Assembly: GCA_963699235.1 (NCBI GenBank)
Contig: OY969424.1
Location: 1,850,964-1,914,963 of the forward strand
Source of the DNA: an uncultured Chloroflexia bacterium
Lineage (GTDB): Bacteria > Chloroflexota > Limnocylindria > QHBO01
Reading direction: 5' to 3'
DNA length: 64,000 nt
Numbering within the stretch: position 1 is the stretch's first letter; the number at the start of each line of letters is the position of its first letter. Positions 1-64,000 of this stretch are shown here, piece after piece. The notes beneath the pieces are model-generated. The model was not told where the DNA came from. It saw only the letters and a program-made list of their open reading frames with translations, and ran no database searches. The position numbers were made by a program, and so were the translations under genes.

Positions 1-2
1 GC

Positions 3-1760
3 CGCCCGTTCGCGAATGTCGCCCGGAACGCTTTGGGAAGCCGCGAGCATGACGCTGTCGCTTTGGGTCGCGCTCGCATGCTCCTCGGGGTAGAAGAGCT
101 CCTCGTGGAGCTTCTCGCCAGGACGGAGCCCGGTGAACTCGATCGGGACGACCTCCGGATCACGACCGGACAGCCGGATGAGATCGTGAGCGAGGTCGAG
201 GATCCGTACCTGCTCGCCCATGTCAAGCACGAAGAGATTGCCGGGCCGCCCGATCGAGGCCGCGTCGAGGATGAGCCACACCGCTTCGCGGACGGTCATG
301 AAGTAGCGGGTCATGTCCGGATGGGTGACCGTCAGGGGCTCGCCGCGCTCGAGCTGCTGCTGGAAGGTGGGGACCACGCTGCCCGATGAGCCCAGCACGT
401 TACCGAACCGCACGGAGACAAAGCGGCGCCCGCTTCGGCGGGCGCTGTCCGCGACGAGCGCCTCCGCTACCCGCTTGGTCGCTCCCATGACGCTGGAGGG
501 TCTGACGGCCTTGTCGGTGGACACCGACAGCAGGTTCAGAACACCGTTCGCCTCGGCCGCGTCCAGGACGGACATCGTGCCGCCGATGTTGACCTGAACA
601 GCATCCGAGGGGTGCTCCTCCATCATGGGCACGTGCTTGTACGCCGCCGCGTGGAAGATCACGTCAGGGCGGCTCTCGTGCACGATGCGCTGCATGGTGA
701 GCCGGGTCGCGACGTTGGCGATGTGCGCGGAGAGCTCGCTGCCACCACCGATCCGCTTCTGCATGACTTCGATTTCTCGCTGGATGCCGTAGAGCGGACC
801 TTCCGCCCGGTCGACAAGGACAAGCCGTCCCGGGCCAAGGGCGAAGACCTGCCGGGCGAGCTCGGAGCCGATGGACCCACCCGACCCAGTGATCATCACC
901 ACCTTCCCGGCAATGAGGTCCGCGACCCCGGCCAGGTGATCGCGGACGGGTTCGCGACGCAGAAGATCCTCTACCTTGACGCTTCGGATCTTGTAGGCAT
1001 CGACGCTCCCATCGAGGAGCTCGTGGAGCCGTGGAACGGTTCGCACCTGGAGGCCAAGGCTGGTCGCCTCATGGACGATGCCCCGCAACACGTCGCTTGG
1101 TGCGCCCGGCATCGCGATGAGCAGCCGTCGAGCCCCGGTCAGCTCGACGAGCGAGGCGAGCTGATCAAGGCCACCATGAACCCGGAGGCCAGCCACCGTC
1201 TGACCGTGGAGCCGGTCGTCGTCATCAAGGAATCCGACCGGTCGAACGCCCGCGCGAGGATCCGCCGCCGATCGCAGGACCATGGCCCCCGCCCGGCCGG
1301 CCCCGTACACGATCGTCGGCACGCCCGGGACTGCGCCACCCTTCAGTGCCGCTCGTGGCGGCCAGGGGTCCGCGGTTGCCCTGATGACATAGCGGATCCC
1401 ACCGAGCAGCGCCAGGCTGATGAGGCACTCCAGGGCCCAGAACGATCGAGAGAACAGGCCGACCTGGATCACGCCGAGCTGGACGATGAGCACATAGACG
1501 CCGACGGCAATGACGGAACCGGTCACCACCGCCTTCAGGATCTCGAGCAACTCGGGGACGCTCGCGTACCGCCAGGAGTGTCGATGCAATCCGAACAGCA
1601 GGTTGACCGGTGGGCGAACCGCCAGGAGGATGAGCGCCGCTGGGATCAGCCCGAATGCTGATTGATCATCGACGAGGAGCGCGAGCGCGATGATGGTCGC
1701 CGCCGCAGATGCGACGATATCGATAACGAACAGATGCCGACCTCGAAGGTGCGGCATTTT
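3..1760 (-). CDS. Membrane-anchored NDP-sugar 4,6-dehydratase/epimerase, CapD/PglF/WbpM family; the 3' end runs off the left edge
   Basis: Missing from the ORF track because no stop lies in the window. My reverse-strand translation from the ATG at 1760 gives MPHLRGRHLFVIDIVASAAATIIALALL (TM helices). It then gives the Rossmann motif VVMITGSGGSIGSELARQ (about 850-900), followed by DVIFHAAAYKHVPMMEEHP, STDKAVRPSSVMGATKR, FGNVLGSSGSVVPTF and GLRPGEKLHEELF. The + ORF at 612-1661 is its antisense shadow. Confidence 0.85.
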
Positions 1761-1801
1761 GATTTGGGAGGCCAAGGTAATCCCCCAACGGGGTTCGGGC
1801 G

Positions 1802-1823
1802 AAAAACCGGACGAGGGATCCGG
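1802..1823 (-). terminator. Weak intrinsic-terminator candidate between the aminotransferase and the CapD-like gene
   Basis: On the minus strand the sequence reads CCGGA-TCCCTCG-TCCGG followed by TTTTT. That is a 5-bp stem, a 7-nt loop and a U-run. It lies in the 190-nt gap between the stop at 1950 and the ATG at 1760. Confidence 0.3.
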
Positions 1824-1949
1824 GATCGGACTCTACCCCGAGCGTCCCACTGCGGCATAGATCGCCGAGGTCGAATCCGTTGCCTTGATGCAACGCTTGT
1901 CTCGTGGGGGCCGGCGCGGGCCCGCACGCGGGCACGAGGCGGGATGCGA

Positions 1950-3143
1950 CTAGCGGCGCGCCCCGTCCAGGATGGCCTCGAGCGCCTCGATCACCCGATC
2001 GACCGACGCGTCGCCCATCCCCGGCCAGAGGGGAAGGCTGATCACGCGGTGAAACTCCCGCGTCGCCGTCGGGAAGTCTCGCTCGCGGGCACCGAGCCGC
2101 TCGCGGTAGTACCGATGGAGATGGAGTGGGATGAAGTGCACGCTCGTGCCGATTCCTGCTGTGCCGAGCGCGTCGATAGCGGCCGCGCGGTCGATGGTCA
2201 ATCGCTCGAGTTGGAGTCGGATCACGAACAGGTGCCAGGCATGCCCAGGCCCGTCGGGAGGAAGCTCCACGAGATCGGTCACCCGCGAGGCAGTCACAGC
2301 AGATCGGTAGCGCTCCGCGAGACGTCGGCGCTCGACGAGCAGCTCCTCGCTTCGCTCCAACTGAATGAGACCCATCGCGGCAGCGATGTCGGTCATGTTG
2401 TACTTGTAGCCGGCTTCGGCAACCTCGTAGAACCAGGCGCCTTCGGCAGCGTAGCGATTCCACGCGTCGTGGCTGATCCCGTGGAGTGACATCATCCGTG
2501 CCCGCCGCGCAATCCGGTCGTCCGCGGTGACAAGCATGCCCCCCTCACCGGTCGTGAGCGTCTTGGTGGCATAGAACGAGTAGGCCCCTGCCGTCCCGAT
2601 CGTTCCCGCGTAGCGCCCATCCAGGCCGGGAATCGGGCTCGGAAAGGCATGCGCGGCATCCTCCACGACCGGGATTCCACGGTCGGCGAGCTCGCTGGCG
2701 AGACGGCCGATGTCCATGGGCAGTCCGGCGAAATGGACGGCCATCACCGCCCGGGTCCGCTCGGTCACGGCGTCAAGGATCGCGTCGACGCTGGCGTTGA
2801 GCGACTCTCCCACGATGTCGACGAGACGAGGGCGTGCGCCGAGGTACGCCGCCACCTCGGCGCTCGCCGTGAATGTCCAGGTCGGCACGATCACCTCGTC
2901 GTCCCGCCCCACCCCCAGGGCTTCGAGGGCGAGGTGGAGTGCCGCGGTCGCTGAGTTCAGGGCGATCGCATGCTTGGCGCCGGTGCGCTCGGCGAAGGCG
3001 ACTTCAAATGTCCTGCTGCGGGGTCCGGTCGTCAGCCATCCAGACCGGAGAACCTCGGCGACCGCGTCGATCTCCCGTTCCGTGATCGATGGCAGTGCGA
3101 ACGGAAGGAAGGGGACGGCCCGATCCGCCACGCTATCGGCCAC
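1950..3143 (-). CDS. DegT/DnrJ/EryC1/StrS-family PLP sugar aminotransferase (PglE/WecE-like)
   Basis: 397-aa ORF. The N-terminus PFALPSITEREIDAVAEVLRSGWLTTGPRSRTFEVAFAERTGAKHAIALNSATAALHLALEALGVG and the segment AYSFYATKTLTTGEGGML (PLP-lysine region) are typical of this family. Confidence 0.9.
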   Translation of the reverse strand: MADSVADRAVPFLPFALPSITEREIDAVAEVLRSGWLTTGPRSRTFEVAFAERTGAKHAIALNSATAALHLALEALGVGRDDEVIVPTWTFTASAEVAAYLGARPRLVDIVGESLNASVDAILDAVTERTRAVMAVHFAGLPMDIGRLASELADRGIPVVEDAAHAFPSPIPGLDGRYAGTIGTAGAYSFYATKTLTTGEGGMLVTADDRIARRARMMSLHGISHDAWNRYAAEGAWFYEVAEAGYKYNMTDIAAAMGLIQLERSEELLVERRRLAERYRSAVTASRVTDLVELPPDGPGHAWHLFVIRLQLERLTIDRAAAIDALGTAGIGTSVHFIPLHLHRYYRERLGARERDFPTATREFHRVISLPLWPGMGDASVDRVIEALEAILDGARR

Positions 3144-3768
3144 CGTGCGTGCCGCCGTCCCGTCTGGTCACGGCAACAACAGCGGCGAACGTGCGAAACA
3201 GAATGCGCGCATCCAGCCGCATGCTCCAGTGGCTCAGGTACCACGCATCGAGGCGCAGCTTGTGCGGCAGGATGGTGCCGCGGTATCGGTCGACCCACCC
3301 ATCTCCGACATGCAGCGATTCCTCGTCCGCGTAGGCGAGCTGGGCCAGACCGGTGATGCCGGGACGCGCGCGGAAGACGGTGGCGTGGAGCGGATCGGTC
3401 CAGTCGACGAAGACGGGATCCTCCGGGCGTGGACCAACCAGGGTCATCTCGCCACGCACAACGTTCCAGAGCTGCGGTAGCTCGTCGAGCTTGTATCGCC
3501 GCAGGACGCGCCCCACGGGCGTGATCCGTGGATCGTCACGCCGTGTCAACCCCGGTCCGGGAGCGCCCGCCCGCATCGTCCTGACCTTCAACAACTGGAA
3601 TGGCTGGCCTCCCTCGCCGACTCGAGTCCCACGGTAGAAGACCGGGCCGGAGTCACCGGCTATCCGATTGGCGACTGCAACTCCCGCGTAGATCGGCACC
3701 GTCAGCACGACCAGCGGGACGGAGATGGCCAGATCCACCAGGCGCTTCGTCCGCTTCGTTCCCGTCAT
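3133..3768 (-). CDS. Polyprenyl-phosphate sugar-phosphate transferase (bacterial sugar transferase, small PglC/WbaP-C-terminal type)
   Basis: Family strings: [83 protein letters not shown] prefer the internal ATG at 3768 ([13 protein letters not shown], 211 aa). The 346-aa track ORF (to 4173) adds an Arg/Pro-rich extension that does not look like protein. The stop overlaps the aminotransferase start by 11 nt. Confidence 0.8.
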
Positions 3769-4081
3769 TTGGGGGGGTCCAGCACTATCTCTTCCACCTC
3801 GCAAGCATGCTACCGGCGGACGCCCAGGCCGATTTCTCGAGCGGTCTTCGATCGCCACTGGCCGATCGGCCACGACCACTGGCGCTGCGGTCCAGGTCTC
3901 CAGTCGAGTAGTGCCGGCGCGCACCACTCCGGGCCCGAAGGTCCCAACCCGATGGTCATCTGTCGCCTCCTGAGGCTGGTTGTCAGGCTCCGAATTCCAG
4001 ACTCGACCGCCCACCTCGCCGTGAAACCCACGGCTGACGGCACCCGTGAGATGCCGCTTGGGCCTCTGACGGAGCAGCGCC

Positions 4082-5506
4082 ATGTCATTTTGGACTGGAA
4101 CGCGATGGATCCGCGAAGATCGGACACCCAAGCGACCCAAGTGGCGCCCTGGAATCGGTGACTGGGTCAGCACCGGGGTGATGCTCTTCGCGCTCGCCCT
4201 GCTGGTCTTCCCGACCTACGCGGCCTTCGGCCGCACCTCGGTCTTCGTGGTCGAGCCGACGCAGGGTGCGGCTGGGGACCGCGTCATGGTCACCGGGGCG
4301 CGTTTCGCGCCCCGGCAGCGTTTGCAGCTGGCATTCGACGGTCGGGTCGGCGGGATGCCGGCGGTCACCGTCGCGCGGGACGGCACGTTCGAGGCCACCT
4401 TCATCGTCCCGAGAGCGGCACCGGGACCCCACACGGTCTCCATCCGAACGACGTGGCCGGGCTTCCGGTTCCACCTGGCCGGGCGGCACCTGGCGTCCGC
4501 CACCTTCCGGGTCATTGGCGATCGCGGCGCGCCGATCGCACCCGATGTCCGCCAACCCGCCGAAGGCACCGGAGCCGACGAGCCTGCCCCGACCCCATCG
4601 ACCGGTCCGCTCCGAGGGGACGAAAGCGTGCCGCCAAGCCCGAGCTCGGACCCAAGTGAGTCAGACACCCCGCCCTCGCCGGGGGACACGCCGCGCTCCG
4701 TCGGCCTGCCGTCTTCGACCCCGCGCTCGCCAGCGGCCACGCCTGCTCCGCCGCCGTCGACTCCGCCGCCTTCGGCCGCTCCGCCGCCGCCTCCGCCGGC
4801 CAGGGTACAGGAGTCACCTATTACCTGTCACCGGCGGGTTCGGATGGCGGCGCTGGAACGCTGCAATCGCCGTGGCGAACCATCGCGCGCGCAAGTCAGG
4901 CATTGCGCCGGGTGACTCACTCCTCGTGCGCGGGGGGACATACACCGGCCAGGGCGGATACAACTGGGCTGCGTCGGGCACGGCAGCCAATCCCGTCACC
5001 ATCCGCGCCTACCCCGGCGAGGCGCCGCTGTTCAGCGGCGCCGGCCAGAGTCACGGCATCATCGTCTCGGGATTCGGCCACGTCGTCATCGACGGCCTGC
5101 GCTTGGCGGCTTCGGCATGGGCACGACCGGCGACGGCGCCATCCTGCTGCTCAACGCCGCCGGCATCACTATCCAGAACTGCACCCTGACCAACAACGGC
5201 GCCGGGTTCCAGCAGGACCACCACATCTACGTCAACTCCGGCTCCCGAGACATCATTATCCGTAACAACGTCATGGACGGTACCCCTGGCGCGGGCGTCC
5301 ACCTGTACCACGACCCCGGCCCGACCAACGTCCTGATTGAGGGCAACACCATGCGGAACGGATACTGGGGCGTCGTCATCGGCTCCAACGCCAACGGGGT
5401 CACGATGAGGGGCAATACCTTCTCGGGCAACGTCATCAACATGGACAACCAGCGCGGCACGAACGTCACCGCCAGCGGCAACAGCCCGGACAACGTGATC
5501 CAGTAA
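4082..5506 (+). pseudogene. Disrupted gene: TM anchor, IPT/TIG-like Ig domain, Pro/Ser/Thr linker and right-handed beta-helix domain, broken by three 1-nt deletions
   Basis: The sensible protein is spread over three frames.
- 4082 to about 4803: MSFWTG...VEPTQGAAGDRVMVTGARF...PHTVSI...PPSAAPPPPPPA.
- 4804 to about 4908: GTGVTYYLSPAGSDGGAGTLQSPWRTIARASQAL.
- 4910 to about 5100: PGDSLLVRGGTYTGQGGYNWAAS...VVIDGLRL.
- About 5105-5506: GGFGMGTTGDGAILLLNAAGITIQNCTL...SPDNVIQ.
Compared with the intact paralog, a T is missing between 4803 and 4804, and CC at 4908-4909 replaces CCC. A third shift falls near 5095-5110. Confidence 0.6.
4800..4977 (+). repeat. Copy 1 of a near-identical tract shared by the two beta-helix paralogs
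   Basis: By eye, 178 nt here versus 180 nt at 6024-6203 differ only by two 1-nt indels and one A/G substitution. The flanking parts of the two genes are much more diverged. Confidence 0.85.
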
Positions 5507-5869
5507 TGGCCGGCACTGAGATCAGCGCGCTCGCAGCGGGCGTCTGCCGTCGTCGCAGCCAACGAGTTGGCCATTAACGAGGCAGGCGCGTCCAAAGTTC
5601 ACCGCCGCCCAGATTAAGGTCGCGATTGTCGCGGGCGACACGCTCGTCCTGCGCCACGAAATGGCCCGACACCGCCGGGTGCTAGAGTCGACATCTCAAC
5701 GCCCCGACGGCGATGGGTCTCGCCGCACGTATCAAGGCCAGGCGTATGTGTTGTCGGTCGAGACGGTCGTGCTTGGCTTTGACACGAACGGGGGCTCCCA
5801 GTGTCGGGCACGAGCCGGGCGCACCAAGAGAGGCGTGAAGCAGTGTGGCCTGTCTGGGCGCGCACGACG

Positions 5870-6754
5870 ATGAGGACCCTGGCTGCGGGCATCGCGCTAG
5901 CCTTCGCCATCTCCGCGTCCGGAGGCCATCCCGCTCCCGTGCCTGCACGTGCAGCCGACGCGGCGGATGCTCCCTCTGAGCCCGCATTGTTGCCGCCGAC
6001 CGCGCCGCCGCCGCCACCACCACCCAGTGGTACAGGAGTCACCTATTACCTGTCACCGGCGGGTTCGGATGGCGGCGCTGGAACGCTGCAATCGCCGTGG
6101 CGAACCATCGCGCGCGCAAGTCAGGCATTGCGCCCGGGTGACTCACTCCTCGTGCGCGGGGGGACGTACACCGGCCAGGGCGGATACAACTGGGCTGCGT
6201 CGGCGAGCGGGACGGCCAGCGCTCCGATCCGCCTCGCCGCCTACCCTGGCGAGGCGCCCGTCTTTGACGGGGGCTGGACCATAGGTGAGGCGTTGATCCT
6301 GAAGAACGTGGGCTGGATCGTGGTCGACGGCCTCACGTTCACCCACTTCAACAACGAGTGGGGGAACGGCACGCTGCTGCTCATGGGCGCGACGCATCAC
6401 ATCACGGTGCAGAACTCGCGCTTCATCGACAACGGCGCCGATGGCGAGCTGGACCACCATCTCTACCTGAATGCCGGACCGGTGCACGACATCGTCATCC
6501 GCAACAACCAGTTCATCGGCGCAGCGCACGGGGCTGGGATCCATGCCTATCACGACCCGGGTCCGCAGAACGTCGAGGTCTACGGCAACTATTTCCGCGG
6601 CAACTACTACGGATTCATTTTCGCCTCGCTATCGTCGGGCATCAGCATCCACCAGAACACCTTTGAGGCGACCGGCACCAACGTGGTGATCAAGGGCATG
6701 GTCTCCAACTTCTCGGTCTGGGGCAATTCACCCAACGATGTGTACAGCCCCTGA
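5870..6754 (+). CDS. Secreted right-handed parallel beta-helix repeat protein (pectate-lyase-fold)
   Basis: I prefer the ATG at 5870, giving the signal-like MRTLAAGIALAFAISASGG. This is followed by a poly-Pro linker, then GVTYYLSPAGSDGGAGTLQSPWRTIARASQALRPGDSLLVRGGTYTG. Repeated xNxxIxxN rungs follow (ITVQNSRFIDNG, IVIRNNQFIG, VEVYGNYFRGN, ISIHQNTF). The track ORF starts at 5801. Confidence 0.8.
   Translation: MRTLAAGIALAFAISASGGHPAPVPARAADAADAPSEPALLPPTAPPPPPPPSGTGVTYYLSPAGSDGGAGTLQSPWRTIARASQALRPGDSLLVRGGTYTGQGGYNWAASASGTASAPIRLAAYPGEAPVFDGGWTIGEALILKNVGWIVVDGLTFTHFNNEWGNGTLLLMGATHHITVQNSRFIDNGADGELDHHLYLNAGPVHDIVIRNNQFIGAAHGAGIHAYHDPGPQNVEVYGNYFRGNYYGFIFASLSSGISIHQNTFEATGTNVVIKGMVSNFSVWGNSPNDVYSP
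6024..6203 (+). repeat. Copy 2 of the near-identical tract shared by the two beta-helix paralogs
   Basis: See 4800-4977. This copy is in frame within the intact paralog. Confidence 0.85.
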
Positions 6755-7135
6755 TCGCCGCGGCGGCTGACGACTGCCCCGCTGGGACCAACGTATTCGG
6801 ATTGGCTGGAACTGAGTCCTCCGCCGTCCGTTGACACCTACGGTGCCCTCGAAGTCGGCTCGATCGCTCGGCCGCCTTCGAATGCGCGGCGTGGTGTCTG
6901 CCCTGTTGGTGCGCCTTGCGGCCTCCAGTTGAGTGTGTGCATCGCGCCTTGGCAGGATGGCGATGAGGAGAATGGCCACTCCAAGCCCGTGAGATAGCAG
7001 GGTGGTGAACAGCCCAGAGTTCGTGAGGGTCACGCTGAGTAGGCCCGCTACGCTGCCCGTTATCGACAGGTCGGCGCCGTCCGCGACCACGTCGAGCAGC
7101 CAGAAGACGCACCCCAGGATCGCCGCGAATGCCAA
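6728..7135 (-). CDS. Possible small membrane protein (TTG start); weak call
   Basis: The first ~60 codons are hydrophobic (AFAAILGCVFWLLDV...LGVAILLIAIL) with high third-position GC. The distal half is Arg-rich with lower GC3. I recognise no homology. Confidence 0.25.
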   Translation of the reverse strand: MAFAAILGCVFWLLDVVADGADLSITGSVAGLLSVTLTNSGLFTTLLSHGLGVAILLIAILPRRDAHTQLEAARRTNRADTTPRIRRRPSDRADFEGTVGVNGRRRTQFQPIRIRWSQRGSRQPPRRSGAVHIVG

Positions 7136-7264
7136 GGTTCCGACGAGTCAGAGTTGGCCAGTGACTCCGTGGCCGCAGAGTTGGACCATCGTCGGACGTG
7201 CCGGCAGCAGGGATAACGGTGTAGGCCGCGGATCCGAGGACCGCCAACGCACGATGCGACTTCA

Positions 7265-8551
7265 CTATGCCCCGCCTCCACTGGCCGACCGTCGGATGAG
7301 GTTCCACAAGATCCCGCTATACACCCCGTAGGCGATCAGATCCGTCGCGGCAAGGACGGCCATCGCCGCGATAAAGGGCAGGCCGAGAAGGTTCGCGACG
7401 GTAAGCCCACCGATCGTCAGGCTGAGCACAACGACATCGAAGATCAGTTTCACCTCTTGGCCCTGATACACGAACACTATGCGGCTCAACGGCGAGACGA
7501 TCATCTGGACAACCATACGGGGCGCGAGCACGGCCGCTACAAGACCTGCCGTTTGCCATTGTTCGCCGAACACCAAGGGAAAGAGGGCAGGAGCCAGGAA
7601 GAAAACGGCGACCCCAATGGGCAGGGCGATCGCACTCAAGGCGCCAGCCGTGCGCAGGAAGAGCCGACCTACGCTTCCAGGCGCATCTCGCGCGAGCGTG
7701 GCGACTCGCCCGTGGAAGACGTCAGCCACGCTTCGCACCACAAGAGTCAACGGTAAGGCAAAGACAGTCTGGACGAGGGAGTAGTAGCCTGCGGCCTCGA
7801 GGCCGTAGAACTGCCCAATGAGGGGCAACGGAAGTACGCCGGCCAGGGTGTCGATGAACGACGACGGCAGGGAGTAGGCCGGGAACTTCCAGTACCTCCT
7901 GAGCAGGGATCGAGCCCCGTGCCAGGCAGGGCGTCCTGCCACTCCCAGGATGTCTGGTAGCTCATGCATCGCCAAGCGGGTGGTGCCGGCGATCCGTCCA
8001 AAAAGATCCCCGAGGAATAGTCCGAGCGCGCCGACATGCAGGAAGCCCAAGCCAACCTGACCGGCCCCCCGAGCCGCGCTCTGGATGACGGCAATCTGCG
8101 ACAGGGGAACGTAGTCCTGCCTGCGCACGACCCAGTAACGCAACACGCTCATGAGACCGATGGCTGCCAGCGAAATTGGTAGGAGCAGCGTCCACGCGAC
8201 TGGAATGTCGGCGTATGGGCCAACCGGCAACACGATCAGCACGAAGAAAACGACGGTTGCCGCGAGGGTAGTGAGCGGCAGGATGAGCATCGCGAGGAGC
8301 GCGACCCTAGCTGCCTCCTCGCGGGAGGGCGATGACACGATCGCCATCTCAAGCCGCAGGCTGAGCGTGACGGCCGCGATGTTGACGAAGGCCACAACCA
8401 GGCCGAACTGGCCGAACTCTGACGGCCCGTAAAGCCTCGTGACGACAGGCGCGACAGCCACATTGAGCAACTGCGCCAGCGCCGCTCCCCCACCTAGGAC
8501 GGCGGTCCCGCGCACCATGCCATCGGCACGGAACCTGTTGAGTAACGACAA
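7265..8551 (-). CDS. Polysaccharide/oligosaccharide flippase, Wzx-like (MOP/PST superfamily), copy 1
   Basis: 428 aa and polytopic. The N-terminus GTAVLGGGAALAQLLNVAVAPVVTRLYGPSEFGQFGLVVAF is typical of PST-family flippases. It is a paralog of 23394-24674. The start is TTG at 8551, with an alternative ATG at 8518. Confidence 0.8.
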   Translation of the reverse strand: MSLLNRFRADGMVRGTAVLGGGAALAQLLNVAVAPVVTRLYGPSEFGQFGLVVAFVNIAAVTLSLRLEMAIVSSPSREEAARVALLAMLILPLTTLAATVVFFVLIVLPVGPYADIPVAWTLLLPISLAAIGLMSVLRYWVVRRQDYVPLSQIAVIQSAARGAGQVGLGFLHVGALGLFLGDLFGRIAGTTRLAMHELPDILGVAGRPAWHGARSLLRRYWKFPAYSLPSSFIDTLAGVLPLPLIGQFYGLEAAGYYSLVQTVFALPLTLVVRSVADVFHGRVATLARDAPGSVGRLFLRTAGALSAIALPIGVAVFFLAPALFPLVFGEQWQTAGLVAAVLAPRMVVQMIVSPLSRIVFVYQGQEVKLIFDVVVLSLTIGGLTVANLLGLPFIAAMAVLAATDLIAYGVYSGILWNLIRRSASGGGA

Positions 8552-8770
8552 CCTCTCACGCTGCCGGTCAGAGGGTTCTATGGCAGGCGTCCGCGTGTCG
8601 TCACTGCTCGATCGCTCGTCCAGATCTGCTATCGCGAGCGGAGCTGGATGGCGAGGTCGATCAGCGACCCTTCCCCGAAGGCAGAACGGCGCTCCGCCCC
8701 GTCCGTCGAACCGCGGCTTGGTAGAATTACATCCGGCAGTGGAATCGCGGGAAGGAAGCCGATCGTGTGA

Positions 8771-9432
8771 TCAACGGTCGCGGCGGCGACATGCTCCTTC
8801 GGCCTCGGCTGGGGCGGCAGGGCAGCCAACATCAACGGCACTCGGCCGACGTTATCCTGGGCCCTGTACCTGTCGTCATCCGGGAGTGGGCCAGTGAACA
8901 CCGTGGCCGATTATTGGACCATCGTCGGCGTGCCGGGCAGGACGCTCAGTGGGTTCCACTCGGAGCACGACCCCAACGCGCGGACATGTACCTGTCGTCA
9001 TCCGGGAGTGGGCCAGTGAACACCGTGGCCGATTATTGGACCATCGTCGGCGTGCCGGGCAGGACGCTCAGTGGGTTCCACTCGGAGCACGACGACGGCG
9101 GAACACCCCAACGCGCGGACGGGCTACTTCCGTCATTGGACTGTGAGCAATGTTCCGTTCGGACTCTACGTGGCCTCGGACGCCACGAATCTCCACTTCG
9201 CGGACTGGAAGATTGCGAACAGCGGCTCCGCCCATGACGGCGTGAGCGCAACTACTCGGTGGTGTTCGCCTGGGCGACCGGTTCCATCACGGACATCTGC
9301 CTCACGAACTCGGGCGGACTGTACGTGTACCCCAGCCAGCCATTCGTCGACCAGCGGTTGCTTATTGGTGAGGTGCTCGCGATGCGTTCTGCGATTGCGA
9401 TGCGCGCTGATGCAGGTTGTGTGCTCACCTGA
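8771..9432 (+). pseudogene. Decayed 3' remnant of a secreted-protein gene, interrupted by a 122-bp tandem duplication, a 13-nt insertion and a further frameshift
   Basis: Splicing frames by hand gives ...LYLSSSGSGPVNTVADYWTIVGVPGRTLSGFHSEHDPNARTGYFRHWTVSNVPFGLYVASDATNLHFADWKIANSGSAHDG, then a frame change, then YSVVFAWATGSITDICLTNSGGLYVYPSQPFVDQR... with a stop at 9430-9432. I found no start codon or N-terminus upstream; an in-frame stop lies at 8768. Confidence 0.5.
8865..9120 (+). repeat. Direct tandem duplication: unit 1 is 8865-8986 (122 bp) and unit 2 is 8987-9120 (the same plus a 13-nt insertion near 9091-9103)
   Basis: TGTACCTGTCGTCATCCGGGAGTGGGCCAGTGAACACCGTGGCCGATTATTGGACCATCGTCGGCGTGCCGGGCAGGACGCTCAGTGGGTTCCACTCGGAGCACGAC occurs twice, head to tail, and looks identical by eye. 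The 122-bp period is not a multiple of 3. Confidence 0.9.
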
Positions 9433-9701
9433 TCAGGACCTGGGTATGCCGTGTGATGATCTCCGCCGCGAGTCGCAGCTGCGCCGGGTCGCGCGCTAGC
9501 GCAGCTCTCCGTTCGTGCATCAGCGCGGAGCCCGCGCTGCTATCCTGCTGCCGCGCTCAGGGCCCTTGGCCTGCGTCACACCCTGACCGGCAGCACCGCA
9601 TAGGGCTCCGTCCCTCAGCCCGCTCGGCTCCTGGTCGTTGTCGATCTCCGTGACCATGGGGCACACTCTTGCATTGCCCTTAGACAGGAGTTGGACAGGC
9701 T

Positions 9702-10109
9702 GTGTCGCGCAAGCCCATGGTGCAATCGCTCGTGTTGATCGCGCTCGTCCTCGCGATCATCGGTCTGGCGTCATCCATCCCGAATCTCCGGTTCTTCTCG
9801 GATGAGCTCATGGATGTGGCGGTGCGCAAGACCGCGCACGTGGTGCTCTATTTCGTCCTCGGCCTGCTGGTGAGTCGCATCGCGCTCGCATACGCACCCC
9901 GCTCGATGTCCCGCAGCCTGGTGGTCGTGGGCGTGAGTCTCCTGATGGCCGCCATCGCGGTCCTGGATGAAACGAATCAGTCAGGGGTGATTGGCCGGCA
10001 GGCGTCGATCGTCGACGTGGCGCTCGACTGCATAGGCGCCTTTTCAGGCGTATGGGTGTCGATGCGGTCTTCCGCACGTCGCGCGCGCGGGCTGGGCACC
10101 GAGCCGTGA
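9702..10109 (+). CDS. VanZ-like family membrane protein
   Basis: 135 aa with a GTG start and 4 TM helices. KTAHVVLYFVLGLL, then DETNQS..GR.ASIVDVALDCIGAFSG, matches the VanZ-like pattern. Confidence 0.75.
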   Translation: MSRKPMVQSLVLIALVLAIIGLASSIPNLRFFSDELMDVAVRKTAHVVLYFVLGLLVSRIALAYAPRSMSRSLVVVGVSLLMAAIAVLDETNQSGVIGRQASIVDVALDCIGAFSGVWVSMRSSARRARGLGTEP

Positions 10110-11506
10110 GCAAGTCGGCACCGGGATCCGCCGACGCCGAGCAGGCAATCCGCAACCTCCAGGCGCTGATCCGGATCCCATCGGTCAACCCACCGGGAGA
10201 TCCGGCGCTGGCCGCGGGACGCGACTCGACCGGAGGCGAGACCGCGGCAGCGCGCTACTGCGCCGAGGTGCTGTCCGCGGCCGGCATCAAGACGGAGGTC
10301 CTCGAGACGATTCCGGGTCGCGGCAGCTGCTTCGCCCGGTTGACTGCCGATCCGGCCGTAAGCCATCCCGAGCAGCCGCTCATCCTCCTCGGCCACGTGG
10401 ACGTCGTGCCGGTGGAAGCCGACGCGTGGGCCCGGGACCCGTTCGGCGGGGAGTTGGTGGATGGAGTGATCTGGGGCCGCGGTGCGGTGGACATGAAGGG
10501 CATGGTCGCCATGGAGCTGGCGGTCATGGTCGGCCTCCATCGGTCGGGCCGCCCGCTCCGACGCGACGTGATCTTCGCCGCGGTGGCTGACGAGGAGGCC
10601 GGCGGCGCACACGGCGCCCAGCATTGGGTGGACGCCCGTCCCGACCTGTTCTCGTCCGCCGCCGGACCGGCGGCCGCGGCCCTGAACGAGATCGGCGGCT
10701 ACTCGGTGACGCTCGGCGACCAGCGGGCCTATGCCATCCAGGTGGCGGAGAAGGGCATCATCTGGACCCGGCTTCACGCGACCGGCGTCCCGGGCCACGG
10801 CTCGATGCCGCACGCCGAGAACCCGGCCCTGCACCTCGCGCGAGCGGCCTCCCGCCTGGGTGACGCACCGGCCAGCGGCGACCCACCGCCTGTGGTCCGC
10901 GCCTTCTTCGCTGGCCTGGGCCTTGGCGAGGTGGCCGATCTCGTGCCCGACGACCGAGAGGCTGCCCGTGCCCTCCTTCACCGGCTGGTCCCGGACCCGA
11001 CCATGCGTCGCTCGTTCGGAGCCATGCTCCAGGACACGATCACTCCAACCGTCATCCAGGTCGGCAGAAAGGTGAACGTCATTCCTGGGCATGGGACCGC
11101 GGAGGTGGACGTCCGAACCCTGCCCGGCACGGACCAGGCGGCGTTCGCTGCCCGACTCCAGGAGATCGCGGGACCGGAGGTCGAGGTCGAGGCGGTGATG
11201 AGCCTGCCCGCCATCGAGGCGGACCCGGATGCCCCTGTCGTCGGCCTCATGCGGGACGCGCTGGGGCGGGCGGACCCAGAGGCGCTGGCGCTGCCTATGA
11301 TGATCACGCCAGGGACCGATGCGAAGGCCCTCGCCCGGCTGGGCATTCCGACCTACGGTTTCGCGCCCCTCCGGCTGGACGCGGACACCCCCTTCCTCGA
11401 CCTGTTCCACGGCCACGACGAGCGCGTGCCCGCCTCGGCGATCGAGTTCGGGGTCCCGGTCCTCGAGGAGGTGGTCACCCGCTTCGCGGCGGCCGAGGTC
11501 GAGTAG
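10106..11506 (+). CDS. M20/M25/M40-family metallopeptidase (ArgE/DapE/CPG2-like)
   Basis: IRIPSVNPPG, LLGHVDVVP, WGRGAVDMKG and ADEEAGG are the metal-ligand motifs. I prefer the GTG at 10106, which overlaps the VanZ stop (GTGA). The track ORF starts at 10052. Confidence 0.85.
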   Translation: MSKSAPGSADAEQAIRNLQALIRIPSVNPPGDPALAAGRDSTGGETAAARYCAEVLSAAGIKTEVLETIPGRGSCFARLTADPAVSHPEQPLILLGHVDVVPVEADAWARDPFGGELVDGVIWGRGAVDMKGMVAMELAVMVGLHRSGRPLRRDVIFAAVADEEAGGAHGAQHWVDARPDLFSSAAGPAAAALNEIGGYSVTLGDQRAYAIQVAEKGIIWTRLHATGVPGHGSMPHAENPALHLARAASRLGDAPASGDPPPVVRAFFAGLGLGEVADLVPDDREAARALLHRLVPDPTMRRSFGAMLQDTITPTVIQVGRKVNVIPGHGTAEVDVRTLPGTDQAAFAARLQEIAGPEVEVEAVMSLPAIEADPDAPVVGLMRDALGRADPEALALPMMITPGTDAKALARLGIPTYGFAPLRLDADTPFLDLFHGHDERVPASAIEFGVPVLEEVVTRFAAAEVE

Positions 11507-11570
11507 CCGGTCAGACGAGTACCCTCGGCTATACTCGCGGCCTCATTCGAGAGGGACTGACCTCGGACCG

Positions 11571-12617
11571 ATGACCACCTCTGACGCCACCGCCGGCGCC
11601 CACGCCTTCGTGTTCCCGGGACAGGGCTCCCAGTACGTCGGGATGGGAGCCGGGCTCGCCGGGACCTCGCCCGAGGCCGCAACGATCTTCGAACGCGCGG
11701 ACAAGGCACTCGGATTTGCGCTGTCGCGGCTCATGTTCGAGGGTCCCGCAGACGAGCTCGACTCCACGGTCAACGCCCAGCCCGCCATCCTGGCCGCGAG
11801 CGTCGCGGCGCTCGAGCATCTCCGCGAGCGGGCTAAGGCTGCCGGGGTCGTCCTCAACCCGCTCGCCGTGGCGGGACATTCGGCTGGCCAGTACGCCGCG
11901 GCGATCGCCGCCGGCGCGGTGGACTTCGACGAGGCGCTCCGCCTCGTCCGGGAGCGCGGCCGGATCATGCAGGAGCGCGGCATCGACGGCGGGATGGGCG
12001 CGATCATCGGCCTCTCGGAAGAACAGGCCGAGCAGGTCGTCGAGCAGGCCCGCGAGCACGGCGAGATCTCGGTCGCCAACATCAACGCCCCGGGCCAGGT
12101 CGTCCTGTCCGGCGTCCTGCCGGCCCTCGTCTTCGCCCTCGAGATGAGCAGGACGGTCGGCGCTCGCCGCGCGGTGCAGCTCACGGTCAGCGTGGCCAGC
12201 CACTCCCCGTTGATGCGGCACGCTCGCGACGAGTTCTCGAAGGTCCTCGAAAAGGCGCCGTTCCGCGATCCGGTGGTGCCGGTCGTAGGCAACGTCCACG
12301 CCACCATGATCCGCAGCGCGGACGGACTGCGCGAGGAGCTCACCGAGCACCTCGTCCACGGCGTCCAGTGGGTGGCCACCGTCCGCAACATGGCCGCCAT
12401 CGGCGTCACCGACTTCGTCGAGGTGGGCCCGGGACGGGTCCTGACCGGCCTCATCAAGCGGATCAGCCCCGAGTCGAACGCGCACGCCCTGGACGACGCG
12501 GAGGACGGCTGGCTGCCGGGCGGAGGCGCCTCGAACGCGAGCGCGTCGCCCGAGACGCCGTCCACCGATACCGCGACCGCCGCCGACAGCCCGAAGCGGA
12601 CCCGGAAGAAGGCGTGA
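11571..12617 (+). CDS. fabD: Malonyl-CoA:ACP transacylase
   Basis: Starting at the ATG at 11571: AFVFPGQGSQYVGMG, the GHSAGQYAA nucleophile elbow and NAPGQVVLSG. It has a ~35-aa low-complexity C-terminal tail. The 5' part of the track ORF (from 11319) overlaps the peptidase gene. Confidence 0.9.
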   Translation: MTTSDATAGAHAFVFPGQGSQYVGMGAGLAGTSPEAATIFERADKALGFALSRLMFEGPADELDSTVNAQPAILAASVAALEHLRERAKAAGVVLNPLAVAGHSAGQYAAAIAAGAVDFDEALRLVRERGRIMQERGIDGGMGAIIGLSEEQAEQVVEQAREHGEISVANINAPGQVVLSGVLPALVFALEMSRTVGARRAVQLTVSVASHSPLMRHARDEFSKVLEKAPFRDPVVPVVGNVHATMIRSADGLREELTEHLVHGVQWVATVRNMAAIGVTDFVEVGPGRVLTGLIKRISPESNAHALDDAEDGWLPGGGASNASASPETPSTDTATAADSPKRTRKKA

Positions 12618-13903
12618 CCCACACTGGCCGTCGGGCCATGGTCACCGGGCTGGGTGTCGTCTCACCAGTGGGCATCGGCAACGATGCGGCCTGGAAGAAC
12701 CTGCTGGCCGGCACGTCCGGGATTCGCGAGGTCACCATCGCCGACCTCTCCGGCCAGGACATCCGGGTCGGGGGCGAGGTGCCCGACTTCGACCCGACGA
12801 AGGAGATGGACCCGAAGGACGTCCGACGCCATGACCGCTCGACCCAGATGGCGGTGGCCGCCACGGCCGAGGCGCTCCGTCACGCCGGGCTCATCAACGG
12901 CCACAGCCAGATCCTGACCGAGGAGGCCAACCCGGATCGGATCGGCATGGTCTTTGGCTCCGGTTGCGGCGGGGTCGGCATCCTCCTCGACAATGCGAAG
13001 AAGTACTGGGATGTCGGGGCGAACCGGGTCTCGCCCTGGACCATCCCCCACATGCTGGTGGACAGCCCGTCGGGAATGGTCGCCATCCAGTTCGGCATCC
13101 GCGGTCCGAACACGGCCGTGGTCAGCGCCTGCGCCACCGGCAGCCACGCCATCGGCGAGGCGGCCGAGACGATCATCCGCGGCCAGGCCGACCTCATGCT
13201 CGGTGCCGGCACCGAGGCCGCGCTTGTCCCGCTCGCCTTCGCCGGCTTCGGCCAGATGCGCGCCCTGGGCACGCCGATCGACCCGGACACCGGGGAGTAC
13301 GTTCCCTCGATCGCCTCCCGTCCGTTCGACGCGACCCGCAACGGGTTCGTCATCGCCGAGGGCTGCGCGGTCCTCGTCCTGGAGGAGCTCGAGCATGCCC
13401 TCGCACGCGGCGCGCAGCCGATCGCCGAGGTCGTCGGCTATGGCAGCGCGGCGGACGCGTACCACATGGCCGCTCCGCCGGAGCAGGGCGAGGGCAGCCA
13501 GCGGTCGATGCGGTGGGCGCTGGAGCGCGGCGGTATCGACCCGACCGAGATCGACTACATCAACCCCCACGGCACGGGAACCCCGCTGAACGACCTGTCG
13601 GAGACGCAGGCCATCGAGGCGGTGTTCGGGGAGCACGCCCGCAAGTTGATGATCAGCTCGACGAAGTCGATGACCGGCCACATGATGGGTGCGGCCGGCG
13701 CATTCGAGGGATGGGCCACGGTCAAGGTCCTGGACACCGGCTGGGTCCCGCCGACGATCAACCTGAACCATCCCGACCCGGAGCTGACCCTCGACTACGT
13801 GCCGCACACCGCGCGCCAGGCCGACGTCAAGGTTGCGCTCTCGAACTCGATGGGCCTGGGCGGCCACAACGGAACGATCGTGTTCCGCAAGTACGAGGCC
13901 TGA
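12614..13903 (+). CDS. fabF: 3-oxoacyl-ACP synthase II
   Basis: RRAMVTGLGVVSPVG, the active-site region VVSACATGSHAIGEA, NPHGTGTPLND and NSMGLGGHNGTIVF. The GTG at 12614 overlaps the fabD stop (GTGA). Confidence 0.9.
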   Translation: MTHTGRRAMVTGLGVVSPVGIGNDAAWKNLLAGTSGIREVTIADLSGQDIRVGGEVPDFDPTKEMDPKDVRRHDRSTQMAVAATAEALRHAGLINGHSQILTEEANPDRIGMVFGSGCGGVGILLDNAKKYWDVGANRVSPWTIPHMLVDSPSGMVAIQFGIRGPNTAVVSACATGSHAIGEAAETIIRGQADLMLGAGTEAALVPLAFAGFGQMRALGTPIDPDTGEYVPSIASRPFDATRNGFVIAEGCAVLVLEELEHALARGAQPIAEVVGYGSAADAYHMAAPPEQGEGSQRSMRWALERGGIDPTEIDYINPHGTGTPLNDLSETQAIEAVFGEHARKLMISSTKSMTGHMMGAAGAFEGWATVKVLDTGWVPPTINLNHPDPELTLDYVPHTARQADVKVALSNSMGLGGHNGTIVFRKYEA

Positions 13904-13939
13904 CGAACCGATCCTCTCGGCTCGCCCTCGCGCCAGGCG

Positions 13940-14533
13940 CTAGGGCTCGGGATCGCCCACGACGTACAGCTCCGGCTCGTGCCGGGGCTCGTGGCCGGGC
14001 TGGGTCCGGAGCCAGTCGCGGAGGCAGCTCTCGGTGGTGCTGAACGCCAGCTCGTCCCAGGGGATGTCGTCGGGTCCGAAGCCACGGACCTCGGTCGTCT
14101 CCGCGCCCGGCAGGGCCTCTCCACCCACGACCTGGGCCTCGTAGATGAGGGTCACGACCGCGCCATGCGGTCGCGAGTAGGCGCCGATCAGCTCGCCGAT
14201 CTCGACCCGCAGCTCGGTCTCCTCCTCGGTCTCGCGGCGGGCCCCCTCCTGGGTGGACTCCCCGACCTCGAGATAACCCCCCGGGTAGCTCCACAGCCCG
14301 ATGCCCGGCTCGATCCCCCGCCGGGCGAGGAACACCTGCCCTTCGCGCATGGGGAGGGTCCCGACCACCACTCGTGGGTTGCGCCACGTGACATGGCCGT
14401 CGGGGCACACCAGTCGCGGGCGGTGGTCCTCCTCCAGGACGCGCTCGACGACCGGCTTCCCACAGCCCGGGCAGAATGCCGGCTCCTCGCCCAGGGTCAG
14501 CGGATAGGTCGTGCTGGCGTCGCGCTCCGGCAT
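13940..14533 (-). CDS. NUDIX hydrolase with an N-terminal CxxC zinc-ribbon-like segment
   Basis: The Nudix box GGYLEVGESTQEGARRETEEETEL is present. The N-terminus contains CPGCG...CPDGH. Confidence 0.85.
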   Translation of the reverse strand: MPERDASTTYPLTLGEEPAFCPGCGKPVVERVLEEDHRPRLVCPDGHVTWRNPRVVVGTLPMREGQVFLARRGIEPGIGLWSYPGGYLEVGESTQEGARRETEEETELRVEIGELIGAYSRPHGAVVTLIYEAQVVGGEALPGAETTEVRGFGPDDIPWDELAFSTTESCLRDWLRTQPGHEPRHEPELYVVGDPEP

Positions 14534-14578
14534 CGGTCAGATGGTAGCCCGATCCAGACCGATACAATCCGGCCCCTG

Positions 14579-16006
14579 ATGGCCGCGTCGCCCCAGCCCA
14601 TTCGCCTGTACAACACGCTCACCCGCCGGGTGCAGCCACTGGAGCCGGTCGCACCGGGGCAAGTCGGGGTCTACACCTGCGGCAGCACGGTCTATCGCTA
14701 CGCGCACATCGGGAACCTGCGGACGTACCTGTTCGGCGACCTCCTGCGTCGGACGCTGGTGTACCTCGGCTACGAGGTGAAGTACGTCAAGAACATCACC
14801 GATGTCGGTCATATGCGCGACGACGAGACCGACACCGGTGAGGACCGGATGGTCATCGCCGCCCTCGAGGAGGGGAAGAGCCCGGCCGAGATCGCGCAGT
14901 TCTACACCGATGCCTGGCTGGCAGACGAGGCACTGATCAACATCCGGCCGGCGGACGTCATGCCCAAGGCGACCGACCACATCGGCGAGATGCTGGCCCT
15001 CATCGACGTCCTGCTCGAGAAGGGGCTCGCCTACGAAGCGGGCGGCAACGTGTACTTCGACGTGAGCGCGTTCCCGGCCTACGGCCAGCTGTCCGGCAGC
15101 CGGATCGAGGGCACCCGGGCCGGCAGCCGGGTCGAGGTCGAAGCCGACAAGCGCGATCCCGCCGACTTCGCCCTGTGGAAGGCGGCCGAGCCGGGCCGCC
15201 TCATGCACTGGCCGTCGCCGTGGGGCGAGGGGTTCCCGGGCTGGCACATCGAGTGCTCGGCAATGGGAATGAAGTATCTCGGCGACCGATTCGACATCCA
15301 CACCGGTGGGATCGACCTCAAGTTCCCGCACCACGAGGACGAGATCGCCCAGTCGGACGGCGCCCTCGGCCGGCAGGTGATCAGCCTCTGGATGCACGGC
15401 GAGTTCCTGACCCTGGCCGACGCCAAGATGGCGAAGAGCGCCGGCAACATCATCCGGGTCAGCGAGCTGCCCGAGAAGGGGTTCGAGCCGCTCGAGTTCC
15501 GCTACCTGGCGCTCACCGCCCACTATCGGTCGAAGCTGGACTTCACCGAGCCGGCGATGCACGCCGCCGCGTCGGGGCTCGCCCGCCTGCGGCGCGCGGC
15601 GGCGGAGGGCGCGACGGACGAGACCGATGCATCGGCCATTGACCTCGACGCCGAGCCGATGGCCGCCTACCGGGCCCGGTTCGTGGCCGCCATCAGCGAG
15701 GACCTCGGGCTGCCGGCTGCCCTGGCGGTCGCCCATGGCGTGGCCGCCGACAACGAGCTGAGCCCCGCCCAGAAGCGCGCCCTGCTCCTCGACTTCGATC
15801 GGGTGCTCGGCGTCGATCTCGATCGGTCGCCTGACCTGGCCGATGAAACGCTGCCGGCGGGCGCTGCGGAGCTGCTCGAGCGGCGAGCCGCCGCGCGCGC
15901 AGAACGGGACTTCGAGCAGGCCGATGCGCTCCGCGAAGAACTGGCCGCGCTCGGGGTCGAAGTCCGCGATACCCCCACCGGCCAAGAGGCGCAGCGCCGA
16001 CGCTAG
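14579..16006 (+). CDS. cysS: Cysteine--tRNA ligase
   Basis: From the ATG at 14579: IRLYNTLTRR, the HIGN (HIGH-type) motif in YAHIGNLRTY, NITDVGH...GEDRM, WHIECS, and KMAKSAGN (KMSKS). The first 200 codons of the 675-aa track ORF are antisense to the NUDIX gene. Confidence 0.9.
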   Translation: MAASPQPIRLYNTLTRRVQPLEPVAPGQVGVYTCGSTVYRYAHIGNLRTYLFGDLLRRTLVYLGYEVKYVKNITDVGHMRDDETDTGEDRMVIAALEEGKSPAEIAQFYTDAWLADEALINIRPADVMPKATDHIGEMLALIDVLLEKGLAYEAGGNVYFDVSAFPAYGQLSGSRIEGTRAGSRVEVEADKRDPADFALWKAAEPGRLMHWPSPWGEGFPGWHIECSAMGMKYLGDRFDIHTGGIDLKFPHHEDEIAQSDGALGRQVISLWMHGEFLTLADAKMAKSAGNIIRVSELPEKGFEPLEFRYLALTAHYRSKLDFTEPAMHAAASGLARLRRAAAEGATDETDASAIDLDAEPMAAYRARFVAAISEDLGLPAALAVAHGVAADNELSPAQKRALLLDFDRVLGVDLDRSPDLADETLPAGAAELLERRAAARAERDFEQADALREELAALGVEVRDTPTGQEAQRRR

Positions 16007-16062
16007 CCGCCCAGCGATGCCCGATTGAGGTCAGGCTGGTGGGTCGAGGTGGCCCAGGTCCC

Positions 16063-17268
16063 TCACAGCAGCTCGAAGTAGGCTTCAGCCAGCACGCGGT
16101 AGTCGTGGTGGCGAAGGACGAATGCCCGACCTCGCTCACCCATGCTGCGCAGCTCACTCGCAGGTCGACCGCTGAGCTCGAGAGCGGCACGGGCAATCGA
16201 GTGCGAATCTTCGGCGGGAACCGTTACCCCGCACCGTGCCCGCTCCACTTCTGACGATGGGACGTCAGCGGCCAGCAGGACAGGGCGCCCGGCATACATG
16301 TAGTCAAAGAGCTTGTTGGGCGAGACCCCATACCGGTAGAGAGGAGATCGGAGAAAGCCGACGTAGCACAGGTCGAAGGTCCGGATGATGTCGAAGACTT
16401 CTCCATGGGAGACCGCGCTTCGGAAGGTCACGTTCGCGAGTCCTGCCGATCGCCGCTTCAGTTCCGACTCGGCCGGCCCTCTGCCGCAGAGCACGAAATG
16501 AACGTCGGCGTTTTCGCGCAGCAGGTGGGCCGAGTCGATCAGCGCCGCCAGGCCGTTGGCGTCGCTCAGCGTTCCCATGTACCCCACCACGAATCGTCGG
16601 TCCGAGACGGACGCTTCGACCGGGGCCTCGATCGCCTCCGGTCCGCGAGCTCCGTCGACGTTGATCCCGTTGGGGATGTGCCTGAACTTGCCTCGGGCCA
16701 GACCCTTCGACCGCATGTGACTCTCGGCGTGGGGCAGTACCGATACCGCGTAGTCGCAGGTCCGATAGGCAAATGTCTCACACAGCGCCATCAGCACGAT
16801 CAGGGGGTGCCATCTCCGTAGTCCGGCAAGCTCCTGCAGGGTCAGCGGCCAGATGTCCCTGACCTCGACGATGAACCGGGCACGATGCCGACGTGCGAGC
16901 AGGTACGCCATGGGCAGGATGAACGGCGATGGGGACGAGGCGACAATCGCGTCGGGCGCCGGCAAGTCCCTCGGGAGCCTCAGGAGTTGAACGACGAAGA
17001 CAAGCATGTTCAGGAACCGGCGGAAGCTATACGGGCTTCGATACGGCGGCACCCAGAGCCAGCGATACCGAACGCCATCGATGACCTCGGTGAAGCTCCG
17101 GCGACGGGCAGTCGGTTGCTTCTGGAATAGGTGGGAGAACGTGCCGGACACGACCGTAACGTCCACCCCCATTTCGCGAAGCCTCACCCCGAGCTGGTAG
17201 GGGCGGTACTGCATGCCATGTCGGGGCGAACCCGCGTATTGATTGACGAGCCAGACCGTCTTGCCCAT
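16063..17268 (-). CDS. Glycosyltransferase family 4 (WbuB-like)
   Basis: 401 aa. The N-terminus TVWLVNQYAGSPRHGMQYRPYQLG is characteristic of the WbuB-like GT4 subgroup. The C-terminal half has the GT-B fold. Confidence 0.85.
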   Translation of the reverse strand: MGKTVWLVNQYAGSPRHGMQYRPYQLGVRLREMGVDVTVVSGTFSHLFQKQPTARRRSFTEVIDGVRYRWLWVPPYRSPYSFRRFLNMLVFVVQLLRLPRDLPAPDAIVASSPSPFILPMAYLLARRHRARFIVEVRDIWPLTLQELAGLRRWHPLIVLMALCETFAYRTCDYAVSVLPHAESHMRSKGLARGKFRHIPNGINVDGARGPEAIEAPVEASVSDRRFVVGYMGTLSDANGLAALIDSAHLLRENADVHFVLCGRGPAESELKRRSAGLANVTFRSAVSHGEVFDIIRTFDLCYVGFLRSPLYRYGVSPNKLFDYMYAGRPVLLAADVPSSEVERARCGVTVPAEDSHSIARAALELSGRPASELRSMGERGRAFVLRHHDYRVLAEAYFELL

Positions 17269-17603
17269 CAGCGCGCGGGTTTCGCCGCCAGGCAGGCGCC
17301 GGTGGCGGCGGTACCTGAAGCAGCCGGCGACAACAGGATGTCCTGCGCTCGGGCGGACTTACGGATCACGGCGCGAGCACATCACTGGAATATCATGCAC
17401 AACCCTCGGCGAATCCGCCCGAGACAGGCTGAGGTTCTAATCGAGGTGATTGGTCAGCAATGCCGACGAGGCGCCTTCCACGTTCATGGCATCGATCCGA
17501 TCCGCACACAACCTCCTGGAGCGCCGCAGGAATCGTTGCCATAGGCTCGCGCCCGCCTCGATCAGGGGTCTCCGCTGACTCTGCCCGCTTCACCTGATCA
17601 GAC

Positions 17604-18785
17604 ATGCCCGAAGATCTGCTCGCATTTGTAATGGGAGATTTTGACCTGCTGCGACCTCTCGTCCTGGCAGGGATCCGATGCGCGGTGCTGGCACCTCCTG
17701 GAGCGCCGATTCGCTTTTCCCGATACGTGGACGAAACCGTGACCTGGGACGGGGAGTGGAACGACAAGGCGTTGCTACCGCAGCTCCTCACTTTCGCGAA
17801 ACAGCTTCCCAGGAAGCCTGTCCTGTTCTACCAGCGCGACGAGGACCTGCTGTTCGTCAACCGGAATCGGGACGCACTGGCCAGCGCATTCGATTTCGTT
17901 CTGGCGCCCGATCAGCTGATCGCGATGCTCGTGGACAAGATCCAATTCGCCGTCGTGGCACGGAAGCTGCGGCTCCCCATCCCCGAGACCGCGGTGATCT
18001 CCCCTGCCGCGTCCGAGGTCCCGCGCCCTGGAGAGCTCGCGTTTCCCCTGGTCATCAAACCGGCGACTCGGCTCCACCACCGATGGCTTGCCCTGGAACC
18101 CGACCGCAAGGCTATTCCGATCCAGAACCTCCGGGAGCTCGCCGAATTGTGGGGTCGGCTCGCCTCATCCGGGGAACAGTTCATCGCGCAGGCAATGATT
18201 GCGGGGGGTGAAGAGGACGTGGAGAGCTACCACGTCTATGTGGACGCCGGCGGGTCGGTCGCGGGTGAGTTCACCGGTCGCAAGCTTCGGACCCGCCCCG
18301 AGCACTACGGCCACACAACCGCGCTGGAGATCACGGACGCTGACGACGTCCGATCCGTCGGCCGGGACGTCGTGGAGCAACTTGGCCTGACGGGAGTGGC
18401 GAAGGTCGATTTCAAACGGGGCCCTCGCGGCGATTTGTATCTGTTCGAGGTGAACCCTCGCTTCAACCTGTGGCACCACCCCGGTGCTGTCGCCGGGGTC
18501 AACCTGCCCGCAACCGTCTTCGCTGATGTCGTTGGAATCCCCCGCGCGAAGGGCACGGCCGCGCGCGCCGGGGTCGCGTGGGTGCGCGCCGAGGATCTGC
18601 TCGCCGCCAGGGACCGTGGATTGCCGCTGATTCCTTGGCTCAGGTGGGCTGCTCGGTGCGAGGCGAAAAAGGCATTTGCGTTGGATGACCCGTTGCCCAT
18701 CGCCGCGGGTGTCCTTCGACGCTCGCGGCGCGCGCTCCGCAGCACGCTCGCGTCGCGTCATCACCGCGGGCAGCCCCGTCACTAG
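17604..18785 (+). CDS. ATP-grasp domain protein (carboxylate-amine ligase type)
   Basis: FPLVIKPA, then ESYHVYVD, GVAKVDFKRGPRGDLYLFEVNPRFNLW (the ATP-grasp Mg/ATP loop). Confidence 0.8.
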   Translation: MPEDLLAFVMGDFDLLRPLVLAGIRCAVLAPPGAPIRFSRYVDETVTWDGEWNDKALLPQLLTFAKQLPRKPVLFYQRDEDLLFVNRNRDALASAFDFVLAPDQLIAMLVDKIQFAVVARKLRLPIPETAVISPAASEVPRPGELAFPLVIKPATRLHHRWLALEPDRKAIPIQNLRELAELWGRLASSGEQFIAQAMIAGGEEDVESYHVYVDAGGSVAGEFTGRKLRTRPEHYGHTTALEITDADDVRSVGRDVVEQLGLTGVAKVDFKRGPRGDLYLFEVNPRFNLWHHPGAVAGVNLPATVFADVVGIPRAKGTAARAGVAWVRAEDLLAARDRGLPLIPWLRWAARCEAKKAFALDDPLPIAAGVLRRSRRALRSTLASRHHRGQPRH

Positions 18786-18802
18786 GCCGATGAGCCACTC
18801 CG

Positions 18803-19771
18803 ATGAGTGATCCCGCCGAGGGAACAACGGACTTTGAGACTGCCCGAAACTCGCCGTTGCTCCTTGACGGGTGGCTCGAGTTCAATCGTCGCCGAGCTGG
18901 CGTGGAGCCGATCCGGTTCCGCACCGAGGTGCGCGGGTCCCCGGCGATCGAAACCGTGCTCTACGCAGATCGTCATGGGCGCCTGGTCTTACCGACATTG
19001 AATCCCTACCTCCCGGTTGCCTACGCTTCACCGCCTTCAACGAAGCCCCTCAGGATGCGACGGCACTGGCTGCGTGCCGCCGCGCCACTCGTCGCCGAGA
19101 TGCGCCGTCGAGGCCTGGCAGACAACCTGATCCTGTCGCCGAATGTCGCTGATGCCCGCCCCTGGCTATGGGCCGGGTTCCGCGCCACCGTCGGGTACAC
19201 GGTCCTCAACCGTCTCCCGCCGGATGCAACCGACTTCGACAGCGACGCCACCCGTCGAGTTCGGATGGCCATGGGAAACGGGTATCGGTGGACGAGTCGG
19301 GGCGACGTCGGTGACGTGCTCGCTTGCCTGGCAGCCACGGAATCAAGGAAGGGCTTTCAGTACCACCTCGGAGAGGAAGATCTCAGCTGGTTGGTGGCGA
19401 GCCTCGGGCCCGATGTGGCCCGGACCTACGTCTGCTACGCGCCGACCGGGGACGCGGCCAGCGCCGCGGTGGTCCTCCATCGCCCGCTCGGGCTGGCCAT
19501 CCTCCTTGTTGGCGGGACCCGTCCGGAGTACTTCAAAGAGGGGGCAGCCCAGTTCCTCGTGCACGAGATGCTGCAGGATCTCTCGGATGCCGGAGCCTCG
19601 GGCGTCGACCTCGCGGGCGCTGATCTCCCGGGCGTGGCGCTCTGGAAGGAAGCGTGGGGCGGGCGCCTCCTGCCGGTCTTTCACGTCGAACCGTATACCA
19701 TTCGCAATGGACTACGCTGGGGTCGCGACTGGCTCCGGCAGTTGAGGAATGTGCCCAGCCGGGACGAATAG
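18803..19771 (+). CDS. FemAB-like / GNAT-fold acyl(aminoacyl)transferase (Acetyltransf_6-like)
   Basis: 322 aa. The C-terminal part AQFLVHEMLQDLSDAGASGVDLAGADLPGVALWKEAWGG resembles the FDxgG...FKxxxG end of FemAB-like GNAT domains. This assignment is from memory of the family, not from a search. Confidence 0.5.
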   Translation: MSDPAEGTTDFETARNSPLLLDGWLEFNRRRAGVEPIRFRTEVRGSPAIETVLYADRHGRLVLPTLNPYLPVAYASPPSTKPLRMRRHWLRAAAPLVAEMRRRGLADNLILSPNVADARPWLWAGFRATVGYTVLNRLPPDATDFDSDATRRVRMAMGNGYRWTSRGDVGDVLACLAATESRKGFQYHLGEEDLSWLVASLGPDVARTYVCYAPTGDAASAAVVLHRPLGLAILLVGGTRPEYFKEGAAQFLVHEMLQDLSDAGASGVDLAGADLPGVALWKEAWGGRLLPVFHVEPYTIRNGLRWGRDWLRQLRNVPSRDE

Positions 19772-19861
19772 CGCCGGCCTTCGGTAGGGATGGTGTGTGG
19801 GCGCCCGCCGTACCCCGCCCAAGCGTGTGACCGCTTCCGAGGATTCGAGGAGATTCGCCAG

Positions 19862-20743
19862 GTGGACGTTCAGAAATCACTCCAGGTCGTCCGACGATGG
19901 ATCGTCGTCATCCTGGCGACGGGCATCGTGGCCGCCACGGCGGCGTACATTGCGACGGGGTTCCTCCCGGGAAATTACGAGGGCCGCGCGACACTGCTGG
20001 TCGGACAAAGCCTTGAGTCGGGCCAGCTCGACTACGACCAGATTCTCGCGGCCCAACTTCAAGCCCAGACGTATGCGGCCATCGCCACTGACCGCTCGGT
20101 CCTGGAGACGACCATCGAGACCCTTGGTCTCGATATGACACCGGAACAGCTGGCTCGTCAGACCGAGGCCAGTGCCGCCTCCGGCAGTCGATTCGTAACC
20201 ATCCTCGCAACCGATGGCGACCCGAATCGCGCTGCCGATATCGCGAACGGAATCGCCGAACATGTGATCGCGCTCACCGCGGCCGACACCACCGACGAGA
20301 TCCTCGCGGCCATACGACTTGAACTCGCCGCTACCGAGGCTGAGGTTGCCTCCGTCGAGGCCGATCTCGAGTTTCTTGCGCAGGAATCCCCGAGCGCCGA
20401 CGTCATCGAGCGAAGGAGTGAACTCACCACCCAGCTTCTGACGCTGCGCTCCATTCGCGCACAACTCCTGGCGGAGGCGGCAGAGGGGTCCACGAGTCCA
20501 CTGGCCATCGTCAGCCGCGCGGCGCCCAGCGCCGAGCCGGCCGGTCCCCGTCCGATCTTGAATGCGTTGCTCGCTGCCGTGGTCGGAATCATCGCGGCGA
20601 CGGCCATCGTCTTCGTCATTGATCGGCAGGTGCCTGCCACCGTGCCGCCAGCCCCGACTCCGCGCGCCAAGGGCAGTCGCAAGTCGCCCGCGGCGCTGGC
20701 GAAGGCCGAACAATCTCAGGCTGGCGAGATCCCGCCCCCGTGA
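19862..20743 (+). CDS. Wzz-like polysaccharide chain-length determinant (no kinase domain)
   Basis: GTG at 19862, preceded by GAGGAG about 10 nt upstream. It has an N-terminal TM (RRWIVVILATGIVAATAAYIATGF), a long coiled/periplasmic-type segment, a second TM (LNALLAAVVGIIAATAIVFVI) and a short tail. Confidence 0.7.
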   Translation: MDVQKSLQVVRRWIVVILATGIVAATAAYIATGFLPGNYEGRATLLVGQSLESGQLDYDQILAAQLQAQTYAAIATDRSVLETTIETLGLDMTPEQLARQTEASAASGSRFVTILATDGDPNRAADIANGIAEHVIALTAADTTDEILAAIRLELAATEAEVASVEADLEFLAQESPSADVIERRSELTTQLLTLRSIRAQLLAEAAEGSTSPLAIVSRAAPSAEPAGPRPILNALLAAVVGIIAATAIVFVIDRQVPATVPPAPTPRAKGSRKSPAALAKAEQSQAGEIPPP

Positions 20744-21954
20744 CGGGGAAGTCGGTCGTACGCCGAGGTGAGGACGACTGACTCCGTCTCCCAGTTCCAG
20801 CGCCGTGCCGCGGCCCGACAGCGTGCCTTCAATGCCTCACGTTCGGGCGCTGACAGGCTCAGGATGCGTCGGAGGGCCTTCGCGATCGCACGAGGATCGG
20901 TCGGATCGCAGACCTCGCCGATCGGCCCGGAGTCACCGGTCAGCACTATGCCAGCCATCGCAGGGAAGTCACTGGTCACCACCGGCACGCCGGCGGCAAT
21001 TGCCTCGAAGAGCTTGTTTGGAGTGGAGAGATACCCGTTGAGCGTATCTGGCTGAATCGGCATTACCGCGATGTCAGAGGACGCGACCCAGGGCAGGAGA
21101 CTCGCGGGAGGAACGGCCTCAAGGACGTGGACCCGCCCGCCGTTCGCTGGGTCCGCCGCCGCCAGATCGAGCTCCCCTCGCAACTCGCCGTATCCGAGAA
21201 ATACGGCGTGCACATCCTCCAGCCCGTCGTCCTGAAGGGCGTGAATGATCTGTCGCAGCCCGCGCAGAGGCGCGAAGATGCCGTGATAGAGGACCACCGG
21301 CTCGGAGGCGGGGATGCCCGCGGCCGCACGGATGAGGTCGTATGTCCGATTCCCGGAGTCCCACCGCGGCGCACAGTTGTGGACGACCTGGACGTCCCCC
21401 ACGCCATACCGATGGCGCAGCTCCGTCGCCAATGCCTCGTTCACGGTGATGACGGCGGACGACCGATGCAGCGCCCAGCGCTCGATGCGTCGGATCAGCG
21501 CCCGGGCGAATCCCGGCAGTCGCGCCCATTCCCCGGGCTGTTCCAGGTGAAGCTCATGGACGTCGTAGACAAAGCGCGACCGCGTCATCCACGGAAGAAC
21601 CGCGAACATGCCCGTGAAATCGTGGATGTGCCAAACGTCCACCCCCGTCCCGGCCGACCGGTGGACGCGCCAACCCCAGACCACGACGTTGGCCACATAG
21701 AAGAGCATCCATCGAGCGCGCCGCAACGCCATGGGGAATCGGCCAGGGGATCGGCTCCATCGCGTCCCGGGCGCCCCTCCGGAAATCGGCGCGGCGATGG
21801 GAACCACGCGACTATTCCCGGGTAACTGAGTCTGCGTTTGGGTCTCGTTGGCCGGCGGAAGACAGAAGAGGGTCACCACGTGACCGTTGGCGGCCAGGGT
21901 AGTGGCCTCTCGTTGCACCCGGCTGTCGTGCGATACATCCCCGTACAGCACCAT
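20716..21954 (-). CDS. Glycosyltransferase family 4
   Basis: GT-B/GT4 pattern including TPNKLFEAIAAGVPVV (E-x7-E region). I prefer the ATG at 21954 (MVLYGDVSHDSRV). The track start at 22098 would overlap the upstream gene by 109 nt. Confidence 0.8.
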   Translation of the reverse strand: MVLYGDVSHDSRVQREATTLAANGHVVTLFCLPPANETQTQTQLPGNSRVVPIAAPISGGAPGTRWSRSPGRFPMALRRARWMLFYVANVVVWGWRVHRSAGTGVDVWHIHDFTGMFAVLPWMTRSRFVYDVHELHLEQPGEWARLPGFARALIRRIERWALHRSSAVITVNEALATELRHRYGVGDVQVVHNCAPRWDSGNRTYDLIRAAAGIPASEPVVLYHGIFAPLRGLRQIIHALQDDGLEDVHAVFLGYGELRGELDLAAADPANGGRVHVLEAVPPASLLPWVASSDIAVMPIQPDTLNGYLSTPNKLFEAIAAGVPVVTSDFPAMAGIVLTGDSGPIGEVCDPTDPRAIAKALRRILSLSAPEREALKARCRAAARRWNWETESVVLTSAYDRLPRHGGGISPA

Positions 21955-21989
21955 GGCAATCGTCAGCCCTTGCCGAGCCCGAGCCTGGT

Positions 21990-23393
21990 TCAGCTGACGA
22001 GCTCCTCGACGAGTTCGCTGTACGAGAGCCGCTCCTGTCGCGACGCGAGTGAACTGTTGTGCCAGAGCATGACAAAGCTCCCGCCGAACCGCCGACATTG
22101 ATCTGCGATCTCAGCCGCGGCGAGGATCGCCTGGTCGGGCGAGAGCTTCCAGTAATAGGAGAGGGTCGCGTCCATCACGAGCAACGGCTGCTCGATGAGG
22201 CCGATCTCCTGGCGACCGATGAGGTCGTATGTCGAGAACGGCCGCCCCGTCCCCGCCCGAAACCCCGTGTGTTGCCCAAAGCCGACCGTGCTGTCGAAAT
22301 GGAGGCCGGCACCGGCCGCACTGGACCACGCCGCGGGTGTCCAGCGCAGAAAGTGATGGCGCACACCCCACCGTGATTGCACGACACCCAGTCTTCGGCA
22401 TACCGCCAGCAGTGCCTCGAACTCGGCTGACAGCCGGGCCGGATCCTGATTCGCTCCGTAGGTGGCATGCAGGCCGATCTCGTGGCCGCGGCGCTGGATG
22501 GACTGGATGAGCAGTCCGATCCACTCGTCGTCCAACGTGTATTGCCCTTCGAGCGGGCCGCCCCCATCTCGTGCGAGGAAATTGAAAGTGGCGCTCAGAT
22601 TGTGGCGCTCAGCAACGTCCATCAAAAAGCCGAAACGGTTCCATGGATCTTGACCCTTCGGCAGGATCCGTGCCCAGCTTGCCGCGCGACGAAAGGCAAG
22701 AGTGGGCTCCTTCCGCTTCACGATATCGGCGCCCGCCGATCGCAGGAGCGCGCGCAGTCCGGGAGCCCAGCGTGCCAGGGGCGTATCCACGTCATGCGAC
22801 AGGACAACCTGGTATTCCCATTGCCGCAACTCTGCGCGCGGCCAGAGGCGATGGATGGCTGCGGCGAGCAGTTCCGCGTATGCGTCCGCCAGAGGGAACT
22901 TCAGGAATCCGGCCCGGTGCGCGACGGACGCCTCGTGAGGAAATCGCCCGTGGTCATCGAGCTCCGCCTCAGTCGCCAGCTCCTCGTAGCGCGAGATGAG
23001 AAAGAAGAGGCCCCCGAGCAGGTCGACCGAGAACCGAATCTGGGTCGCCGAGGGATCGATGGTGTCCAGGACGGTGGCGGCCTCGCCAAAGAGGACCGGC
23101 ACGAGGGTGTCACGTGGCAGGGCCTGCGAATGCGACTCGGCGACCGGCCTCCACTCGAGCGGGAGCGTCGGGACGGTGGTGGACTCGAGCCAAGCCGTGC
23201 TCGCGCCGCGAAAGAACGTATCCGGCAGCCGGATTCCAGCCCCCATCGGATCCCCATGGGCTCGAATCAGGATGTCCGAGCGGTCCGTTGGGTGCCAGTC
23301 CCACTCGAGTCCCATCCACTCCGAGAGGACAACGCGCAGAACGTATTCGCGCTCTGATGAGCAACCACCCGGGGACTCGACCAGCAATCGCAT
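21990..23393 (-). CDS. Polysaccharide deacetylase-like (CE4-type) protein with an N-terminal accessory domain
   Basis: 467 aa. VVLSHDVDTP and HEIGLHATY resemble the CE4 metal-binding motifs, followed by ...MLWHNSS. Confidence 0.65.
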   Translation of the reverse strand: MRLLVESPGGCSSEREYVLRVVLSEWMGLEWDWHPTDRSDILIRAHGDPMGAGIRLPDTFFRGASTAWLESTTVPTLPLEWRPVAESHSQALPRDTLVPVLFGEAATVLDTIDPSATQIRFSVDLLGGLFFLISRYEELATEAELDDHGRFPHEASVAHRAGFLKFPLADAYAELLAAAIHRLWPRAELRQWEYQVVLSHDVDTPLARWAPGLRALLRSAGADIVKRKEPTLAFRRAASWARILPKGQDPWNRFGFLMDVAERHNLSATFNFLARDGGGPLEGQYTLDDEWIGLLIQSIQRRGHEIGLHATYGANQDPARLSAEFEALLAVCRRLGVVQSRWGVRHHFLRWTPAAWSSAAGAGLHFDSTVGFGQHTGFRAGTGRPFSTYDLIGRQEIGLIEQPLLVMDATLSYYWKLSPDQAILAAAEIADQCRRFGGSFVMLWHNSSLASRQERLSYSELVEELVS

Positions 23394-24674
23394 CTACTGC
23401 TCCTTGGCGACCGCCAGCGCATACCAGGAAATGACCAGGTACACGAGGTAGCCCAGGCAGCCAGCGAGGCTGAGCAAGGCAATGGTGACCACGGCGTCAG
23501 CATCGGTCCAGGCCGCCACCGGGACGACCGACAGGATCAGGCTCACCCGGAGGATCTCCCGGATGAGGTGCAGATCCAGGCGCTCCAGCACCCCCAGCAC
23601 CGAGCCCGTGGGAGCCGTTGCGAATTGCAAGAGGAACATCGGCGTCAGCAACGTGAAGTAGATGCCGGCCTCTGCCCATTCGGGCCCAAACACGAAGGGG
23701 AACACGAACGGTGCGAGGACCGCTCCCAGGAGGGCTGGGACGATTCCGACCTTGAGCAATCGCCTCCAGGTAGCAGCAAACAGGAGCCGGAGACGCGGAA
23801 TGTCAGTGGCCATGCGAGCCGCTTCGGCCAGGAAAACCTGGCCGGTCGCGACGCCGATCAGGGCCGTCGGCAGGCCCGCCACGCGCGCCACCAGAAGATA
23901 CAGACCACCGACCGTTGGTCCGTAGACCGCGACGAGCAGCAAGATGGGCAGCTCAAGTCCGAGTGCGTCCAGGAGCGATGAAATGTTGGTGTACATCGGA
24001 AACCGTCGGTAGCGAACCGCTACCGCCCTGAGATCCGGCAGCCTGACCTTTCGCAGTTCGGCGGCGTCTTGTCTCCACAGCTCACCGCCCAGGCGAACTG
24101 TTCCCCCCGTACGTCCGATCACGTCTCCGAGGAGCAAGCCGAGCCCGCCGCCGATTCCGGACAGCGCGAGCTGGAAGCCAACAAGACCCACGCCCTGGAT
24201 CAATCGGGTACGGGCGATTGCGGCAAACTGCCGCGCCCGGACAGCCCACGTGGAGACGACCATGTACGCCGCGGCGCCAAATTGACCGATGACGATGACC
24301 CACAGGAAGGGCGCCAGCGCCTGTGCATTGAGCATTTCCAGGAGAGGTGCTCCAAAGAAGCCGAGCACCATCGCCGTCATCGCGCAGGTGATCACGGAGA
24401 GCGACAGGCTCAGCACGACGACGGCGGCCGTTTGCGCTTGTGAGTCGGGAAGTGCAATGGCCCGGTGATAGCCGAGTGGCGTCACGACCGCCAGGATCGA
24501 GATGAGCGAGGCGGCGGCGCCGTAGATCCCGAATTCGCCCGGCTCGTAGAGCCTGGTGATGAGCGGCGACGCGAGGACGATGACCGCCTGTCCGAACGCG
24601 GTCCCACCCGCCAGGATAGCTACGTTTCGAGAAAACTCGTCAGGCGACCAGCGCCGCTTGACCCACCCGATCAT
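23394..24674 (-). CDS. Wzx-like flippase (MOP/PST superfamily), copy 2
   Basis: 426 aa and polytopic. The N-terminus LAGGTAFGQAVIVLASPLITRLYEPGEFGIYG parallels copy 1. Its stop abuts the deacetylase start. Confidence 0.8.
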   Translation of the reverse strand: MIGWVKRRWSPDEFSRNVAILAGGTAFGQAVIVLASPLITRLYEPGEFGIYGAAASLISILAVVTPLGYHRAIALPDSQAQTAAVVVLSLSLSVITCAMTAMVLGFFGAPLLEMLNAQALAPFLWVIVIGQFGAAAYMVVSTWAVRARQFAAIARTRLIQGVGLVGFQLALSGIGGGLGLLLGDVIGRTGGTVRLGGELWRQDAAELRKVRLPDLRAVAVRYRRFPMYTNISSLLDALGLELPILLLVAVYGPTVGGLYLLVARVAGLPTALIGVATGQVFLAEAARMATDIPRLRLLFAATWRRLLKVGIVPALLGAVLAPFVFPFVFGPEWAEAGIYFTLLTPMFLLQFATAPTGSVLGVLERLDLHLIREILRVSLILSVVPVAAWTDADAVVTIALLSLAGCLGYLVYLVISWYALAVAKEQ

Positions 24675-26035
24675 GCCGTCGAGCTGGCGCGTGGGCTCAG
24701 GCCGGATTCGCTACCCGCGGGAGCGGGCGCGCACAGCAGGAGGAAGAGCAATCCCCAGAGCATGCGTTCCTCGTAGAGCGCCCCGCTGACAAGCGCATTC
24801 AGCGCAAAGAAGACCACGAGAACACGGATCGCGACCCAGGGCGCCGTTCGGGCAGTGGGCGCCACGAACGCGAGCACCACGACCGACAACGCGAGGATGA
24901 CACCCACGATTCCAAGTTCGGCTCCGAATTGGAGGAGCGTGTTGTGTGGATACTCATGTCCGAAGAAGGTGATCGATTCGCGGGCCAGGCCGGCGAACCC
25001 GCCCGTCCCGATCCCGAGCAGAGGGTTATCGACGAACGTCGACCAGGCGAGCCCGAACAGACCCACTCTCGTACCAATCGAGCCGCCGTCGCTGGTATCG
25101 CCCCCGATCGCCGAGAACAGGAGGCCGAAGCGCTCGAGTGAGGCTGAGGGCAGGAGGCTTGACTCGGCCAGCACTACGCCGACCGTCAGCACCCCGATCG
25201 CGGCGATGACCGCAATTCTTCGGAGGGCCACACGGCGGATGGCGAGGCTCACGAGCAGAAGTCCGATCGTCGCCGCGAAGATCAGGAGCGGAGCTCTGGA
25301 CCCCGTGGCCACTGCGCCGTAGACGCCGACGGGGACCAGCAGCAGTACCAGCCAGCTCTCGCGCCGCGTGGTCACGAGGAAGTAGACAACCCCAATGAGG
25401 GGGAGCAACAGGAGGGCGCGCGCCGACTGAATCGTGTTCTCCTGCAGCAGCTGCAGCCGTTGGTCACCGCCAAGGCCCGGTGTTTGAATTGCGGCGAGGC
25501 CGATCGCGACCAGACTCAACAGGGCAATCGTGCCGAGGAACTGAGCCAGATACCTGGGCTTCATCGCAATCCGCGGCACTGCCATGAGCGGGGCAACGAC
25601 CAGGAGCCACCACTGCCCGACAAGCCCGATCGCTCGCGACTGATCCTGCGCATAGAGCGCGCCAGCCGTGATGGATGCTCCCAACGCGAGCCACACGAGG
25701 AGGCCGCGGGTCGTCAGACCGATTTCTCGGTAGCGGAAGAGCGCGAAGATCTGCACCGCGTTGAGAACGGCCAACAGAACGGTGAAATCGATGGGAAGCC
25801 AGGGCTGGACGGCGGCTTTATAGATGGGAATGAGAAGGTAGGCGGCCAGCAGGACTCCCGGCAGCCACACAACAGCAACGCCCAGGAAGAGACCCGCGAG
25901 AAGGGTGAGCAGCACCGGCTGTGGCATGAAGATCGCGGCAATCCCGACGATGTAGCCGGTCAGCAGCACGCCAGCCCATGTCAACGCTGTCCATGGGCGT
26001 TTTCCGGGGGCGGCAGCAGGCGAGGCTTCGGTCAT
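24671..26035 (-). CDS. O-antigen ligase/polymerase-family membrane protein (Wzy_C-type)
   Basis: About 12 TM helices. The loop region TGSRAPLLIFAATIGLL is typical of Wzy_C proteins. The ATG at 26035 forms an ATGA overlap with the asnB-like stop. ATGA also links it to the flippase at 24671-24674. Confidence 0.75.
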   Translation of the reverse strand: MTEASPAAAPGKRPWTALTWAGVLLTGYIVGIAAIFMPQPVLLTLLAGLFLGVAVVWLPGVLLAAYLLIPIYKAAVQPWLPIDFTVLLAVLNAVQIFALFRYREIGLTTRGLLVWLALGASITAGALYAQDQSRAIGLVGQWWLLVVAPLMAVPRIAMKPRYLAQFLGTIALLSLVAIGLAAIQTPGLGGDQRLQLLQENTIQSARALLLLPLIGVVYFLVTTRRESWLVLLLVPVGVYGAVATGSRAPLLIFAATIGLLLVSLAIRRVALRRIAVIAAIGVLTVGVVLAESSLLPSASLERFGLLFSAIGGDTSDGGSIGTRVGLFGLAWSTFVDNPLLGIGTGGFAGLARESITFFGHEYPHNTLLQFGAELGIVGVILALSVVVLAFVAPTARTAPWVAIRVLVVFFALNALVSGALYEERMLWGLLFLLLCAPAPAGSESGLSPRASSTA

Positions 26036-27966
26036 GAGCGAAGGACTGCCTGTTCGTCCTCGCCGCGATCGAACTGGGTCCGAAGCCAGACCTCGAGAAC
26101 GATCAGGCGCCACAGGAGCGCTCCGTCGGAACCGTTCCGTGGTCGAAGCAGCCGATCGATCTCAGATTGCGCGACCCAGGCACGCTGAACCACGTGCCCT
26201 CCGTTCAGGAGCGGTGCAGTCACAGCGGAAGCAGCGGCGAGCCATTGGCCTTGCGGTGTCGCAAATCCGACCTTGTCCTTCCGATCCAGGATGAGGTCTG
26301 GCAGGCGACCTTTCATGGCCACTCTCAGGATGTGCTTGGTGCTGCCACCGGAGATCCGGAGTCGATCGGGCAGCTTGAGGGCGAACTCGACCAGACGATA
26401 GTCGAGAAATGGGACTCGACTCTCAATGCCGAAGGCCATGCTGTTGCGATCCTCGTATCGAAGGAGCGCAGGCAGCATCTCGCTGGTGGAGTCCTGCCAG
26501 AGCCGACGCGCGAGCGGTGTTCCCCCGTATTGGTGGACCGAGGCCAGCGTCGGTTCTCGCGCAAGCTGAGGGGCAATCCGCACCCCAAACGCGCCCCGGG
26601 TCGCCGCGCGGACGCGCTCGTTCACGCCTTCGGGGACCAGGCCACGAATGACGCCGCGCAACGCGCGCCGCCGCGTCAACACGCCCGCTGCGATCGACCG
26701 CTGATACTCGCCGGCAGCTGTGCCAAGCGCGCCGGTACGCGAAAGCCCGGCGACGCGGTATCCCAGGTAGGGGAGATACCCGCCGAGCAGTTCGTCAGCA
26801 CCTTGACCGTCGAGCAGGACCTTGAGGCCGCGCTCGTGAGCCGCCTGCATGACGGTCCACTGAGCAAACACCGATGAGCCGGCAAACGGCTCGCCCTGTG
26901 CCGACAAGACCGTGGTCAGTCGCGCCAGAAACGGCTCCATAGGGACCGAGCTGAAGACCATTTCCATTCCCGCTGCGTGCCCGGCCAGCTGGGCATACCG
27001 CGACTCGTCGACCCCCTGGTCCGGGTACCGAGCGTGGAACGCATAGCGCGGCTGCTGTTCGTTCGTCCGCGTACGGCCGGGGGTCGGGGAAAGAACGCCC
27101 GCGGTCGTTCCCACAATTGCCGATGAATCCAGACCCCCGGACAGGCAGGACCCGATCGGCACATCGGCACGGAGCCGCAGGCGCACAGAATCATCGAAGA
27201 GCGAGAGGAACTCCTCGACGAGGCGCGTATCCGACCGCTCGGTGGGAGGTGAGGCCGGTGTGGCGTCGTCGCTCAGCCCGCTCGGACTCCAGTAGCGGGT
27301 CAGGCGCTCACCACCCGCCTCGACGACAAGGCTGTGTGCGGGCGGCAGTGCTGTGATCCCGGCGTAGAACGTATGGGCCGAATGGTCGAGCAGGCCTCGG
27401 GCGAGGAAGTCACGGACCGCTCCGAGATCCGGCTCGGCGCGCCACGCATCGCTCGAATCCAGCGGCGCAGCCGCGATCAAGGCAGACACTTCGCTGGCGA
27501 ACGCGAGCGTCGATCCTGACCGGCGGAGGTACAGGGGTTTCACGCCCATCCGGTCCCGCGAGAGCCACAGCCTTCTCTGCTCGACATCCCACAACGCGAA
27601 CGCCCACATGCCGTTGAATCGCTTGACCGCCTCGGTCCCCCACGCCAGGTAGGCGGCCAGAATCACCTCGGTATCGGTACCCGTCTCGAAGCGAAATCCC
27701 ATGCGAGCGAGCTCTGCTGCCAGCTCGACGTAGTTGTAGATCTCCCCGTTGTGAACAAGCCACGCGTGGCGTCGGCGCATTGGCTGCGCTCCAGCAGCCG
27801 ATGGATCCAAGATCGAAAGCCGAGCGTGGACGAGGGCCACCCTCTCCTCGTGGAACTGTCCCGAACCATCGGGGCCGCGGTGAGCGATTCGTCCGGCCAT
27901 CCGCTCCGCGACGGAGACATCGACGGCACCTCCGCCGAGGCTGACAAGGCCCGCGATTCCGCACAC
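26032..27966 (-). CDS. Glutamine-hydrolysing asparagine synthase-family amidotransferase (AsnB/WbpS-like)
   Basis: MCGIAG (N-terminal Cys nucleophile), HRGPDG and the SGGLDSS PP-loop; 644 aa. Confidence 0.9.
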   Translation of the reverse strand: MCGIAGLVSLGGGAVDVSVAERMAGRIAHRGPDGSGQFHEERVALVHARLSILDPSAAGAQPMRRRHAWLVHNGEIYNYVELAAELARMGFRFETGTDTEVILAAYLAWGTEAVKRFNGMWAFALWDVEQRRLWLSRDRMGVKPLYLRRSGSTLAFASEVSALIAAAPLDSSDAWRAEPDLGAVRDFLARGLLDHSAHTFYAGITALPPAHSLVVEAGGERLTRYWSPSGLSDDATPASPPTERSDTRLVEEFLSLFDDSVRLRLRADVPIGSCLSGGLDSSAIVGTTAGVLSPTPGRTRTNEQQPRYAFHARYPDQGVDESRYAQLAGHAAGMEMVFSSVPMEPFLARLTTVLSAQGEPFAGSSVFAQWTVMQAAHERGLKVLLDGQGADELLGGYLPYLGYRVAGLSRTGALGTAAGEYQRSIAAGVLTRRRALRGVIRGLVPEGVNERVRAATRGAFGVRIAPQLAREPTLASVHQYGGTPLARRLWQDSTSEMLPALLRYEDRNSMAFGIESRVPFLDYRLVEFALKLPDRLRISGGSTKHILRVAMKGRLPDLILDRKDKVGFATPQGQWLAAASAVTAPLLNGGHVVQRAWVAQSEIDRLLRPRNGSDGALLWRLIVLEVWLRTQFDRGEDEQAVLRS

Positions 27967-28199
27967 CGTGGCTTACCCGCCGCCGGTCAGTGGGGCAGCT
28001 CAGCGACCGATCGTCGCCTGCGATTGGCGGCTCGATGTCGAGACCAGCCGTCGGGCTCCCGCTCCTCGTGAGTGTCGCCGACCATGGCACACACTCTACT
28101 TCCCTCACGCGTGAGCCGATAAGGTGCCAGCCCGGCATCGCTTCTGACCCGGGTAGCATGGGGTGGTGACCCCGCAGCGACGCCTCGTCCACACCGAGC

Positions 28200-29411
28200 G
28201 TGCATGACGTCACGGTCATCGGCGGCGGGCTCATCGGCCTGGCGACGGCCCGCAGCCTCCTCCTCCGACGGCCGAAGCTGCGGCTGGCGGTCCTCGAGCA
28301 GGAGCCGGAGCTGGCCCGCCACCAGAGCGGCCGAAACTCGGGTGTCATCCACCGCGGCATCTACTACGCGCCCGGCTCGCTGAAGGCGCGCCTCTGCACC
28401 GCTGGGGCAGACCGGATCACGGCCTACTGCGACGGGAAGGGCATCCCCTGGCAACGGGTCGGCAAGGTCATCATCGCCAGCACGCCCGACGAGGTCCCCC
28501 GCCTGGCCGAGCTGCACCGCCGCGGGCTGGAGAACGGGGTACCAGGCCTGGAGCTCATCGGCACGGAGCGCCTTCGCGAGCTCGAGCCGGCGGCCGTCGG
28601 GGTGCAGGCGATCTACTCGCCCAACACCGGCATCGTCGACTACGGCCGGGTTGCCAATGCCTTCGCCGATGACATCCGGGCGATGGGCGGGGAAATCCAC
28701 CTCGGCACCCGGGTGCGCGGCATCCGTGACCATTGGAACCGGGCGATCATCGACACCGGGGACGAGCCGGTGCTCTCCCGCTACGTCGTCGCCTGCGCCG
28801 GGCTGCAGTCCGACCGGGTGGCGGCCATGACCGAGCGCGACGCGCTGGGATCGATGCGGATCGTCCCGTTCCGCGGGGACTACTGGGTCCTCCGGCCCGA
28901 GCGATCGCTTCTCTGTCGGTCGCTCATCTATCCCGTCCCCGATCCGCGCTTCCCGTTCCTCGGCGTCCACTTCACGCGCCGGGTGGATGGAACAGTGTGG
29001 ACTGGGCCGAACGCCGTCCTGGCCCTCGCCCGCGAGCGCTACGGGCGGGCTGACGTCCGCGTCCGAGACGCGCTGACCACCTTCACCTTCGGCGGGTTCT
29101 GGCGGATGGCGGCGCGGCACTGGCGGATGGGCCTGGACGAGGTCTGGCGGGACATCTCGCGACAGAGCTTTGCCAACGCGCTGCGGCGATACGTGCCCGA
29201 GCTGCGCGACGACGACCTGCTCCCCGGCCCTGCGGGAAACCGCGCCCAGGCGATCGCGGCGGATGGATCGCTGGTGGACGACTTCGCGATCACCGCCTCG
29301 GGACGGAGCATTCACGTCCGCAACGCCCCGTCGCCGGGAGCTACCTCGTCACTCGCCATCGGCGACGTGATTGCGGACCAGGTGGACGAGCGGTTCACAC
29401 TTCGGAACTGA
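28200..29411 (+). CDS. lhgO: L-2-hydroxyglutarate oxidase/dehydrogenase-type FAD oxidoreductase
   Basis: VTVIGGGLIGLATA (FAD fold), followed by HQSGRNSGVIHRGIYYAPGSLKA, which is characteristic of LhgO. Confidence 0.8.
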   Translation: MHDVTVIGGGLIGLATARSLLLRRPKLRLAVLEQEPELARHQSGRNSGVIHRGIYYAPGSLKARLCTAGADRITAYCDGKGIPWQRVGKVIIASTPDEVPRLAELHRRGLENGVPGLELIGTERLRELEPAAVGVQAIYSPNTGIVDYGRVANAFADDIRAMGGEIHLGTRVRGIRDHWNRAIIDTGDEPVLSRYVVACAGLQSDRVAAMTERDALGSMRIVPFRGDYWVLRPERSLLCRSLIYPVPDPRFPFLGVHFTRRVDGTVWTGPNAVLALARERYGRADVRVRDALTTFTFGGFWRMAARHWRMGLDEVWRDISRQSFANALRRYVPELRDDDLLPGPAGNRAQAIAADGSLVDDFAITASGRSIHVRNAPSPGATSSLAIGDVIADQVDERFTLRN

Positions 29412-29434
29412 CCCCGGGCGGGCCGGGTGCTCGA

Positions 29435-31534
29435 TCAGAGCTGGCCGGCCACGACCTCCAGGAAGTCCCACTGGGCGGCAAACTCGGGCGACGGGCCCTG
29501 CGAGGTGGCGATGATCCCCACCGCCAACGGCTGCGCGCCGCTCGTCCACGCGTCCGGGACGGTGCGGCCACCCAGCCCGGCCGTGAAGCCACGCTTGGTT
29601 GCCCCGCCGTCCAGCGAGTAGTACGGCAGGTACGTGTCAGCATCGGTCTCGACGAAGAGGTAGAGATCGACGCAGGCGGCGGCGAGAATCTCGGTGTCCG
29701 TCTTGGTCGCGATCCCGACGCCATCCCCGTTCACCTCGCGGGCGTCATGGACGGCCCCGTTCGCGGATCCCTTGACCGTGGCCTTGACGTAGTCGTCCTG
29801 GTCGCCGGCCCCGAGGAAGATCCCGACCGAGGCGAAGTCCGACATCGGGTACGGCCCACAGACCCGGCCGTGGACGGTGAAGTCGGAGACCGGCGTCGTG
29901 ACGTTCACCTGGAATCCGTTGCGCTGGGTGTTGTCGCCGTTGAAGGCGTCGCCTTCGGTGACTCCCGGGACGTTGAAGCGGCCACCGCTGGGGCCAACCG
30001 TGGCGCCATCGAACTGGGTGAGCGACGGGGTGACCGAGTTCGTCATGAGGCCGGTGAAGCCCGCGTCCTCGATTCCCCCGGCACCGCCGTCGAACGAGAG
30101 GGCGAACGGGATGGTCAGGCCTGACGCATTCGAGCTGTCGGTGGCAAAGGCGTCGCACTCATCGGGGATGGTGTCGCCGTCGGTGTCACTCGCGCTGGCG
30201 ACGACGGTCAGGCTGACGGTGCCGATGTCCTGGCCTCCGAGCGGGTCTGACACCGTGTAGGTGAAGCTGTCGGCCCCGGTGTATCCCCCGTCAGGGACGT
30301 ACCGGACGAGGCGTGGGACGTCCACGCCGTTGATCTTGTGGGTGAGGATCGTGGCCGTTCCATGCGGCGGGTTCGACACGCTCGCGATGGACAGCAGGCC
30401 GCCCTCGGGATCGGTGTCGTTGTTCAGGACGCGGTACTGCCATGAGCAGCCGGCCCGGACATTGCCCAGGTTGTCGTTGACGGCGTTCGGCAGCTGGTTG
30501 CCGCTCCCGACGTAGGCGCCGAGCGCGTTTTCGACCCCGGTCGAGACGACACCGGTCCCACCGGCCACCACGATCGCGTCGGGGTCGAGCCGATCGAGCT
30601 CGGCGGCGGTCTCGGCCGGGATGCTGTTCTGCTGCACGAGGAGCACCGGGCCGCCGTTGTCGGCCGCTGCCGGTCCGGCAGCGAGGGCATCCGGGAAGCC
30701 GAGCCCGTTCGCGACATAGACCAGGCTCACGCCAGGGCTGAAGTTCGCCGCGCTGATGGCGGCGGCGGTGGCGAAGCGGTTCGCGCCAGCCTGGCGGGTC
30801 ACGCTGCCGGTGGTGTACGGGTCGAGGGCGGCTTCCATCGTGGCGGCAACCACGCCGGTGCCCCCGGCGATGACGATCGCGTCAGGGTTCAGCCGGTCGA
30901 GCTCAGCGGCCGTCTCGGTCGGGATGGTGTTCTGCGTGACGAGCAGGACGGGACCGCCGTTGTCCGCGGCTGCCGGCCCGGCGGCGAGGGCATCGGGGAA
31001 TCCGAGGCCATTGGCGACGTAGACGATGTTCACGCCGGGGCTGAAGTTCGCGGCGCTGATGGCGGCGGCGGTCGCAAAGCGGTTCGCGCCGGCCTGGCGG
31101 CTGACGTTGCTCGAGTACGTTTCGAGCTGGGTCTCGACCGCGGGCGACACCACGCCGGTTCCGCCGGCCACCACAATGGCATCGGGGTTCAGGCGATCGA
31201 GCTCGGCGGCGGTTTCGGCGGGGATGTTGTTCTGGTTGACGAGGAGGACGGGACCGCCGTTATCGGCGGCTGCCGGCCCGGCGGCCAGGGCATCGGCGAA
31301 GCCGAGACCGTTGGCGACGTAGACGATGTTCACACCGGGGCTGAAGTTCGCGGCGCTGATCGCGGCAGCGGTCGCGAAGCGGTTCGCGCCGGCCTGGCGG
31401 GTCACGCCCGCCACGGCGGCGACGGTGCTCACCGGAAGGGACGAGACGGCGATGAGGCCGGCCAGGAAGAGGAGCAGGTGCCGAGATCGGCGGTGTTGTC
31501 CGGAGGTCGCGGCCGGCGCAGTGAGGCTAGGCAA
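29435..31534 (-). CDS. Secreted wall-anchored protein A: signal peptide, 3x CWB2 repeats, cadherin-like Ig domain, Ca-binding DxDxD motif and a C-terminal lectin/ConA-like beta-sandwich
   Basis: There are three ~100-aa repeats: RQAGANRFATAAAISAANFSPGV..VYVANGLGF.DALAAGPAAADNGGPVLLV.QN.IP.ETAAELDRL.PDAIV.AGGTGVV. Then VNDNL...VLNNDTDPEGGLLSIASVSNPPHGTA...GADSFTYTVSD (cadherin-like) and DTDGDTIPDECD. The C-terminal ~230 aa is shared with protein B. Likely TTG start at 31534. Confidence 0.85.
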   Translation of the reverse strand: MPSLTAPAATSGQHRRSRHLLLFLAGLIAVSSLPVSTVAAVAGVTRQAGANRFATAAAISAANFSPGVNIVYVANGLGFADALAAGPAAADNGGPVLLVNQNNIPAETAAELDRLNPDAIVVAGGTGVVSPAVETQLETYSSNVSRQAGANRFATAAAISAANFSPGVNIVYVANGLGFPDALAAGPAAADNGGPVLLVTQNTIPTETAAELDRLNPDAIVIAGGTGVVAATMEAALDPYTTGSVTRQAGANRFATAAAISAANFSPGVSLVYVANGLGFPDALAAGPAAADNGGPVLLVQQNSIPAETAAELDRLDPDAIVVAGGTGVVSTGVENALGAYVGSGNQLPNAVNDNLGNVRAGCSWQYRVLNNDTDPEGGLLSIASVSNPPHGTATILTHKINGVDVPRLVRYVPDGGYTGADSFTYTVSDPLGGQDIGTVSLTVVASASDTDGDTIPDECDAFATDSSNASGLTIPFALSFDGGAGGIEDAGFTGLMTNSVTPSLTQFDGATVGPSGGRFNVPGVTEGDAFNGDNTQRNGFQVNVTTPVSDFTVHGRVCGPYPMSDFASVGIFLGAGDQDDYVKATVKGSANGAVHDAREVNGDGVGIATKTDTEILAAACVDLYLFVETDADTYLPYYSLDGGATKRGFTAGLGGRTVPDAWTSGAQPLAVGIIATSQGPSPEFAAQWDFLEVVAGQL
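30500..31405 (-). repeat. Three tandem ~300-nt intragenic repeats encoding the CWB2 modules of protein A
   Basis: ATGTTCAC(G/A)CCGGGGCTGAAGTTCGCGGCGCTGAT... recurs on the + strand at 31026 and 31326 (period 300). A slightly diverged copy lies near 30726. Confidence 0.85.
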
Positions 31535-31600
31535 TGGAAGTTCCCTTCAGGCTCTTCGTGAGAGGCAGGAGTCGGTCAGGTAGTACAGCTGGGAGGCGGC

Positions 31601-33418
31601 TCACAGGTGACCTGGAGCCACTTCCAGCAGATCGAAGGTGGCGGTGAACTCGGGAGCCGGCCCGGCTGAGGACAGCCACAGCCCCACGGCCATCGGCTGG
31701 GAGCCGTTGATCCACGAAGCGGGGACCGTCCGAAGCGCGCCGTTGCCGCCCAGGCCGAGACGCGTCGTGCCCCCGTTGAGCGAATAGCTCGGGCTGTACG
31801 TGAGCGTCGAGGTGTTCACGTGGAGGTACAGCTCGATGCATGACGCGGCGGGGATGTTGTTGTCGATGTGGGTGGCGATGCCGGCACCCACCCCACCCAC
31901 TTCGCGGGCGTCGTGCACTGACGGTCCGAGCGCCTCGCCCTTGAGGGTGATCTTGATGTAGTTGTCCTGACCCAGATCGTTACCGGGTCCGAAGAAGACC
32001 CCGGCCGAAGCGAACTCCTCGGTCGGGTACGACGCGGAGCCGCAGATCCGGCCGTGGACGGTGAAGGTGCTGACCGGGGTCGTCACGTTCACCTGGAACC
32101 CGTTCTCCAGGGTGTTCGTGGCATTGAGCGCGTCTCCCGGGCCGATGTTCTGGAGGCGGAACATGCCGCCGGTGATCGAGACGTCGCCAGGGTTGTACAG
32201 CGACATGGTCGAGGTGGTCCCGTTCCTCATGAGGCCGGTGAAACCGGTGTCCTCGATGCCACCGCCGCCACCGTTGAAGCTCAGGGCAAACGGCAGGGTT
32301 CGCCCGGTGGCGTTCGACGGATCGCACGCGAAGGAATCGTTCGTGTCATTGATGCCGTCACCGTCGGTGTCAGGCGGCGCGGCGACGCAGTTGATGAACT
32401 GCACGAGCTGCTGCTCGACCGCGGAGCAGACGACGCCGGTGCCGCCGGCGATGATGATCTCGTCCGGGTTCAGGCGGTCGAGCTCGGCCGCCGTCTCGGA
32501 CGGGATCGAGCACTGGTTGACGAGGAGGAGCGGACCGCCGCGCTGGGCGGCGGCCGGCCCGGCGGCCAGGGCGTCGGGGAAGCCCAGGCCGTTCGCGATG
32601 TAGACCGCATTCACGCCGGCGCCGAACGTCTGGTTCGAGATGGTCGCGGCAGTGGCGAATCGGTTCAACCCCGCCTGGCGGGTCACGCTGCCGGAGGTGA
32701 AGGCATCGAGCGACGTCTCGACCGAGGCTGACACGACTCCGGTTCCGCCGGCGACGATGATCTCGTCCGGGTTCAGGCGGGTGAGCTCAGCGGCGGTGTC
32801 GGCCGGGATCGCGTTCTGCGTGACGAGGAGGACCGGGCCGCCGAGGTCGGCAGCCGCCGGACCGGCCGCCAGGGCGTCCGGGAAGCCCAGGCCGTTCACG
32901 ATGTAGACCGCGTTCACGCCGGGGTTGAAGTTCGCGGCGCTGATGGCCGCCGCGGTCGCGAATCGGTTCGCGCCGGCCTGGCGGGTCACGCTGCCGGTAG
33001 TGAAGGCATCGAGCTGCGCCTGGACCGAGGCCGACACGACCCCGGTGCCGCCGGCGACGATGATCTGGTCGGGGTTGAGCCGGTTGAGCTCCGCTCCCGT
33101 CTCGCTCGGAATCGAGTTCTGGTTCACGAGGAGGACCGGGCCGTTCAGGTGGGCTGCGGCGGGTCCAGCGGCCAGGGCATCGGCGAAGCCCAGCCCGTTC
33201 ACGATGTAGACCGCGCTGACCCCGGGGTTGAACGTGTTCGCCGAGATCGCCTGCGCGGTCGCGAAGCGGTTCACGCCGGCCTGGCGGCTGACGCCGGTGG
33301 CCGCCAGGGCGTTCGTCGGGAACGCCTGGACGATGAGCATGACGATCAGGATCGGAGCCAGCCGGGCGGTCTTCCGCGCCGAGGTCCGACCGCCGAGGGC
33401 ACGACGGCGGTGGGTCAC
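31601..33418 (-). CDS. Secreted wall-anchored protein B: signal peptide, 3x CWB2 repeats, DxDxD Ca-binding motif and a C-terminal lectin/ConA-like domain
   Basis: GTG start at 33418 with a GGGGAG SD. It has three CWB2 repeats (RQAG.NRFATA.AIS...VYI.NGLGF.DALAAGPAAA..GGP.LLV.Q..IP..TAAEL.RLNPD.II.AGGTGVV), then DTDGDGINDTND. The C-terminal domain is a paralog of that in protein A (LPFALSF.GG.GGIED.GFTGLM...ENGFQVNVTTPVS.FTVHGR.CG). Confidence 0.85.
   Translation of the reverse strand: MTHRRRALGGRTSARKTARLAPILIVMLIVQAFPTNALAATGVSRQAGVNRFATAQAISANTFNPGVSAVYIVNGLGFADALAAGPAAAHLNGPVLLVNQNSIPSETGAELNRLNPDQIIVAGGTGVVSASVQAQLDAFTTGSVTRQAGANRFATAAAISAANFNPGVNAVYIVNGLGFPDALAAGPAAADLGGPVLLVTQNAIPADTAAELTRLNPDEIIVAGGTGVVSASVETSLDAFTSGSVTRQAGLNRFATAATISNQTFGAGVNAVYIANGLGFPDALAAGPAAAQRGGPLLLVNQCSIPSETAAELDRLNPDEIIIAGGTGVVCSAVEQQLVQFINCVAAPPDTDGDGINDTNDSFACDPSNATGRTLPFALSFNGGGGGIEDTGFTGLMRNGTTSTMSLYNPGDVSITGGMFRLQNIGPGDALNATNTLENGFQVNVTTPVSTFTVHGRICGSASYPTEEFASAGVFFGPGNDLGQDNYIKITLKGEALGPSVHDAREVGGVGAGIATHIDNNIPAASCIELYLHVNTSTLTYSPSYSLNGGTTRLGLGGNGALRTVPASWINGSQPMAVGLWLSSAGPAPEFTATFDLLEVAPGHL
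32385..33292 (-). repeat. Three tandem ~300-nt intragenic repeats encoding the CWB2 modules of protein B
   Basis: GCGAA(T/G)CGGTT(C/A)...GCCTGGCGG(G/C)T(C/G)AC blocks recur near 32650, 32950 and 33255 on the + strand. Confidence 0.8.
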
Positions 33419-33642
33419 GATTCTCCCCTCAGATGAGTGCGAGATGAACGATGTGGGCCGAGCGGGCGTATCAGTGGGCCGGAGGACCGTGCGGGCCGAA
33501 GCCCGCGGATGACGGAACGCGATCCTCCTCTGACTCAGCCTGCCGAGACTGCGTGCGGGACCTTAGCCCGTTTGGGCTATTCGTGTCTAGGACCCATGCC
33601 GTCGAATCGGTGCGAAGTGTGCCCACCGTCAACACTTCTTGA

Positions 33643-34803
33643 TCACGCGGGAGGAATTCCGGGTAATGGGACCCGGGCCGGCACCAGGCCTTCCGCCCGA
33701 AGCTCCCGCCACAGGTCGAGCGGGATGTCGCGGGTGAAGTGCGCCACGTTCTCCTCGAGCTCTGCGGCGGAGCGGATCCCGGCAAGGACTGAGCCCACCG
33801 CGGGGTGGCCGAGCGGGAACTGGATGGCGGCAGCCGCCAGCGGGACGCCGTGGCGGGCACAGACCTCCTGCATCTGAAGGGCACGCTCCAGCGGAGCGGC
33901 GTTGCGACCCACGGCGCGATAGTCGAACGAGGCGCCAGGCTGCGGGTTGGCCAGGATGCCGCTGTTGAAGACGCCGCCGACGTTGACGGTCATCCCCCGC
34001 TCGGCCGCCGTGGGCAGGAGGTCGTCGAGCCCGGTCTGGTTGAGCAGGGTGTACCGGCCGGCCAGCAGGAAGGTGTCGAACGCCGCTTCCTGGGCGAACC
34101 GGGTGAGCATGGCGGACTGGTTCATCCCCACTCCGATCGCCGAGACCGAGCCTTCGGACCGCAGCTGGTCCAGCGCCCGGAATGCTCCCGATAGCGCCTG
34201 GTCATAGTCGTGATCCGGGTCGTGGATGTAGAGCATGTCGACCCGGTCCACGCCAAGTCGACCAAGGCTCTCCTCAACGGAACGCATGACCCCGTCGTAG
34301 CTGAAGTCGAAGTAGGCGTCGAGCGCCCGCTCATCGCCCCGGTCAAAGGGGAACCCGAGGGGGTAGGTAGGATCGCGCCCGACCACCCGGCGCCCCATCC
34401 GGGTCGCATGCCGCCAGATGAGACCGGGGCCGCGCTCCGGCCCGCTGACCGACTGGTGCAGGACGTGGGCGATCTTGCGCCCGGTGGATACGCGGCGGAG
34501 GAGCCGCCCGACCTTGGTGGCCAACACGAAGTCCGCTCGCGGAAGGCCCGCGATGCCGGCGCCGACCCGGGTCTCGGCCAGGCCGGACCCGTACTGCGGG
34601 GCCGTGTCCAGCAGTCGGACGCCGAGCCGGTGCGCGGTGCGGATGACCGCCTCGGCCTCCTCGTCTTCGATGAGCCCCATCATGTTGCCGAGCGGGACGG
34701 TCCCCACCCCCAGTCGAGGGGCGAACAGATCGGTTGACCCGACCCGGGCGGTCCCCACCATCCCCGCGGCTCCAGCGGTCCCAGGGGTTCGTTCGGTCGT
34801 CAT
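33643..34803 (-). CDS. Aldo/keto reductase family oxidoreductase
   Basis: LGVGTVPLGNM, AHRLGVRLLDTAPQYGSG, VLATKVG and VDMLYIHDPD are AKR signatures. The protein is 386 aa and carries an insertion after the ATKVG strand. Confidence 0.85.
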   Translation of the reverse strand: MTTERTPGTAGAAGMVGTARVGSTDLFAPRLGVGTVPLGNMMGLIEDEEAEAVIRTAHRLGVRLLDTAPQYGSGLAETRVGAGIAGLPRADFVLATKVGRLLRRVSTGRKIAHVLHQSVSGPERGPGLIWRHATRMGRRVVGRDPTYPLGFPFDRGDERALDAYFDFSYDGVMRSVEESLGRLGVDRVDMLYIHDPDHDYDQALSGAFRALDQLRSEGSVSAIGVGMNQSAMLTRFAQEAAFDTFLLAGRYTLLNQTGLDDLLPTAAERGMTVNVGGVFNSGILANPQPGASFDYRAVGRNAAPLERALQMQEVCARHGVPLAAAAIQFPLGHPAVGSVLAGIRSAAELEENVAHFTRDIPLDLWRELRAEGLVPARVPLPGIPPA

Positions 34804-34807
34804 CGCC

Positions 34808-35212
34808 CTAAACCACGGTCACGGTGGTGAGCTCGCCGACCAGCATCACCAGGCCGGGCAGGAGTGCCACCGCGATGAGGGCCACCCGCGCCGGCCATTC
34901 ATACGGTGCCATGGCGATCGCCGCGACGGTGAACACCACGAGCACGGTGACGACGAGCGCGGGCGCCCAGAGCCCCATGTAGAGAAGGACGGTCGCCACC
35001 AGCAGGTCGATCGTCAGGCTGAGCGGAACGACCAGGGCGACGCGCGTCAGGCGGTCGGTGATGCCAGTCAGCCACAGGAGTGCGACACCCGGACCAACGA
35101 GCAGGAAGCCGGCCACGAGGATCTCGCGGAACGGAAACTGCTCGGAGCCGATCGCGATTGCGGCGGCCAGCCCAAGGGCCGGGATCAACAGGTGGACTGG
35201 GCGCAGCTTCAT
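34808..35212 (-). CDS. Small 4-TM membrane protein (hypothetical)
   Basis: 134 aa and almost entirely hydrophobic. The ATG at 35212 overlaps the stop of the upstream large membrane protein (ATGA). Confidence 0.6.
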   Translation of the reverse strand: MKLRPVHLLIPALGLAAAIAIGSEQFPFREILVAGFLLVGPGVALLWLTGITDRLTRVALVVPLSLTIDLLVATVLLYMGLWAPALVVTVLVVFTVAAIAMAPYEWPARVALIAVALLPGLVMLVGELTTVTVV

Positions 35213-37089
35213 CGGACCTCCGGCGGGGGGAACTCGGTGATGTGGTACACCGCGCCGTCGCGGTTCTCGAAGATGAGCTCTCCGGCGGCGGCCACCCTGG
35301 CATGCCGTTGGGCGAACGCTTCCGCGCTCATGTTCCAGAACAGCTCGGCGAAGGCGACCTGGCCGCGGGTCACGACGAAGTAGGTCTGCTGGCCCGGCGG
35401 CGTCCGGTTCAGCAGCTCGCGGAGCAGATCCTCGATGTGGCCCTCTTCGAACTCGTCACCGACGTTGACGACGTTGTGCTGCTCCCATTCGAAGTACCCC
35501 AGTGGCACCGAGTGGTTGGCCTCCCCGATCGTGTCGCCCTCCTGGGCCAGGTCCGACGTGAACTCGAGCAGCTGGTACTCCTCCAGCGTCACGAAGTCGG
35601 CCTTCTCGTTGCCAAAGCGACTGAACAGCATGAAAAAGGCGAAGACGATGGAGACCCCCACGAGCAGGACGTCGAGCCTCCAGGAGGCCGGTCGCATCGA
35701 CGGGAAGAACGCCGCAGCCAGGAAGAACGCCATGAACGGCAGGGAGAAGAGGTACACCCGCAGCAGCATCTCGCCGCCGTAACCCTGGAGGAAGACGAGC
35801 CCGAAGGGCGCGACCGCCAGTAGGGCCAGGGTCAGGTCCAGGTTCCCCGCCCGGAGGCGACGGAGCCCCCCGATGAAGGCGATCAGCCAGACGCCGATGG
35901 TCAGCCCCAGGCGCACCTGGAGGACGAACAGGTGCCCATCACTCCCGCTGAACCGGTCCAAGGTGCTGGCGGTGACAACGGTGCCCACCTGGCCGATGTC
36001 TTCCAATAGGCCGGCGAGGTGGCCGGTCAGGTAGGTGGTCGCCATGAACAGGAGCCAGCTGCTGAGGAGCACCATCATCAGGACCGGCAGACCGGTGAGC
36101 CGGATCCGGTTGAAGACCGTCAGGCCGATCACGCCGCCGAGCATCGCGAAGGGCGTGAGCTGATGGCTTGCCACCGACGCCCCGAAGAGGGCGACCACCA
36201 CGGCCACCAGTCCGATCTGCTGGCGCTCCGACATCGCCCACTCCCCCAGCGGCTCCAGTGCCCCGGCCGGGTCGACGGTGAGCCGACGGAAGCGGCCGGG
36301 CGCGAACCGACTGGCCGATGACCAGAATCGCCCGCTCCACGTGTCGGACCCCGGCCCCTGGCGGAACCAGGAGAGGAGGACCGCGGTGACCGAGAGCATG
36401 ATCAGGATGTTGAACGCCTGGGGCGAGAAGTAGTCCTGGCCCACCCAGTTGACCAGGTAGAACATCCAGATGGCGAGCCACATGTGGCGCGGGTCGGACG
36501 TCGCCGACCGCATGATCAGGTACAGGGGCGCCAGGTACAGCAGCATGATCACCGGCGGAATCCAGGACAGGATCGGCAGGAGATCCTCGAATCCGGTCGC
36601 CGTCGAGAACAGCGCCGCCAGGGTGAAGAAGGCCGGCCAGTCGAACCGCGCGTCGTCGAGCGGGAACAGCTCACCGGTCCGCGCTATGGCATCGCTGAAC
36701 CCGACGTGGAGCCAGGCGGTGGGGAATCGCGGCATGTCCTCGAGGAACGCCGGAGCGCCGTACAGCATCACGGCGAGGGCGACCACGTGAACCACCAGGA
36801 CAGCGCTGGGCGGTGGTCGCATCCGGAGGGCCACGAAGAATGACGCCGCCAGGAGCCCGATGAAGACGAAGGCGTACGGCGGCATGACGGAGATGAGACC
36901 CCGGTCATCCATCCGTCGCGGGTCCAGCCCACTGACGACGGCGATCCATCCGATCGTCGCCAGGACGGCGATGCCCGAAAGCGCAAACCCGATCCAGGCG
37001 CGGCGACTCGGACTCCATCTGGCGGGCACGAGTCGACGTCGCATGGAGCCGGGGGCACCCGGTTTCAGCGGATCGACATGGTTCTCCAC
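35209..37089 (-). CDS. Large polytopic membrane protein with a C-terminal soluble domain; GT-C-fold glycosyltransferase candidate
   Basis: 626 aa with roughly 13 predicted TM helices. There is an acidic motif right after TM1 (DPRRMDDRGL). A ~130-aa hydrophilic C-terminus follows (FVTLEEYQLLEFTSDLAQEGD...). The coding call is solid, but the family call is inference from architecture only. Confidence 0.6.
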   Translation of the reverse strand: MENHVDPLKPGAPGSMRRRLVPARWSPSRRAWIGFALSGIAVLATIGWIAVVSGLDPRRMDDRGLISVMPPYAFVFIGLLAASFFVALRMRPPPSAVLVVHVVALAVMLYGAPAFLEDMPRFPTAWLHVGFSDAIARTGELFPLDDARFDWPAFFTLAALFSTATGFEDLLPILSWIPPVIMLLYLAPLYLIMRSATSDPRHMWLAIWMFYLVNWVGQDYFSPQAFNILIMLSVTAVLLSWFRQGPGSDTWSGRFWSSASRFAPGRFRRLTVDPAGALEPLGEWAMSERQQIGLVAVVVALFGASVASHQLTPFAMLGGVIGLTVFNRIRLTGLPVLMMVLLSSWLLFMATTYLTGHLAGLLEDIGQVGTVVTASTLDRFSGSDGHLFVLQVRLGLTIGVWLIAFIGGLRRLRAGNLDLTLALLAVAPFGLVFLQGYGGEMLLRVYLFSLPFMAFFLAAAFFPSMRPASWRLDVLLVGVSIVFAFFMLFSRFGNEKADFVTLEEYQLLEFTSDLAQEGDTIGEANHSVPLGYFEWEQHNVVNVGDEFEEGHIEDLLRELLNRTPPGQQTYFVVTRGQVAFAELFWNMSAEAFAQRHARVAAAGELIFENRDGAVYHITEFPPPEVR

Positions 37090-37125
37090 GGGCGGAGAAA
37101 TCTATACGATGACGCGGTGACCGTC

Positions 37126-37362
37126 ATGTACCCCGAGCTGATCGTCCGTGCCGTACTCGTCGACGCGGAGCTCCATTCCCTCGCGGAAGTGGTGCTCATT
37201 GTCAGCCTTGTGGCGGTTCTCGCGGCGCGAGAAATGGTCCGCCACCGGCGGGCGTTCTGGTCGGAACGGATCGTCCCGAGCCTCACCGCGCTCGCCATCC
37301 CGCTGGCGTTCGCCTGGGTCGTGATCATCTTCGAGCGCTTCCTCGAGCTGACCAGCGGTTGA
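37126..37362 (+). CDS. Small 2-TM membrane protein, translationally coupled to the CPBP protease
   Basis: High third-position GC across 78 codons, with hydrophobic segments VVLIVSLVAVLAA and LTALAIPLAFAWVVIIF. The stop overlaps the downstream TTG start (TTGA at 37359-37362). Confidence 0.4.
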   Translation: MYPELIVRAVLVDAELHSLAEVVLIVSLVAVLAAREMVRHRRAFWSERIVPSLTALAIPLAFAWVVIIFERFLELTSG

Positions 37363-38108
37363 CGGCTCAGCCGCTGCTCGGGCCACGCCGCCTGACGAAC
37401 TGGCTCCTGGTCTACGGGAGCCTCATCGTCCTGACCGAAGGCGTCCTCGTCTTCGTTAGTGTGGCGCTGGGCGCCGCCCTCATGGCCGGGATCCTGGTCG
37501 CGATCATCTCGCAGCACGCCCTGGCACCCCCGCCGCGCGATCCCATCCTGCCGGTCCTGGCGCTTGTGCCGGTCACGGTGCTGCTGTCGGTCGCGATCCC
37601 GGTCGTGAGCCTGTCAGCCCCGGTGACCTATGCCCTGGTCGGGGGGCCGGTCCTGCTCGGCTCGATCCTGGTGGCGCGCGCCATCGGCCTGAGCCTGGTC
37701 ACCGTCGGGATGGGGACGCCGAAGCGGCTGGTGGAGGTCGCCCTGGTCATCGCAACCGGGATTCCGCTCGGCCTCCTCGCCCGGTTCCTGGGCGGTCTCG
37801 AACCGCTCAGCATGCCGGGACTGACGGTGGAGCTCGGGATGGTGGTCATCCTCGTCTTCATCGTCCTGCCCGAGGAGCTGCTGTTCCGCGGTCTGCTTCG
37901 CCACCTGGCGAGCATCCGATTCGGGGTCCTCGGCATCGTCGCGCCCAACATCATCTACTCGTCGCTGTACTTCGGCTCCGGGTCGGCGACGGTCGTCATC
38001 TTCATGCTCGCGGTCGGCCTCTACTTCAGCCTGGCCGCCAGCCGATCCGGGTCGTTGTGGGGGGTGATCGGCGCCCACCTGCTGCTCCGCCTGGTGATCG
38101 AGGTTTGA
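37359..38108 (+). CDS. CPBP-family (CAAX-type) intramembrane metalloprotease
   Basis: EELLFRGLL (the EExxxR motif), then a downstream FxxxH-type region (LWGVIGAHLLLRL). The protein is polytopic. Confidence 0.8.
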   Translation: MTAQPLLGPRRLTNWLLVYGSLIVLTEGVLVFVSVALGAALMAGILVAIISQHALAPPPRDPILPVLALVPVTVLLSVAIPVVSLSAPVTYALVGGPVLLGSILVARAIGLSLVTVGMGTPKRLVEVALVIATGIPLGLLARFLGGLEPLSMPGLTVELGMVVILVFIVLPEELLFRGLLRHLASIRFGVLGIVAPNIIYSSLYFGSGSATVVIFMLAVGLYFSLAASRSGSLWGVIGAHLLLRLVIEV

Positions 38109-38145
38109 GCCTCGCGGGCTCCGCCGGAACGCGGTATCTCGGTGG

Positions 38146-39060
38146 CTAGAGGTCGTACCCATACCGCAGGAGCAGCGGCCACGTCAGCAGCGTGACCTGC
38201 GTCCGCGGCCAACGCGGGAACTGCTCCTGCCAGGCCATGTCGGCCTTCAGCGCCAGCGGGCCGCTCGACATCCGCATCGGGTTCCCCATCACGGTGTGGT
38301 TCGGCGCCAGGGTCACCGTCCCGTCGCCGATGAACCCGAAGTCGTCAGCTCCAAGCCGGTAGCCCAGCGCACCGAGGGCGCGGACGAGCTCCTCCCGCGG
38401 ACGCTGGGTGAACGTCTCGTAGCGGAGCCGGGAGATGGGCACCCGGCGGCCGAGGAGCTCGATGAAGGCGTTGTGAGCCATCCAGCGGGCGGAGGCGCCG
38501 ATCGGACCCAGGCGCAGCATGGCGACCCGCCGGCCGGGCGTGTCCGGTCGGAGGACCTCCTTCGTCCAGGAGAAGGCGACCCCCCGGCTGTCGCGGACGA
38601 GGTGGACGGTCCGGAAGTCGATGCCGGGAAGCGAGCTGACGACGAGGCCGTACCGCGGATCCTTGGACGAGTCCACGATGGTGGCTCCGTCCGAGACCTC
38701 GTCGATGCCGGCGTAGAGCCGGGTCAGGAGGTCGATGAGCCGCGGATCGGCGTTGGCCGCGGCCGACGACCGCGAGAGCACCCGGCGCAGGGCACGCGAG
38801 TGGGTCAATGACGCGAGCTCCGATTCGGCCCATTCGGGGTCCACCGTGTCCCAACCACCGAAGGCGGCTTCGCCCACCCGGCTCCAGAACGGACAGGCGC
38901 GGAAGGGCTCGCCACACCCGCAGAGCCGGTTCTCGATCAGGCCCGCGAGCCAGATGGTCCGCATCTCCCCGGTCGAGACGTAGCCCGGCACCTGGCCGAT
39001 GATGCGATCGACCAGCGTGGAGCCGCTGCGGCCGGTGCCGCCGACGAACAGGACGCCCAC
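38146..39060 (-). CDS. Sulfotransferase (PAPS-dependent, Sulfotransfer_3/Stf-like type)
   Basis: 5'-PSB loop VGGTGRSGSTLV, IVDSSKDP and HLVRDSRGVAFSW (3'-PB region). I prefer the GTG at 39060, just downstream of the upstream gene's stop (39063-39065). The 5' part of the track ORF is an out-of-frame read of that gene. Confidence 0.8.
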   Translation of the reverse strand: MGVLFVGGTGRSGSTLVDRIIGQVPGYVSTGEMRTIWLAGLIENRLCGCGEPFRACPFWSRVGEAAFGGWDTVDPEWAESELASLTHSRALRRVLSRSSAAANADPRLIDLLTRLYAGIDEVSDGATIVDSSKDPRYGLVVSSLPGIDFRTVHLVRDSRGVAFSWTKEVLRPDTPGRRVAMLRLGPIGASARWMAHNAFIELLGRRVPISRLRYETFTQRPREELVRALGALGYRLGADDFGFIGDGTVTLAPNHTVMGNPMRMSSGPLALKADMAWQEQFPRWPRTQVTLLTWPLLLRYGYDL

Positions 39061-39062
39061 GC

Positions 39063-40403
39063 TCAGTCGGGTGACTCGTCGACGATCGGGTCCGGGATGG
39101 GCCCATAGAACTGGACCTCGCTGCCCGGCTCTTCGAGGAACGGCGCGACCTGGTAACCGCCGTTGGACGTGACCGGACCGACGTGGATGTCCTGCGCCAG
39201 GGAGCCGAACTGGATGAGGTACGGGTTGCCGTCGTCGCCCTTCCCGAACGCCAGGCCGTTCAGGAGCACGCTGCCGGTCTCCTCCGTACCGTGGACCCCG
39301 AGCATGATGTGGGCCGCGCTCGTCCCGTTCGGATTGTCGTTGTCGGCGAAGGTGTCGCCCACGACGGTGAACCCGCTGCCTCCCTCGATGCTGAGACCGC
39401 CGGACCGGTTGCCTTCCCACTTGTTGCTGTTGAGGCGAGTCCGGACGCAGCCGGGCTGGAGGCGGATGCCCACACCCTGGTTGTTGTAGGCGTGGTTGAG
39501 CCGATACATCTGGGAGGCCCCCCGGCTGAGGAACCCATCCCCCTCGTTGCGGAACACGATGTTGCCCTCGATCAGCATGTCCCCGGCACGCTCGTCGTGG
39601 AGAATCCCGATGCCGAGGCCGTCGAAGACACGGTTGAACAGCACGTAGCCATCGTACGGACGGCTTCCGGTTGAGACCCCGGCAAACCGGATTCCGACCC
39701 CGCCGGACTGGGTGACCGCGTTCAGCGTCACCGTCGGCCGGGTGGCCTCCACTTCGATCCCCTGCGCCCGCTCGGCGCCGTCGACGTGGATCAGGCTGAT
39801 GAGCGTGCCGTAGGCATCCTCGGTGGCCCGGACCAGGAACTCCCCGTCGGGGAAGCTGGGACCGGGGACGATCTGCGAGCCCAACGCCGCTTCGGCGTAT
39901 CCCTGCCCGTTCCCGACGTTCATGCCCACCAGGGCCAGGCCATCCCCGGAGATGACGATCGGGGCGTTCAGCTCGAACCGGCCGCCGAGGAGCCGAACCT
40001 GCCCGCCCCCGACGCGCTCGAGGTCGATCAGCGCGGCGTTGATCTCGTCCTCGGCCGAGCCCTCGACCACGATGTCGGCCCGCTCGCGGTCGGCGCCGGA
40101 CGAGTTGGAGGCGGCAATGAGGGTGTCACTGCCGTCGGGAACATCGGGCGGGTACCAGACCGCCCCATCCAGGTTTGGGTCACCGGTTCCCGGCCCACCG
40201 ACCCCCGGTGTCGCGGACGGCGCCGGGCCGCTCGCGGAGGGAACGGCCGGAGTGGAGCTGGGAGATGCCGGGCGCGGGGTCGGTGACGAGTCGGCAGAGT
40301 CGTCGATCACCCGCCACGCGAGCGCCAGGGCGCCGACGAGGGCAACGGCCACGAGGCCACCGAGCACCAGCTGGCGTCTTCGCGATCGGGGCTCGATGCT
40401 CAT
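39063..40403 (-). CDS. Signal-anchored right-handed beta-helix repeat protein (pectate-lyase fold)
   Basis: The ATG at 40403 gives MSIEPRSRRRQLVLGGLVAVALVGALALA, then a Pro/Ser linker. Repeated rungs follow (GVGIRFAG, GIGILHDE, IEGNIVFRN, GVGIRLQPG, LNSNKWEGN, LSIEGG, VVGDTFADN). Confidence 0.75.
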   Translation of the reverse strand: MSIEPRSRRRQLVLGGLVAVALVGALALAWRVIDDSADSSPTPRPASPSSTPAVPSASGPAPSATPGVGGPGTGDPNLDGAVWYPPDVPDGSDTLIAASNSSGADRERADIVVEGSAEDEINAALIDLERVGGGQVRLLGGRFELNAPIVISGDGLALVGMNVGNGQGYAEAALGSQIVPGPSFPDGEFLVRATEDAYGTLISLIHVDGAERAQGIEVEATRPTVTLNAVTQSGGVGIRFAGVSTGSRPYDGYVLFNRVFDGLGIGILHDERAGDMLIEGNIVFRNEGDGFLSRGASQMYRLNHAYNNQGVGIRLQPGCVRTRLNSNKWEGNRSGGLSIEGGSGFTVVGDTFADNDNPNGTSAAHIMLGVHGTEETGSVLLNGLAFGKGDDGNPYLIQFGSLAQDIHVGPVTSNGGYQVAPFLEEPGSEVQFYGPIPDPIVDESPD

Positions 40404-40673
40404 TCGCGGCCGTCGGGAAAGGGGCTCGGGGGCGTGGGCATGACGGCCATTGTTACGGCAGCAGCGCCCCCTGTCACATCGCCCCACCGAAGCGGCGGTG
40501 TCAGCCGGAGCCTGGGCAATCGGTGACAGCGTGCACCGGACCTGCCTCCCGGGTGCGCTGGCCCCATCGTCATGGCTCGATGGGGCCCGAACCCCCGGGG
40601 ACCATCGACCGATGGGCTTTCCATGAACCGGCGGTCAGTCTGGCGGCAACCCCCCAACGGAAGGATGCGCCCT

Positions 40674-41918
40674 ATGACCGCACGACCTCCACGCCTCCGT
40701 CTGCCCGTCGCCTGGATCACCGCAGCAGCTCTGCTGTTGACCACCGGTGGACCAGCGCTGGCAGCTCCCAGCCCCACCGTGACCGGGTTCACGCTCATCA
40801 ATGCCGCCACCGACAAGCCGATTCCGGGCTTCGACCCCATCCGGGCCGGCGCCACCGTCGACCTGGCCGCTCTCCCCACCCGTGACCTCAATATTCGGGT
40901 CAACGCCACGGGCGGCGCGGGGAGTGTCCGGATCTCACTGAACAGCGGCGCTGCCCGGGTCGAGAACCAGGCGCCGTTCGCGATGGCGGGCGACCTGCGT
41001 GGCAACTTCCACGCCTGGACGCCGGCCGCTGGCAGCCACACCGTGAGCGCCGCTGCCTTCGCGCAGCGCAACGCCGCGGGTGCCGCGGGGCCCACCGCAT
41101 CGGTCTCCTTCTCCGTCGTCAACGGCGGTTCGACCAACCCACAGCCCCCGACGCCTGCGCCGCCGGTTCCCCAGACGAACTCGCAGTGCGGGCCGATGCC
41201 GGCCGCGGCACCGAGCGGGTGGCGTCGGGTCCTGACCGACAGCTTCAACGAGAACATCCCGCTCGGCGAGTGGGGCCGGCCCGGTGGTCAGCACGAGTTC
41301 CCCGGCGGCGTCTGGAAGGCCCGGCCTGCCGGCTACAAGGACAGCTCCGGACGTGCCACCTACAACTCGATGAAGACCACCAGCCAGCACGATGGCCTGC
41401 TGGACGTGTGGGTCCACAACGAGGGGAACGCCCGCTACGTGGCGGCCCCGATGCCGCGCGTTGGTGCCACCCTGGGCCAGCGCATCTCCATTTGCATGCG
41501 GGCTGACGTGATCCCCGGCTACAAGATCGCATTCCTCCTGTGGCCCACCGATGGAACCGGCAACTCGCGGGGTGAGATCGACTACCCCGAGGGTCGGCTG
41601 GCGGGAGCTGGAACGTCGGCCCACGCGTTCATGCACTACGACCCCAAGCCGTCAGGGGGAAAGCAGCAGGACGCCTACGACTCCAACGTGACGGTCCAGG
41701 GCTGGCACGAGTACGTGCTGGAGTGGAACCCGAAGGCCGGGTACGCAGCGTTCTATATTGACGGGCGACTCCTCGGCCGCTCCACGCGCTACGTCCCGCG
41801 CGGCGCGATGTTCTACGTCATGCAGATCGAGTCGTACGTGTCCGACCAGCCGCTCCCGGCGCACTCGAACGGCCACGTCCTGCTCGACTGGGTGACGGTC
41901 GAGGTACCGGCCTCGTAA
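40674..41918 (+). CDS. Secreted two-domain protein: an N-terminal carbohydrate-binding-like beta-sandwich and a C-terminal GH16-like/ConA-fold domain
   Basis: The ATG at 40674 has GGAAGG 9 nt upstream. The signal is MTARPPRLRLPVAWITAAALLLTTGGPALA. GEIDYPEG fits the GH16 ExDxxE catalytic pattern. A Pro-rich linker separates the two domains. Confidence 0.55.
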   Translation: MTARPPRLRLPVAWITAAALLLTTGGPALAAPSPTVTGFTLINAATDKPIPGFDPIRAGATVDLAALPTRDLNIRVNATGGAGSVRISLNSGAARVENQAPFAMAGDLRGNFHAWTPAAGSHTVSAAAFAQRNAAGAAGPTASVSFSVVNGGSTNPQPPTPAPPVPQTNSQCGPMPAAAPSGWRRVLTDSFNENIPLGEWGRPGGQHEFPGGVWKARPAGYKDSSGRATYNSMKTTSQHDGLLDVWVHNEGNARYVAAPMPRVGATLGQRISICMRADVIPGYKIAFLLWPTDGTGNSRGEIDYPEGRLAGAGTSAHAFMHYDPKPSGGKQQDAYDSNVTVQGWHEYVLEWNPKAGYAAFYIDGRLLGRSTRYVPRGAMFYVMQIESYVSDQPLPAHSNGHVLLDWVTVEVPAS

Positions 41919-41946
41919 CCCACTCGGATCAGGTTCGCGTCCAACT

Positions 41947-41979
41947 CCACCGCCCCCGCCGCCCCGGCGGGGGCGGTGG
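41947..41979 (+). terminator. Perfect 15-bp GC-rich hairpin (3-nt loop) 29 nt after the GH16-like stop; terminator candidate without a U-tract
   Basis: CCACCGCCCCCGCCG-CCC-CGGCGGGGGCGGTGG. I paired every position by hand. Confidence 0.5.
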
Positions 41980-42171
41980 GCTGAGTGGGACCTCTGTACC
42001 GGTACCGGTGGTGCGCCGACGCACCGCCAATTTGAGGGGACAGCCGACGTAAGCGCACCAGACCGCACCACACCGGCCATTGCCCTCACCGAACCCGCTT
42101 CCCAAAAGTACTTCCCCTCGACTACCCTTGCGCGGTTCTAATCTGCCGATCGTCCTCGGCGACCAATCACC

Positions 42172-42178
42172 AAGGAGG
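42172..42178 (+). promoter_or_regulatory. Shine-Dalgarno sequence AAGGAGG, 5 nt upstream of the GTG at 42184
   Basis: Read directly: CACCAAGGAGGGGAACGTG. Confidence 0.6.
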
Positions 42179-42183
42179 GGAAC

Positions 42184-42903
42184 GTGTCTGCCCACCATCG
42201 TGCTCATCGGCGCGGCCTGCGCTGGGGCATTGCCGGAATCCTTGCCTCGATGCTCATGCTCACGGCATCCTCCGTGGTCCTGGGCGCCGGCGTCCCGACG
42301 GATCCCGACCCGGATCTCGTCTGTCCCGACGGCCACGGCTTTGGCCTGGTCACCAAGTACGTCACCACGGTCAACACGCCGGCGGATTCCAAGGACTGGT
42401 GGGTGAGCGTCGAGTTCGAGGTTGCCGACGACGGCGACCATCACGCCAACTGCGAGATCAGCCTGGGAAGCTACGAGCTGCCGGGGCCGGACTTCTCGCT
42501 CCCACAGACGCTCTTCGGCGGTGAGACCGGCGTCTTCGGCGTCGGGACCCACACCCTGACCGTCCCTCTGCCCCTCGAGCTCAACCAGCCGGGCTGCTTT
42601 GCGCAGTACGACTTCGTCTTCGGTCCGCTGATCGAGGAGCTGACCCTGCCCGACCACTACGGCGACCGGCAGATCCGTGCCCGGATCGTCGGAACCGAGG
42701 CCTGCCCGGCCGACCCGGTCGTCCCGCCGGATCCGCCGAAGCCTGATGGTGGCACCCAGGGTGGCACCGGACTGCCGAACACGGCCATGGCACCCACCTC
42801 GTCCAGCGACCTGGCCCCCACGTTCGCCCTGCTCCTGGTGGCGTCTCTCTCCACCATGGGTATGCTGAACGTACGAGCGGTCCGCGCTCGCCGGGCCCGC
42901 TGA
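42184..42903 (+). CDS. Secreted protein with a C-terminal sortase-type sorting signal (LPNTA, hydrophobic helix, Arg-rich tail)
   Basis: N-terminal signal/TM GLRWGIAGILASMLMLTASSVVLGAG. The C-terminus is GGTGLPNTAMAPTSSSDLAPTFALLLVASLSTMGMLNVRAVRARRAR. Confidence 0.65.
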   Translation: MSAHHRAHRRGLRWGIAGILASMLMLTASSVVLGAGVPTDPDPDLVCPDGHGFGLVTKYVTTVNTPADSKDWWVSVEFEVADDGDHHANCEISLGSYELPGPDFSLPQTLFGGETGVFGVGTHTLTVPLPLELNQPGCFAQYDFVFGPLIEELTLPDHYGDRQIRARIVGTEACPADPVVPPDPPKPDGGTQGGTGLPNTAMAPTSSSDLAPTFALLLVASLSTMGMLNVRAVRARRAR

Positions 42904-42963
42904 CAGCCGGGAGACCGTCAGCCACCGACAGGGAGTTGCCCGCTCGCCCGCGGGCAGGGTGTT

Positions 42964-43509
42964 ATGAGATTCGTCGAGACGCCGCTGCGCGGCGTGATGG
43001 TGGTCGAGCTCGAGCCACGTGAGGACGAGCGCGGGTTCTTTGCCCGAGCCTTCGACGTGAAGGAGTTCACGGAGGCCGGCCTGAACCCGCGAGTGGTGCA
43101 GTCCAACCTCTCGCACAACCTCCGCCGAGGGACGGTGCGCGGGTTCCACTACCAGCGCCCGCCACACGCCGAGGCGAAGCACATCCGCTGCATCCGCGGC
43201 GCCGCCTTCATGGCAGTGGTCGACATCCGGCCCGACAGTCCGACTCACCTCCAGCACACCGCGGTCGAGCTCCGGGCCGGCGACCGCCGCAGCCTCTACG
43301 TGCCGGAGGGGTGCGCGCCGGGCCTCCAGACCCTGGAGGACGTGACCGAGCTCCTCTACAACGTGAGCGAGTTCTACACCCCGGAGGCGGAGGGCGGCCT
43401 GCGCTACGACGACCCGGCGCTCGGGATCGCCTGGCCCCTGCCCGTCTCCGCCATCTCCGAGAAGGACGCCGCCTGGCCGTACCTTGAGCTGACCGCGGCC
43501 CGGTCATGA
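42964..43509 (+). CDS. NDP-4-keto-6-deoxy-sugar 3,5-epimerase (RmlC-like cupin)
   Basis: GVMVVELEPREDERGFFARAF, VRGFHYQ, KHIRCIRGAAFMAVVDIR, SLYVPEGCAPGLQTL and YDDPALGIAWP. Confidence 0.85.
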   Translation: MRFVETPLRGVMVVELEPREDERGFFARAFDVKEFTEAGLNPRVVQSNLSHNLRRGTVRGFHYQRPPHAEAKHIRCIRGAAFMAVVDIRPDSPTHLQHTAVELRAGDRRSLYVPEGCAPGLQTLEDVTELLYNVSEFYTPEAEGGLRYDDPALGIAWPLPVSAISEKDAAWPYLELTAARS

Positions 43510-44805
43510 TCATTGTCGACCGAGCGCTGGCCGAGCGCGCGGCGGCGGGACGCCCGGTCCAGGTCGGGATGGTCGGTGCCGGGGCCATGGGCCGCGGCAT
43601 CGCGCGCCAGATGTTCCGCGCCTTCCCGGGGCTGCGCCTCGCCGCGGTCGCCAACCGGACGACGGAAAACGCCGTCCGGGCCTATGCCGAAGCAAAGCAG
43701 CCCGATGTCGACCACGTCGGGTCGGCCGCCGAGCTGGAGGCGGCGATCGGCGCGGGCCGGTTCGCGGTCACCGACGACCCGTTCGTGATCACCGAGGCGC
43801 CGTCTATCGAGGCGGTGGTCGAGGTCACCGGCACGGTCGAGCACGCGACCCATGTCGTCGAGTCGGCCATCGCCCACGGCAAGCATGTCATCCTCATGAA
43901 CGCTGAGCTGGACGGCACGATCGGGCCGATCCTGAAAGCGCAGGCTGATGCGGCCGGGGTCATCCTGACCGCCTGCGACGGGGACCAGCCGGGGGTCGAG
44001 GCCAACCTCTATCGGTTCGTGCAGGGCATCGGCCTGCGGCCGCTGGTGTGCGGGAACATCAAGGGCTTGCAGGATCCGTATCGGACTCCCACCACCCAGG
44101 CGGGCTGGGCGGAGCAGTGGGGCCTCGGGGTCAAGATGGTGACGAGCTTCGCCGACGGGACGAAGGTCTCGTTCGAGCAGGCGATCGTGGCCAACGGAAC
44201 CGGGATGCGGGCCCCGAAACGGGGCCTGTACGCCTGGGACCACACCGGCCACGTGGACGAGCTGACGACCCGCTATGACCTGGACGAGCTGCTGCGGCTG
44301 GGCGGGATCGTGGACTACGTCGTCGGCGCCCAGCCGGCGCCCGGCATCTACGTGATCGGCCACCCACGACGATCCGCTCGAGCAGCACTACATGAAGCTC
44401 TACAAGCGCGGTGACGGCCCGCTCTACTCGTTCTACACCCCGCAGCACCTCTGCCACTTCGAGGTGCCCACCTCGGTGGCGCGGGCCGTTCTCCTCAACG
44501 ACCCGGTCCTGGCCCCGCTCGGCGGCCCGGTGGTGGAGGTGGTGGCCACCGCCAAGCGGGATCTGGCGGCCGGCGAGGAGCTCGACGGCATCGGCGGCTA
44601 CACGACCTATGGGCAGTGCGACAACGCCGACGTCGTGCAGGACGAGACCCTCCTGCCGATGGGCATCTCGGAGGGCTGCGCCGTGGTGCGCCCGGTCGCC
44701 AGGGACGCGGTTCTCACCTACGCCGATGTCGAGCTGCCCCCGGGCCGTCGGGTTGACCAGCTGCGCATCGAGCAGGCCGAGCGCTTCGCGATGGCACCCC
44801 GATGA
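43506..44805 (+). pseudogene. NAD-binding (homoserine-dehydrogenase-like) oxidoreductase with a C-terminal SAF domain, split by a +1 frameshift at the CCC run 44363-44365 (or a sequencing indel)
   Basis: Track ORFs 43506-44414 and 44392-44805 are two halves of one protein. The first half ends ...VDYVVGAQPAPGIYVIGH. In the next frame it continues HDDPLEQHYMKLYKRGDGPLYSFYTPQHLCHFEVP. Deleting one C from CACCCACGAC restores a single ~432-aa frame. Confidence 0.65.
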
Positions 44806-45884
44806 CCGCCCGGTTCTCGATCTTCATCCCCATCTACAACGACGGCCGCTGGCTGGCCGGCGCCATCGAGAGCGTCCTGGCCCAGACCCACGGCGAATGG
44901 GAGCTCGTGATCGGCGACAACGCCTCCACCGAACCGATCGAGCCGGTCGTCCGCCAGTTCCACGATCCCCGGGTCCGGTACCACCGCTGGGACACGCACG
45001 TGCCCATCGACGAGAACTTCAACCGAACCGCGCTCCTGACCCGCCACGAGTGGGTCCAGTTCCTCGGCGCCGATGACCGGCTCCATCCCGGCTGCCTGGC
45101 CCGGATGGCCGCCGCGATCGACGAGTGGAGCTCACCCACCCGGTTGGCGATGGTGGTCACCGCCTGCCGCCGAGTGGACCCCGACGGCCGCTCGGCGGAC
45201 CACATCTGGTACGGGACCCGGCCGCGATGGCAGGTTCTGGGCGGAACCTACGACTCGGCGACCTGGTTCGGCATCCACCTCCAGGACGGGAACCCGCCGT
45301 GGAACGTGGGGTCGGTCGCCGTGGCCCAGGACGTCTTGTCGGAGAGCGGCGGATTCTTCCGGCCCGAGGTCGGGCTGTCGGCCGACGTCGAGCTCTCCCT
45401 CCGAGCCGCGGCCTATGGATCGGTCGCGTACATCGATGAGCCGCTCCTCGACTTCATGGTCCGTCCCGACGCCGACAACTCGATGCGGTTGTGGATGAAC
45501 CGATCTCGGAACGACCAGCGGACGCCGATCGAGGTCGCCCTCCTGGCCGGGCTCCGCATCCACCGCCACCAGCGCGAGGTATCGGCTGCGGAGGAGCGCC
45601 GGCTCCGAGGCGTGATCGCCCGGTCGCACCTGCAGCGAGCGGCCCAGCACCGCGTGCTGGAAGGGGGTCGCGGACGACGTGGCGCGGCGCGTGACATCCG
45701 CACTGCCATCCGCTGGAGCCCCCGCGCGGTCCTCAGCCCGTACCACGCCCTCTATGCCTTGGCCGCGCTCGTCGCCCCGCGACGGCTCCTCGACGCCGCC
45801 AGGCGACGCCTGTCCCCGGATCAGGAGGTCCTGGAGCCCGTCGCCGGAGTGGGCGGATCGGCTCCGGAAAGCACCGCCCGGTAG
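44802..45884 (+). CDS. Glycosyltransferase family 2
   Basis: FSIFIPIYNDGRWLAGAIESVLAQTHGEWELVIGDNAST and FLGADD (DxD). The start forms an ATGA overlap with the upstream gene. Confidence 0.85.
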   Translation: MTARFSIFIPIYNDGRWLAGAIESVLAQTHGEWELVIGDNASTEPIEPVVRQFHDPRVRYHRWDTHVPIDENFNRTALLTRHEWVQFLGADDRLHPGCLARMAAAIDEWSSPTRLAMVVTACRRVDPDGRSADHIWYGTRPRWQVLGGTYDSATWFGIHLQDGNPPWNVGSVAVAQDVLSESGGFFRPEVGLSADVELSLRAAAYGSVAYIDEPLLDFMVRPDADNSMRLWMNRSRNDQRTPIEVALLAGLRIHRHQREVSAAEERRLRGVIARSHLQRAAQHRVLEGGRGRRGAARDIRTAIRWSPRAVLSPYHALYALAALVAPRRLLDAARRRLSPDQEVLEPVAGVGGSAPESTAR

Positions 45885-46990
45885 ATCGCCATCACCCGGG
45901 ACGCGCATTCGTCCCAGCTCGGCAGTCGTGGGGGCTCGTGGGCATCAGCCGGAGCCTCGAGCTGCTGCAGCAGCGCTCGGGCGATCTCCTCGCTGTCGGC
46001 CGACTGCTCGACCGCCACCGCCTGGGGCAGGTCCGCCACCTCGGCCAGCGCGGTCCCACGGCTGACCACGATCCGGCAGCCGAGCGCCAGGGCCTCGTGA
46101 ATTGCGAGCCCCTGCGACTCGTAGTCGCTCAGCAGGGCGACGACCTGGGCGCGAGCCAGCAGGCCTGACACGTCGGCCCGGGATGCGGAGCGAATCTCGA
46201 CCGCGTGGTCCACTCCACAGGCGATGGCCCGCTCACGGAGCGCCTTCTGGTAGGGACCGCTGCCAAGGACGAGGATCCGGGCATCGGAGTGGCGCTCGCG
46301 GACAAGCGGAAGCGCCTCGATCAACCGGTGGTGGCCCTTGTATCGCTCGAGGCGACCGACCGACAGAATCAGGCCCGGCTCCCGGGTCAGCGGCTCCGCG
46401 CGCTCGGGCTCCGGGATGTCCGACCCATTCGGGATGACGGCGAACCGGCCGCCGGGCAGACCCAGCCGCCGCGAGAACTCGGTGGCCTCGAAGCGCGAGA
46501 CGGCGATCAGGCGGTCGGCACCGGCCAGCTGCCGCCGAAGGGCGCGCAGCTGCACGGGTCGAATCGCACGCCGAATCCGCGACGAGTGGCCGCCGGAGTG
46601 AAGGGTGACGACGTACGGGATGCGCGCCCGCCTGGCCGCGGCCATGGCCAGCGGTGGCACGAACGTGTGGTAGCCCTGGCAATGGACGAGATCGGCAGTC
46701 GTGGACCGAACCCGGCGATAGATCTCCGGGGCGATGTAGAGGTCACTGCCTGGCGGTCCGGCCGGGACCCGGACGACGCGCACGCCGTCCACCACCTCCC
46801 GTGGCGGGAGGCGGCGGTCGAGGTCCGTGGTCAGGACCTGGACTTCGAAGGCGCCGTCGGCGGCGACCCGGCGTGAGAGCTCGCGGGTGTGCGTTTCCAC
46901 CCCACCGGTGTACGGCGGAAATCGGTGCGCGACCATGAGCACCCGGATGGGACGGTCCTGCGCCTCGGCTGCCCGGCCGGGACGAGTCAT
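45821..46990 (-). CDS. Glycosyltransferase family 4
   Basis: From the ATG at 46990 (ATGA overlap with the upstream GT2): IRVLMVAHRFPPYTGGVETH, GRLERYKGHHRLIEA and ESQGLAIHEALALGCRIV (E-x7-E). The remainder of the 591-aa track ORF is an out-of-frame read of the GT2 gene. Confidence 0.85.
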   Translation of the reverse strand: MTRPGRAAEAQDRPIRVLMVAHRFPPYTGGVETHTRELSRRVAADGAFEVQVLTTDLDRRLPPREVVDGVRVVRVPAGPPGSDLYIAPEIYRRVRSTTADLVHCQGYHTFVPPLAMAAARRARIPYVVTLHSGGHSSRIRRAIRPVQLRALRRQLAGADRLIAVSRFEATEFSRRLGLPGGRFAVIPNGSDIPEPERAEPLTREPGLILSVGRLERYKGHHRLIEALPLVRERHSDARILVLGSGPYQKALRERAIACGVDHAVEIRSASRADVSGLLARAQVVALLSDYESQGLAIHEALALGCRIVVSRGTALAEVADLPQAVAVEQSADSEEIARALLQQLEAPADAHEPPRLPSWDECASRVMAIYRAVLSGADPPTPATGSRTS

Positions 46991-47967
46991 TGGGCCGGGC
47001 CGGGCCGGGGCTCGCGCTCTGGTTCCGCGGACCGCTCTCCCGCCCCGAGCCGGCCGGCGATGTAGCCCGCCACCGTGAACCCGAGGCCCGCCGCGATCGC
47101 GCCGGCCTTCCGAGCGTCCTCCAGTCCGGCACCGCGCAGGGCGGTCTCGAGATTGCGAGCCATGCCGCGCGGGAGGGTCACGGCCGCATGGCGGCGCTCC
47201 GAGGCAAGGCCCGAATCGGCGCCCACAAGCGTGGTGATCCGCGCCTTCGACCGGCCTTCGGCCAGGCAGCGGGCGCGGAAGTAGTCCCACGTGGCCCGCT
47301 CGGCCCGTACCCGGTGGCTGACGTTCGCCGCCGGCTGGTAGAGGAGGACACGGTCCGGCATGGCGCGACGGAGCCGGATACAGAACTCGGTCTCCTCCCC
47401 GCCGACCGGCCGGCGGCCGACGCGCCCGATGCTGGTGTCGAACCCGCCGGCGGCGGCAAAGGCCTCGCGCCGGAAGGACATGTTGCAGCCCAGCGGGTTC
47501 CTGATCTGGGCAAGGTGGGTTGGCAGACCCCGATAGCTGCAGCCGACGACCCAGTCGAACTCCTCCGGGAACCACTCGGGGCGCCCGGTGTCCCACGCCG
47601 GGGTCGCCGAGCCGCCGACGCCGACCACCCGTCGATCGCGGTAGGGATCAGCCAGGGCGGCCAGCCACCCCGGGCTCGCGACCGCGTCGTCATCGAGGAA
47701 GGCGACGATGGGACCGGTGGAAGCGGCCACGCCGGCGTTGCGCGCATCCGACAGGCCCTGGCGGCCGGTGTTCGGGACGACCCGAACCGCCGAGTGGGCG
47801 GCGGAAACGCGGGCGCCGAGGGCGTCGTTGTGGTCGGTGACCACGATCGTTTCCATCGGCGGCAGGGTCTGGTCTCGAACGGAGTCGAGGGCGCGGACGA
47901 GATCGTCCCACCGGTCGTCGGCGAAGGCGCAGATGACGACCGAGAACTCGGCCCGCGGCGTGCTCAC
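46987..47967 (-). CDS. Glycosyltransferase family 2
   Basis: FSVVICAFADDRWDDLVRALDSVRDQT, GLSDARNAG, AFLDDDA (DxD) and GGEETEFCIRL. Confidence 0.85.
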   Translation of the reverse strand: MSTPRAEFSVVICAFADDRWDDLVRALDSVRDQTLPPMETIVVTDHNDALGARVSAAHSAVRVVPNTGRQGLSDARNAGVAASTGPIVAFLDDDAVASPGWLAALADPYRDRRVVGVGGSATPAWDTGRPEWFPEEFDWVVGCSYRGLPTHLAQIRNPLGCNMSFRREAFAAAGGFDTSIGRVGRRPVGGEETEFCIRLRRAMPDRVLLYQPAANVSHRVRAERATWDYFRARCLAEGRSKARITTLVGADSGLASERRHAAVTLPRGMARNLETALRGAGLEDARKAGAIAAGLGFTVAGYIAGRLGAGERSAEPEREPRPGPAQ

Positions 47968-49286
47968 CCGAATGCGGCCTCGATCTGGTCGGCCTCGTCC
48001 ACGGCGGGCGCGAGGTGCGCCCCACCGGGCGGCGGTCGCATCGCGACCCAGAGCATCGGCAGCATGAACACCGCCTGCAGCATGAGAACCCCGAACCGGG
48101 CCCAGGCGAATCCCTCGAGGCCCCCCAGCTCAGCGCCGATGACCGCGGCCCCCAGCTCCATGACGAGGGTGATGACGCCAACCACCGCGGCGCGCGAGAC
48201 GGAGCCACGCACCCGGTGAATGGCGATCCAGTGGTCCTTGACCAGGACAGGCAGCGCGCTGACCGCCAGGATGACGACGGTCGGGTAGGCGTTGGCATAT
48301 GACTGGCCGAAGAACCCGATGACCCATGGGCCGAAGACCAGGAGCACGAGTGTCCCGAAGACAGTGGCGAGCGCACAGAAGCCAAGCGTGAAGCGGATCT
48401 GCCGCCACAGGGTGTCCGGGGCGCGGGCGCCGACGATGTAGAGGGTGAACGTCGCCTCCTTGCCGAGCAGGAGGATGAGGTTGGAGATGAGGAACGCGAT
48501 GTAGAACGCCGCGTTCTCCTCGGCCGAGATCGCGATCGTGACCAGGAGCGGCAGGAGCCAGACCGATGCCGACCGCGACAGGTTGACGACGTGGTGGGCA
48601 AGGGCGTCGGGGGCCATGGCCCGCAGGCGATGCCACATCAGGGGCCGGATGTCGCCGGTCAGGCGGGCGTTGTGGACCAGGACGATCACGACCCCCAGGG
48701 ACAGGAGCATGCCGGCGAACCAGGCGAGGTAGATGCCCATCCCGTCGTCCCAGATGGTCGCCGCCGCGAGGACGGCGAGAACGGGCAGGCGTCCGATGCC
48801 GAAGATCGTGTTTCGGATCAGCTGCATGAGCCGCTGGTTGACCGAGACCAGCACCTGGTCGAGGACCGATGTCAGTGCCGTGACCCCGACACCCAGGGCG
48901 AAGACGACGATGGCCAGCGGCTGGGCCAGCGGGGCGAGGTCCTCGGACAGCAGCGGGGCCAGCACGGCAAAGACCACGCCGAGCACGAGCCCGGTGATCG
49001 CCGCGGCCAGGGTGGCGGTCACCGCGAGGGACGCGACCCGCTCCTCCTTGTGCAGGATGCCGGCGAGCGCGGTGCCCAGGCCGAGCATGGCCACCTGGGA
49101 GAGGAACAGCATCGACGACACGGCGGCGCCGGCCAGGCCGATGGCCTGGACCGAGTAGCCCTGAGCCGCGATCCACCAGAAGATGAAGCCGGTCCCGCTC
49201 GTGAGCAGGCTGGCGGCGAACAGACCGGTGGTCGCGCCGATGGTCCACCGGAATGGCGCGAGGCGAGCCGGCCAGGCGAGGTTCAT
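47964..49286 (-). CDS. Polysaccharide biosynthesis/flippase protein (MOP superfamily), copy 3
   Basis: From the ATG at 49286 (MNLAWPARLAPFRW...): about 12-14 TM helices across 440 aa. The start of the next gene overlaps its stop (ATGA type). Confidence 0.7.
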   Translation of the reverse strand: MNLAWPARLAPFRWTIGATTGLFAASLLTSGTGFIFWWIAAQGYSVQAIGLAGAAVSSMLFLSQVAMLGLGTALAGILHKEERVASLAVTATLAAAITGLVLGVVFAVLAPLLSEDLAPLAQPLAIVVFALGVGVTALTSVLDQVLVSVNQRLMQLIRNTIFGIGRLPVLAVLAAATIWDDGMGIYLAWFAGMLLSLGVVIVLVHNARLTGDIRPLMWHRLRAMAPDALAHHVVNLSRSASVWLLPLLVTIAISAEENAAFYIAFLISNLILLLGKEATFTLYIVGARAPDTLWRQIRFTLGFCALATVFGTLVLLVFGPWVIGFFGQSYANAYPTVVILAVSALPVLVKDHWIAIHRVRGSVSRAAVVGVITLVMELGAAVIGAELGGLEGFAWARFGVLMLQAVFMLPMLWVAMRPPPGGAHLAPAVDEADQIEAAFG

Positions 49287-49359
49287 GCGGGGACGGCCAC
49301 GTCGGGCCGGCTTGCGCGACGCGGCGGGACGTCTGCGCGCGCGGCCTCGTCGGCCCGGG

Positions 49360-50298
49360 TCATGCGACGCTGCGGGCGTCCGGGCGGGGCGTGGCAGCCG
49401 GCAACCAGCGGGAGAGATCGCGTCCCAGCAGCTCGCCGAGGCGCTGGACTTCGGGCGCAAGCTCGGTCGTGAGCCGTTCGCGGACCGAGCGGTCCAGCGG
49501 CGGCCGCTCGTAGGGGCGGCTGTTGGCGGACAGCACCTTCGCCCGCAGCTGATGGGCCAGCGGGGCGCGGCGGAGGAGGGGAATGAAGCGGGCCAGCGGG
49601 GCGGGCGGGCGTACGACGAACGACTGCAGGGAGGAGTTGACCGGGCGCTTGGACTCGTTCACGCGTTCGAAGGATGGCCGAAAACCGTCGTCCACGCCAA
49701 GGAACCGCACGACCTCGAGGTAGGCGGCTTCCGGATCGCGGATGAAGTCGTCGAACAGGAGGATCTTCACCCGATCAGGGCCGAACTCGGCCAGGTAACG
49801 CTCGACCTGGTCGGCGAACCGGACCGTGTCGCGATAGAACAGGGCCTCGGGGCGGCGCGTTGGGCCGAGGCGTCGTCCCGCACGTCGATCGGGCTCGGCC
49901 GCCAGGGCATCCTCGAAGTCGTCCAGCTCTTCGCCGCCGTAGAAGACGAGCTCGCCGTGGAGCGAGTACATCACGTCCACCGGGTTCCGCAGCATGATGA
50001 TGATCTGGGCATCTGGCGAGAACTCGTGGATCTCGCGCGGCGCATCGGTCGAGTACAGGTACCAGGTGCTCGCCTCGCCGACGCGCTGACCTGGCTTCGC
50101 CGGGCGGAAGAGCCGCAGGTAGTCCGCCTCGGTCAGGCGGCCGTGGATGGTGGCCAGGTCGGCGCCGAAGTACATCGGCTCCTTGTGCTCGGGCATGAAC
50201 ACGTCCGGGTGGCGCCGAAGGTACTCGTACATCGCCGTCGTTCCACAGCGTGGGGCGCCGACGATGAAGAAATCGGGCCGCGGCTCGATCCCACCCAT
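49360..50298 (-). CDS. Sulfotransferase (Sulfotransfer_1-like, heparan-sulfate-sulfotransferase-type fold)
   Basis: From the ATG at 50298: PDFFIVGAPRCGTTAMYEYLRRHPDVFMPEHKEPMYF (5'-PSB loop) and IIIMLRNPVDVMYSLH (3'-PB). It is unrelated in sequence to the sulfotransferase at 38146-39060. Confidence 0.85.
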   Translation of the reverse strand: MGGIEPRPDFFIVGAPRCGTTAMYEYLRRHPDVFMPEHKEPMYFGADLATIHGRLTEADYLRLFRPAKPGQRVGEASTWYLYSTDAPREIHEFSPDAQIIIMLRNPVDVMYSLHGELVFYGGEELDDFEDALAAEPDRRAGRRLGPTRRPEALFYRDTVRFADQVERYLAEFGPDRVKILLFDDFIRDPEAAYLEVVRFLGVDDGFRPSFERVNESKRPVNSSLQSFVVRPPAPLARFIPLLRRAPLAHQLRAKVLSANSRPYERPPLDRSVRERLTTELAPEVQRLGELLGRDLSRWLPAATPRPDARSVA

Positions 50299-51302
50299 CA
50301 ATCCACCTCCGCGAACAGGATGCGAGATCCGTGCGCCTCGAAGCGGACGGGGATGCTGCTCAAGTCCGGCAGGGCGTCGAGAACCCGGTTCCGGGCTTCG
50401 CCTTCGGCCAGGAACATGAGGAAGCCGCCGCCGCCGGCGCCGCACAGCTTGCCGCCTATGGCTCCCGCGCCCATTCCGGAGGCATACCACGCATCGATCT
50501 CCTCGGTGGAGATGGCGCTTGCGAGGCCGCGCTTGAGCTGCCAGCCAGCATCGAGGATGGCTCCGAAGCGCGCGAAGTCCGGCTCCGGCGTAGCCATGAG
50601 CGCCTGCAACTCGTAGGCCTGGTCACGCATCCGGTCCAGCACGTCTCGGTGCTCCGGCGTTCGCTCCCGCTGCTCGACCAGCACCGAGCTGGCGCGGCGC
50701 TGGTGCCCGCTCCAGAGCATGAGCAGCCGGTCGAACAGGTGATCGACCGACCCGTTCACCCCGCGGTGCGGATGTACGGTCACGTCGCCACCCGGGCGGA
50801 AGGCAAACAGGTTGAGGCCGCCGAAGGCGGCGGCGTACTGGTCCTGCTTCCCGACAGGCTGGGCGAGCATCTCGATCTCGACCGTCGACGCCTCATCGGC
50901 CAGTTGAGAGGGAGTGACACGTTCGCCCTGGAATGTGTGGAGGGCGTTGAGCAGGCCAACGGCGAAGGCGCTCGAGCCTCCCAGGCCCGAGGAGTCGGGA
51001 AGGTCGCTGACCACGCTGACGTAGATCGGTGGCTCGATCTCCAGCAGCCGGAGGCACTCGCGGGCAACGTCGTTGCGGATGGCATCGATGGAGCTGACCG
51101 ACTCGCTGACCGAGTAGTTGAGTCGGACCTTCTCGTCGAAGACCTCGCCGTGGCGCTTGACGGTCACGTAGACGTACTTGTCGATGGTGGTACTGAACAC
51201 CGCGCCGTGGTCGACGTCGTAGTGGGCGGACAGGTCGGTCCCACCCCCCGCGAAGCTGACCCGGAGCGGAGTCCGGCTCATGACGATCCCCCGCCCGCTC
51301 AT
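50298..51302 (-). CDS. hddA: GHMP-family sugar kinase, D-glycero-alpha-D-manno-heptose-7-phosphate kinase type
   Basis: SRTPLRVSFAGGGTD, the GHMP motif LPDSSGLGGSSAFAVG, VGKQDQYAAAFGG and GGKLCGAGGGGFLMF. There is an alternative start at 51281. Confidence 0.8.
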   Translation of the reverse strand: MSGRGIVMSRTPLRVSFAGGGTDLSAHYDVDHGAVFSTTIDKYVYVTVKRHGEVFDEKVRLNYSVSESVSSIDAIRNDVARECLRLLEIEPPIYVSVVSDLPDSSGLGGSSAFAVGLLNALHTFQGERVTPSQLADEASTVEIEMLAQPVGKQDQYAAAFGGLNLFAFRPGGDVTVHPHRGVNGSVDHLFDRLLMLWSGHQRRASSVLVEQRERTPEHRDVLDRMRDQAYELQALMATPEPDFARFGAILDAGWQLKRGLASAISTEEIDAWYASGMGAGAIGGKLCGAGGGGFLMFLAEGEARNRVLDALPDLSSIPVRFEAHGSRILFAEVD

Positions 51303-52351
51303 CAGGCGGTCATCCCCTCACCGACGCGCCATCGGAGCGCTTCGTCGAGCGTGCCCTCCTCGATGAGCCTGGCGAGACGCTTGAGTCGGGTGTATCGGTC
51401 GCTGGTGAAGGCCTCGTACGTCAGGCCCAGTTGGCGGAAGGTCGAGGCCAGCTCGACGGCACCACGCTCGGCGTTGTGCTCAAAGGTGAAGCCCGGGAAG
51501 GTCCGCCCGAACTTCGCGAAGCTGGTCTGGTAGGTCCGCTGGTCGGCGTCGGGCACGGCCCGGATCTCGAGGGTGGCCTCCGGCACGGCGCGCTGGACAG
51601 CCTGGGCGAGGTCGCGGACCTGCTGGTTGAGCTCGTCGGCACCGACGTTGAACGCCTGGTTGTGGATGGCGTCGGCTGGCGCGTCGAGGGCGGCGAGGAA
51701 GGCCCGCGCCACGTCGTGGACGTGGACGAGCGGGCGCCACGGCGTGCCGTCGCTCATCACCGTGATGGTGCCGTTGGTGACGGCCATCCCGGTGAGGTTG
51801 TTCAAGACGGTGTCGAACCTCATCCGCGGCGAGACGCCGAAGATCGTGCCGTTGCGCAGGAAGATCGGCGAGAAGGTAGGCGTCGCCAGGGTGGCGATGG
51901 CGCGCTCGGCGACGACCTTGGAGCGGGCGTACTCGGTCTGGGGATCGAGTGGCGAGTCCTCATCCACGGCTCCCCCCTCGGCCATCCCGTACATGATGCA
52001 GGAGGAGGAGAACAGGAACCGCTCCACGCCCGCGTCACGGGCCAGCTCGGCGAGGCGGACCGTTGCGTCCACGTTGATGTCCGCCGTCCAGGCCGCGTTC
52101 AGGTTGCCGATCGGGTCGTTGCTGAGCGCTGCGAGGTGGACGACGGCGTCGAAGCCGCGCAGGTCGTCGGCCGTGACGTCACGGACGTCCCGCTCGATCG
52201 ACGGGATGTCGGCAAGCGGCATGAGGTCGCAGCCCCGGAAGAAGTCGACGTCCAGGCCGACCACGTCGTGGCCGGCATCGCGGAAGGCGGGCGCCATGAC
52301 TGCCCCCACGTAGCCGCGATGGCCGGTCATGAGGACCCGGCGGGCGGTCAT
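51302..52351 (-). CDS. NAD-dependent NDP-sugar epimerase/dehydratase (extended SDR)
   Basis: From the ATG at 52351 (ATGA overlap): RVLMTGHRGYVGAVM (a GxxGxxG variant), and YARSK (YxxxK). Confidence 0.85.
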   Translation of the reverse strand: MTARRVLMTGHRGYVGAVMAPAFRDAGHDVVGLDVDFFRGCDLMPLADIPSIERDVRDVTADDLRGFDAVVHLAALSNDPIGNLNAAWTADINVDATVRLAELARDAGVERFLFSSSCIMYGMAEGGAVDEDSPLDPQTEYARSKVVAERAIATLATPTFSPIFLRNGTIFGVSPRMRFDTVLNNLTGMAVTNGTITVMSDGTPWRPLVHVHDVARAFLAALDAPADAIHNQAFNVGADELNQQVRDLAQAVQRAVPEATLEIRAVPDADQRTYQTSFAKFGRTFPGFTFEHNAERGAVELASTFRQLGLTYEAFTSDRYTRLKRLARLIEEGTLDEALRWRVGEGMTA

Positions 52352-53565
52352 CGGGACACCCCCGCCGCCGCGGCGCTCGTCAGCTCGCGAGCGTGGAACA
52401 GGAGGCTGGCCGTGTCGTGGACCGCGCGGTAGGGCGCGCCGGCAGCGAACGCGGCCTGGCCGTCCCGCTCGTCGTCGCCGATGAACGGTGTCCGGCTGAG
52501 GTCGAGCTGAAACTCGTGTTGGGCGTCGAACAGCATCCCCGGGCTGGGCTTGCGACAGGCGCATCCCGCCTCCCAGTCGTGGGGGCAGTGATAGATGGCA
52601 TCGATCTGCCCGCCGGCGTCGGCTGCCTCGCGGACCATGCGCTCGTGGACGGCGGCCAGGTCCGCCTCGGTCATGACCCCGCGGCCGATGCCGGCCTGGT
52701 TCGAGACGACCACCACCCGGTAGCCCGCGTCGTGGAACAGGCGGAGGGCCTCGAGGCTGCCGTCGAGCCAGCGGAAGTCGGACGGGGTCCGCACGTACTC
52801 CGCCTGCGGCGGACGCTCGTTCAGGACGCCGTCGCGATCCAGGATCACGGTGGGCCGACGGGCCAGGAATTCCTCGGTCAGGGGCAGACGGTGCATGGAC
52901 CCGACACTGTAGTAGCGATGCTCGGAAACGTGCGCGCCGAGCCTCCGGTTGGCCGTCAGCCGCGGGTAGAGCGCCTCTTCCACCAGCTCGTCGCCATCGG
53001 GCGGCAGCAGGCTGAGGACCGGCTTGGGCAGGATGGCGTAGCTGATCTCGACGCCGGCCAGGTTCGCCGTGGTCCGGCTCCGGTCGTAGGCCTCGAGGAG
53101 CCCGTCAGGCCCCGTCCGGGTGTTGCTCCGGGAGTAGCCGTCGGAGTTGGCGTAGATGGTGACCATGGCCGGCGCGCCGACCCGCAGGTAGTGATCCCAC
53201 AGCCGCTCCATGTCGAGCGGCCAGTAGATGTCGCAGTACAGCAGCAGGAAGAGCGGGTCGAGGCGGTCCTCGACGACCTGGAGCCGGCGTGCGGTGAGGT
53301 CGTCGGGGTCCGTCACCGAGTAGTCGATCCGGATCCCGAATCGCGAGCCGTCCCCGAAGTGGTCCTGGATTACCTCGGGCAGGTAGCCGAGGAGCATGAG
53401 GACGCGCTCGAAGCCCTGCTCGGCCAGAAGCTCGACCGTGTACTCGAGGAACGGCCGGCCGTGGAACTCGATCATCGGCTTGGGACGGTCGTCGGTCAGC
53501 GGCCGCATGCGCGTGCCTCGACCGCCGGCGAGGATGACCGCCTGCCGGGGGCGCTCAGGGGACAT
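52348..53565 (-). CDS. Bifunctional fusion: sugar-1-phosphate nucleotidyltransferase (HddC-like) plus D,D-heptose-1,7-bisphosphate phosphatase (GmhB, HAD)
   Basis: The N-terminal half has AVILAGGRGTRMRPLTDDRPKPMIEF. The C-terminal half has VILDRDGVLNE (HAD motif I), VVSNQAGIGRG, and the GmhB zinc motif HCPHDWEAGCACRKPSPGML. Confidence 0.8.
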   Translation of the reverse strand: MSPERPRQAVILAGGRGTRMRPLTDDRPKPMIEFHGRPFLEYTVELLAEQGFERVLMLLGYLPEVIQDHFGDGSRFGIRIDYSVTDPDDLTARRLQVVEDRLDPLFLLLYCDIYWPLDMERLWDHYLRVGAPAMVTIYANSDGYSRSNTRTGPDGLLEAYDRSRTTANLAGVEISYAILPKPVLSLLPPDGDELVEEALYPRLTANRRLGAHVSEHRYYSVGSMHRLPLTEEFLARRPTVILDRDGVLNERPPQAEYVRTPSDFRWLDGSLEALRLFHDAGYRVVVVSNQAGIGRGVMTEADLAAVHERMVREAADAGGQIDAIYHCPHDWEAGCACRKPSPGMLFDAQHEFQLDLSRTPFIGDDERDGQAAFAAGAPYRAVHDTASLLFHARELTSAAAAGVSR

Positions 53566-53571
53566 GGCGGC

Positions 53572-54342
53572 CTAGCTGGTGGTGGTCGCGGCGGTCTGGT
53601 GGACGGCGAGCCTGGCGGTGATCATGTCCGCGACGGCGGAATGCGCCGTTTCCACCAGCCCGTACTCCCCGTGCCGGGTGGGCAGCCAGACGGCGACGTC
53701 GAGGAGGGCCAGGGCGGCTCCACCGTCGAAGCCGAGCAGCCCCATGGTGTGCAGGCCGGAGGACTTGGCCAGCTCGATCGCGCGCAGGATGTTGGGCGAG
53801 TTCCCGCTGGCGGAGATGACGATCAGGACGTCCCCCTCACGCGCCAGGTTCTCCAGCTGGCCGGCGAACACCCGGTCGTATCCCTCGTCGTTGGCCAGGG
53901 CGGTGAGCCAGGGGATGTTGTCGGTCAGGTTCATCACACGCATCGGCGGCTGGTCGGCGCGACGGGTTGCCTTGGCCAGATCGTTGACCCAGTGGGCCGC
54001 GGTGGCGGAGCTTCCCCCATTGCCGGCGATGAAGATCGTCGCGCCCCGGAGCCGGGCGGCTTCCAGCACCGTCGCCATCAGGTCGACGGCCTGTCGATCG
54101 AGTGTCGCCAGCAGCAGGTTCAGACGCTCAACATAGTCGCTCGCCCAGAGGCCGGACGATCCGTTTCCGTTCTCGCCGTTGTGAGCATCGGTCCCATCGG
54201 CGATGACATAGGCGAAACCGTTCGTCTCGCCGATCGCGGCGGTACCGGCGACGGCGAGCGGCGGGTACGCGTTGCCATCGGTCTCGCCGTTGCCGTCGCT
54301 CCCGTTGTGGCCGTTGCCGTTCGTGAGCGGGCTGGCGACCAT
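53572..54342 (-). CDS. gmhA: Phosphoheptose isomerase (SIS domain, 53572-54135) with an Asn/Gly/Asp-rich N-terminal extension; its frame stays open upstream into the GT2 remnant
   Basis: IFIAGNGGSSATAAHWVNDL and VISASGNSPNILRAIE are GmhA signatures. The nearest in-frame ATG is at 54342 (MVASPLTNGNGHNGSDGNGETDGN...). No stop separates it from the GT2 C-terminal segment (track ORF to 54570). Confidence 0.7.
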   Translation of the reverse strand: MVASPLTNGNGHNGSDGNGETDGNAYPPLAVAGTAAIGETNGFAYVIADGTDAHNGENGNGSSGLWASDYVERLNLLLATLDRQAVDLMATVLEAARLRGATIFIAGNGGSSATAAHWVNDLAKATRRADQPPMRVMNLTDNIPWLTALANDEGYDRVFAGQLENLAREGDVLIVISASGNSPNILRAIELAKSSGLHTMGLLGFDGGAALALLDVAVWLPTRHGEYGLVETAHSAVADMITARLAVHQTAATTTS

Positions 54343-54429
54343 CGCCACCGGGTGCAGCTCGGTCCGGGCACGACCGTTGCTCGCGGCGGCAGCGGCGGCC
54401 GTAACCACGGCGGCCTCCGACAGCGGCCG

Positions 54430-55100
54430 ACGTCGCTCGCGGAAGATCGCCCGCAGTACCCGCCAGCCGTCGGGAATGGTTCGGAGGCGACCGATGCCCA
54501 TGACCCGGCGGTCCTCGAAGCTGGGGACCTCCTGGACACGGAGGCCGGCGCGCAGGGCCCGGATGTTCATCTCGGTCTCGATCTCGAAGCCATCGCCATT
54601 CAGGGCGAGGACCGGCAGGTGACGGCGCCAGAAGGCGTTGTAGCCGTAGCACAGGTCGGTGTAGCGCCCGCCGTAGAAGCATGCGGACGAGGCGGACGAA
54701 GGTGGCGTTGCCCAGGCGGCGGTGGATGGGCATGTCGCTGGTGCCGGCGCCGTGAAGGAAGCGGGACCCCTTGGCGAAGTCTGCCCCGGCCAGGAGCGCG
54801 TTGACGAACATCGGGATCTCGGCGGGATCGGTCGAGCCGTCGGCGTCGAGCATCACGATGATGTCGCCGGTGGCGGCCGCGAATCCGGAGCGCAGGGCCG
54901 CGCCCTTGCCGGTGCCCTCCTGCTGAACGATGCGGATCGTCGGAATCAGCTCACGGGCGACTTCGGCGGTGCGATCCACGGAGGCGCCGTCGACCAGGAT
55001 GACCTCGTCCACGCTGGCTCGGCACCCGCGGCAGGACGTGGGGGAGGTTCAGCTCTTCGTTGAGAGCGGGAATGATGACGCTGACCGTAACGCGTGACAT
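54430..55100 (-). pseudogene. GT2 (polyprenol-phosphate-sugar-synthase-like) gene carrying two frameshifts; the last segment runs on into gmhA
   Basis: Segment 1 starts at the ATG at 55100 (SD AAGGTGG): MSRVTVSVIIPALNEELNLPHVLPRVPS. Segment 2 begins after a shift near 55013-55016: VDEVILVDGASVDRTAEVA...IIVMLDADGSTDP...FVRLVRML. Segment 3 begins after a shift near 54676-54682: YGGRYTDLCYGYNAFWRRHLP...GFEIETEMNIRALRAGLRVQEVPSFEDRR. The three segments lie in three different frames. Confidence 0.6.
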
Positions 55101-55396
55101 GCTCACCACCTTGGCTCAATCGGTGCAGCACGCTTCCGGGACGGTCTCGGCCGTCGATCCGAGGATGCCGGACCGACGCACCAGCGGTGCGTGAAACAAC
55201 CTACGGGATGATTCATAGGATAACCGGGCGACTGATTTGGGCGAAATCCGGGGAAAAATGAGGACCTCGTCAGCCTAGGAGCAAAGTCCTAGCGGGTCAA
55301 GGCATTCTCCGCCCAATGGCACCGAACGCGTTGCCACATGGCACCATTCGCCCGTGAATCGCCCCCGAAGGGGCCGCCAAAGGTCCCCCCGAAGCC

Positions 55397-55933
55397 CTAG
55401 GACGTGGGTTTCGAGTACCCCCGCTCCTCCAACGCCTGGAGCACCTTGAGCGCGCTCTCCTCCGGCGTTTCCCGGCCATCGGTGTGGCACACGACCTCTG
55501 GCTCAAGGGGCGGCTCGTAGGGGTCGCTGACCCCGGTGAAGCCGGTGATCTCGCCGGCCAGGGCCTTCTTGTAGAGCCCCTTCACGTCCCGCTCGGCGAG
55601 GACGGCGATGGGTGCCTCGACGTAGACCTCGACGAAGCTGCCGATGGTGGCCCGGACTTCGTCGCGGACCTCGCGATAGGGGCTGATCGCCGCAGCGATG
55701 GCGATGACGTCGTTCCGGGTCAGGACCTCGCACACCCAGCCGATGCGCCGGATGTTCGTGTCGCGGTCCTCCTTCGAGAACCCGAGGCCCTTCGACAGGT
55801 GAGTCCGGACGACGTCGCCGTCGAGGACCTCGACCTTGTGGCCCCGTCGCCGCAGCTCGGCCTCGACGAGGTCCGCGATCGTCGTCTTGCCCGCTCCTGA
55901 CAGGCCGGTGAACCAGACCGTGCAGCCGGTCAT
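55397..55933 (-). CDS. cysC: Adenylylsulfate (APS) kinase
   Basis: From the ATG at 55933 (ATGA overlap with sat): [15 protein letters not shown] (P-loop), [21 protein letters not shown] and [11 protein letters not shown]. Confidence 0.9.
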
Positions 55934-57106
55934 CGGGTCACCGCCGCCGAGCGGTAGGCGTCGATCAGGACCTGGGCCACCTCGGGTCGGCTGAACTCCG
56001 GTGGCGGCATCTCGCCGGCGGTGAGCATTTCGCGCACCCTCGTGCCCGACAGGATGAGCCGCTCCGTGTCCGGATGGGGGCAGGTCTTGGAGGACGCCAT
56101 CCCCTCGCAGGCACGGCACCAGAACGAGTGCTCGAAGAACAGCGGCATGATGCCGAGCTCATCGGGCCCGAACTCATCGAAGATCAGGTGGGCGTCGTAC
56201 GAGCCGTAGAAGCTCCCGACCCCGGCGTGGTCTCGACCGACGATGAAGTGGGTGCAGCCATAGTTCTTGCGGGCGATGGCATGGAAGACGGCCTCCCGCG
56301 GCCCGCCGTAGCGCATCGCGGCGGGGTAGACGGCGAGGAGGGTCCGGTCGGCTGGGTAGTAGTTCGCGAGCAGGGCCTCGTACGCCTGCATCCGAACTTC
56401 CGGCGGCGTGTCGTCGGACTTCGTCTCGCCCACGAGCGGATGGATGAGCAGGCCGTCCACGATCTCGAGGGCGGCCTTGGTCAGGTACTCGTGCGCCCGG
56501 TGGATCGGGTTTCGCGTCTGGAAGCCGACGACCCGGCGCCACTCGCGCTCGGCGATCTGGGCACGGGTCTGGGTCGGGGTCAGCCGACGGGCGGCGAACG
56601 GAGGATCGAGCGGCAGCTCGAGGACGTGGACGTCGCCGCCGAGGTGGATCTCCCCGGCATCCCGAATCCGGGCGACGGCCGGGTGGCTGTCGTCGGTCGT
56701 CCGGAATACCTGCTCGGCCTCGGACTTCCTTGTCATACGCATAGACGTCGGCCAGGTCGAGGATGCCCACGGTCCGGCCGGTTTCATCGGTGAGCGCCAC
56801 CGACGAACCGATCTGCAGCCGATCCGCTTCCTCGCGGGTCGTCGAGAGGGTCACCGGGATGGACCACGGCAGCCCGGAGGCGAGGCGCATGTCCTTCACC
56901 ACCGATGCGTAGTCGTCCTGGGTCAGGAACCCGGTGAGCGGGCTGAAGGCGCCGGTGCCGATGAGCTCGAGGTCCGAGAGCTCGACCGCGCCGAGGCGCA
57001 GCTGGGGCATGGATGGGACCCGATCGAGGGCGGCGTCGCGGTCGGCTCCGACCAGGACGCGGTCGATGAGCGAGCCACCGTGGGGGGGAATGAGGGCGTG
57101 CGTCAA
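55930..57106 (-). pseudogene. sat: Sulfate adenylyltransferase (ATP sulfurylase), split by one frameshift near 56722-56737 (or a sequencing indel)
   Basis: The N-terminal part lies in the frame of track ORF 56174-57385, with a likely TTG start at 57106: LTHALIPPHGGSLIDRVL...[10 protein letters not shown]. The C-terminal part lies in the frame of ORF 55930-56787: [17 protein letters not shown]...[15 protein letters not shown]...[12 protein letters not shown]. Together they make a normal ~390-aa Sat. Confidence 0.75.
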
Positions 57107-57257
57107 TGAAGGCCTCGCTGGCGGAAAAGTGGCCTGCGATAGTACCCCGCGATTCCTCGGGGCGCGAAAACGGCCGGTGGCGCGTCGGCCGCCGATTGGC
57201 GCGCTGGCTAGAATCGGGGGGACGAATTCGCGAGCGCCGCTCCCCGGAGGAACCCCG

Positions 57258-58265
57258 ATGGTCGGTCCAGCCTCGCCCGCGCCGTCGGCCGCGCTCGCGG
57301 GGACGGACGCTGAGGCGTTTGCCACCCGACTGCGCACCGCGCGGTCGGTCACCGCGTTCTGCCACGAGCAGCCCGACGGCGACACGCTCGGGGCCGCGGT
57401 GGCGGTGGCGCTGATCGCCGCCCGCCTGGGGGTGGCCTCGGAGGTCGTCTCCGTCGATGCCGTGCCGCCGGCCTACGAGTTCCTCGCCGGATCGGGCGCG
57501 ATCCGCCGCGCGCCCGGCCTCTCACCCGACCTGGCGGTGGTGTGCGACGCCGCCACCCTCGAGCGGGTCGGCTCGGTCCTGGTGGCGGAGGCGGCGTGGT
57601 TCTCGCAGGCGACGGTGGTGAACATCGACCACCACGCCACGAACGCTCGGTTCGGGGCGATCAACATCGTCGACGAGCACGCGGCGGCCACCTGCCAGGT
57701 CGTCGCCGACCTCCTGCCGCTCACCGGCGTGGCCCTGGACCGCGACATCGCCAGTGCGCTGCTGGCCGGGCTCGTCCGTGACAGCCACGGGTTCTCGACG
57801 AGCGCCACCTCGCCCCGGACGCTGCGCGCGGCGGCCGAGGCGGTCGAGGCCGGGGCACCGATCGACGCCATCTCGCGAGCGACCCTGCTCGAGCTCCCGG
57901 TGCCGACCATGCGGCTCTGGGCCCGACTGCTGGCGACGATGGGAACCGCCTACGACGACCAGCTCATCTACGCCGTCCTGACCGGGGATGCGCTGGCCGA
58001 AACCCATACCGAGCAGCACGACGCGGACGGCCTGGTCGAATTCCTCGCTCGGGGCCGCGGGGTCCGGGTGGCGATCCTGCTGCGCGACCTCGGTCCCGTC
58101 ACCCGGGTCAGCCTGCGAACCGGCGACGGCGTCGATGCCGCGGCCATCGCGGGTTCCTTCGCCGGTGGCGGCCACCGGCGACGCGCGGGCTGCACCGTTC
58201 CGGCGCCGGTGGAGCGGGCGGTTCCGCTCGTGCTCGAGGCCTGCCGGCCCTACCTCGAGGGGTGA
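57258..58265 (+). CDS. nrnA: DHH/DHHA1 phosphoesterase, NrnA-type (oligoribonuclease / pAp phosphatase)
   Basis: The ATG at 57258 has GGAGG 7 nt upstream. Motifs: CHEQPDGDTLGAA (DHH motifs I-II), NIDHH, and GGGHRRRAG (DHHA1 GGGH). Confidence 0.8.
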   Translation: MVGPASPAPSAALAGTDAEAFATRLRTARSVTAFCHEQPDGDTLGAAVAVALIAARLGVASEVVSVDAVPPAYEFLAGSGAIRRAPGLSPDLAVVCDAATLERVGSVLVAEAAWFSQATVVNIDHHATNARFGAINIVDEHAAATCQVVADLLPLTGVALDRDIASALLAGLVRDSHGFSTSATSPRTLRAAAEAVEAGAPIDAISRATLLELPVPTMRLWARLLATMGTAYDDQLIYAVLTGDALAETHTEQHDADGLVEFLARGRGVRVAILLRDLGPVTRVSLRTGDGVDAAAIAGSFAGGGHRRRAGCTVPAPVERAVPLVLEACRPYLEG

Positions 58266-58618
58266 GCGGCGGCGCGGTGGCGCCGGAGCACCTTCGCGAC
58301 CTCGCCGACGAGCGCAGAGCGGGCGCGCATCGGTCCCAGTCCGGACGAACGGGCATCGGCATGGGCCTCGAGGTCGGTGTGGGGCCCGAACAGGATGATG
58401 TCAGGGCGCGGATCGGACGCGGCATCACGCCACGCGGCGATCGCCTCGGCCCATCCCGGCCCTCGTTCGGTCCAGTCCACCACGAGGAGGTCGGCTCGCT
58501 CGCCGGCGTCGAGCGCCGCCGGCGACTCGATGCGGGTCACCGTTCCGCCCTCGACCACGGCGACGCCCTCGATGCGTGAGGCGGTGATGAGGTCGGACGC
58601 GAGGACGAGGATCCGCAC
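58250..58618 (-). CDS. Hypothetical protein, receiver(CheY)-like fold suggested
   Basis: MRILVLASD...ADLLVVDW... loosely follows the receiver-domain beta-alpha pattern, but the acidic pocket is incomplete. The 3' end overlaps the nrnA 3' end by 16 nt. Confidence 0.45.
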   Translation of the reverse strand: MRILVLASDLITASRIEGVAVVEGGTVTRIESPAALDAGERADLLVVDWTERGPGWAEAIAAWRDAASDPRPDIILFGPHTDLEAHADARSSGLGPMRARSALVGEVAKVLRRHRAAAHPSR

Positions 58619-58633
58619 CAGGGCCGTCGGCAG

Positions 58634-59065
58634 CTAGCCGGGCGACGGGATGGGAACGTCCTCCGTCGCCGCCGAGGCTGCCGGTGTCGCCTCCCCCGCC
58701 ATCGGCTCAGCCGGCTCAGCCGGCTCGCCCGCGTCGCCGGTGCCAGTGCTCGCACCATTGCCCGCGCCGTTCGGCTCGGCCGCATAGCGGGCGATCCGCA
58801 TCGGGAAGATGCCGACCACGACCGGAGCCCGAACATCCACCGAGAGCTCCATCCCCAGCTCGTCACGGATCCAGAGCTCCTCGAGCTTTGCAGCTTCCCG
58901 GGCCGGGACGCCGATGAACGCCGTCGTCCCGTTGCGGCTGATGCCGACCATGGCGTCCGGTTCGTCAAGCCCGAAACGGCGGCGAAGTTCCGCGACCGGC
59001 ACGTACGGGCGTGAGCTGACGAAGCGTCGCAGGCTCGATGTGCTCGGCCGCTTGGCGGCGGACAT
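58634..59065 (-). CDS. Hypothetical protein with a low-complexity acidic/Ala/Pro C-terminal tail
   Basis: 143-aa ORF in the local gene orientation. I recognise no motif. Confidence 0.45.
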   Translation of the reverse strand: MSAAKRPSTSSLRRFVSSRPYVPVAELRRRFGLDEPDAMVGISRNGTTAFIGVPAREAAKLEELWIRDELGMELSVDVRAPVVVGIFPMRIARYAAEPNGAGNGASTGTGDAGEPAEPAEPMAGEATPAASAATEDVPIPSPG

Positions 59066-59075
59066 GAGGCCGAGT

Positions 59076-59444
59076 CTACCCCGGGCCCGACCCGCCCGCC
59101 GGTGGCGCCGGCGGCTCGGAGCGGCCGTGACTCCAGCCGCGAGCCCGCTCGACTGCCCGTCGGATGATGGCCTTGGACGGCACCGGCTCCGCCGTGCCGT
59201 CGTCGCTCGAGTAGCGGCGAAGGTAGAGACCCACCTCGCCCGCGGTCTCGGGGTCGATGTCCGCGCCGTCGATCCGAATCGTCGGCGAGCCCGGCAGGGC
59301 CAGGAACGTGGCGTCCTGTTCGGTCCCGACCGCGATCATCTGGATCGTCGTCTCGAAGGCGTCCTCGATGAGGACCTCGACCAGCCGCTGCCGCGCGGTC
59401 ATGTACTCCGGATCGCGGTCCCAGAACAGGAGCTCGACCTGCAT
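59076..59444 (-). CDS. Small thioredoxin-fold-like protein lacking the redox cysteines (hypothetical)
   Basis: From the ATG at 59444: MQVELLFWDRDPEY...LPGSPTIRIDGADIDP... resembles small actinobacterial thioredoxin-fold proteins (MKVELLYFDGCP...GSPTILIDG). This is from memory only, and no Cys is present. Confidence 0.4.
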   Translation of the reverse strand: MQVELLFWDRDPEYMTARQRLVEVLIEDAFETTIQMIAVGTEQDATFLALPGSPTIRIDGADIDPETAGEVGLYLRRYSSDDGTAEPVPSKAIIRRAVERARGWSHGRSEPPAPPAGGSGPG

Positions 59445-59467
59445 CGGCCAGGGCGTTTCCGGGCGGC

Positions 59468-59728
59468 TCAGCCGGCCGACAGGCCGATGACCAGAGAGGC
59501 CACCGCGATGACGCCGAGGATGGCGCCAAGGGCGATCCGTCGGCGTTCGCCGGACGTCATGTGCTGGGCGCTCGGCTCGGCGCGGTCGGCGCGCCCGCGC
59601 CAGGCGAGATAGCGCTCCGTGTTCCGGACGCTGGCTGCCCGCGACTGCCACGAGCGCCAGGCCGGCACGCCGATGACCAGGCCGATGCCGCCCGCCACGA
59701 CGGCGGCCAGGAACAGCGGCCAGGTCAT
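59468..59728 (-). CDS. Small 2-TM membrane protein coupled to pgl
   Basis: The ATG at 59728 forms an ATGA overlap with the pgl stop. Helices are MTWPLFLAAVVAGGIGLVIGV and a C-terminal IALGAILGVIAVASLVIGL. Confidence 0.5.
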   Translation of the reverse strand: MTWPLFLAAVVAGGIGLVIGVPAWRSWQSRAASVRNTERYLAWRGRADRAEPSAQHMTSGERRRIALGAILGVIAVASLVIGLSAG

Positions 59729-60462
59729 GCCGGTTGGCCCACCGCCTCGTCCGCTGCCGCCGTATCGACGAGCCACGTCGTCCGGTCCGCCCGGACCTGG
59801 GCGGCCGGGAGGTCGGCGCCGGCCCGGACCGCGGCCAGGGTCGCGGCCTTTTCGGCGCCGGTGACCGCGAACAGGACCTCCCGCGCGGCGTTCAGGACAG
59901 GGTAGGTCAGGGTCAGTCGGGCGGTGTCGTATCCGGCCGGCCAGGTCGGCACCACCAATCGGTCAGTGACCGACAGCGAGGCGTCGTTGGGGCAGAGCGA
60001 GGCGGTGTGGCCATCGGCGCCCATCCCGAGCCAGATCAGGTCGAACACTGGTATGCCACCCGTTCCGACGGGCACGACCCGTCGCACCTCGTCCTCGTAG
60101 TGGCGTGCGCCGTCGTCGAGGTGCTCCGCCTCGGCCATCATGCGGTGGACCTGGTCCGGCGGCAGGTCCGGCGCATGGTCCAGCAGGACGTCCTTGGCGG
60201 CGCGATAGTTCGACAGGGGGTCGTCAGGACCGACCGCCCGCTCGTCCGCCCAGAACAGCTCGACCCGTTCCCACGGAACGCGGCCATGGAGCGGCGCCTC
60301 GGCGAGGAGGGTGAACGCCGGAAGCGGCGTCCGACCGCCGGGCAGGGCGACGTGGAACCGGCCACGGGCCGCGACCGAGGCCCGGGCGTTCTCGACGAAG
60401 GCCGTCGCCGCGGCCTGCGCGACCTCGTCCGGCCCCGGGAGCACGGTGAAGGTAACGGTCAC
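59725..60462 (-). CDS. pgl: 6-phosphogluconolactonase
   Basis: HVALPGGRTP, FWADER, LLGMGADGHTASL-type motif (IWLGMGADGHTASL) and FAVTGAEKA. Confidence 0.9.
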   Translation of the reverse strand: MTVTFTVLPGPDEVAQAAATAFVENARASVAARGRFHVALPGGRTPLPAFTLLAEAPLHGRVPWERVELFWADERAVGPDDPLSNYRAAKDVLLDHAPDLPPDQVHRMMAEAEHLDDGARHYEDEVRRVVPVGTGGIPVFDLIWLGMGADGHTASLCPNDASLSVTDRLVVPTWPAGYDTARLTLTYPVLNAAREVLFAVTGAEKAATLAAVRAGADLPAAQVRADRTTWLVDTAAADEAVGQPA

Positions 60463-61684
60463 GCGGCCGCCTCCTCCGATGTCGCGAGCAGGATCGCGGC
60501 GGCGCGCAGGGCGTCCTCGTAGACGAGGTCGCGCTGGTCCTGGACGAGCTGGCGGCGGAGCACCTCTGCCTCGCTCTCGGGCTGGAGCGGAATACGACGG
60601 AGGTAGGCGGTCATCCCATCGGCGTTGGTGACCGCCGTGGCCTCGGCGGCAGGCCGGTCGATGATGAACTCCGCCGAGCCCGCCTCCCCGAAGGCGCGGA
60701 GCCGAATGGAGAGCAGCTCGCCCGGTGGGACGGCGGCGGTGGGCACCGGCTCGATGGCGAGGTCAACCATTTCGTATCGGCCCTCGAGCTCGAGGCGGAT
60801 CCCGTTCGGCGAGGCCGGCTCGCGCCACCGGGCACGGCGCCACGCAAGCCGGGTTGCGATCCATCCCGCGTACAGCAGGGCCGCGGCGGCCGGCGCCTGC
60901 GTGCCGGAGGTGATCTCGCCGGCTGTCGCGCGGCGGGACTCGCTGGCCTCGGCCTCCGGGTCGGGAACGGCATACCGGATCGACAGCCGCGAGAGGTTCG
61001 GAAGGTAGCGGCGGAAGCGCGGTGCGTCGAAAAACTGGGCGGTCAGCTCGTGCCACGGCGTGAGCCGCTCCCAGGTGATGTCGCCCACCCCCGACCGGCG
61101 GCGGATATACGCCAGCTGCTTCAGCCCGCTGGGCAGGTCGCCGAAGTCCGATGCGTTGACGACGAGCCGGTCGCCGAGCTCCAACAGCTGCTTGAACACC
61201 GGGTTCTCGAACGGCGGGTCCCCGGGCCACCAGACGTCGATCGGCAGGTCATGGATGACGAGGGGGGCCACGATGCCGTCCAGGTGGCGGGCCGCCTCCC
61301 CGCGCACGATCAGGGCCAGCTGCTCGAAGCAGACCCGGGCCGCTCCGTCTTCGCCGTCACGACAGTGGGTGCCGATCCGGGCGTCGATCGCGTCGCCCTC
61401 CGCATCGGGGTCAGCCTGGAGCACGATCGCGCGGGACGGATGGCGGATCCCGAGGCTGAGCAGGGTGTTCAGGACGTGGTCGCTGGTCTCCTGGTCGGGA
61501 ACGGTCACGATGAGGTTGAGGACCGACGTCCGGGCGCTGGTGGCGCCCTTCTCGGTGATCACCACCCCGTCCCCGGCGGCCTGGTCGGCGGTCGCCTGAT
61601 GCCAGAGCCGGCTGAGCTCGGCCTCGACGGCGCGAACGGTCGTGCCGCGCATCTCCCAGTACGGTGTGGCACCCGGCTCGAGGC

Positions 61685-61688
<4 letters not shown>
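60459..61688 (-). CDS. opcA: Glucose-6-phosphate dehydrogenase assembly protein OpcA
   Basis: The GTG at 61688 overlaps the zwf stop (GTGA). AVEAELSRLWHQ and ARTSVLNLIVTV follow the OpcA N-terminal pattern. Its position between zwf and pgl is canonical. Confidence 0.8.
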
Positions 61689-63259
<1,571 letters not shown>

Positions 63260-63263
63260 GGGC

Positions 63264-64000
63264 TCAGCCCGGCCCGTCGGGTGCGCCGGACGCGGACGCG
63301 TCAGTCGCGTCGGCCGCCTTTACCGCGTGACCGCCGAACTCGTTGCGGAGGGCGGCCAGGACACGATCGGTGAAGCTGTCCGGGGAGCGGCGACTGCGCA
63401 GGCGCTGGATGAGCGCGAGGGTGATGATCGGAGCCGGTACGTCGTGCTCCAGGGCATCGGCCACGGTCCACCGGCCCTCGCCCGAGTCGGCGACCCAGCC
63501 GGCGATGCCGTCGAGGTCGTTGCCCTCCTTCTCGAAAGCACGGGCGGCCAGCTCGAGGAGCCATGACCGGATCACGCTGCCGTGGTTCCAGAGTCGCGCG
63601 ATGGCCGCCAGGTCGAGCTCGTAGTCCGAGGCGTGGAGGATGTCGAATCCCTCGCCGTAGGCTTCCATCAGCCCGTACTCGATCCCGTTGTGGACCATCT
63701 TGACGTAGTGCCCGGCACCCGCCGGACCGCAGTACAGGTAGCCGTCGGGGGGAGCGAGGGTGGCGATCGCCGGCTCGAGTCGCTCGAACGCGGCGCGGTC
63801 GCCGCCGACCATCGCGCAGAACCCGACCTGCAGGCCCCAGACCCCGCCCGACACGCCCATGTCGAGGAACGTGAGGCCATGGGCTGCCAGCTCGGTGGCG
63901 CGGCGGGCGCTGTCGCGGAAGTTCGCGTTCCCGGTGTCCACCATGACGTCGCCCACCGACATGAGCGGGACGAGCCGATCGATGAGCTCCTGGGTGGCGT
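63264..64000 (-). CDS. gnd: 6-phosphogluconate dehydrogenase, decarboxylating (short Gnd/YqeC type); the 5' end lies beyond the right edge
   Basis: DTGNANF, FLDMGVSGG, GAGHYVKMVHNGIEYG and WNHGSVIRSWLLEL. The reading frame is still open at position 64000. Confidence 0.85.
   Translation of the reverse strand, partial: ATQELIDRLVPLMSVGDVMVDTGNANFRDSARRATELAAHGLTFLDMGVSGGVWGLQVGFCAMVGGDRAAFERLEPAIATLAPPDGYLYCGPAGAGHYVKMVHNGIEYGLMEAYGEGFDILHASDYELDLAAIARLWNHGSVIRSWLLELAARAFEKEGNDLDGIAGWVADSGEGRWTVADALEHDVPAPIITLALIQRLRSRRSPDSFTDRVLAALRNEFGGHAVKAADATDASASGAPDGPG

Follow-up and report, generated by a model that had tools for sequence, protein, structure and literature searches.

The window analysed here, a stretch of 64,000 nucleotides, comes from the one-contig genome of a soil or freshwater member of the Chloroflexota, class Limnocylindria. 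Its minus strand carries sat and cysC, followed on the same strand by a run of genes for glycan synthesis (Table 1). The cysC product matches PF01583 in a profile search (E 4.7e-61), scores 281.5 bits on NCBIfam NF002059 against a curated cut-off of 244, and has an intact P-loop (GLSGAGKTT) in its translation. Sat has an N-terminal PUA-like domain (PUA_2, E 1.6e-40) and then the catalytic domain (ATP-sulfurylase, E 4.2e-96), and both catalytic motifs, QTRNPxHRAH and GRDHAG, are present in the translation. The sat gene starts with TTG at 57106 and stops with TGA at 55932-55930; its stop and the start of cysC have the letters ATGA (55933-55930) in common, the coupling that had been described in a sequence-only reading of this DNA. 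That reading was right about the identities, strand and overlap of the two genes, but missed that sat is split into two frames and that cysC is followed by a gap of 297 nt.

Upstream of sat, beyond an intergenic region presumed to be the site of both promoters (a promoter scan matched no sigma-70 consensus sites), lies a gene of the DHH family, DHH2, on the plus strand. Therefore sat truly heads the minus-strand run, as had been proposed. The further proposal, that sat-cysC lies directly upstream of, and co-oriented with, the gene string at 55100-45821, stands as to strand and order but not as to direct continuation, because the 297-nt gap reduces the described continuation into the operon to same-strand adjacency. 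A weak terminator-like hairpin is present in this gap at 55219-55200 (only two were found in the scan, the other being inside sat). The fold of the gap is unexceptional (z = -1.0), and no Rfam family was matched in the whole window. In the assembly of the sister species, G009, contig ends fall exactly within the gap and the GT2 region, so that for this species we infer the adjacency of cysC and GT2.

Table 1. Features of the window, listed from the DHH2 gene along the minus-strand run and then across the rest of the island.
Feature	Position	Strand	Remarks
DHH2, NrnA-like DHH/DHHA1 phosphoesterase, candidate pAp (3'-phosphoadenosine 5'-phosphate) phosphatase	57258..58265	+	
Intergenic region separating the divergent sat and DHH2 genes	57107..57257		151 nt
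sat, sulfate adenylyltransferase, homo-oligomeric Sat type	55930..57106	-	two frames joined at about 56725-56735
ATGA stop/start overlap of sat and cysC	55930..55933	-	read from sequence
cysC, adenylyl-sulfate (APS) kinase	55397..55933	-	178 aa; ATG start
Non-coding gap between cysC and GT2	55101..55396		297 nt
GT2 glycosyltransferase, its frame continuing via an Asn/Gly-rich linker into a GmhA-like SIS isomerase	53572..55100	-	two frame changes
Fused HddC-like sugar-1-phosphate nucleotidyltransferase and GmhB-like heptose bisphosphate phosphatase	52348..53565	-	GmhB-like part 169.8 bits on NF006506, slightly below the cut-off of 178
SDR epimerase/dehydratase	51302..52351	-	PF01370 E 2.9e-43
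HddA-like GHMP heptose-7-phosphate kinase	50298..51302	-	NF049969 142.9 bits, below cut-off
ST1, PAPS-dependent sulfotransferase, carbohydrate-sulfotransferase type	49360..50298	-	domains, loops and PDB matches in text
Multi-pass membrane protein	47964-49286	-	
GT2	46987-47967	-	
GT4	45821-46990	-	last of the same-strand run
ST2, second sulfotransferase	38146..39072	-	PF13469 32.9 bits, cut-off 27
Two surface proteins with triple CWB2 domains	29435-31534 and 31601-33418		
Strain-specific glycan island	16000..58300		about 42 kb; holds sat-cysC, DHH2, ST1, ST2 and the heptose genes

In the assembly sat is not one open frame: the PUA-like part (57106 to about 56735) is read in one frame and the catalytic ORF (56787-55930) in another. 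The first frame covers PUA_2 positions 1-122, and the other covers PUA_2 118-158 together with ATP-sulfurylase 4-211. The G009 orthologue of Sat is intact (82% identical; NF003166 552.9 bits, cut-off 387), and compared with it the window sat has one extra C near 56733 ('GAAGTCCGAGG' versus 'GATGT-CGAAG'). The GT2 gene that comes first after cysC has two frame changes, near 55019 and at 54676/7. If the sat and GT2 frameshifts were real, the module would be inactive in this strain, with sat a pseudogene and no PAPS made. Such decay might be read from the occurrence of three frame changes inside 2.4 kb (~56730, 55019 and 54676), and the break of the G009 assembly in the same stretch would be in keeping with variability or instability of the region. 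We nevertheless find decay unlikely. A codon-model scan of the one-contig genome detected approximately 187 places where the reading frame switches on the same strand with no stop (about 1 per 11 kb), whereas the 64 kb of relatives' loci scanned likewise contained none, and the window total of 5 equals the genome-wide rate. At this rate about one cluster of three shifts is expected somewhere in the genome; the clustering is therefore not significant. All three frame switches that could be compared with a relative are 1-nt C/G insertions (one is in a conserved region outside the window), and third-position GC is ~0.9 on either side of each shift. Completeness is 88.9% for this single-contig genome versus 91-97% in many-contig relatives, and split genes are also seen in other few-contig assemblies of the genus. 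Because of the genome-wide junction rate, sat is probably split by an assembly error and not truly inactivated; in a one-contig assembly with so many single-base insertions, gene calls, including that of sat, need correcting before functional claims are made.

The sulfotransferase that had been noticed in the 55100-45821 string is ST1 (50298-49360, same strand). ST1 scores 63.8 bits on PF13469 and 52.3 bits on PF00685 and has the PAPS-binding loops GAPRCGTT and MLRNPVDVMYS; its best PDB match is 3RNL, an uncharacterised bacterial sulfotransferase (1e-45), followed by heparan sulfate 3-O-sulfotransferases. ST2 has the loops GTGRSGST and HLVRDSRG. ST1 and ST2 are the only sulfotransferase matches in the whole genome. 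The glycan island also encodes Wzx, Wzy, Wzz, more GTs and AsnB, and thus unites the PAPS synthesis genes, both sulfotransferases, the Wzx/Wzy/Wzz proteins and GTs in one polysaccharide locus. Its bounds were set by comparison with five other species of the genus, in which the sequences at 16.0 kb and at 58.3-58.8 kb of the window are joined within 1-5 kb. In the window, sat-cysC lies at the island edge, DHH2 being the last island gene. A search for signs of a mobile island found neither tRNA genes nor direct repeats at the flanks.

The sequence-only reading had remarked on the lack of assimilation genes nearby and had suggested looking elsewhere in the genome for a separate assimilatory cys regulon. 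We found none in either place. Neither PF01507 (CysH/CysD) nor PF01077 (sirohaem sulfite reductase) had a match in any frame of the one-contig genome, and tblastn of the genome with CysH, Sir and TauE seeds from other loci returned nothing. PF01507 did not exceed its cut-off in any of 31 relatives and had no match at all in the 19 Sat-positive Limnocylindria genomes, whereas all 14 control genomes were positive in the search. The sat-cysC pair is the only one in the genome, yet neither here nor in relatives is there a cysteine regulon to house it. Key assimilatory sulfate reduction genes are mostly missing from freshwater Chloroflexi MAGs as well (PMC6169038). Could sat-cysC nevertheless feed assimilatory sulfate reduction through reductases that escaped the searches? 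A methanogen runs the pathway with atypical enzymes (PMC10322725), and many of the Sat homologues retrieved from other phyla (55-66% identical) adjoin cysH. Such hidden reductases are, however, highly improbable, given that the two domains are missing from every frame of the genome and PF01507 from every Sat-positive genome of the class. Moreover, Sat is found in only 6% of class genomes (18 of 301), which fits core sulfur assimilation poorly, it is tightly tied to sulfotransferases (below), and assimilation of the APS-reductase type needs no APS kinase.

Sulfotransferases were detected in 18 of 19 Sat-positive genomes of the class versus 2 of 20 Sat-negative ones (Fisher p = 6e-8). Among the 31 relatives, Sat, CysC, ST1 and an extra DHH paralogue were present only in G000 and G009, the paralogue thus occurring only where Sat was found. 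The phylogenetic placement of Sat, another check that had been suggested, put the window Sat in a Chloroflexota clade of 23 members (98% support), of which only 2 have an adjacent cysH, and its closest relatives share an ST-DHH-Sat-CysC module. On this placement, acquisition of Sat by horizontal transfer from another phylum was rejected. In L042/G136 the gene order is ST-DHH-Sat-CysC-GT4-Wzz-Wzx; the NCBI label 'Zixiibacteriota' for L042 was discarded, the contig being the same as that of G136, which is placed in the window's own family. Another Chloroflexota MAG has the order CysC-Sat-HddA-GmhA, and in a Fimbriimonadia MAG a canonical CysQ-family enzyme adjoins the sulfotransferase and PAPS genes (CysQ-ST-Sat-CysC-ST). 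Every one of the earlier-proposed checks that was run favoured PAPS being made for sulfation.

DHH2 consists of DHH and DHHA1 domains with the motifs NIDHHATN and AGGGHRRRAG (DHH, GGGH). The best NCBIfam model is NrnA, but at 78.5 bits the score is far below the equivalog cut-off of 350, and DHH2 is NrnA-like, not an NrnA equivalog. Its best PDB match is 4LS9 (deposited as 'DHH family protein'; 5e-32), with matches also to chains named NrnA/Rv2837c. DHH2 is a second copy, 45% identical to a housekeeping paralogue at genome position 1300531. A gene of the DHH2 type adjoins Sat-CysC in 15 of 16 informative Sat-positive genomes, mostly in divergent orientation and at a distance of 150-300 bp, and in a tree the 17 DHHs that adjoin Sat group together in a single clade with 99% support, separate from the 19 housekeeping copies. 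Gene context and precedents (PMC10322725, PMC4081065) indicate that DHH2 is likely the phosphatase that removes pAp, which sulfotransfer leaves as a by-product. For MtPAPP of Methanothermococcus thermolithotrophicus, a DHH-family enzyme whose DHH/DHHA1 gene likewise neighbours the genes for ATP sulfurylase (ATPS) and APS kinase (APSK), the role of PAP phosphatase has been proven biochemically (PMC10322725). The methanogen system, however, feeds assimilatory reduction, whereas DHH2 is linked to sulfotransferases and to no reductase, and in sequence MtPAPP does not resemble NrnA, whereas DHH2 is clearly NrnA-like. NrnA of B. subtilis and MSMEG_2630/Rv2837c of mycobacteria are described as bifunctional nanoRNases and pAp phosphatases (PMC4081065, PMC9757072), PMC4081065 being the source of this description for MSMEG_2630, the NrnA homologue of M. 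smegmatis. These enzymes have the fold family and the DHH/GGGH motifs in common with DHH2, but they are single housekeeping genes, whereas DHH2 is an extra copy from a separate clade found only beside Sat-CysC. Two Inositol_P-family genes elsewhere in the genome could be CysQ, an observation that counts against this role of DHH2. The Sat-linked clade of NrnA-like DHH proteins, which spans at least 10 genera and is the newest part of these findings, is a promising candidate for the role of dedicated pAp phosphatase.

We propose that sat-cysC makes PAPS for the sulfation of a cell-surface glycan by ST1 and ST2, with DHH2 clearing pAp, and we consider this the likely function of the locus; the enzyme activities, the acceptor and co-transcription are what we infer in it. 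Sulfate, possibly taken up by SulP-family transporters whose genes lie elsewhere in the genome, would be converted to APS by Sat and then to PAPS by CysC. With both APS/PAPS reductase and sulfite reductase missing, PAPS would have no route into cysteine and would instead be the sulfuryl donor for the island-encoded ST1 and ST2, whose acceptor is most likely a surface polysaccharide or glycoconjugate that contains heptose. The acceptor glycan would be built by the island GTs, with export and polymerisation by Wzx, Wzy and Wzz, and the pAp by-product would be removed by the divergently transcribed DHH2. That PAPS serves as a sulfuryl donor for glycan sulfation and not for cysteine had been suggested before on gene context; it is now strongly supported by the missing reductive branch, the co-occurrence with sulfotransferases and the Sat phylogeny. 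Alternatively, PAPS might be made for another target (a lipid, peptide or small metabolite, for example), and the glycan-gene neighbourhood would then be incidental. The core conserved across genomes is only DHH2-Sat-CysC while the downstream genes vary, ST2 found no match among solved structures, and many related Chloroflexota have an alkaline-phosphatase-superfamily gene beside Sat/CysC instead of glycan genes. We think such a target improbable, however, because the glycan island houses both of the genome's sulfotransferase genes, with ST1 overlapping the hddA stop codon, and the nearest solved relatives of ST1 after 3RNL are carbohydrate sulfotransferases; furthermore, the L042/G136 and L086 modules likewise abut GT, Wzz, Wzx or heptose genes. 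Since the genes 3' of cysC vary among class genomes, the link to heptose genes is specific to this locus.

PAPS-synthesis genes in sulfated-glycan clusters are already known, and rhizobial nodPQ/nodH and Xanthomonas raxPQ/raxST are systems of the same kind. A second-copy cysDNC in a sulfated capsule cluster has been called a hallmark of sulfated polysaccharide synthesis (PMC11641403). In the capsule cluster of Vibrio sp. KMM 8419 (cysDNC and sulfotransferases, PMC11641403), as here, the PAPS genes are in or beside the cluster that consumes PAPS, and the locus is accessory and variable. In contrast to that cluster, the ATP sulfurylase here is a homo-oligomeric Sat and not CysDN, sat-cysC is not a 'second' copy, as the host is without an assimilatory pathway, the module includes a candidate pAp phosphatase of the DHH type, and the host belongs to the Limnocylindria of the Chloroflexota. 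Bacillus-type cysH-(transporter)-sat-cysC operons have the same Sat and CysC families (Sat 57-60% identical), but such operons, for example L116, carry cysH, sulfite reductase and sirohaem genes and TauE or CysP, none of which is found in this genome. The locus is thus a clean natural case of sat and cysC without any reductive branch. When Limnocylindria MAGs are scored, sat/cysC should be read as markers of sulfation and not as 'partial assimilatory sulfate reduction'. The locus also leads to the prediction that sulfated glycans occur on the cell surface in this uncultured and little-known Chloroflexota class, with the two sulfotransferases and the heptose pathway as candidate genes.

A more specific suggestion, which we regard as speculative and rather doubtful, is that the island product is a sulfated, heptose-containing anionic cell-wall glycopolymer, its charge coming from sulfate esters and not phosphate, and that it is the ligand anchoring both triple-CWB2 proteins (29435-33418). 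DHH2-Sat-CysC would then be a dedicated, portable PAPS cycle in a lineage otherwise unable to use sulfate. If true, this glycopolymer would parallel the Clostridioides PSII/CWB2 system (PMC4973711) while sparing phosphorus. The CWB2 modules of the two proteins, which are paralogous, were the sole repeats found.

Neither PF01507 (CysH, CysD) nor PF01077 (sulfite reductase) gave a match in any frame of the source genome (G000; 2.09 Mb in one contig, with the window, of 70% GC, at G000:C1:1850964-1914963), control genomes being positive, and tblastn of the genome with seeds from other loci (CysH, sulfite reductase, TauE) also gave no match. The lack of assimilation genes around sat-cysC, noted earlier from the sequence alone, therefore extends to the whole genome, and the search for a separate assimilatory cys regulon found none. 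Among what had been named as speaking against a role in sulfation was a combination of two circumstances: that this be the only sat-cysC pair and, at the same time, that it belong to the cysteine regulon in relatives. The first is the case, as the genome holds one Sat and one CysC; the second is not, since PF01507 exceeds its cut-off in none of 31 relatives (13 genera). It is likewise without a match in the 19 Sat-positive genomes of the class. These negative results agree with a report that freshwater Chloroflexi MAGs, including Limnocylindria, mostly miss the key genes of assimilatory sulfate reduction and probably rely on reduced sulfur (PMC6169038).

Sat occurs in 18 of 301 genomes of the class (11 of 57 genera); among the first 31 genomes, Sat, a true CysC, the sulfotransferase ST1 and a second DHH/DHHA1 gene are confined to G000 and its sister species G009. 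In the Sat flanks retrieved from the 17 remaining Sat-positive genomes, CysC comes after Sat without exception. In all but one of 16 informative cases a DHH gene 53-58% identical to DHH2, the NrnA-like gene beside sat in the window, adjoins Sat; the two are mostly divergent and 150-300 bp apart. Sulfotransferases lie 10 kb or less from Sat in six of the genomes, and in four the module sits beside pgl/opcA, the same chromosomal site as in the window. Sulfotransfer_3 matches were found in 18/19 Sat-positive versus 2/20 Sat-negative genomes (Fisher p = 5.8e-8). Together with the missing reductive branch, this association strongly supports the proposal that PAPS is made for sulfation rather than for cysteine. 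The one clear exception to the link is G043, a Sat-negative genome of the window's family (96% complete) with eight Sulfotransfer_3 matches and no Sat-type sulfurylase, which may use another PAPS source.

The gene layout of the sequence-only reading was correct: a same-strand string with heptose genes, glycosyltransferases (GTs) and a sulfotransferase (see table). The proposed coupling of sat to cysC also stands, the ATGA at 55933-55930 serving as both sat stop and cysC start. Since the gene upstream of sat is on the opposite strand, sat heads the minus-strand run, whose transcript structure we infer. Of the claim that sat-cysC leads into a glycan operon, the same-strand order holds, but sat is not an unbroken frame and a gap follows cysC. 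This gap contains one weak terminator-like hairpin, has an unremarkable predicted fold and gives no Rfam match. The genes downstream of cysC vary between genomes: what is conserved is DHH2-Sat-CysC and not the specific tie to heptose genes.

Features of the sat-cysC locus and glycan island (window positions)
Feature	Position	Strand	Remarks
Frame switches	3163/4, 5098/9, 44356/7, 54676/7, ~55019, 56725/6		same strand, old frame without stop codon
DHH2	57258-58265	+	start 151 nt from sat, divergent
sat	TTG 57106 to TGA 55932-55930	-	split in two frames
cysC	ATG 55933 to stop 55397	-	178 aa; PF01583 E 4.7e-61; NF002059 281.5 bits vs cut-off 244
Non-coding gap	55101-55396		297 nt, between cysC and GT2
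GT2, running on into GmhA-like SIS domain	53572-55100	-	first gene past gap
HddC-like nucleotidyltransferase + GmhB-like phosphatase		-	fused; after GT2/GmhA-like
SDR epimerase		-	after HddC-like/GmhB-like fusion
HddA-like kinase		-	between SDR epimerase and ST1
ST1 sulfotransferase	50298-49360	-	after HddA-like kinase
Multi-pass membrane protein		-	after ST1
GT2 (second)		-	between membrane protein and GT4
GT4	end at 45821	-	last gene of run
ST2 sulfotransferase	39072-38146		island
Two triple-CWB2 surface proteins	29435-31534, 31601-33418	-	island
Three further GTs			island
ATP-grasp enzyme, GNAT, AsnB			island
Wzz, Wzx, Wzy			island
RmlC-like epimerase, DRL/SAF oxidoreductase			island

The PUA-like N-terminal and catalytic domains of Sat are in different frames in the window. 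Sat of G009 (recorded as 'Candidatus Limnocylindria bacterium') is intact at 386 aa, and DNA alignment to it places one extra C near 56733. Two frame changes also affect the GT2 that follows cysC, one near 55019 and the other at 54676/7. We scanned for such events with a codon model trained on the genome and a 7-state Viterbi segmentation, counting same-strand switches in which the old frame has no stop codon. There were 187 across G000 (~1 per 11 kb), and the five in the window match this rate; 64 kb of loci from three relatives had none. All three shifts with a reference sequence, one of them in a conserved region 600 kb away, are single C/G insertions in G000. Completeness of G000 is only 88.9% despite its single contig (many-contig relatives, 91-97%), and split genes occur in other few-contig assemblies of the genus. 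Because of the genome-wide rate, the C/G insertions, the low completeness and these split genes, we regard the sat frameshift as very probably a consensus error of the long-read assembly, which probably carries systematic insertion errors, with about one-tenth of its genes miscalled. One of the two SulP-family genes (G000:C1:1373796-1374894, minus strand) is split into two overlapping pieces, a probable further indel. At 58634-59734 (minus strand) the coding signal falls into four short pieces, in two frames and separated by non-coding DNA, with no Pfam match; the G009 counterpart is just 50-65% identical here, and further indels may have damaged a gene at this place. With its two shifts allowed, the GT2 reads without a stop through an Asn/Gly/Asp-rich linker into the SIS domain, and the G009 contig stays open in the matching frame until it ends; either GT2 and GmhA are naturally fused or there is an internal start. 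In read-through alignments, conserved housekeeping genes of several relatives (G014:C15:18018-19013, G017:C91:51796-53151 and others) contain one to three in-frame TGA/TAG codons.

In a tree of eighty Sat homologues from other genomes, labelled by neighbouring genes, the window Sat falls into a 23-member clade of Chloroflexota only (98% support), with cysH adjacent in 2/23. In Bacillota, Actinomycetota and many other clades, Sat mostly lies beside cysH, sulfite reductase or TauE. The closest relatives are loci L041 and L042 (95% support), and L042 has the order sulfotransferase, DHH (divergent), Sat, CysC, phosphodiesterase-like gene, GT4, Wzz, Wzx. L042 (G136:C33, DASRYM010000033.1) comes from the window's own family, where the genome collection places it, despite its title 'Candidatus Zixiibacteriota bacterium', probably a mislabel; the contig has 71% GC and a Limnocylindria pgl locus. 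In L086, another Chloroflexota MAG, HddA- and GmhA-like genes come after CysC and Sat. A gene of ~1.3 kb from the alkaline phosphatase superfamily (Phosphodiest-like) lies between Sat and CysC, or directly beside them, in many Chloroflexota and some other phyla (L043, L045, L052, L057, L063, L064, L085, L088, L104, L112 and others), and after CysC in L042/G136, G162 and G127.

DHH2 combines a DHH with a DHHA1 domain and keeps the DHH and GGGH motifs. Its best NCBIfam match is bifunctional oligoribonuclease/PAP phosphatase NrnA, at 78.5 bits far under the equivalog cut-off of 350. Among solved structures its best matches are 4LS9, whose deposited name is 'DHH family protein' (5e-32), and chains named NrnA/Rv2837c; we regard 4LS9 as the structure of MSMEG_2630 (the M. 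smegmatis homologue), a protein described as bifunctional (PMC4081065). A housekeeping DHH copy at genome position 1300531, common to all relatives, is 45% identical to DHH2, and a tree groups the 17 Sat-adjacent DHH proteins together in a single clade (99% support), with the 19 housekeeping copies on the other side. In a Fimbriimonadia MAG the genes run CysQ-family phosphatase, sulfotransferase, Sat, CysC, sulfotransferase, so that there a canonical-family pAp phosphatase travels with Sat-CysC, and a PAP phosphatase of the DHH family, its gene next to those for ATPS and APSK, is proven in a methanogen (PMC10322725). From this clade, parallel and precedent, removal of pAp is the best reading for DHH2, drawn from context; the products of two Inositol_P-family genes at other places in the genome might also use pAp as a substrate.

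In five further species of the genus, sequence corresponding to window 10.1-16.0 kb continues within 1-5 kb into sequence corresponding to 58.3/58.8-60.4 kb. This makes 16.0-58.3 kb an insertion of 42 kb confined to G000 and G009; the stop of DHH2 (58265) is at its right edge. Two G009 contigs, C138 and C298, match 39.2-54.45 kb and 55.4-64 kb colinearly and break precisely in the gap and GT2 stretch. No tRNA gene or flanking repeats were found marking the island, which has the look of a usual hypervariable glycan locus. The genome gives no sulfotransferase matches besides ST1 and ST2, and both keep their PAPS-binding loops; the nearest solved relatives of ST1 are 3RNL (a bacterial sulfotransferase) and heparan sulfate 3-O-sulfotransferases. 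The two paralogous surface proteins carry three CWB2 cell-wall-binding modules each, one also a Big_9/cadherin-like domain; in Firmicutes, CWB2 domains bind anionic wall polysaccharide. Against the same five species there is a second insertion of ~10 kb, about -270 to 10100 (genome 1850690-1861060), of lower GC (0.63-0.67) and sparse coding signal.

In the most likely scheme, sulfate would enter the cell, possibly via SulP transporters, since members of this family are present in the genome. Sat would convert it to APS and CysC the APS to PAPS. With PAPS as donor, ST1 and ST2 would sulfate a heptose-containing glycan or its lipid-linked precursor, presumably made by island enzymes, with export through Wzx, Wzy and Wzz; DHH2 would turn the inhibitory by-product pAp into AMP. 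PAPS-synthesis genes within sulfated-polysaccharide clusters are already known, older examples being nodPQ/nodH and raxPQ/raxST, and the window locus adds one more. A Vibrio capsule cluster has second cysDNC copies and three sulfotransferases, called a hallmark arrangement (PMC11641403). In contrast to these systems, the sulfurylase of the window is of the Sat type, the locus provides the sole means of sulfate activation in a lineage lacking the assimilatory pathway, a dedicated NrnA-like DHH clade accompanies it, and the host belongs to the Chloroflexota.
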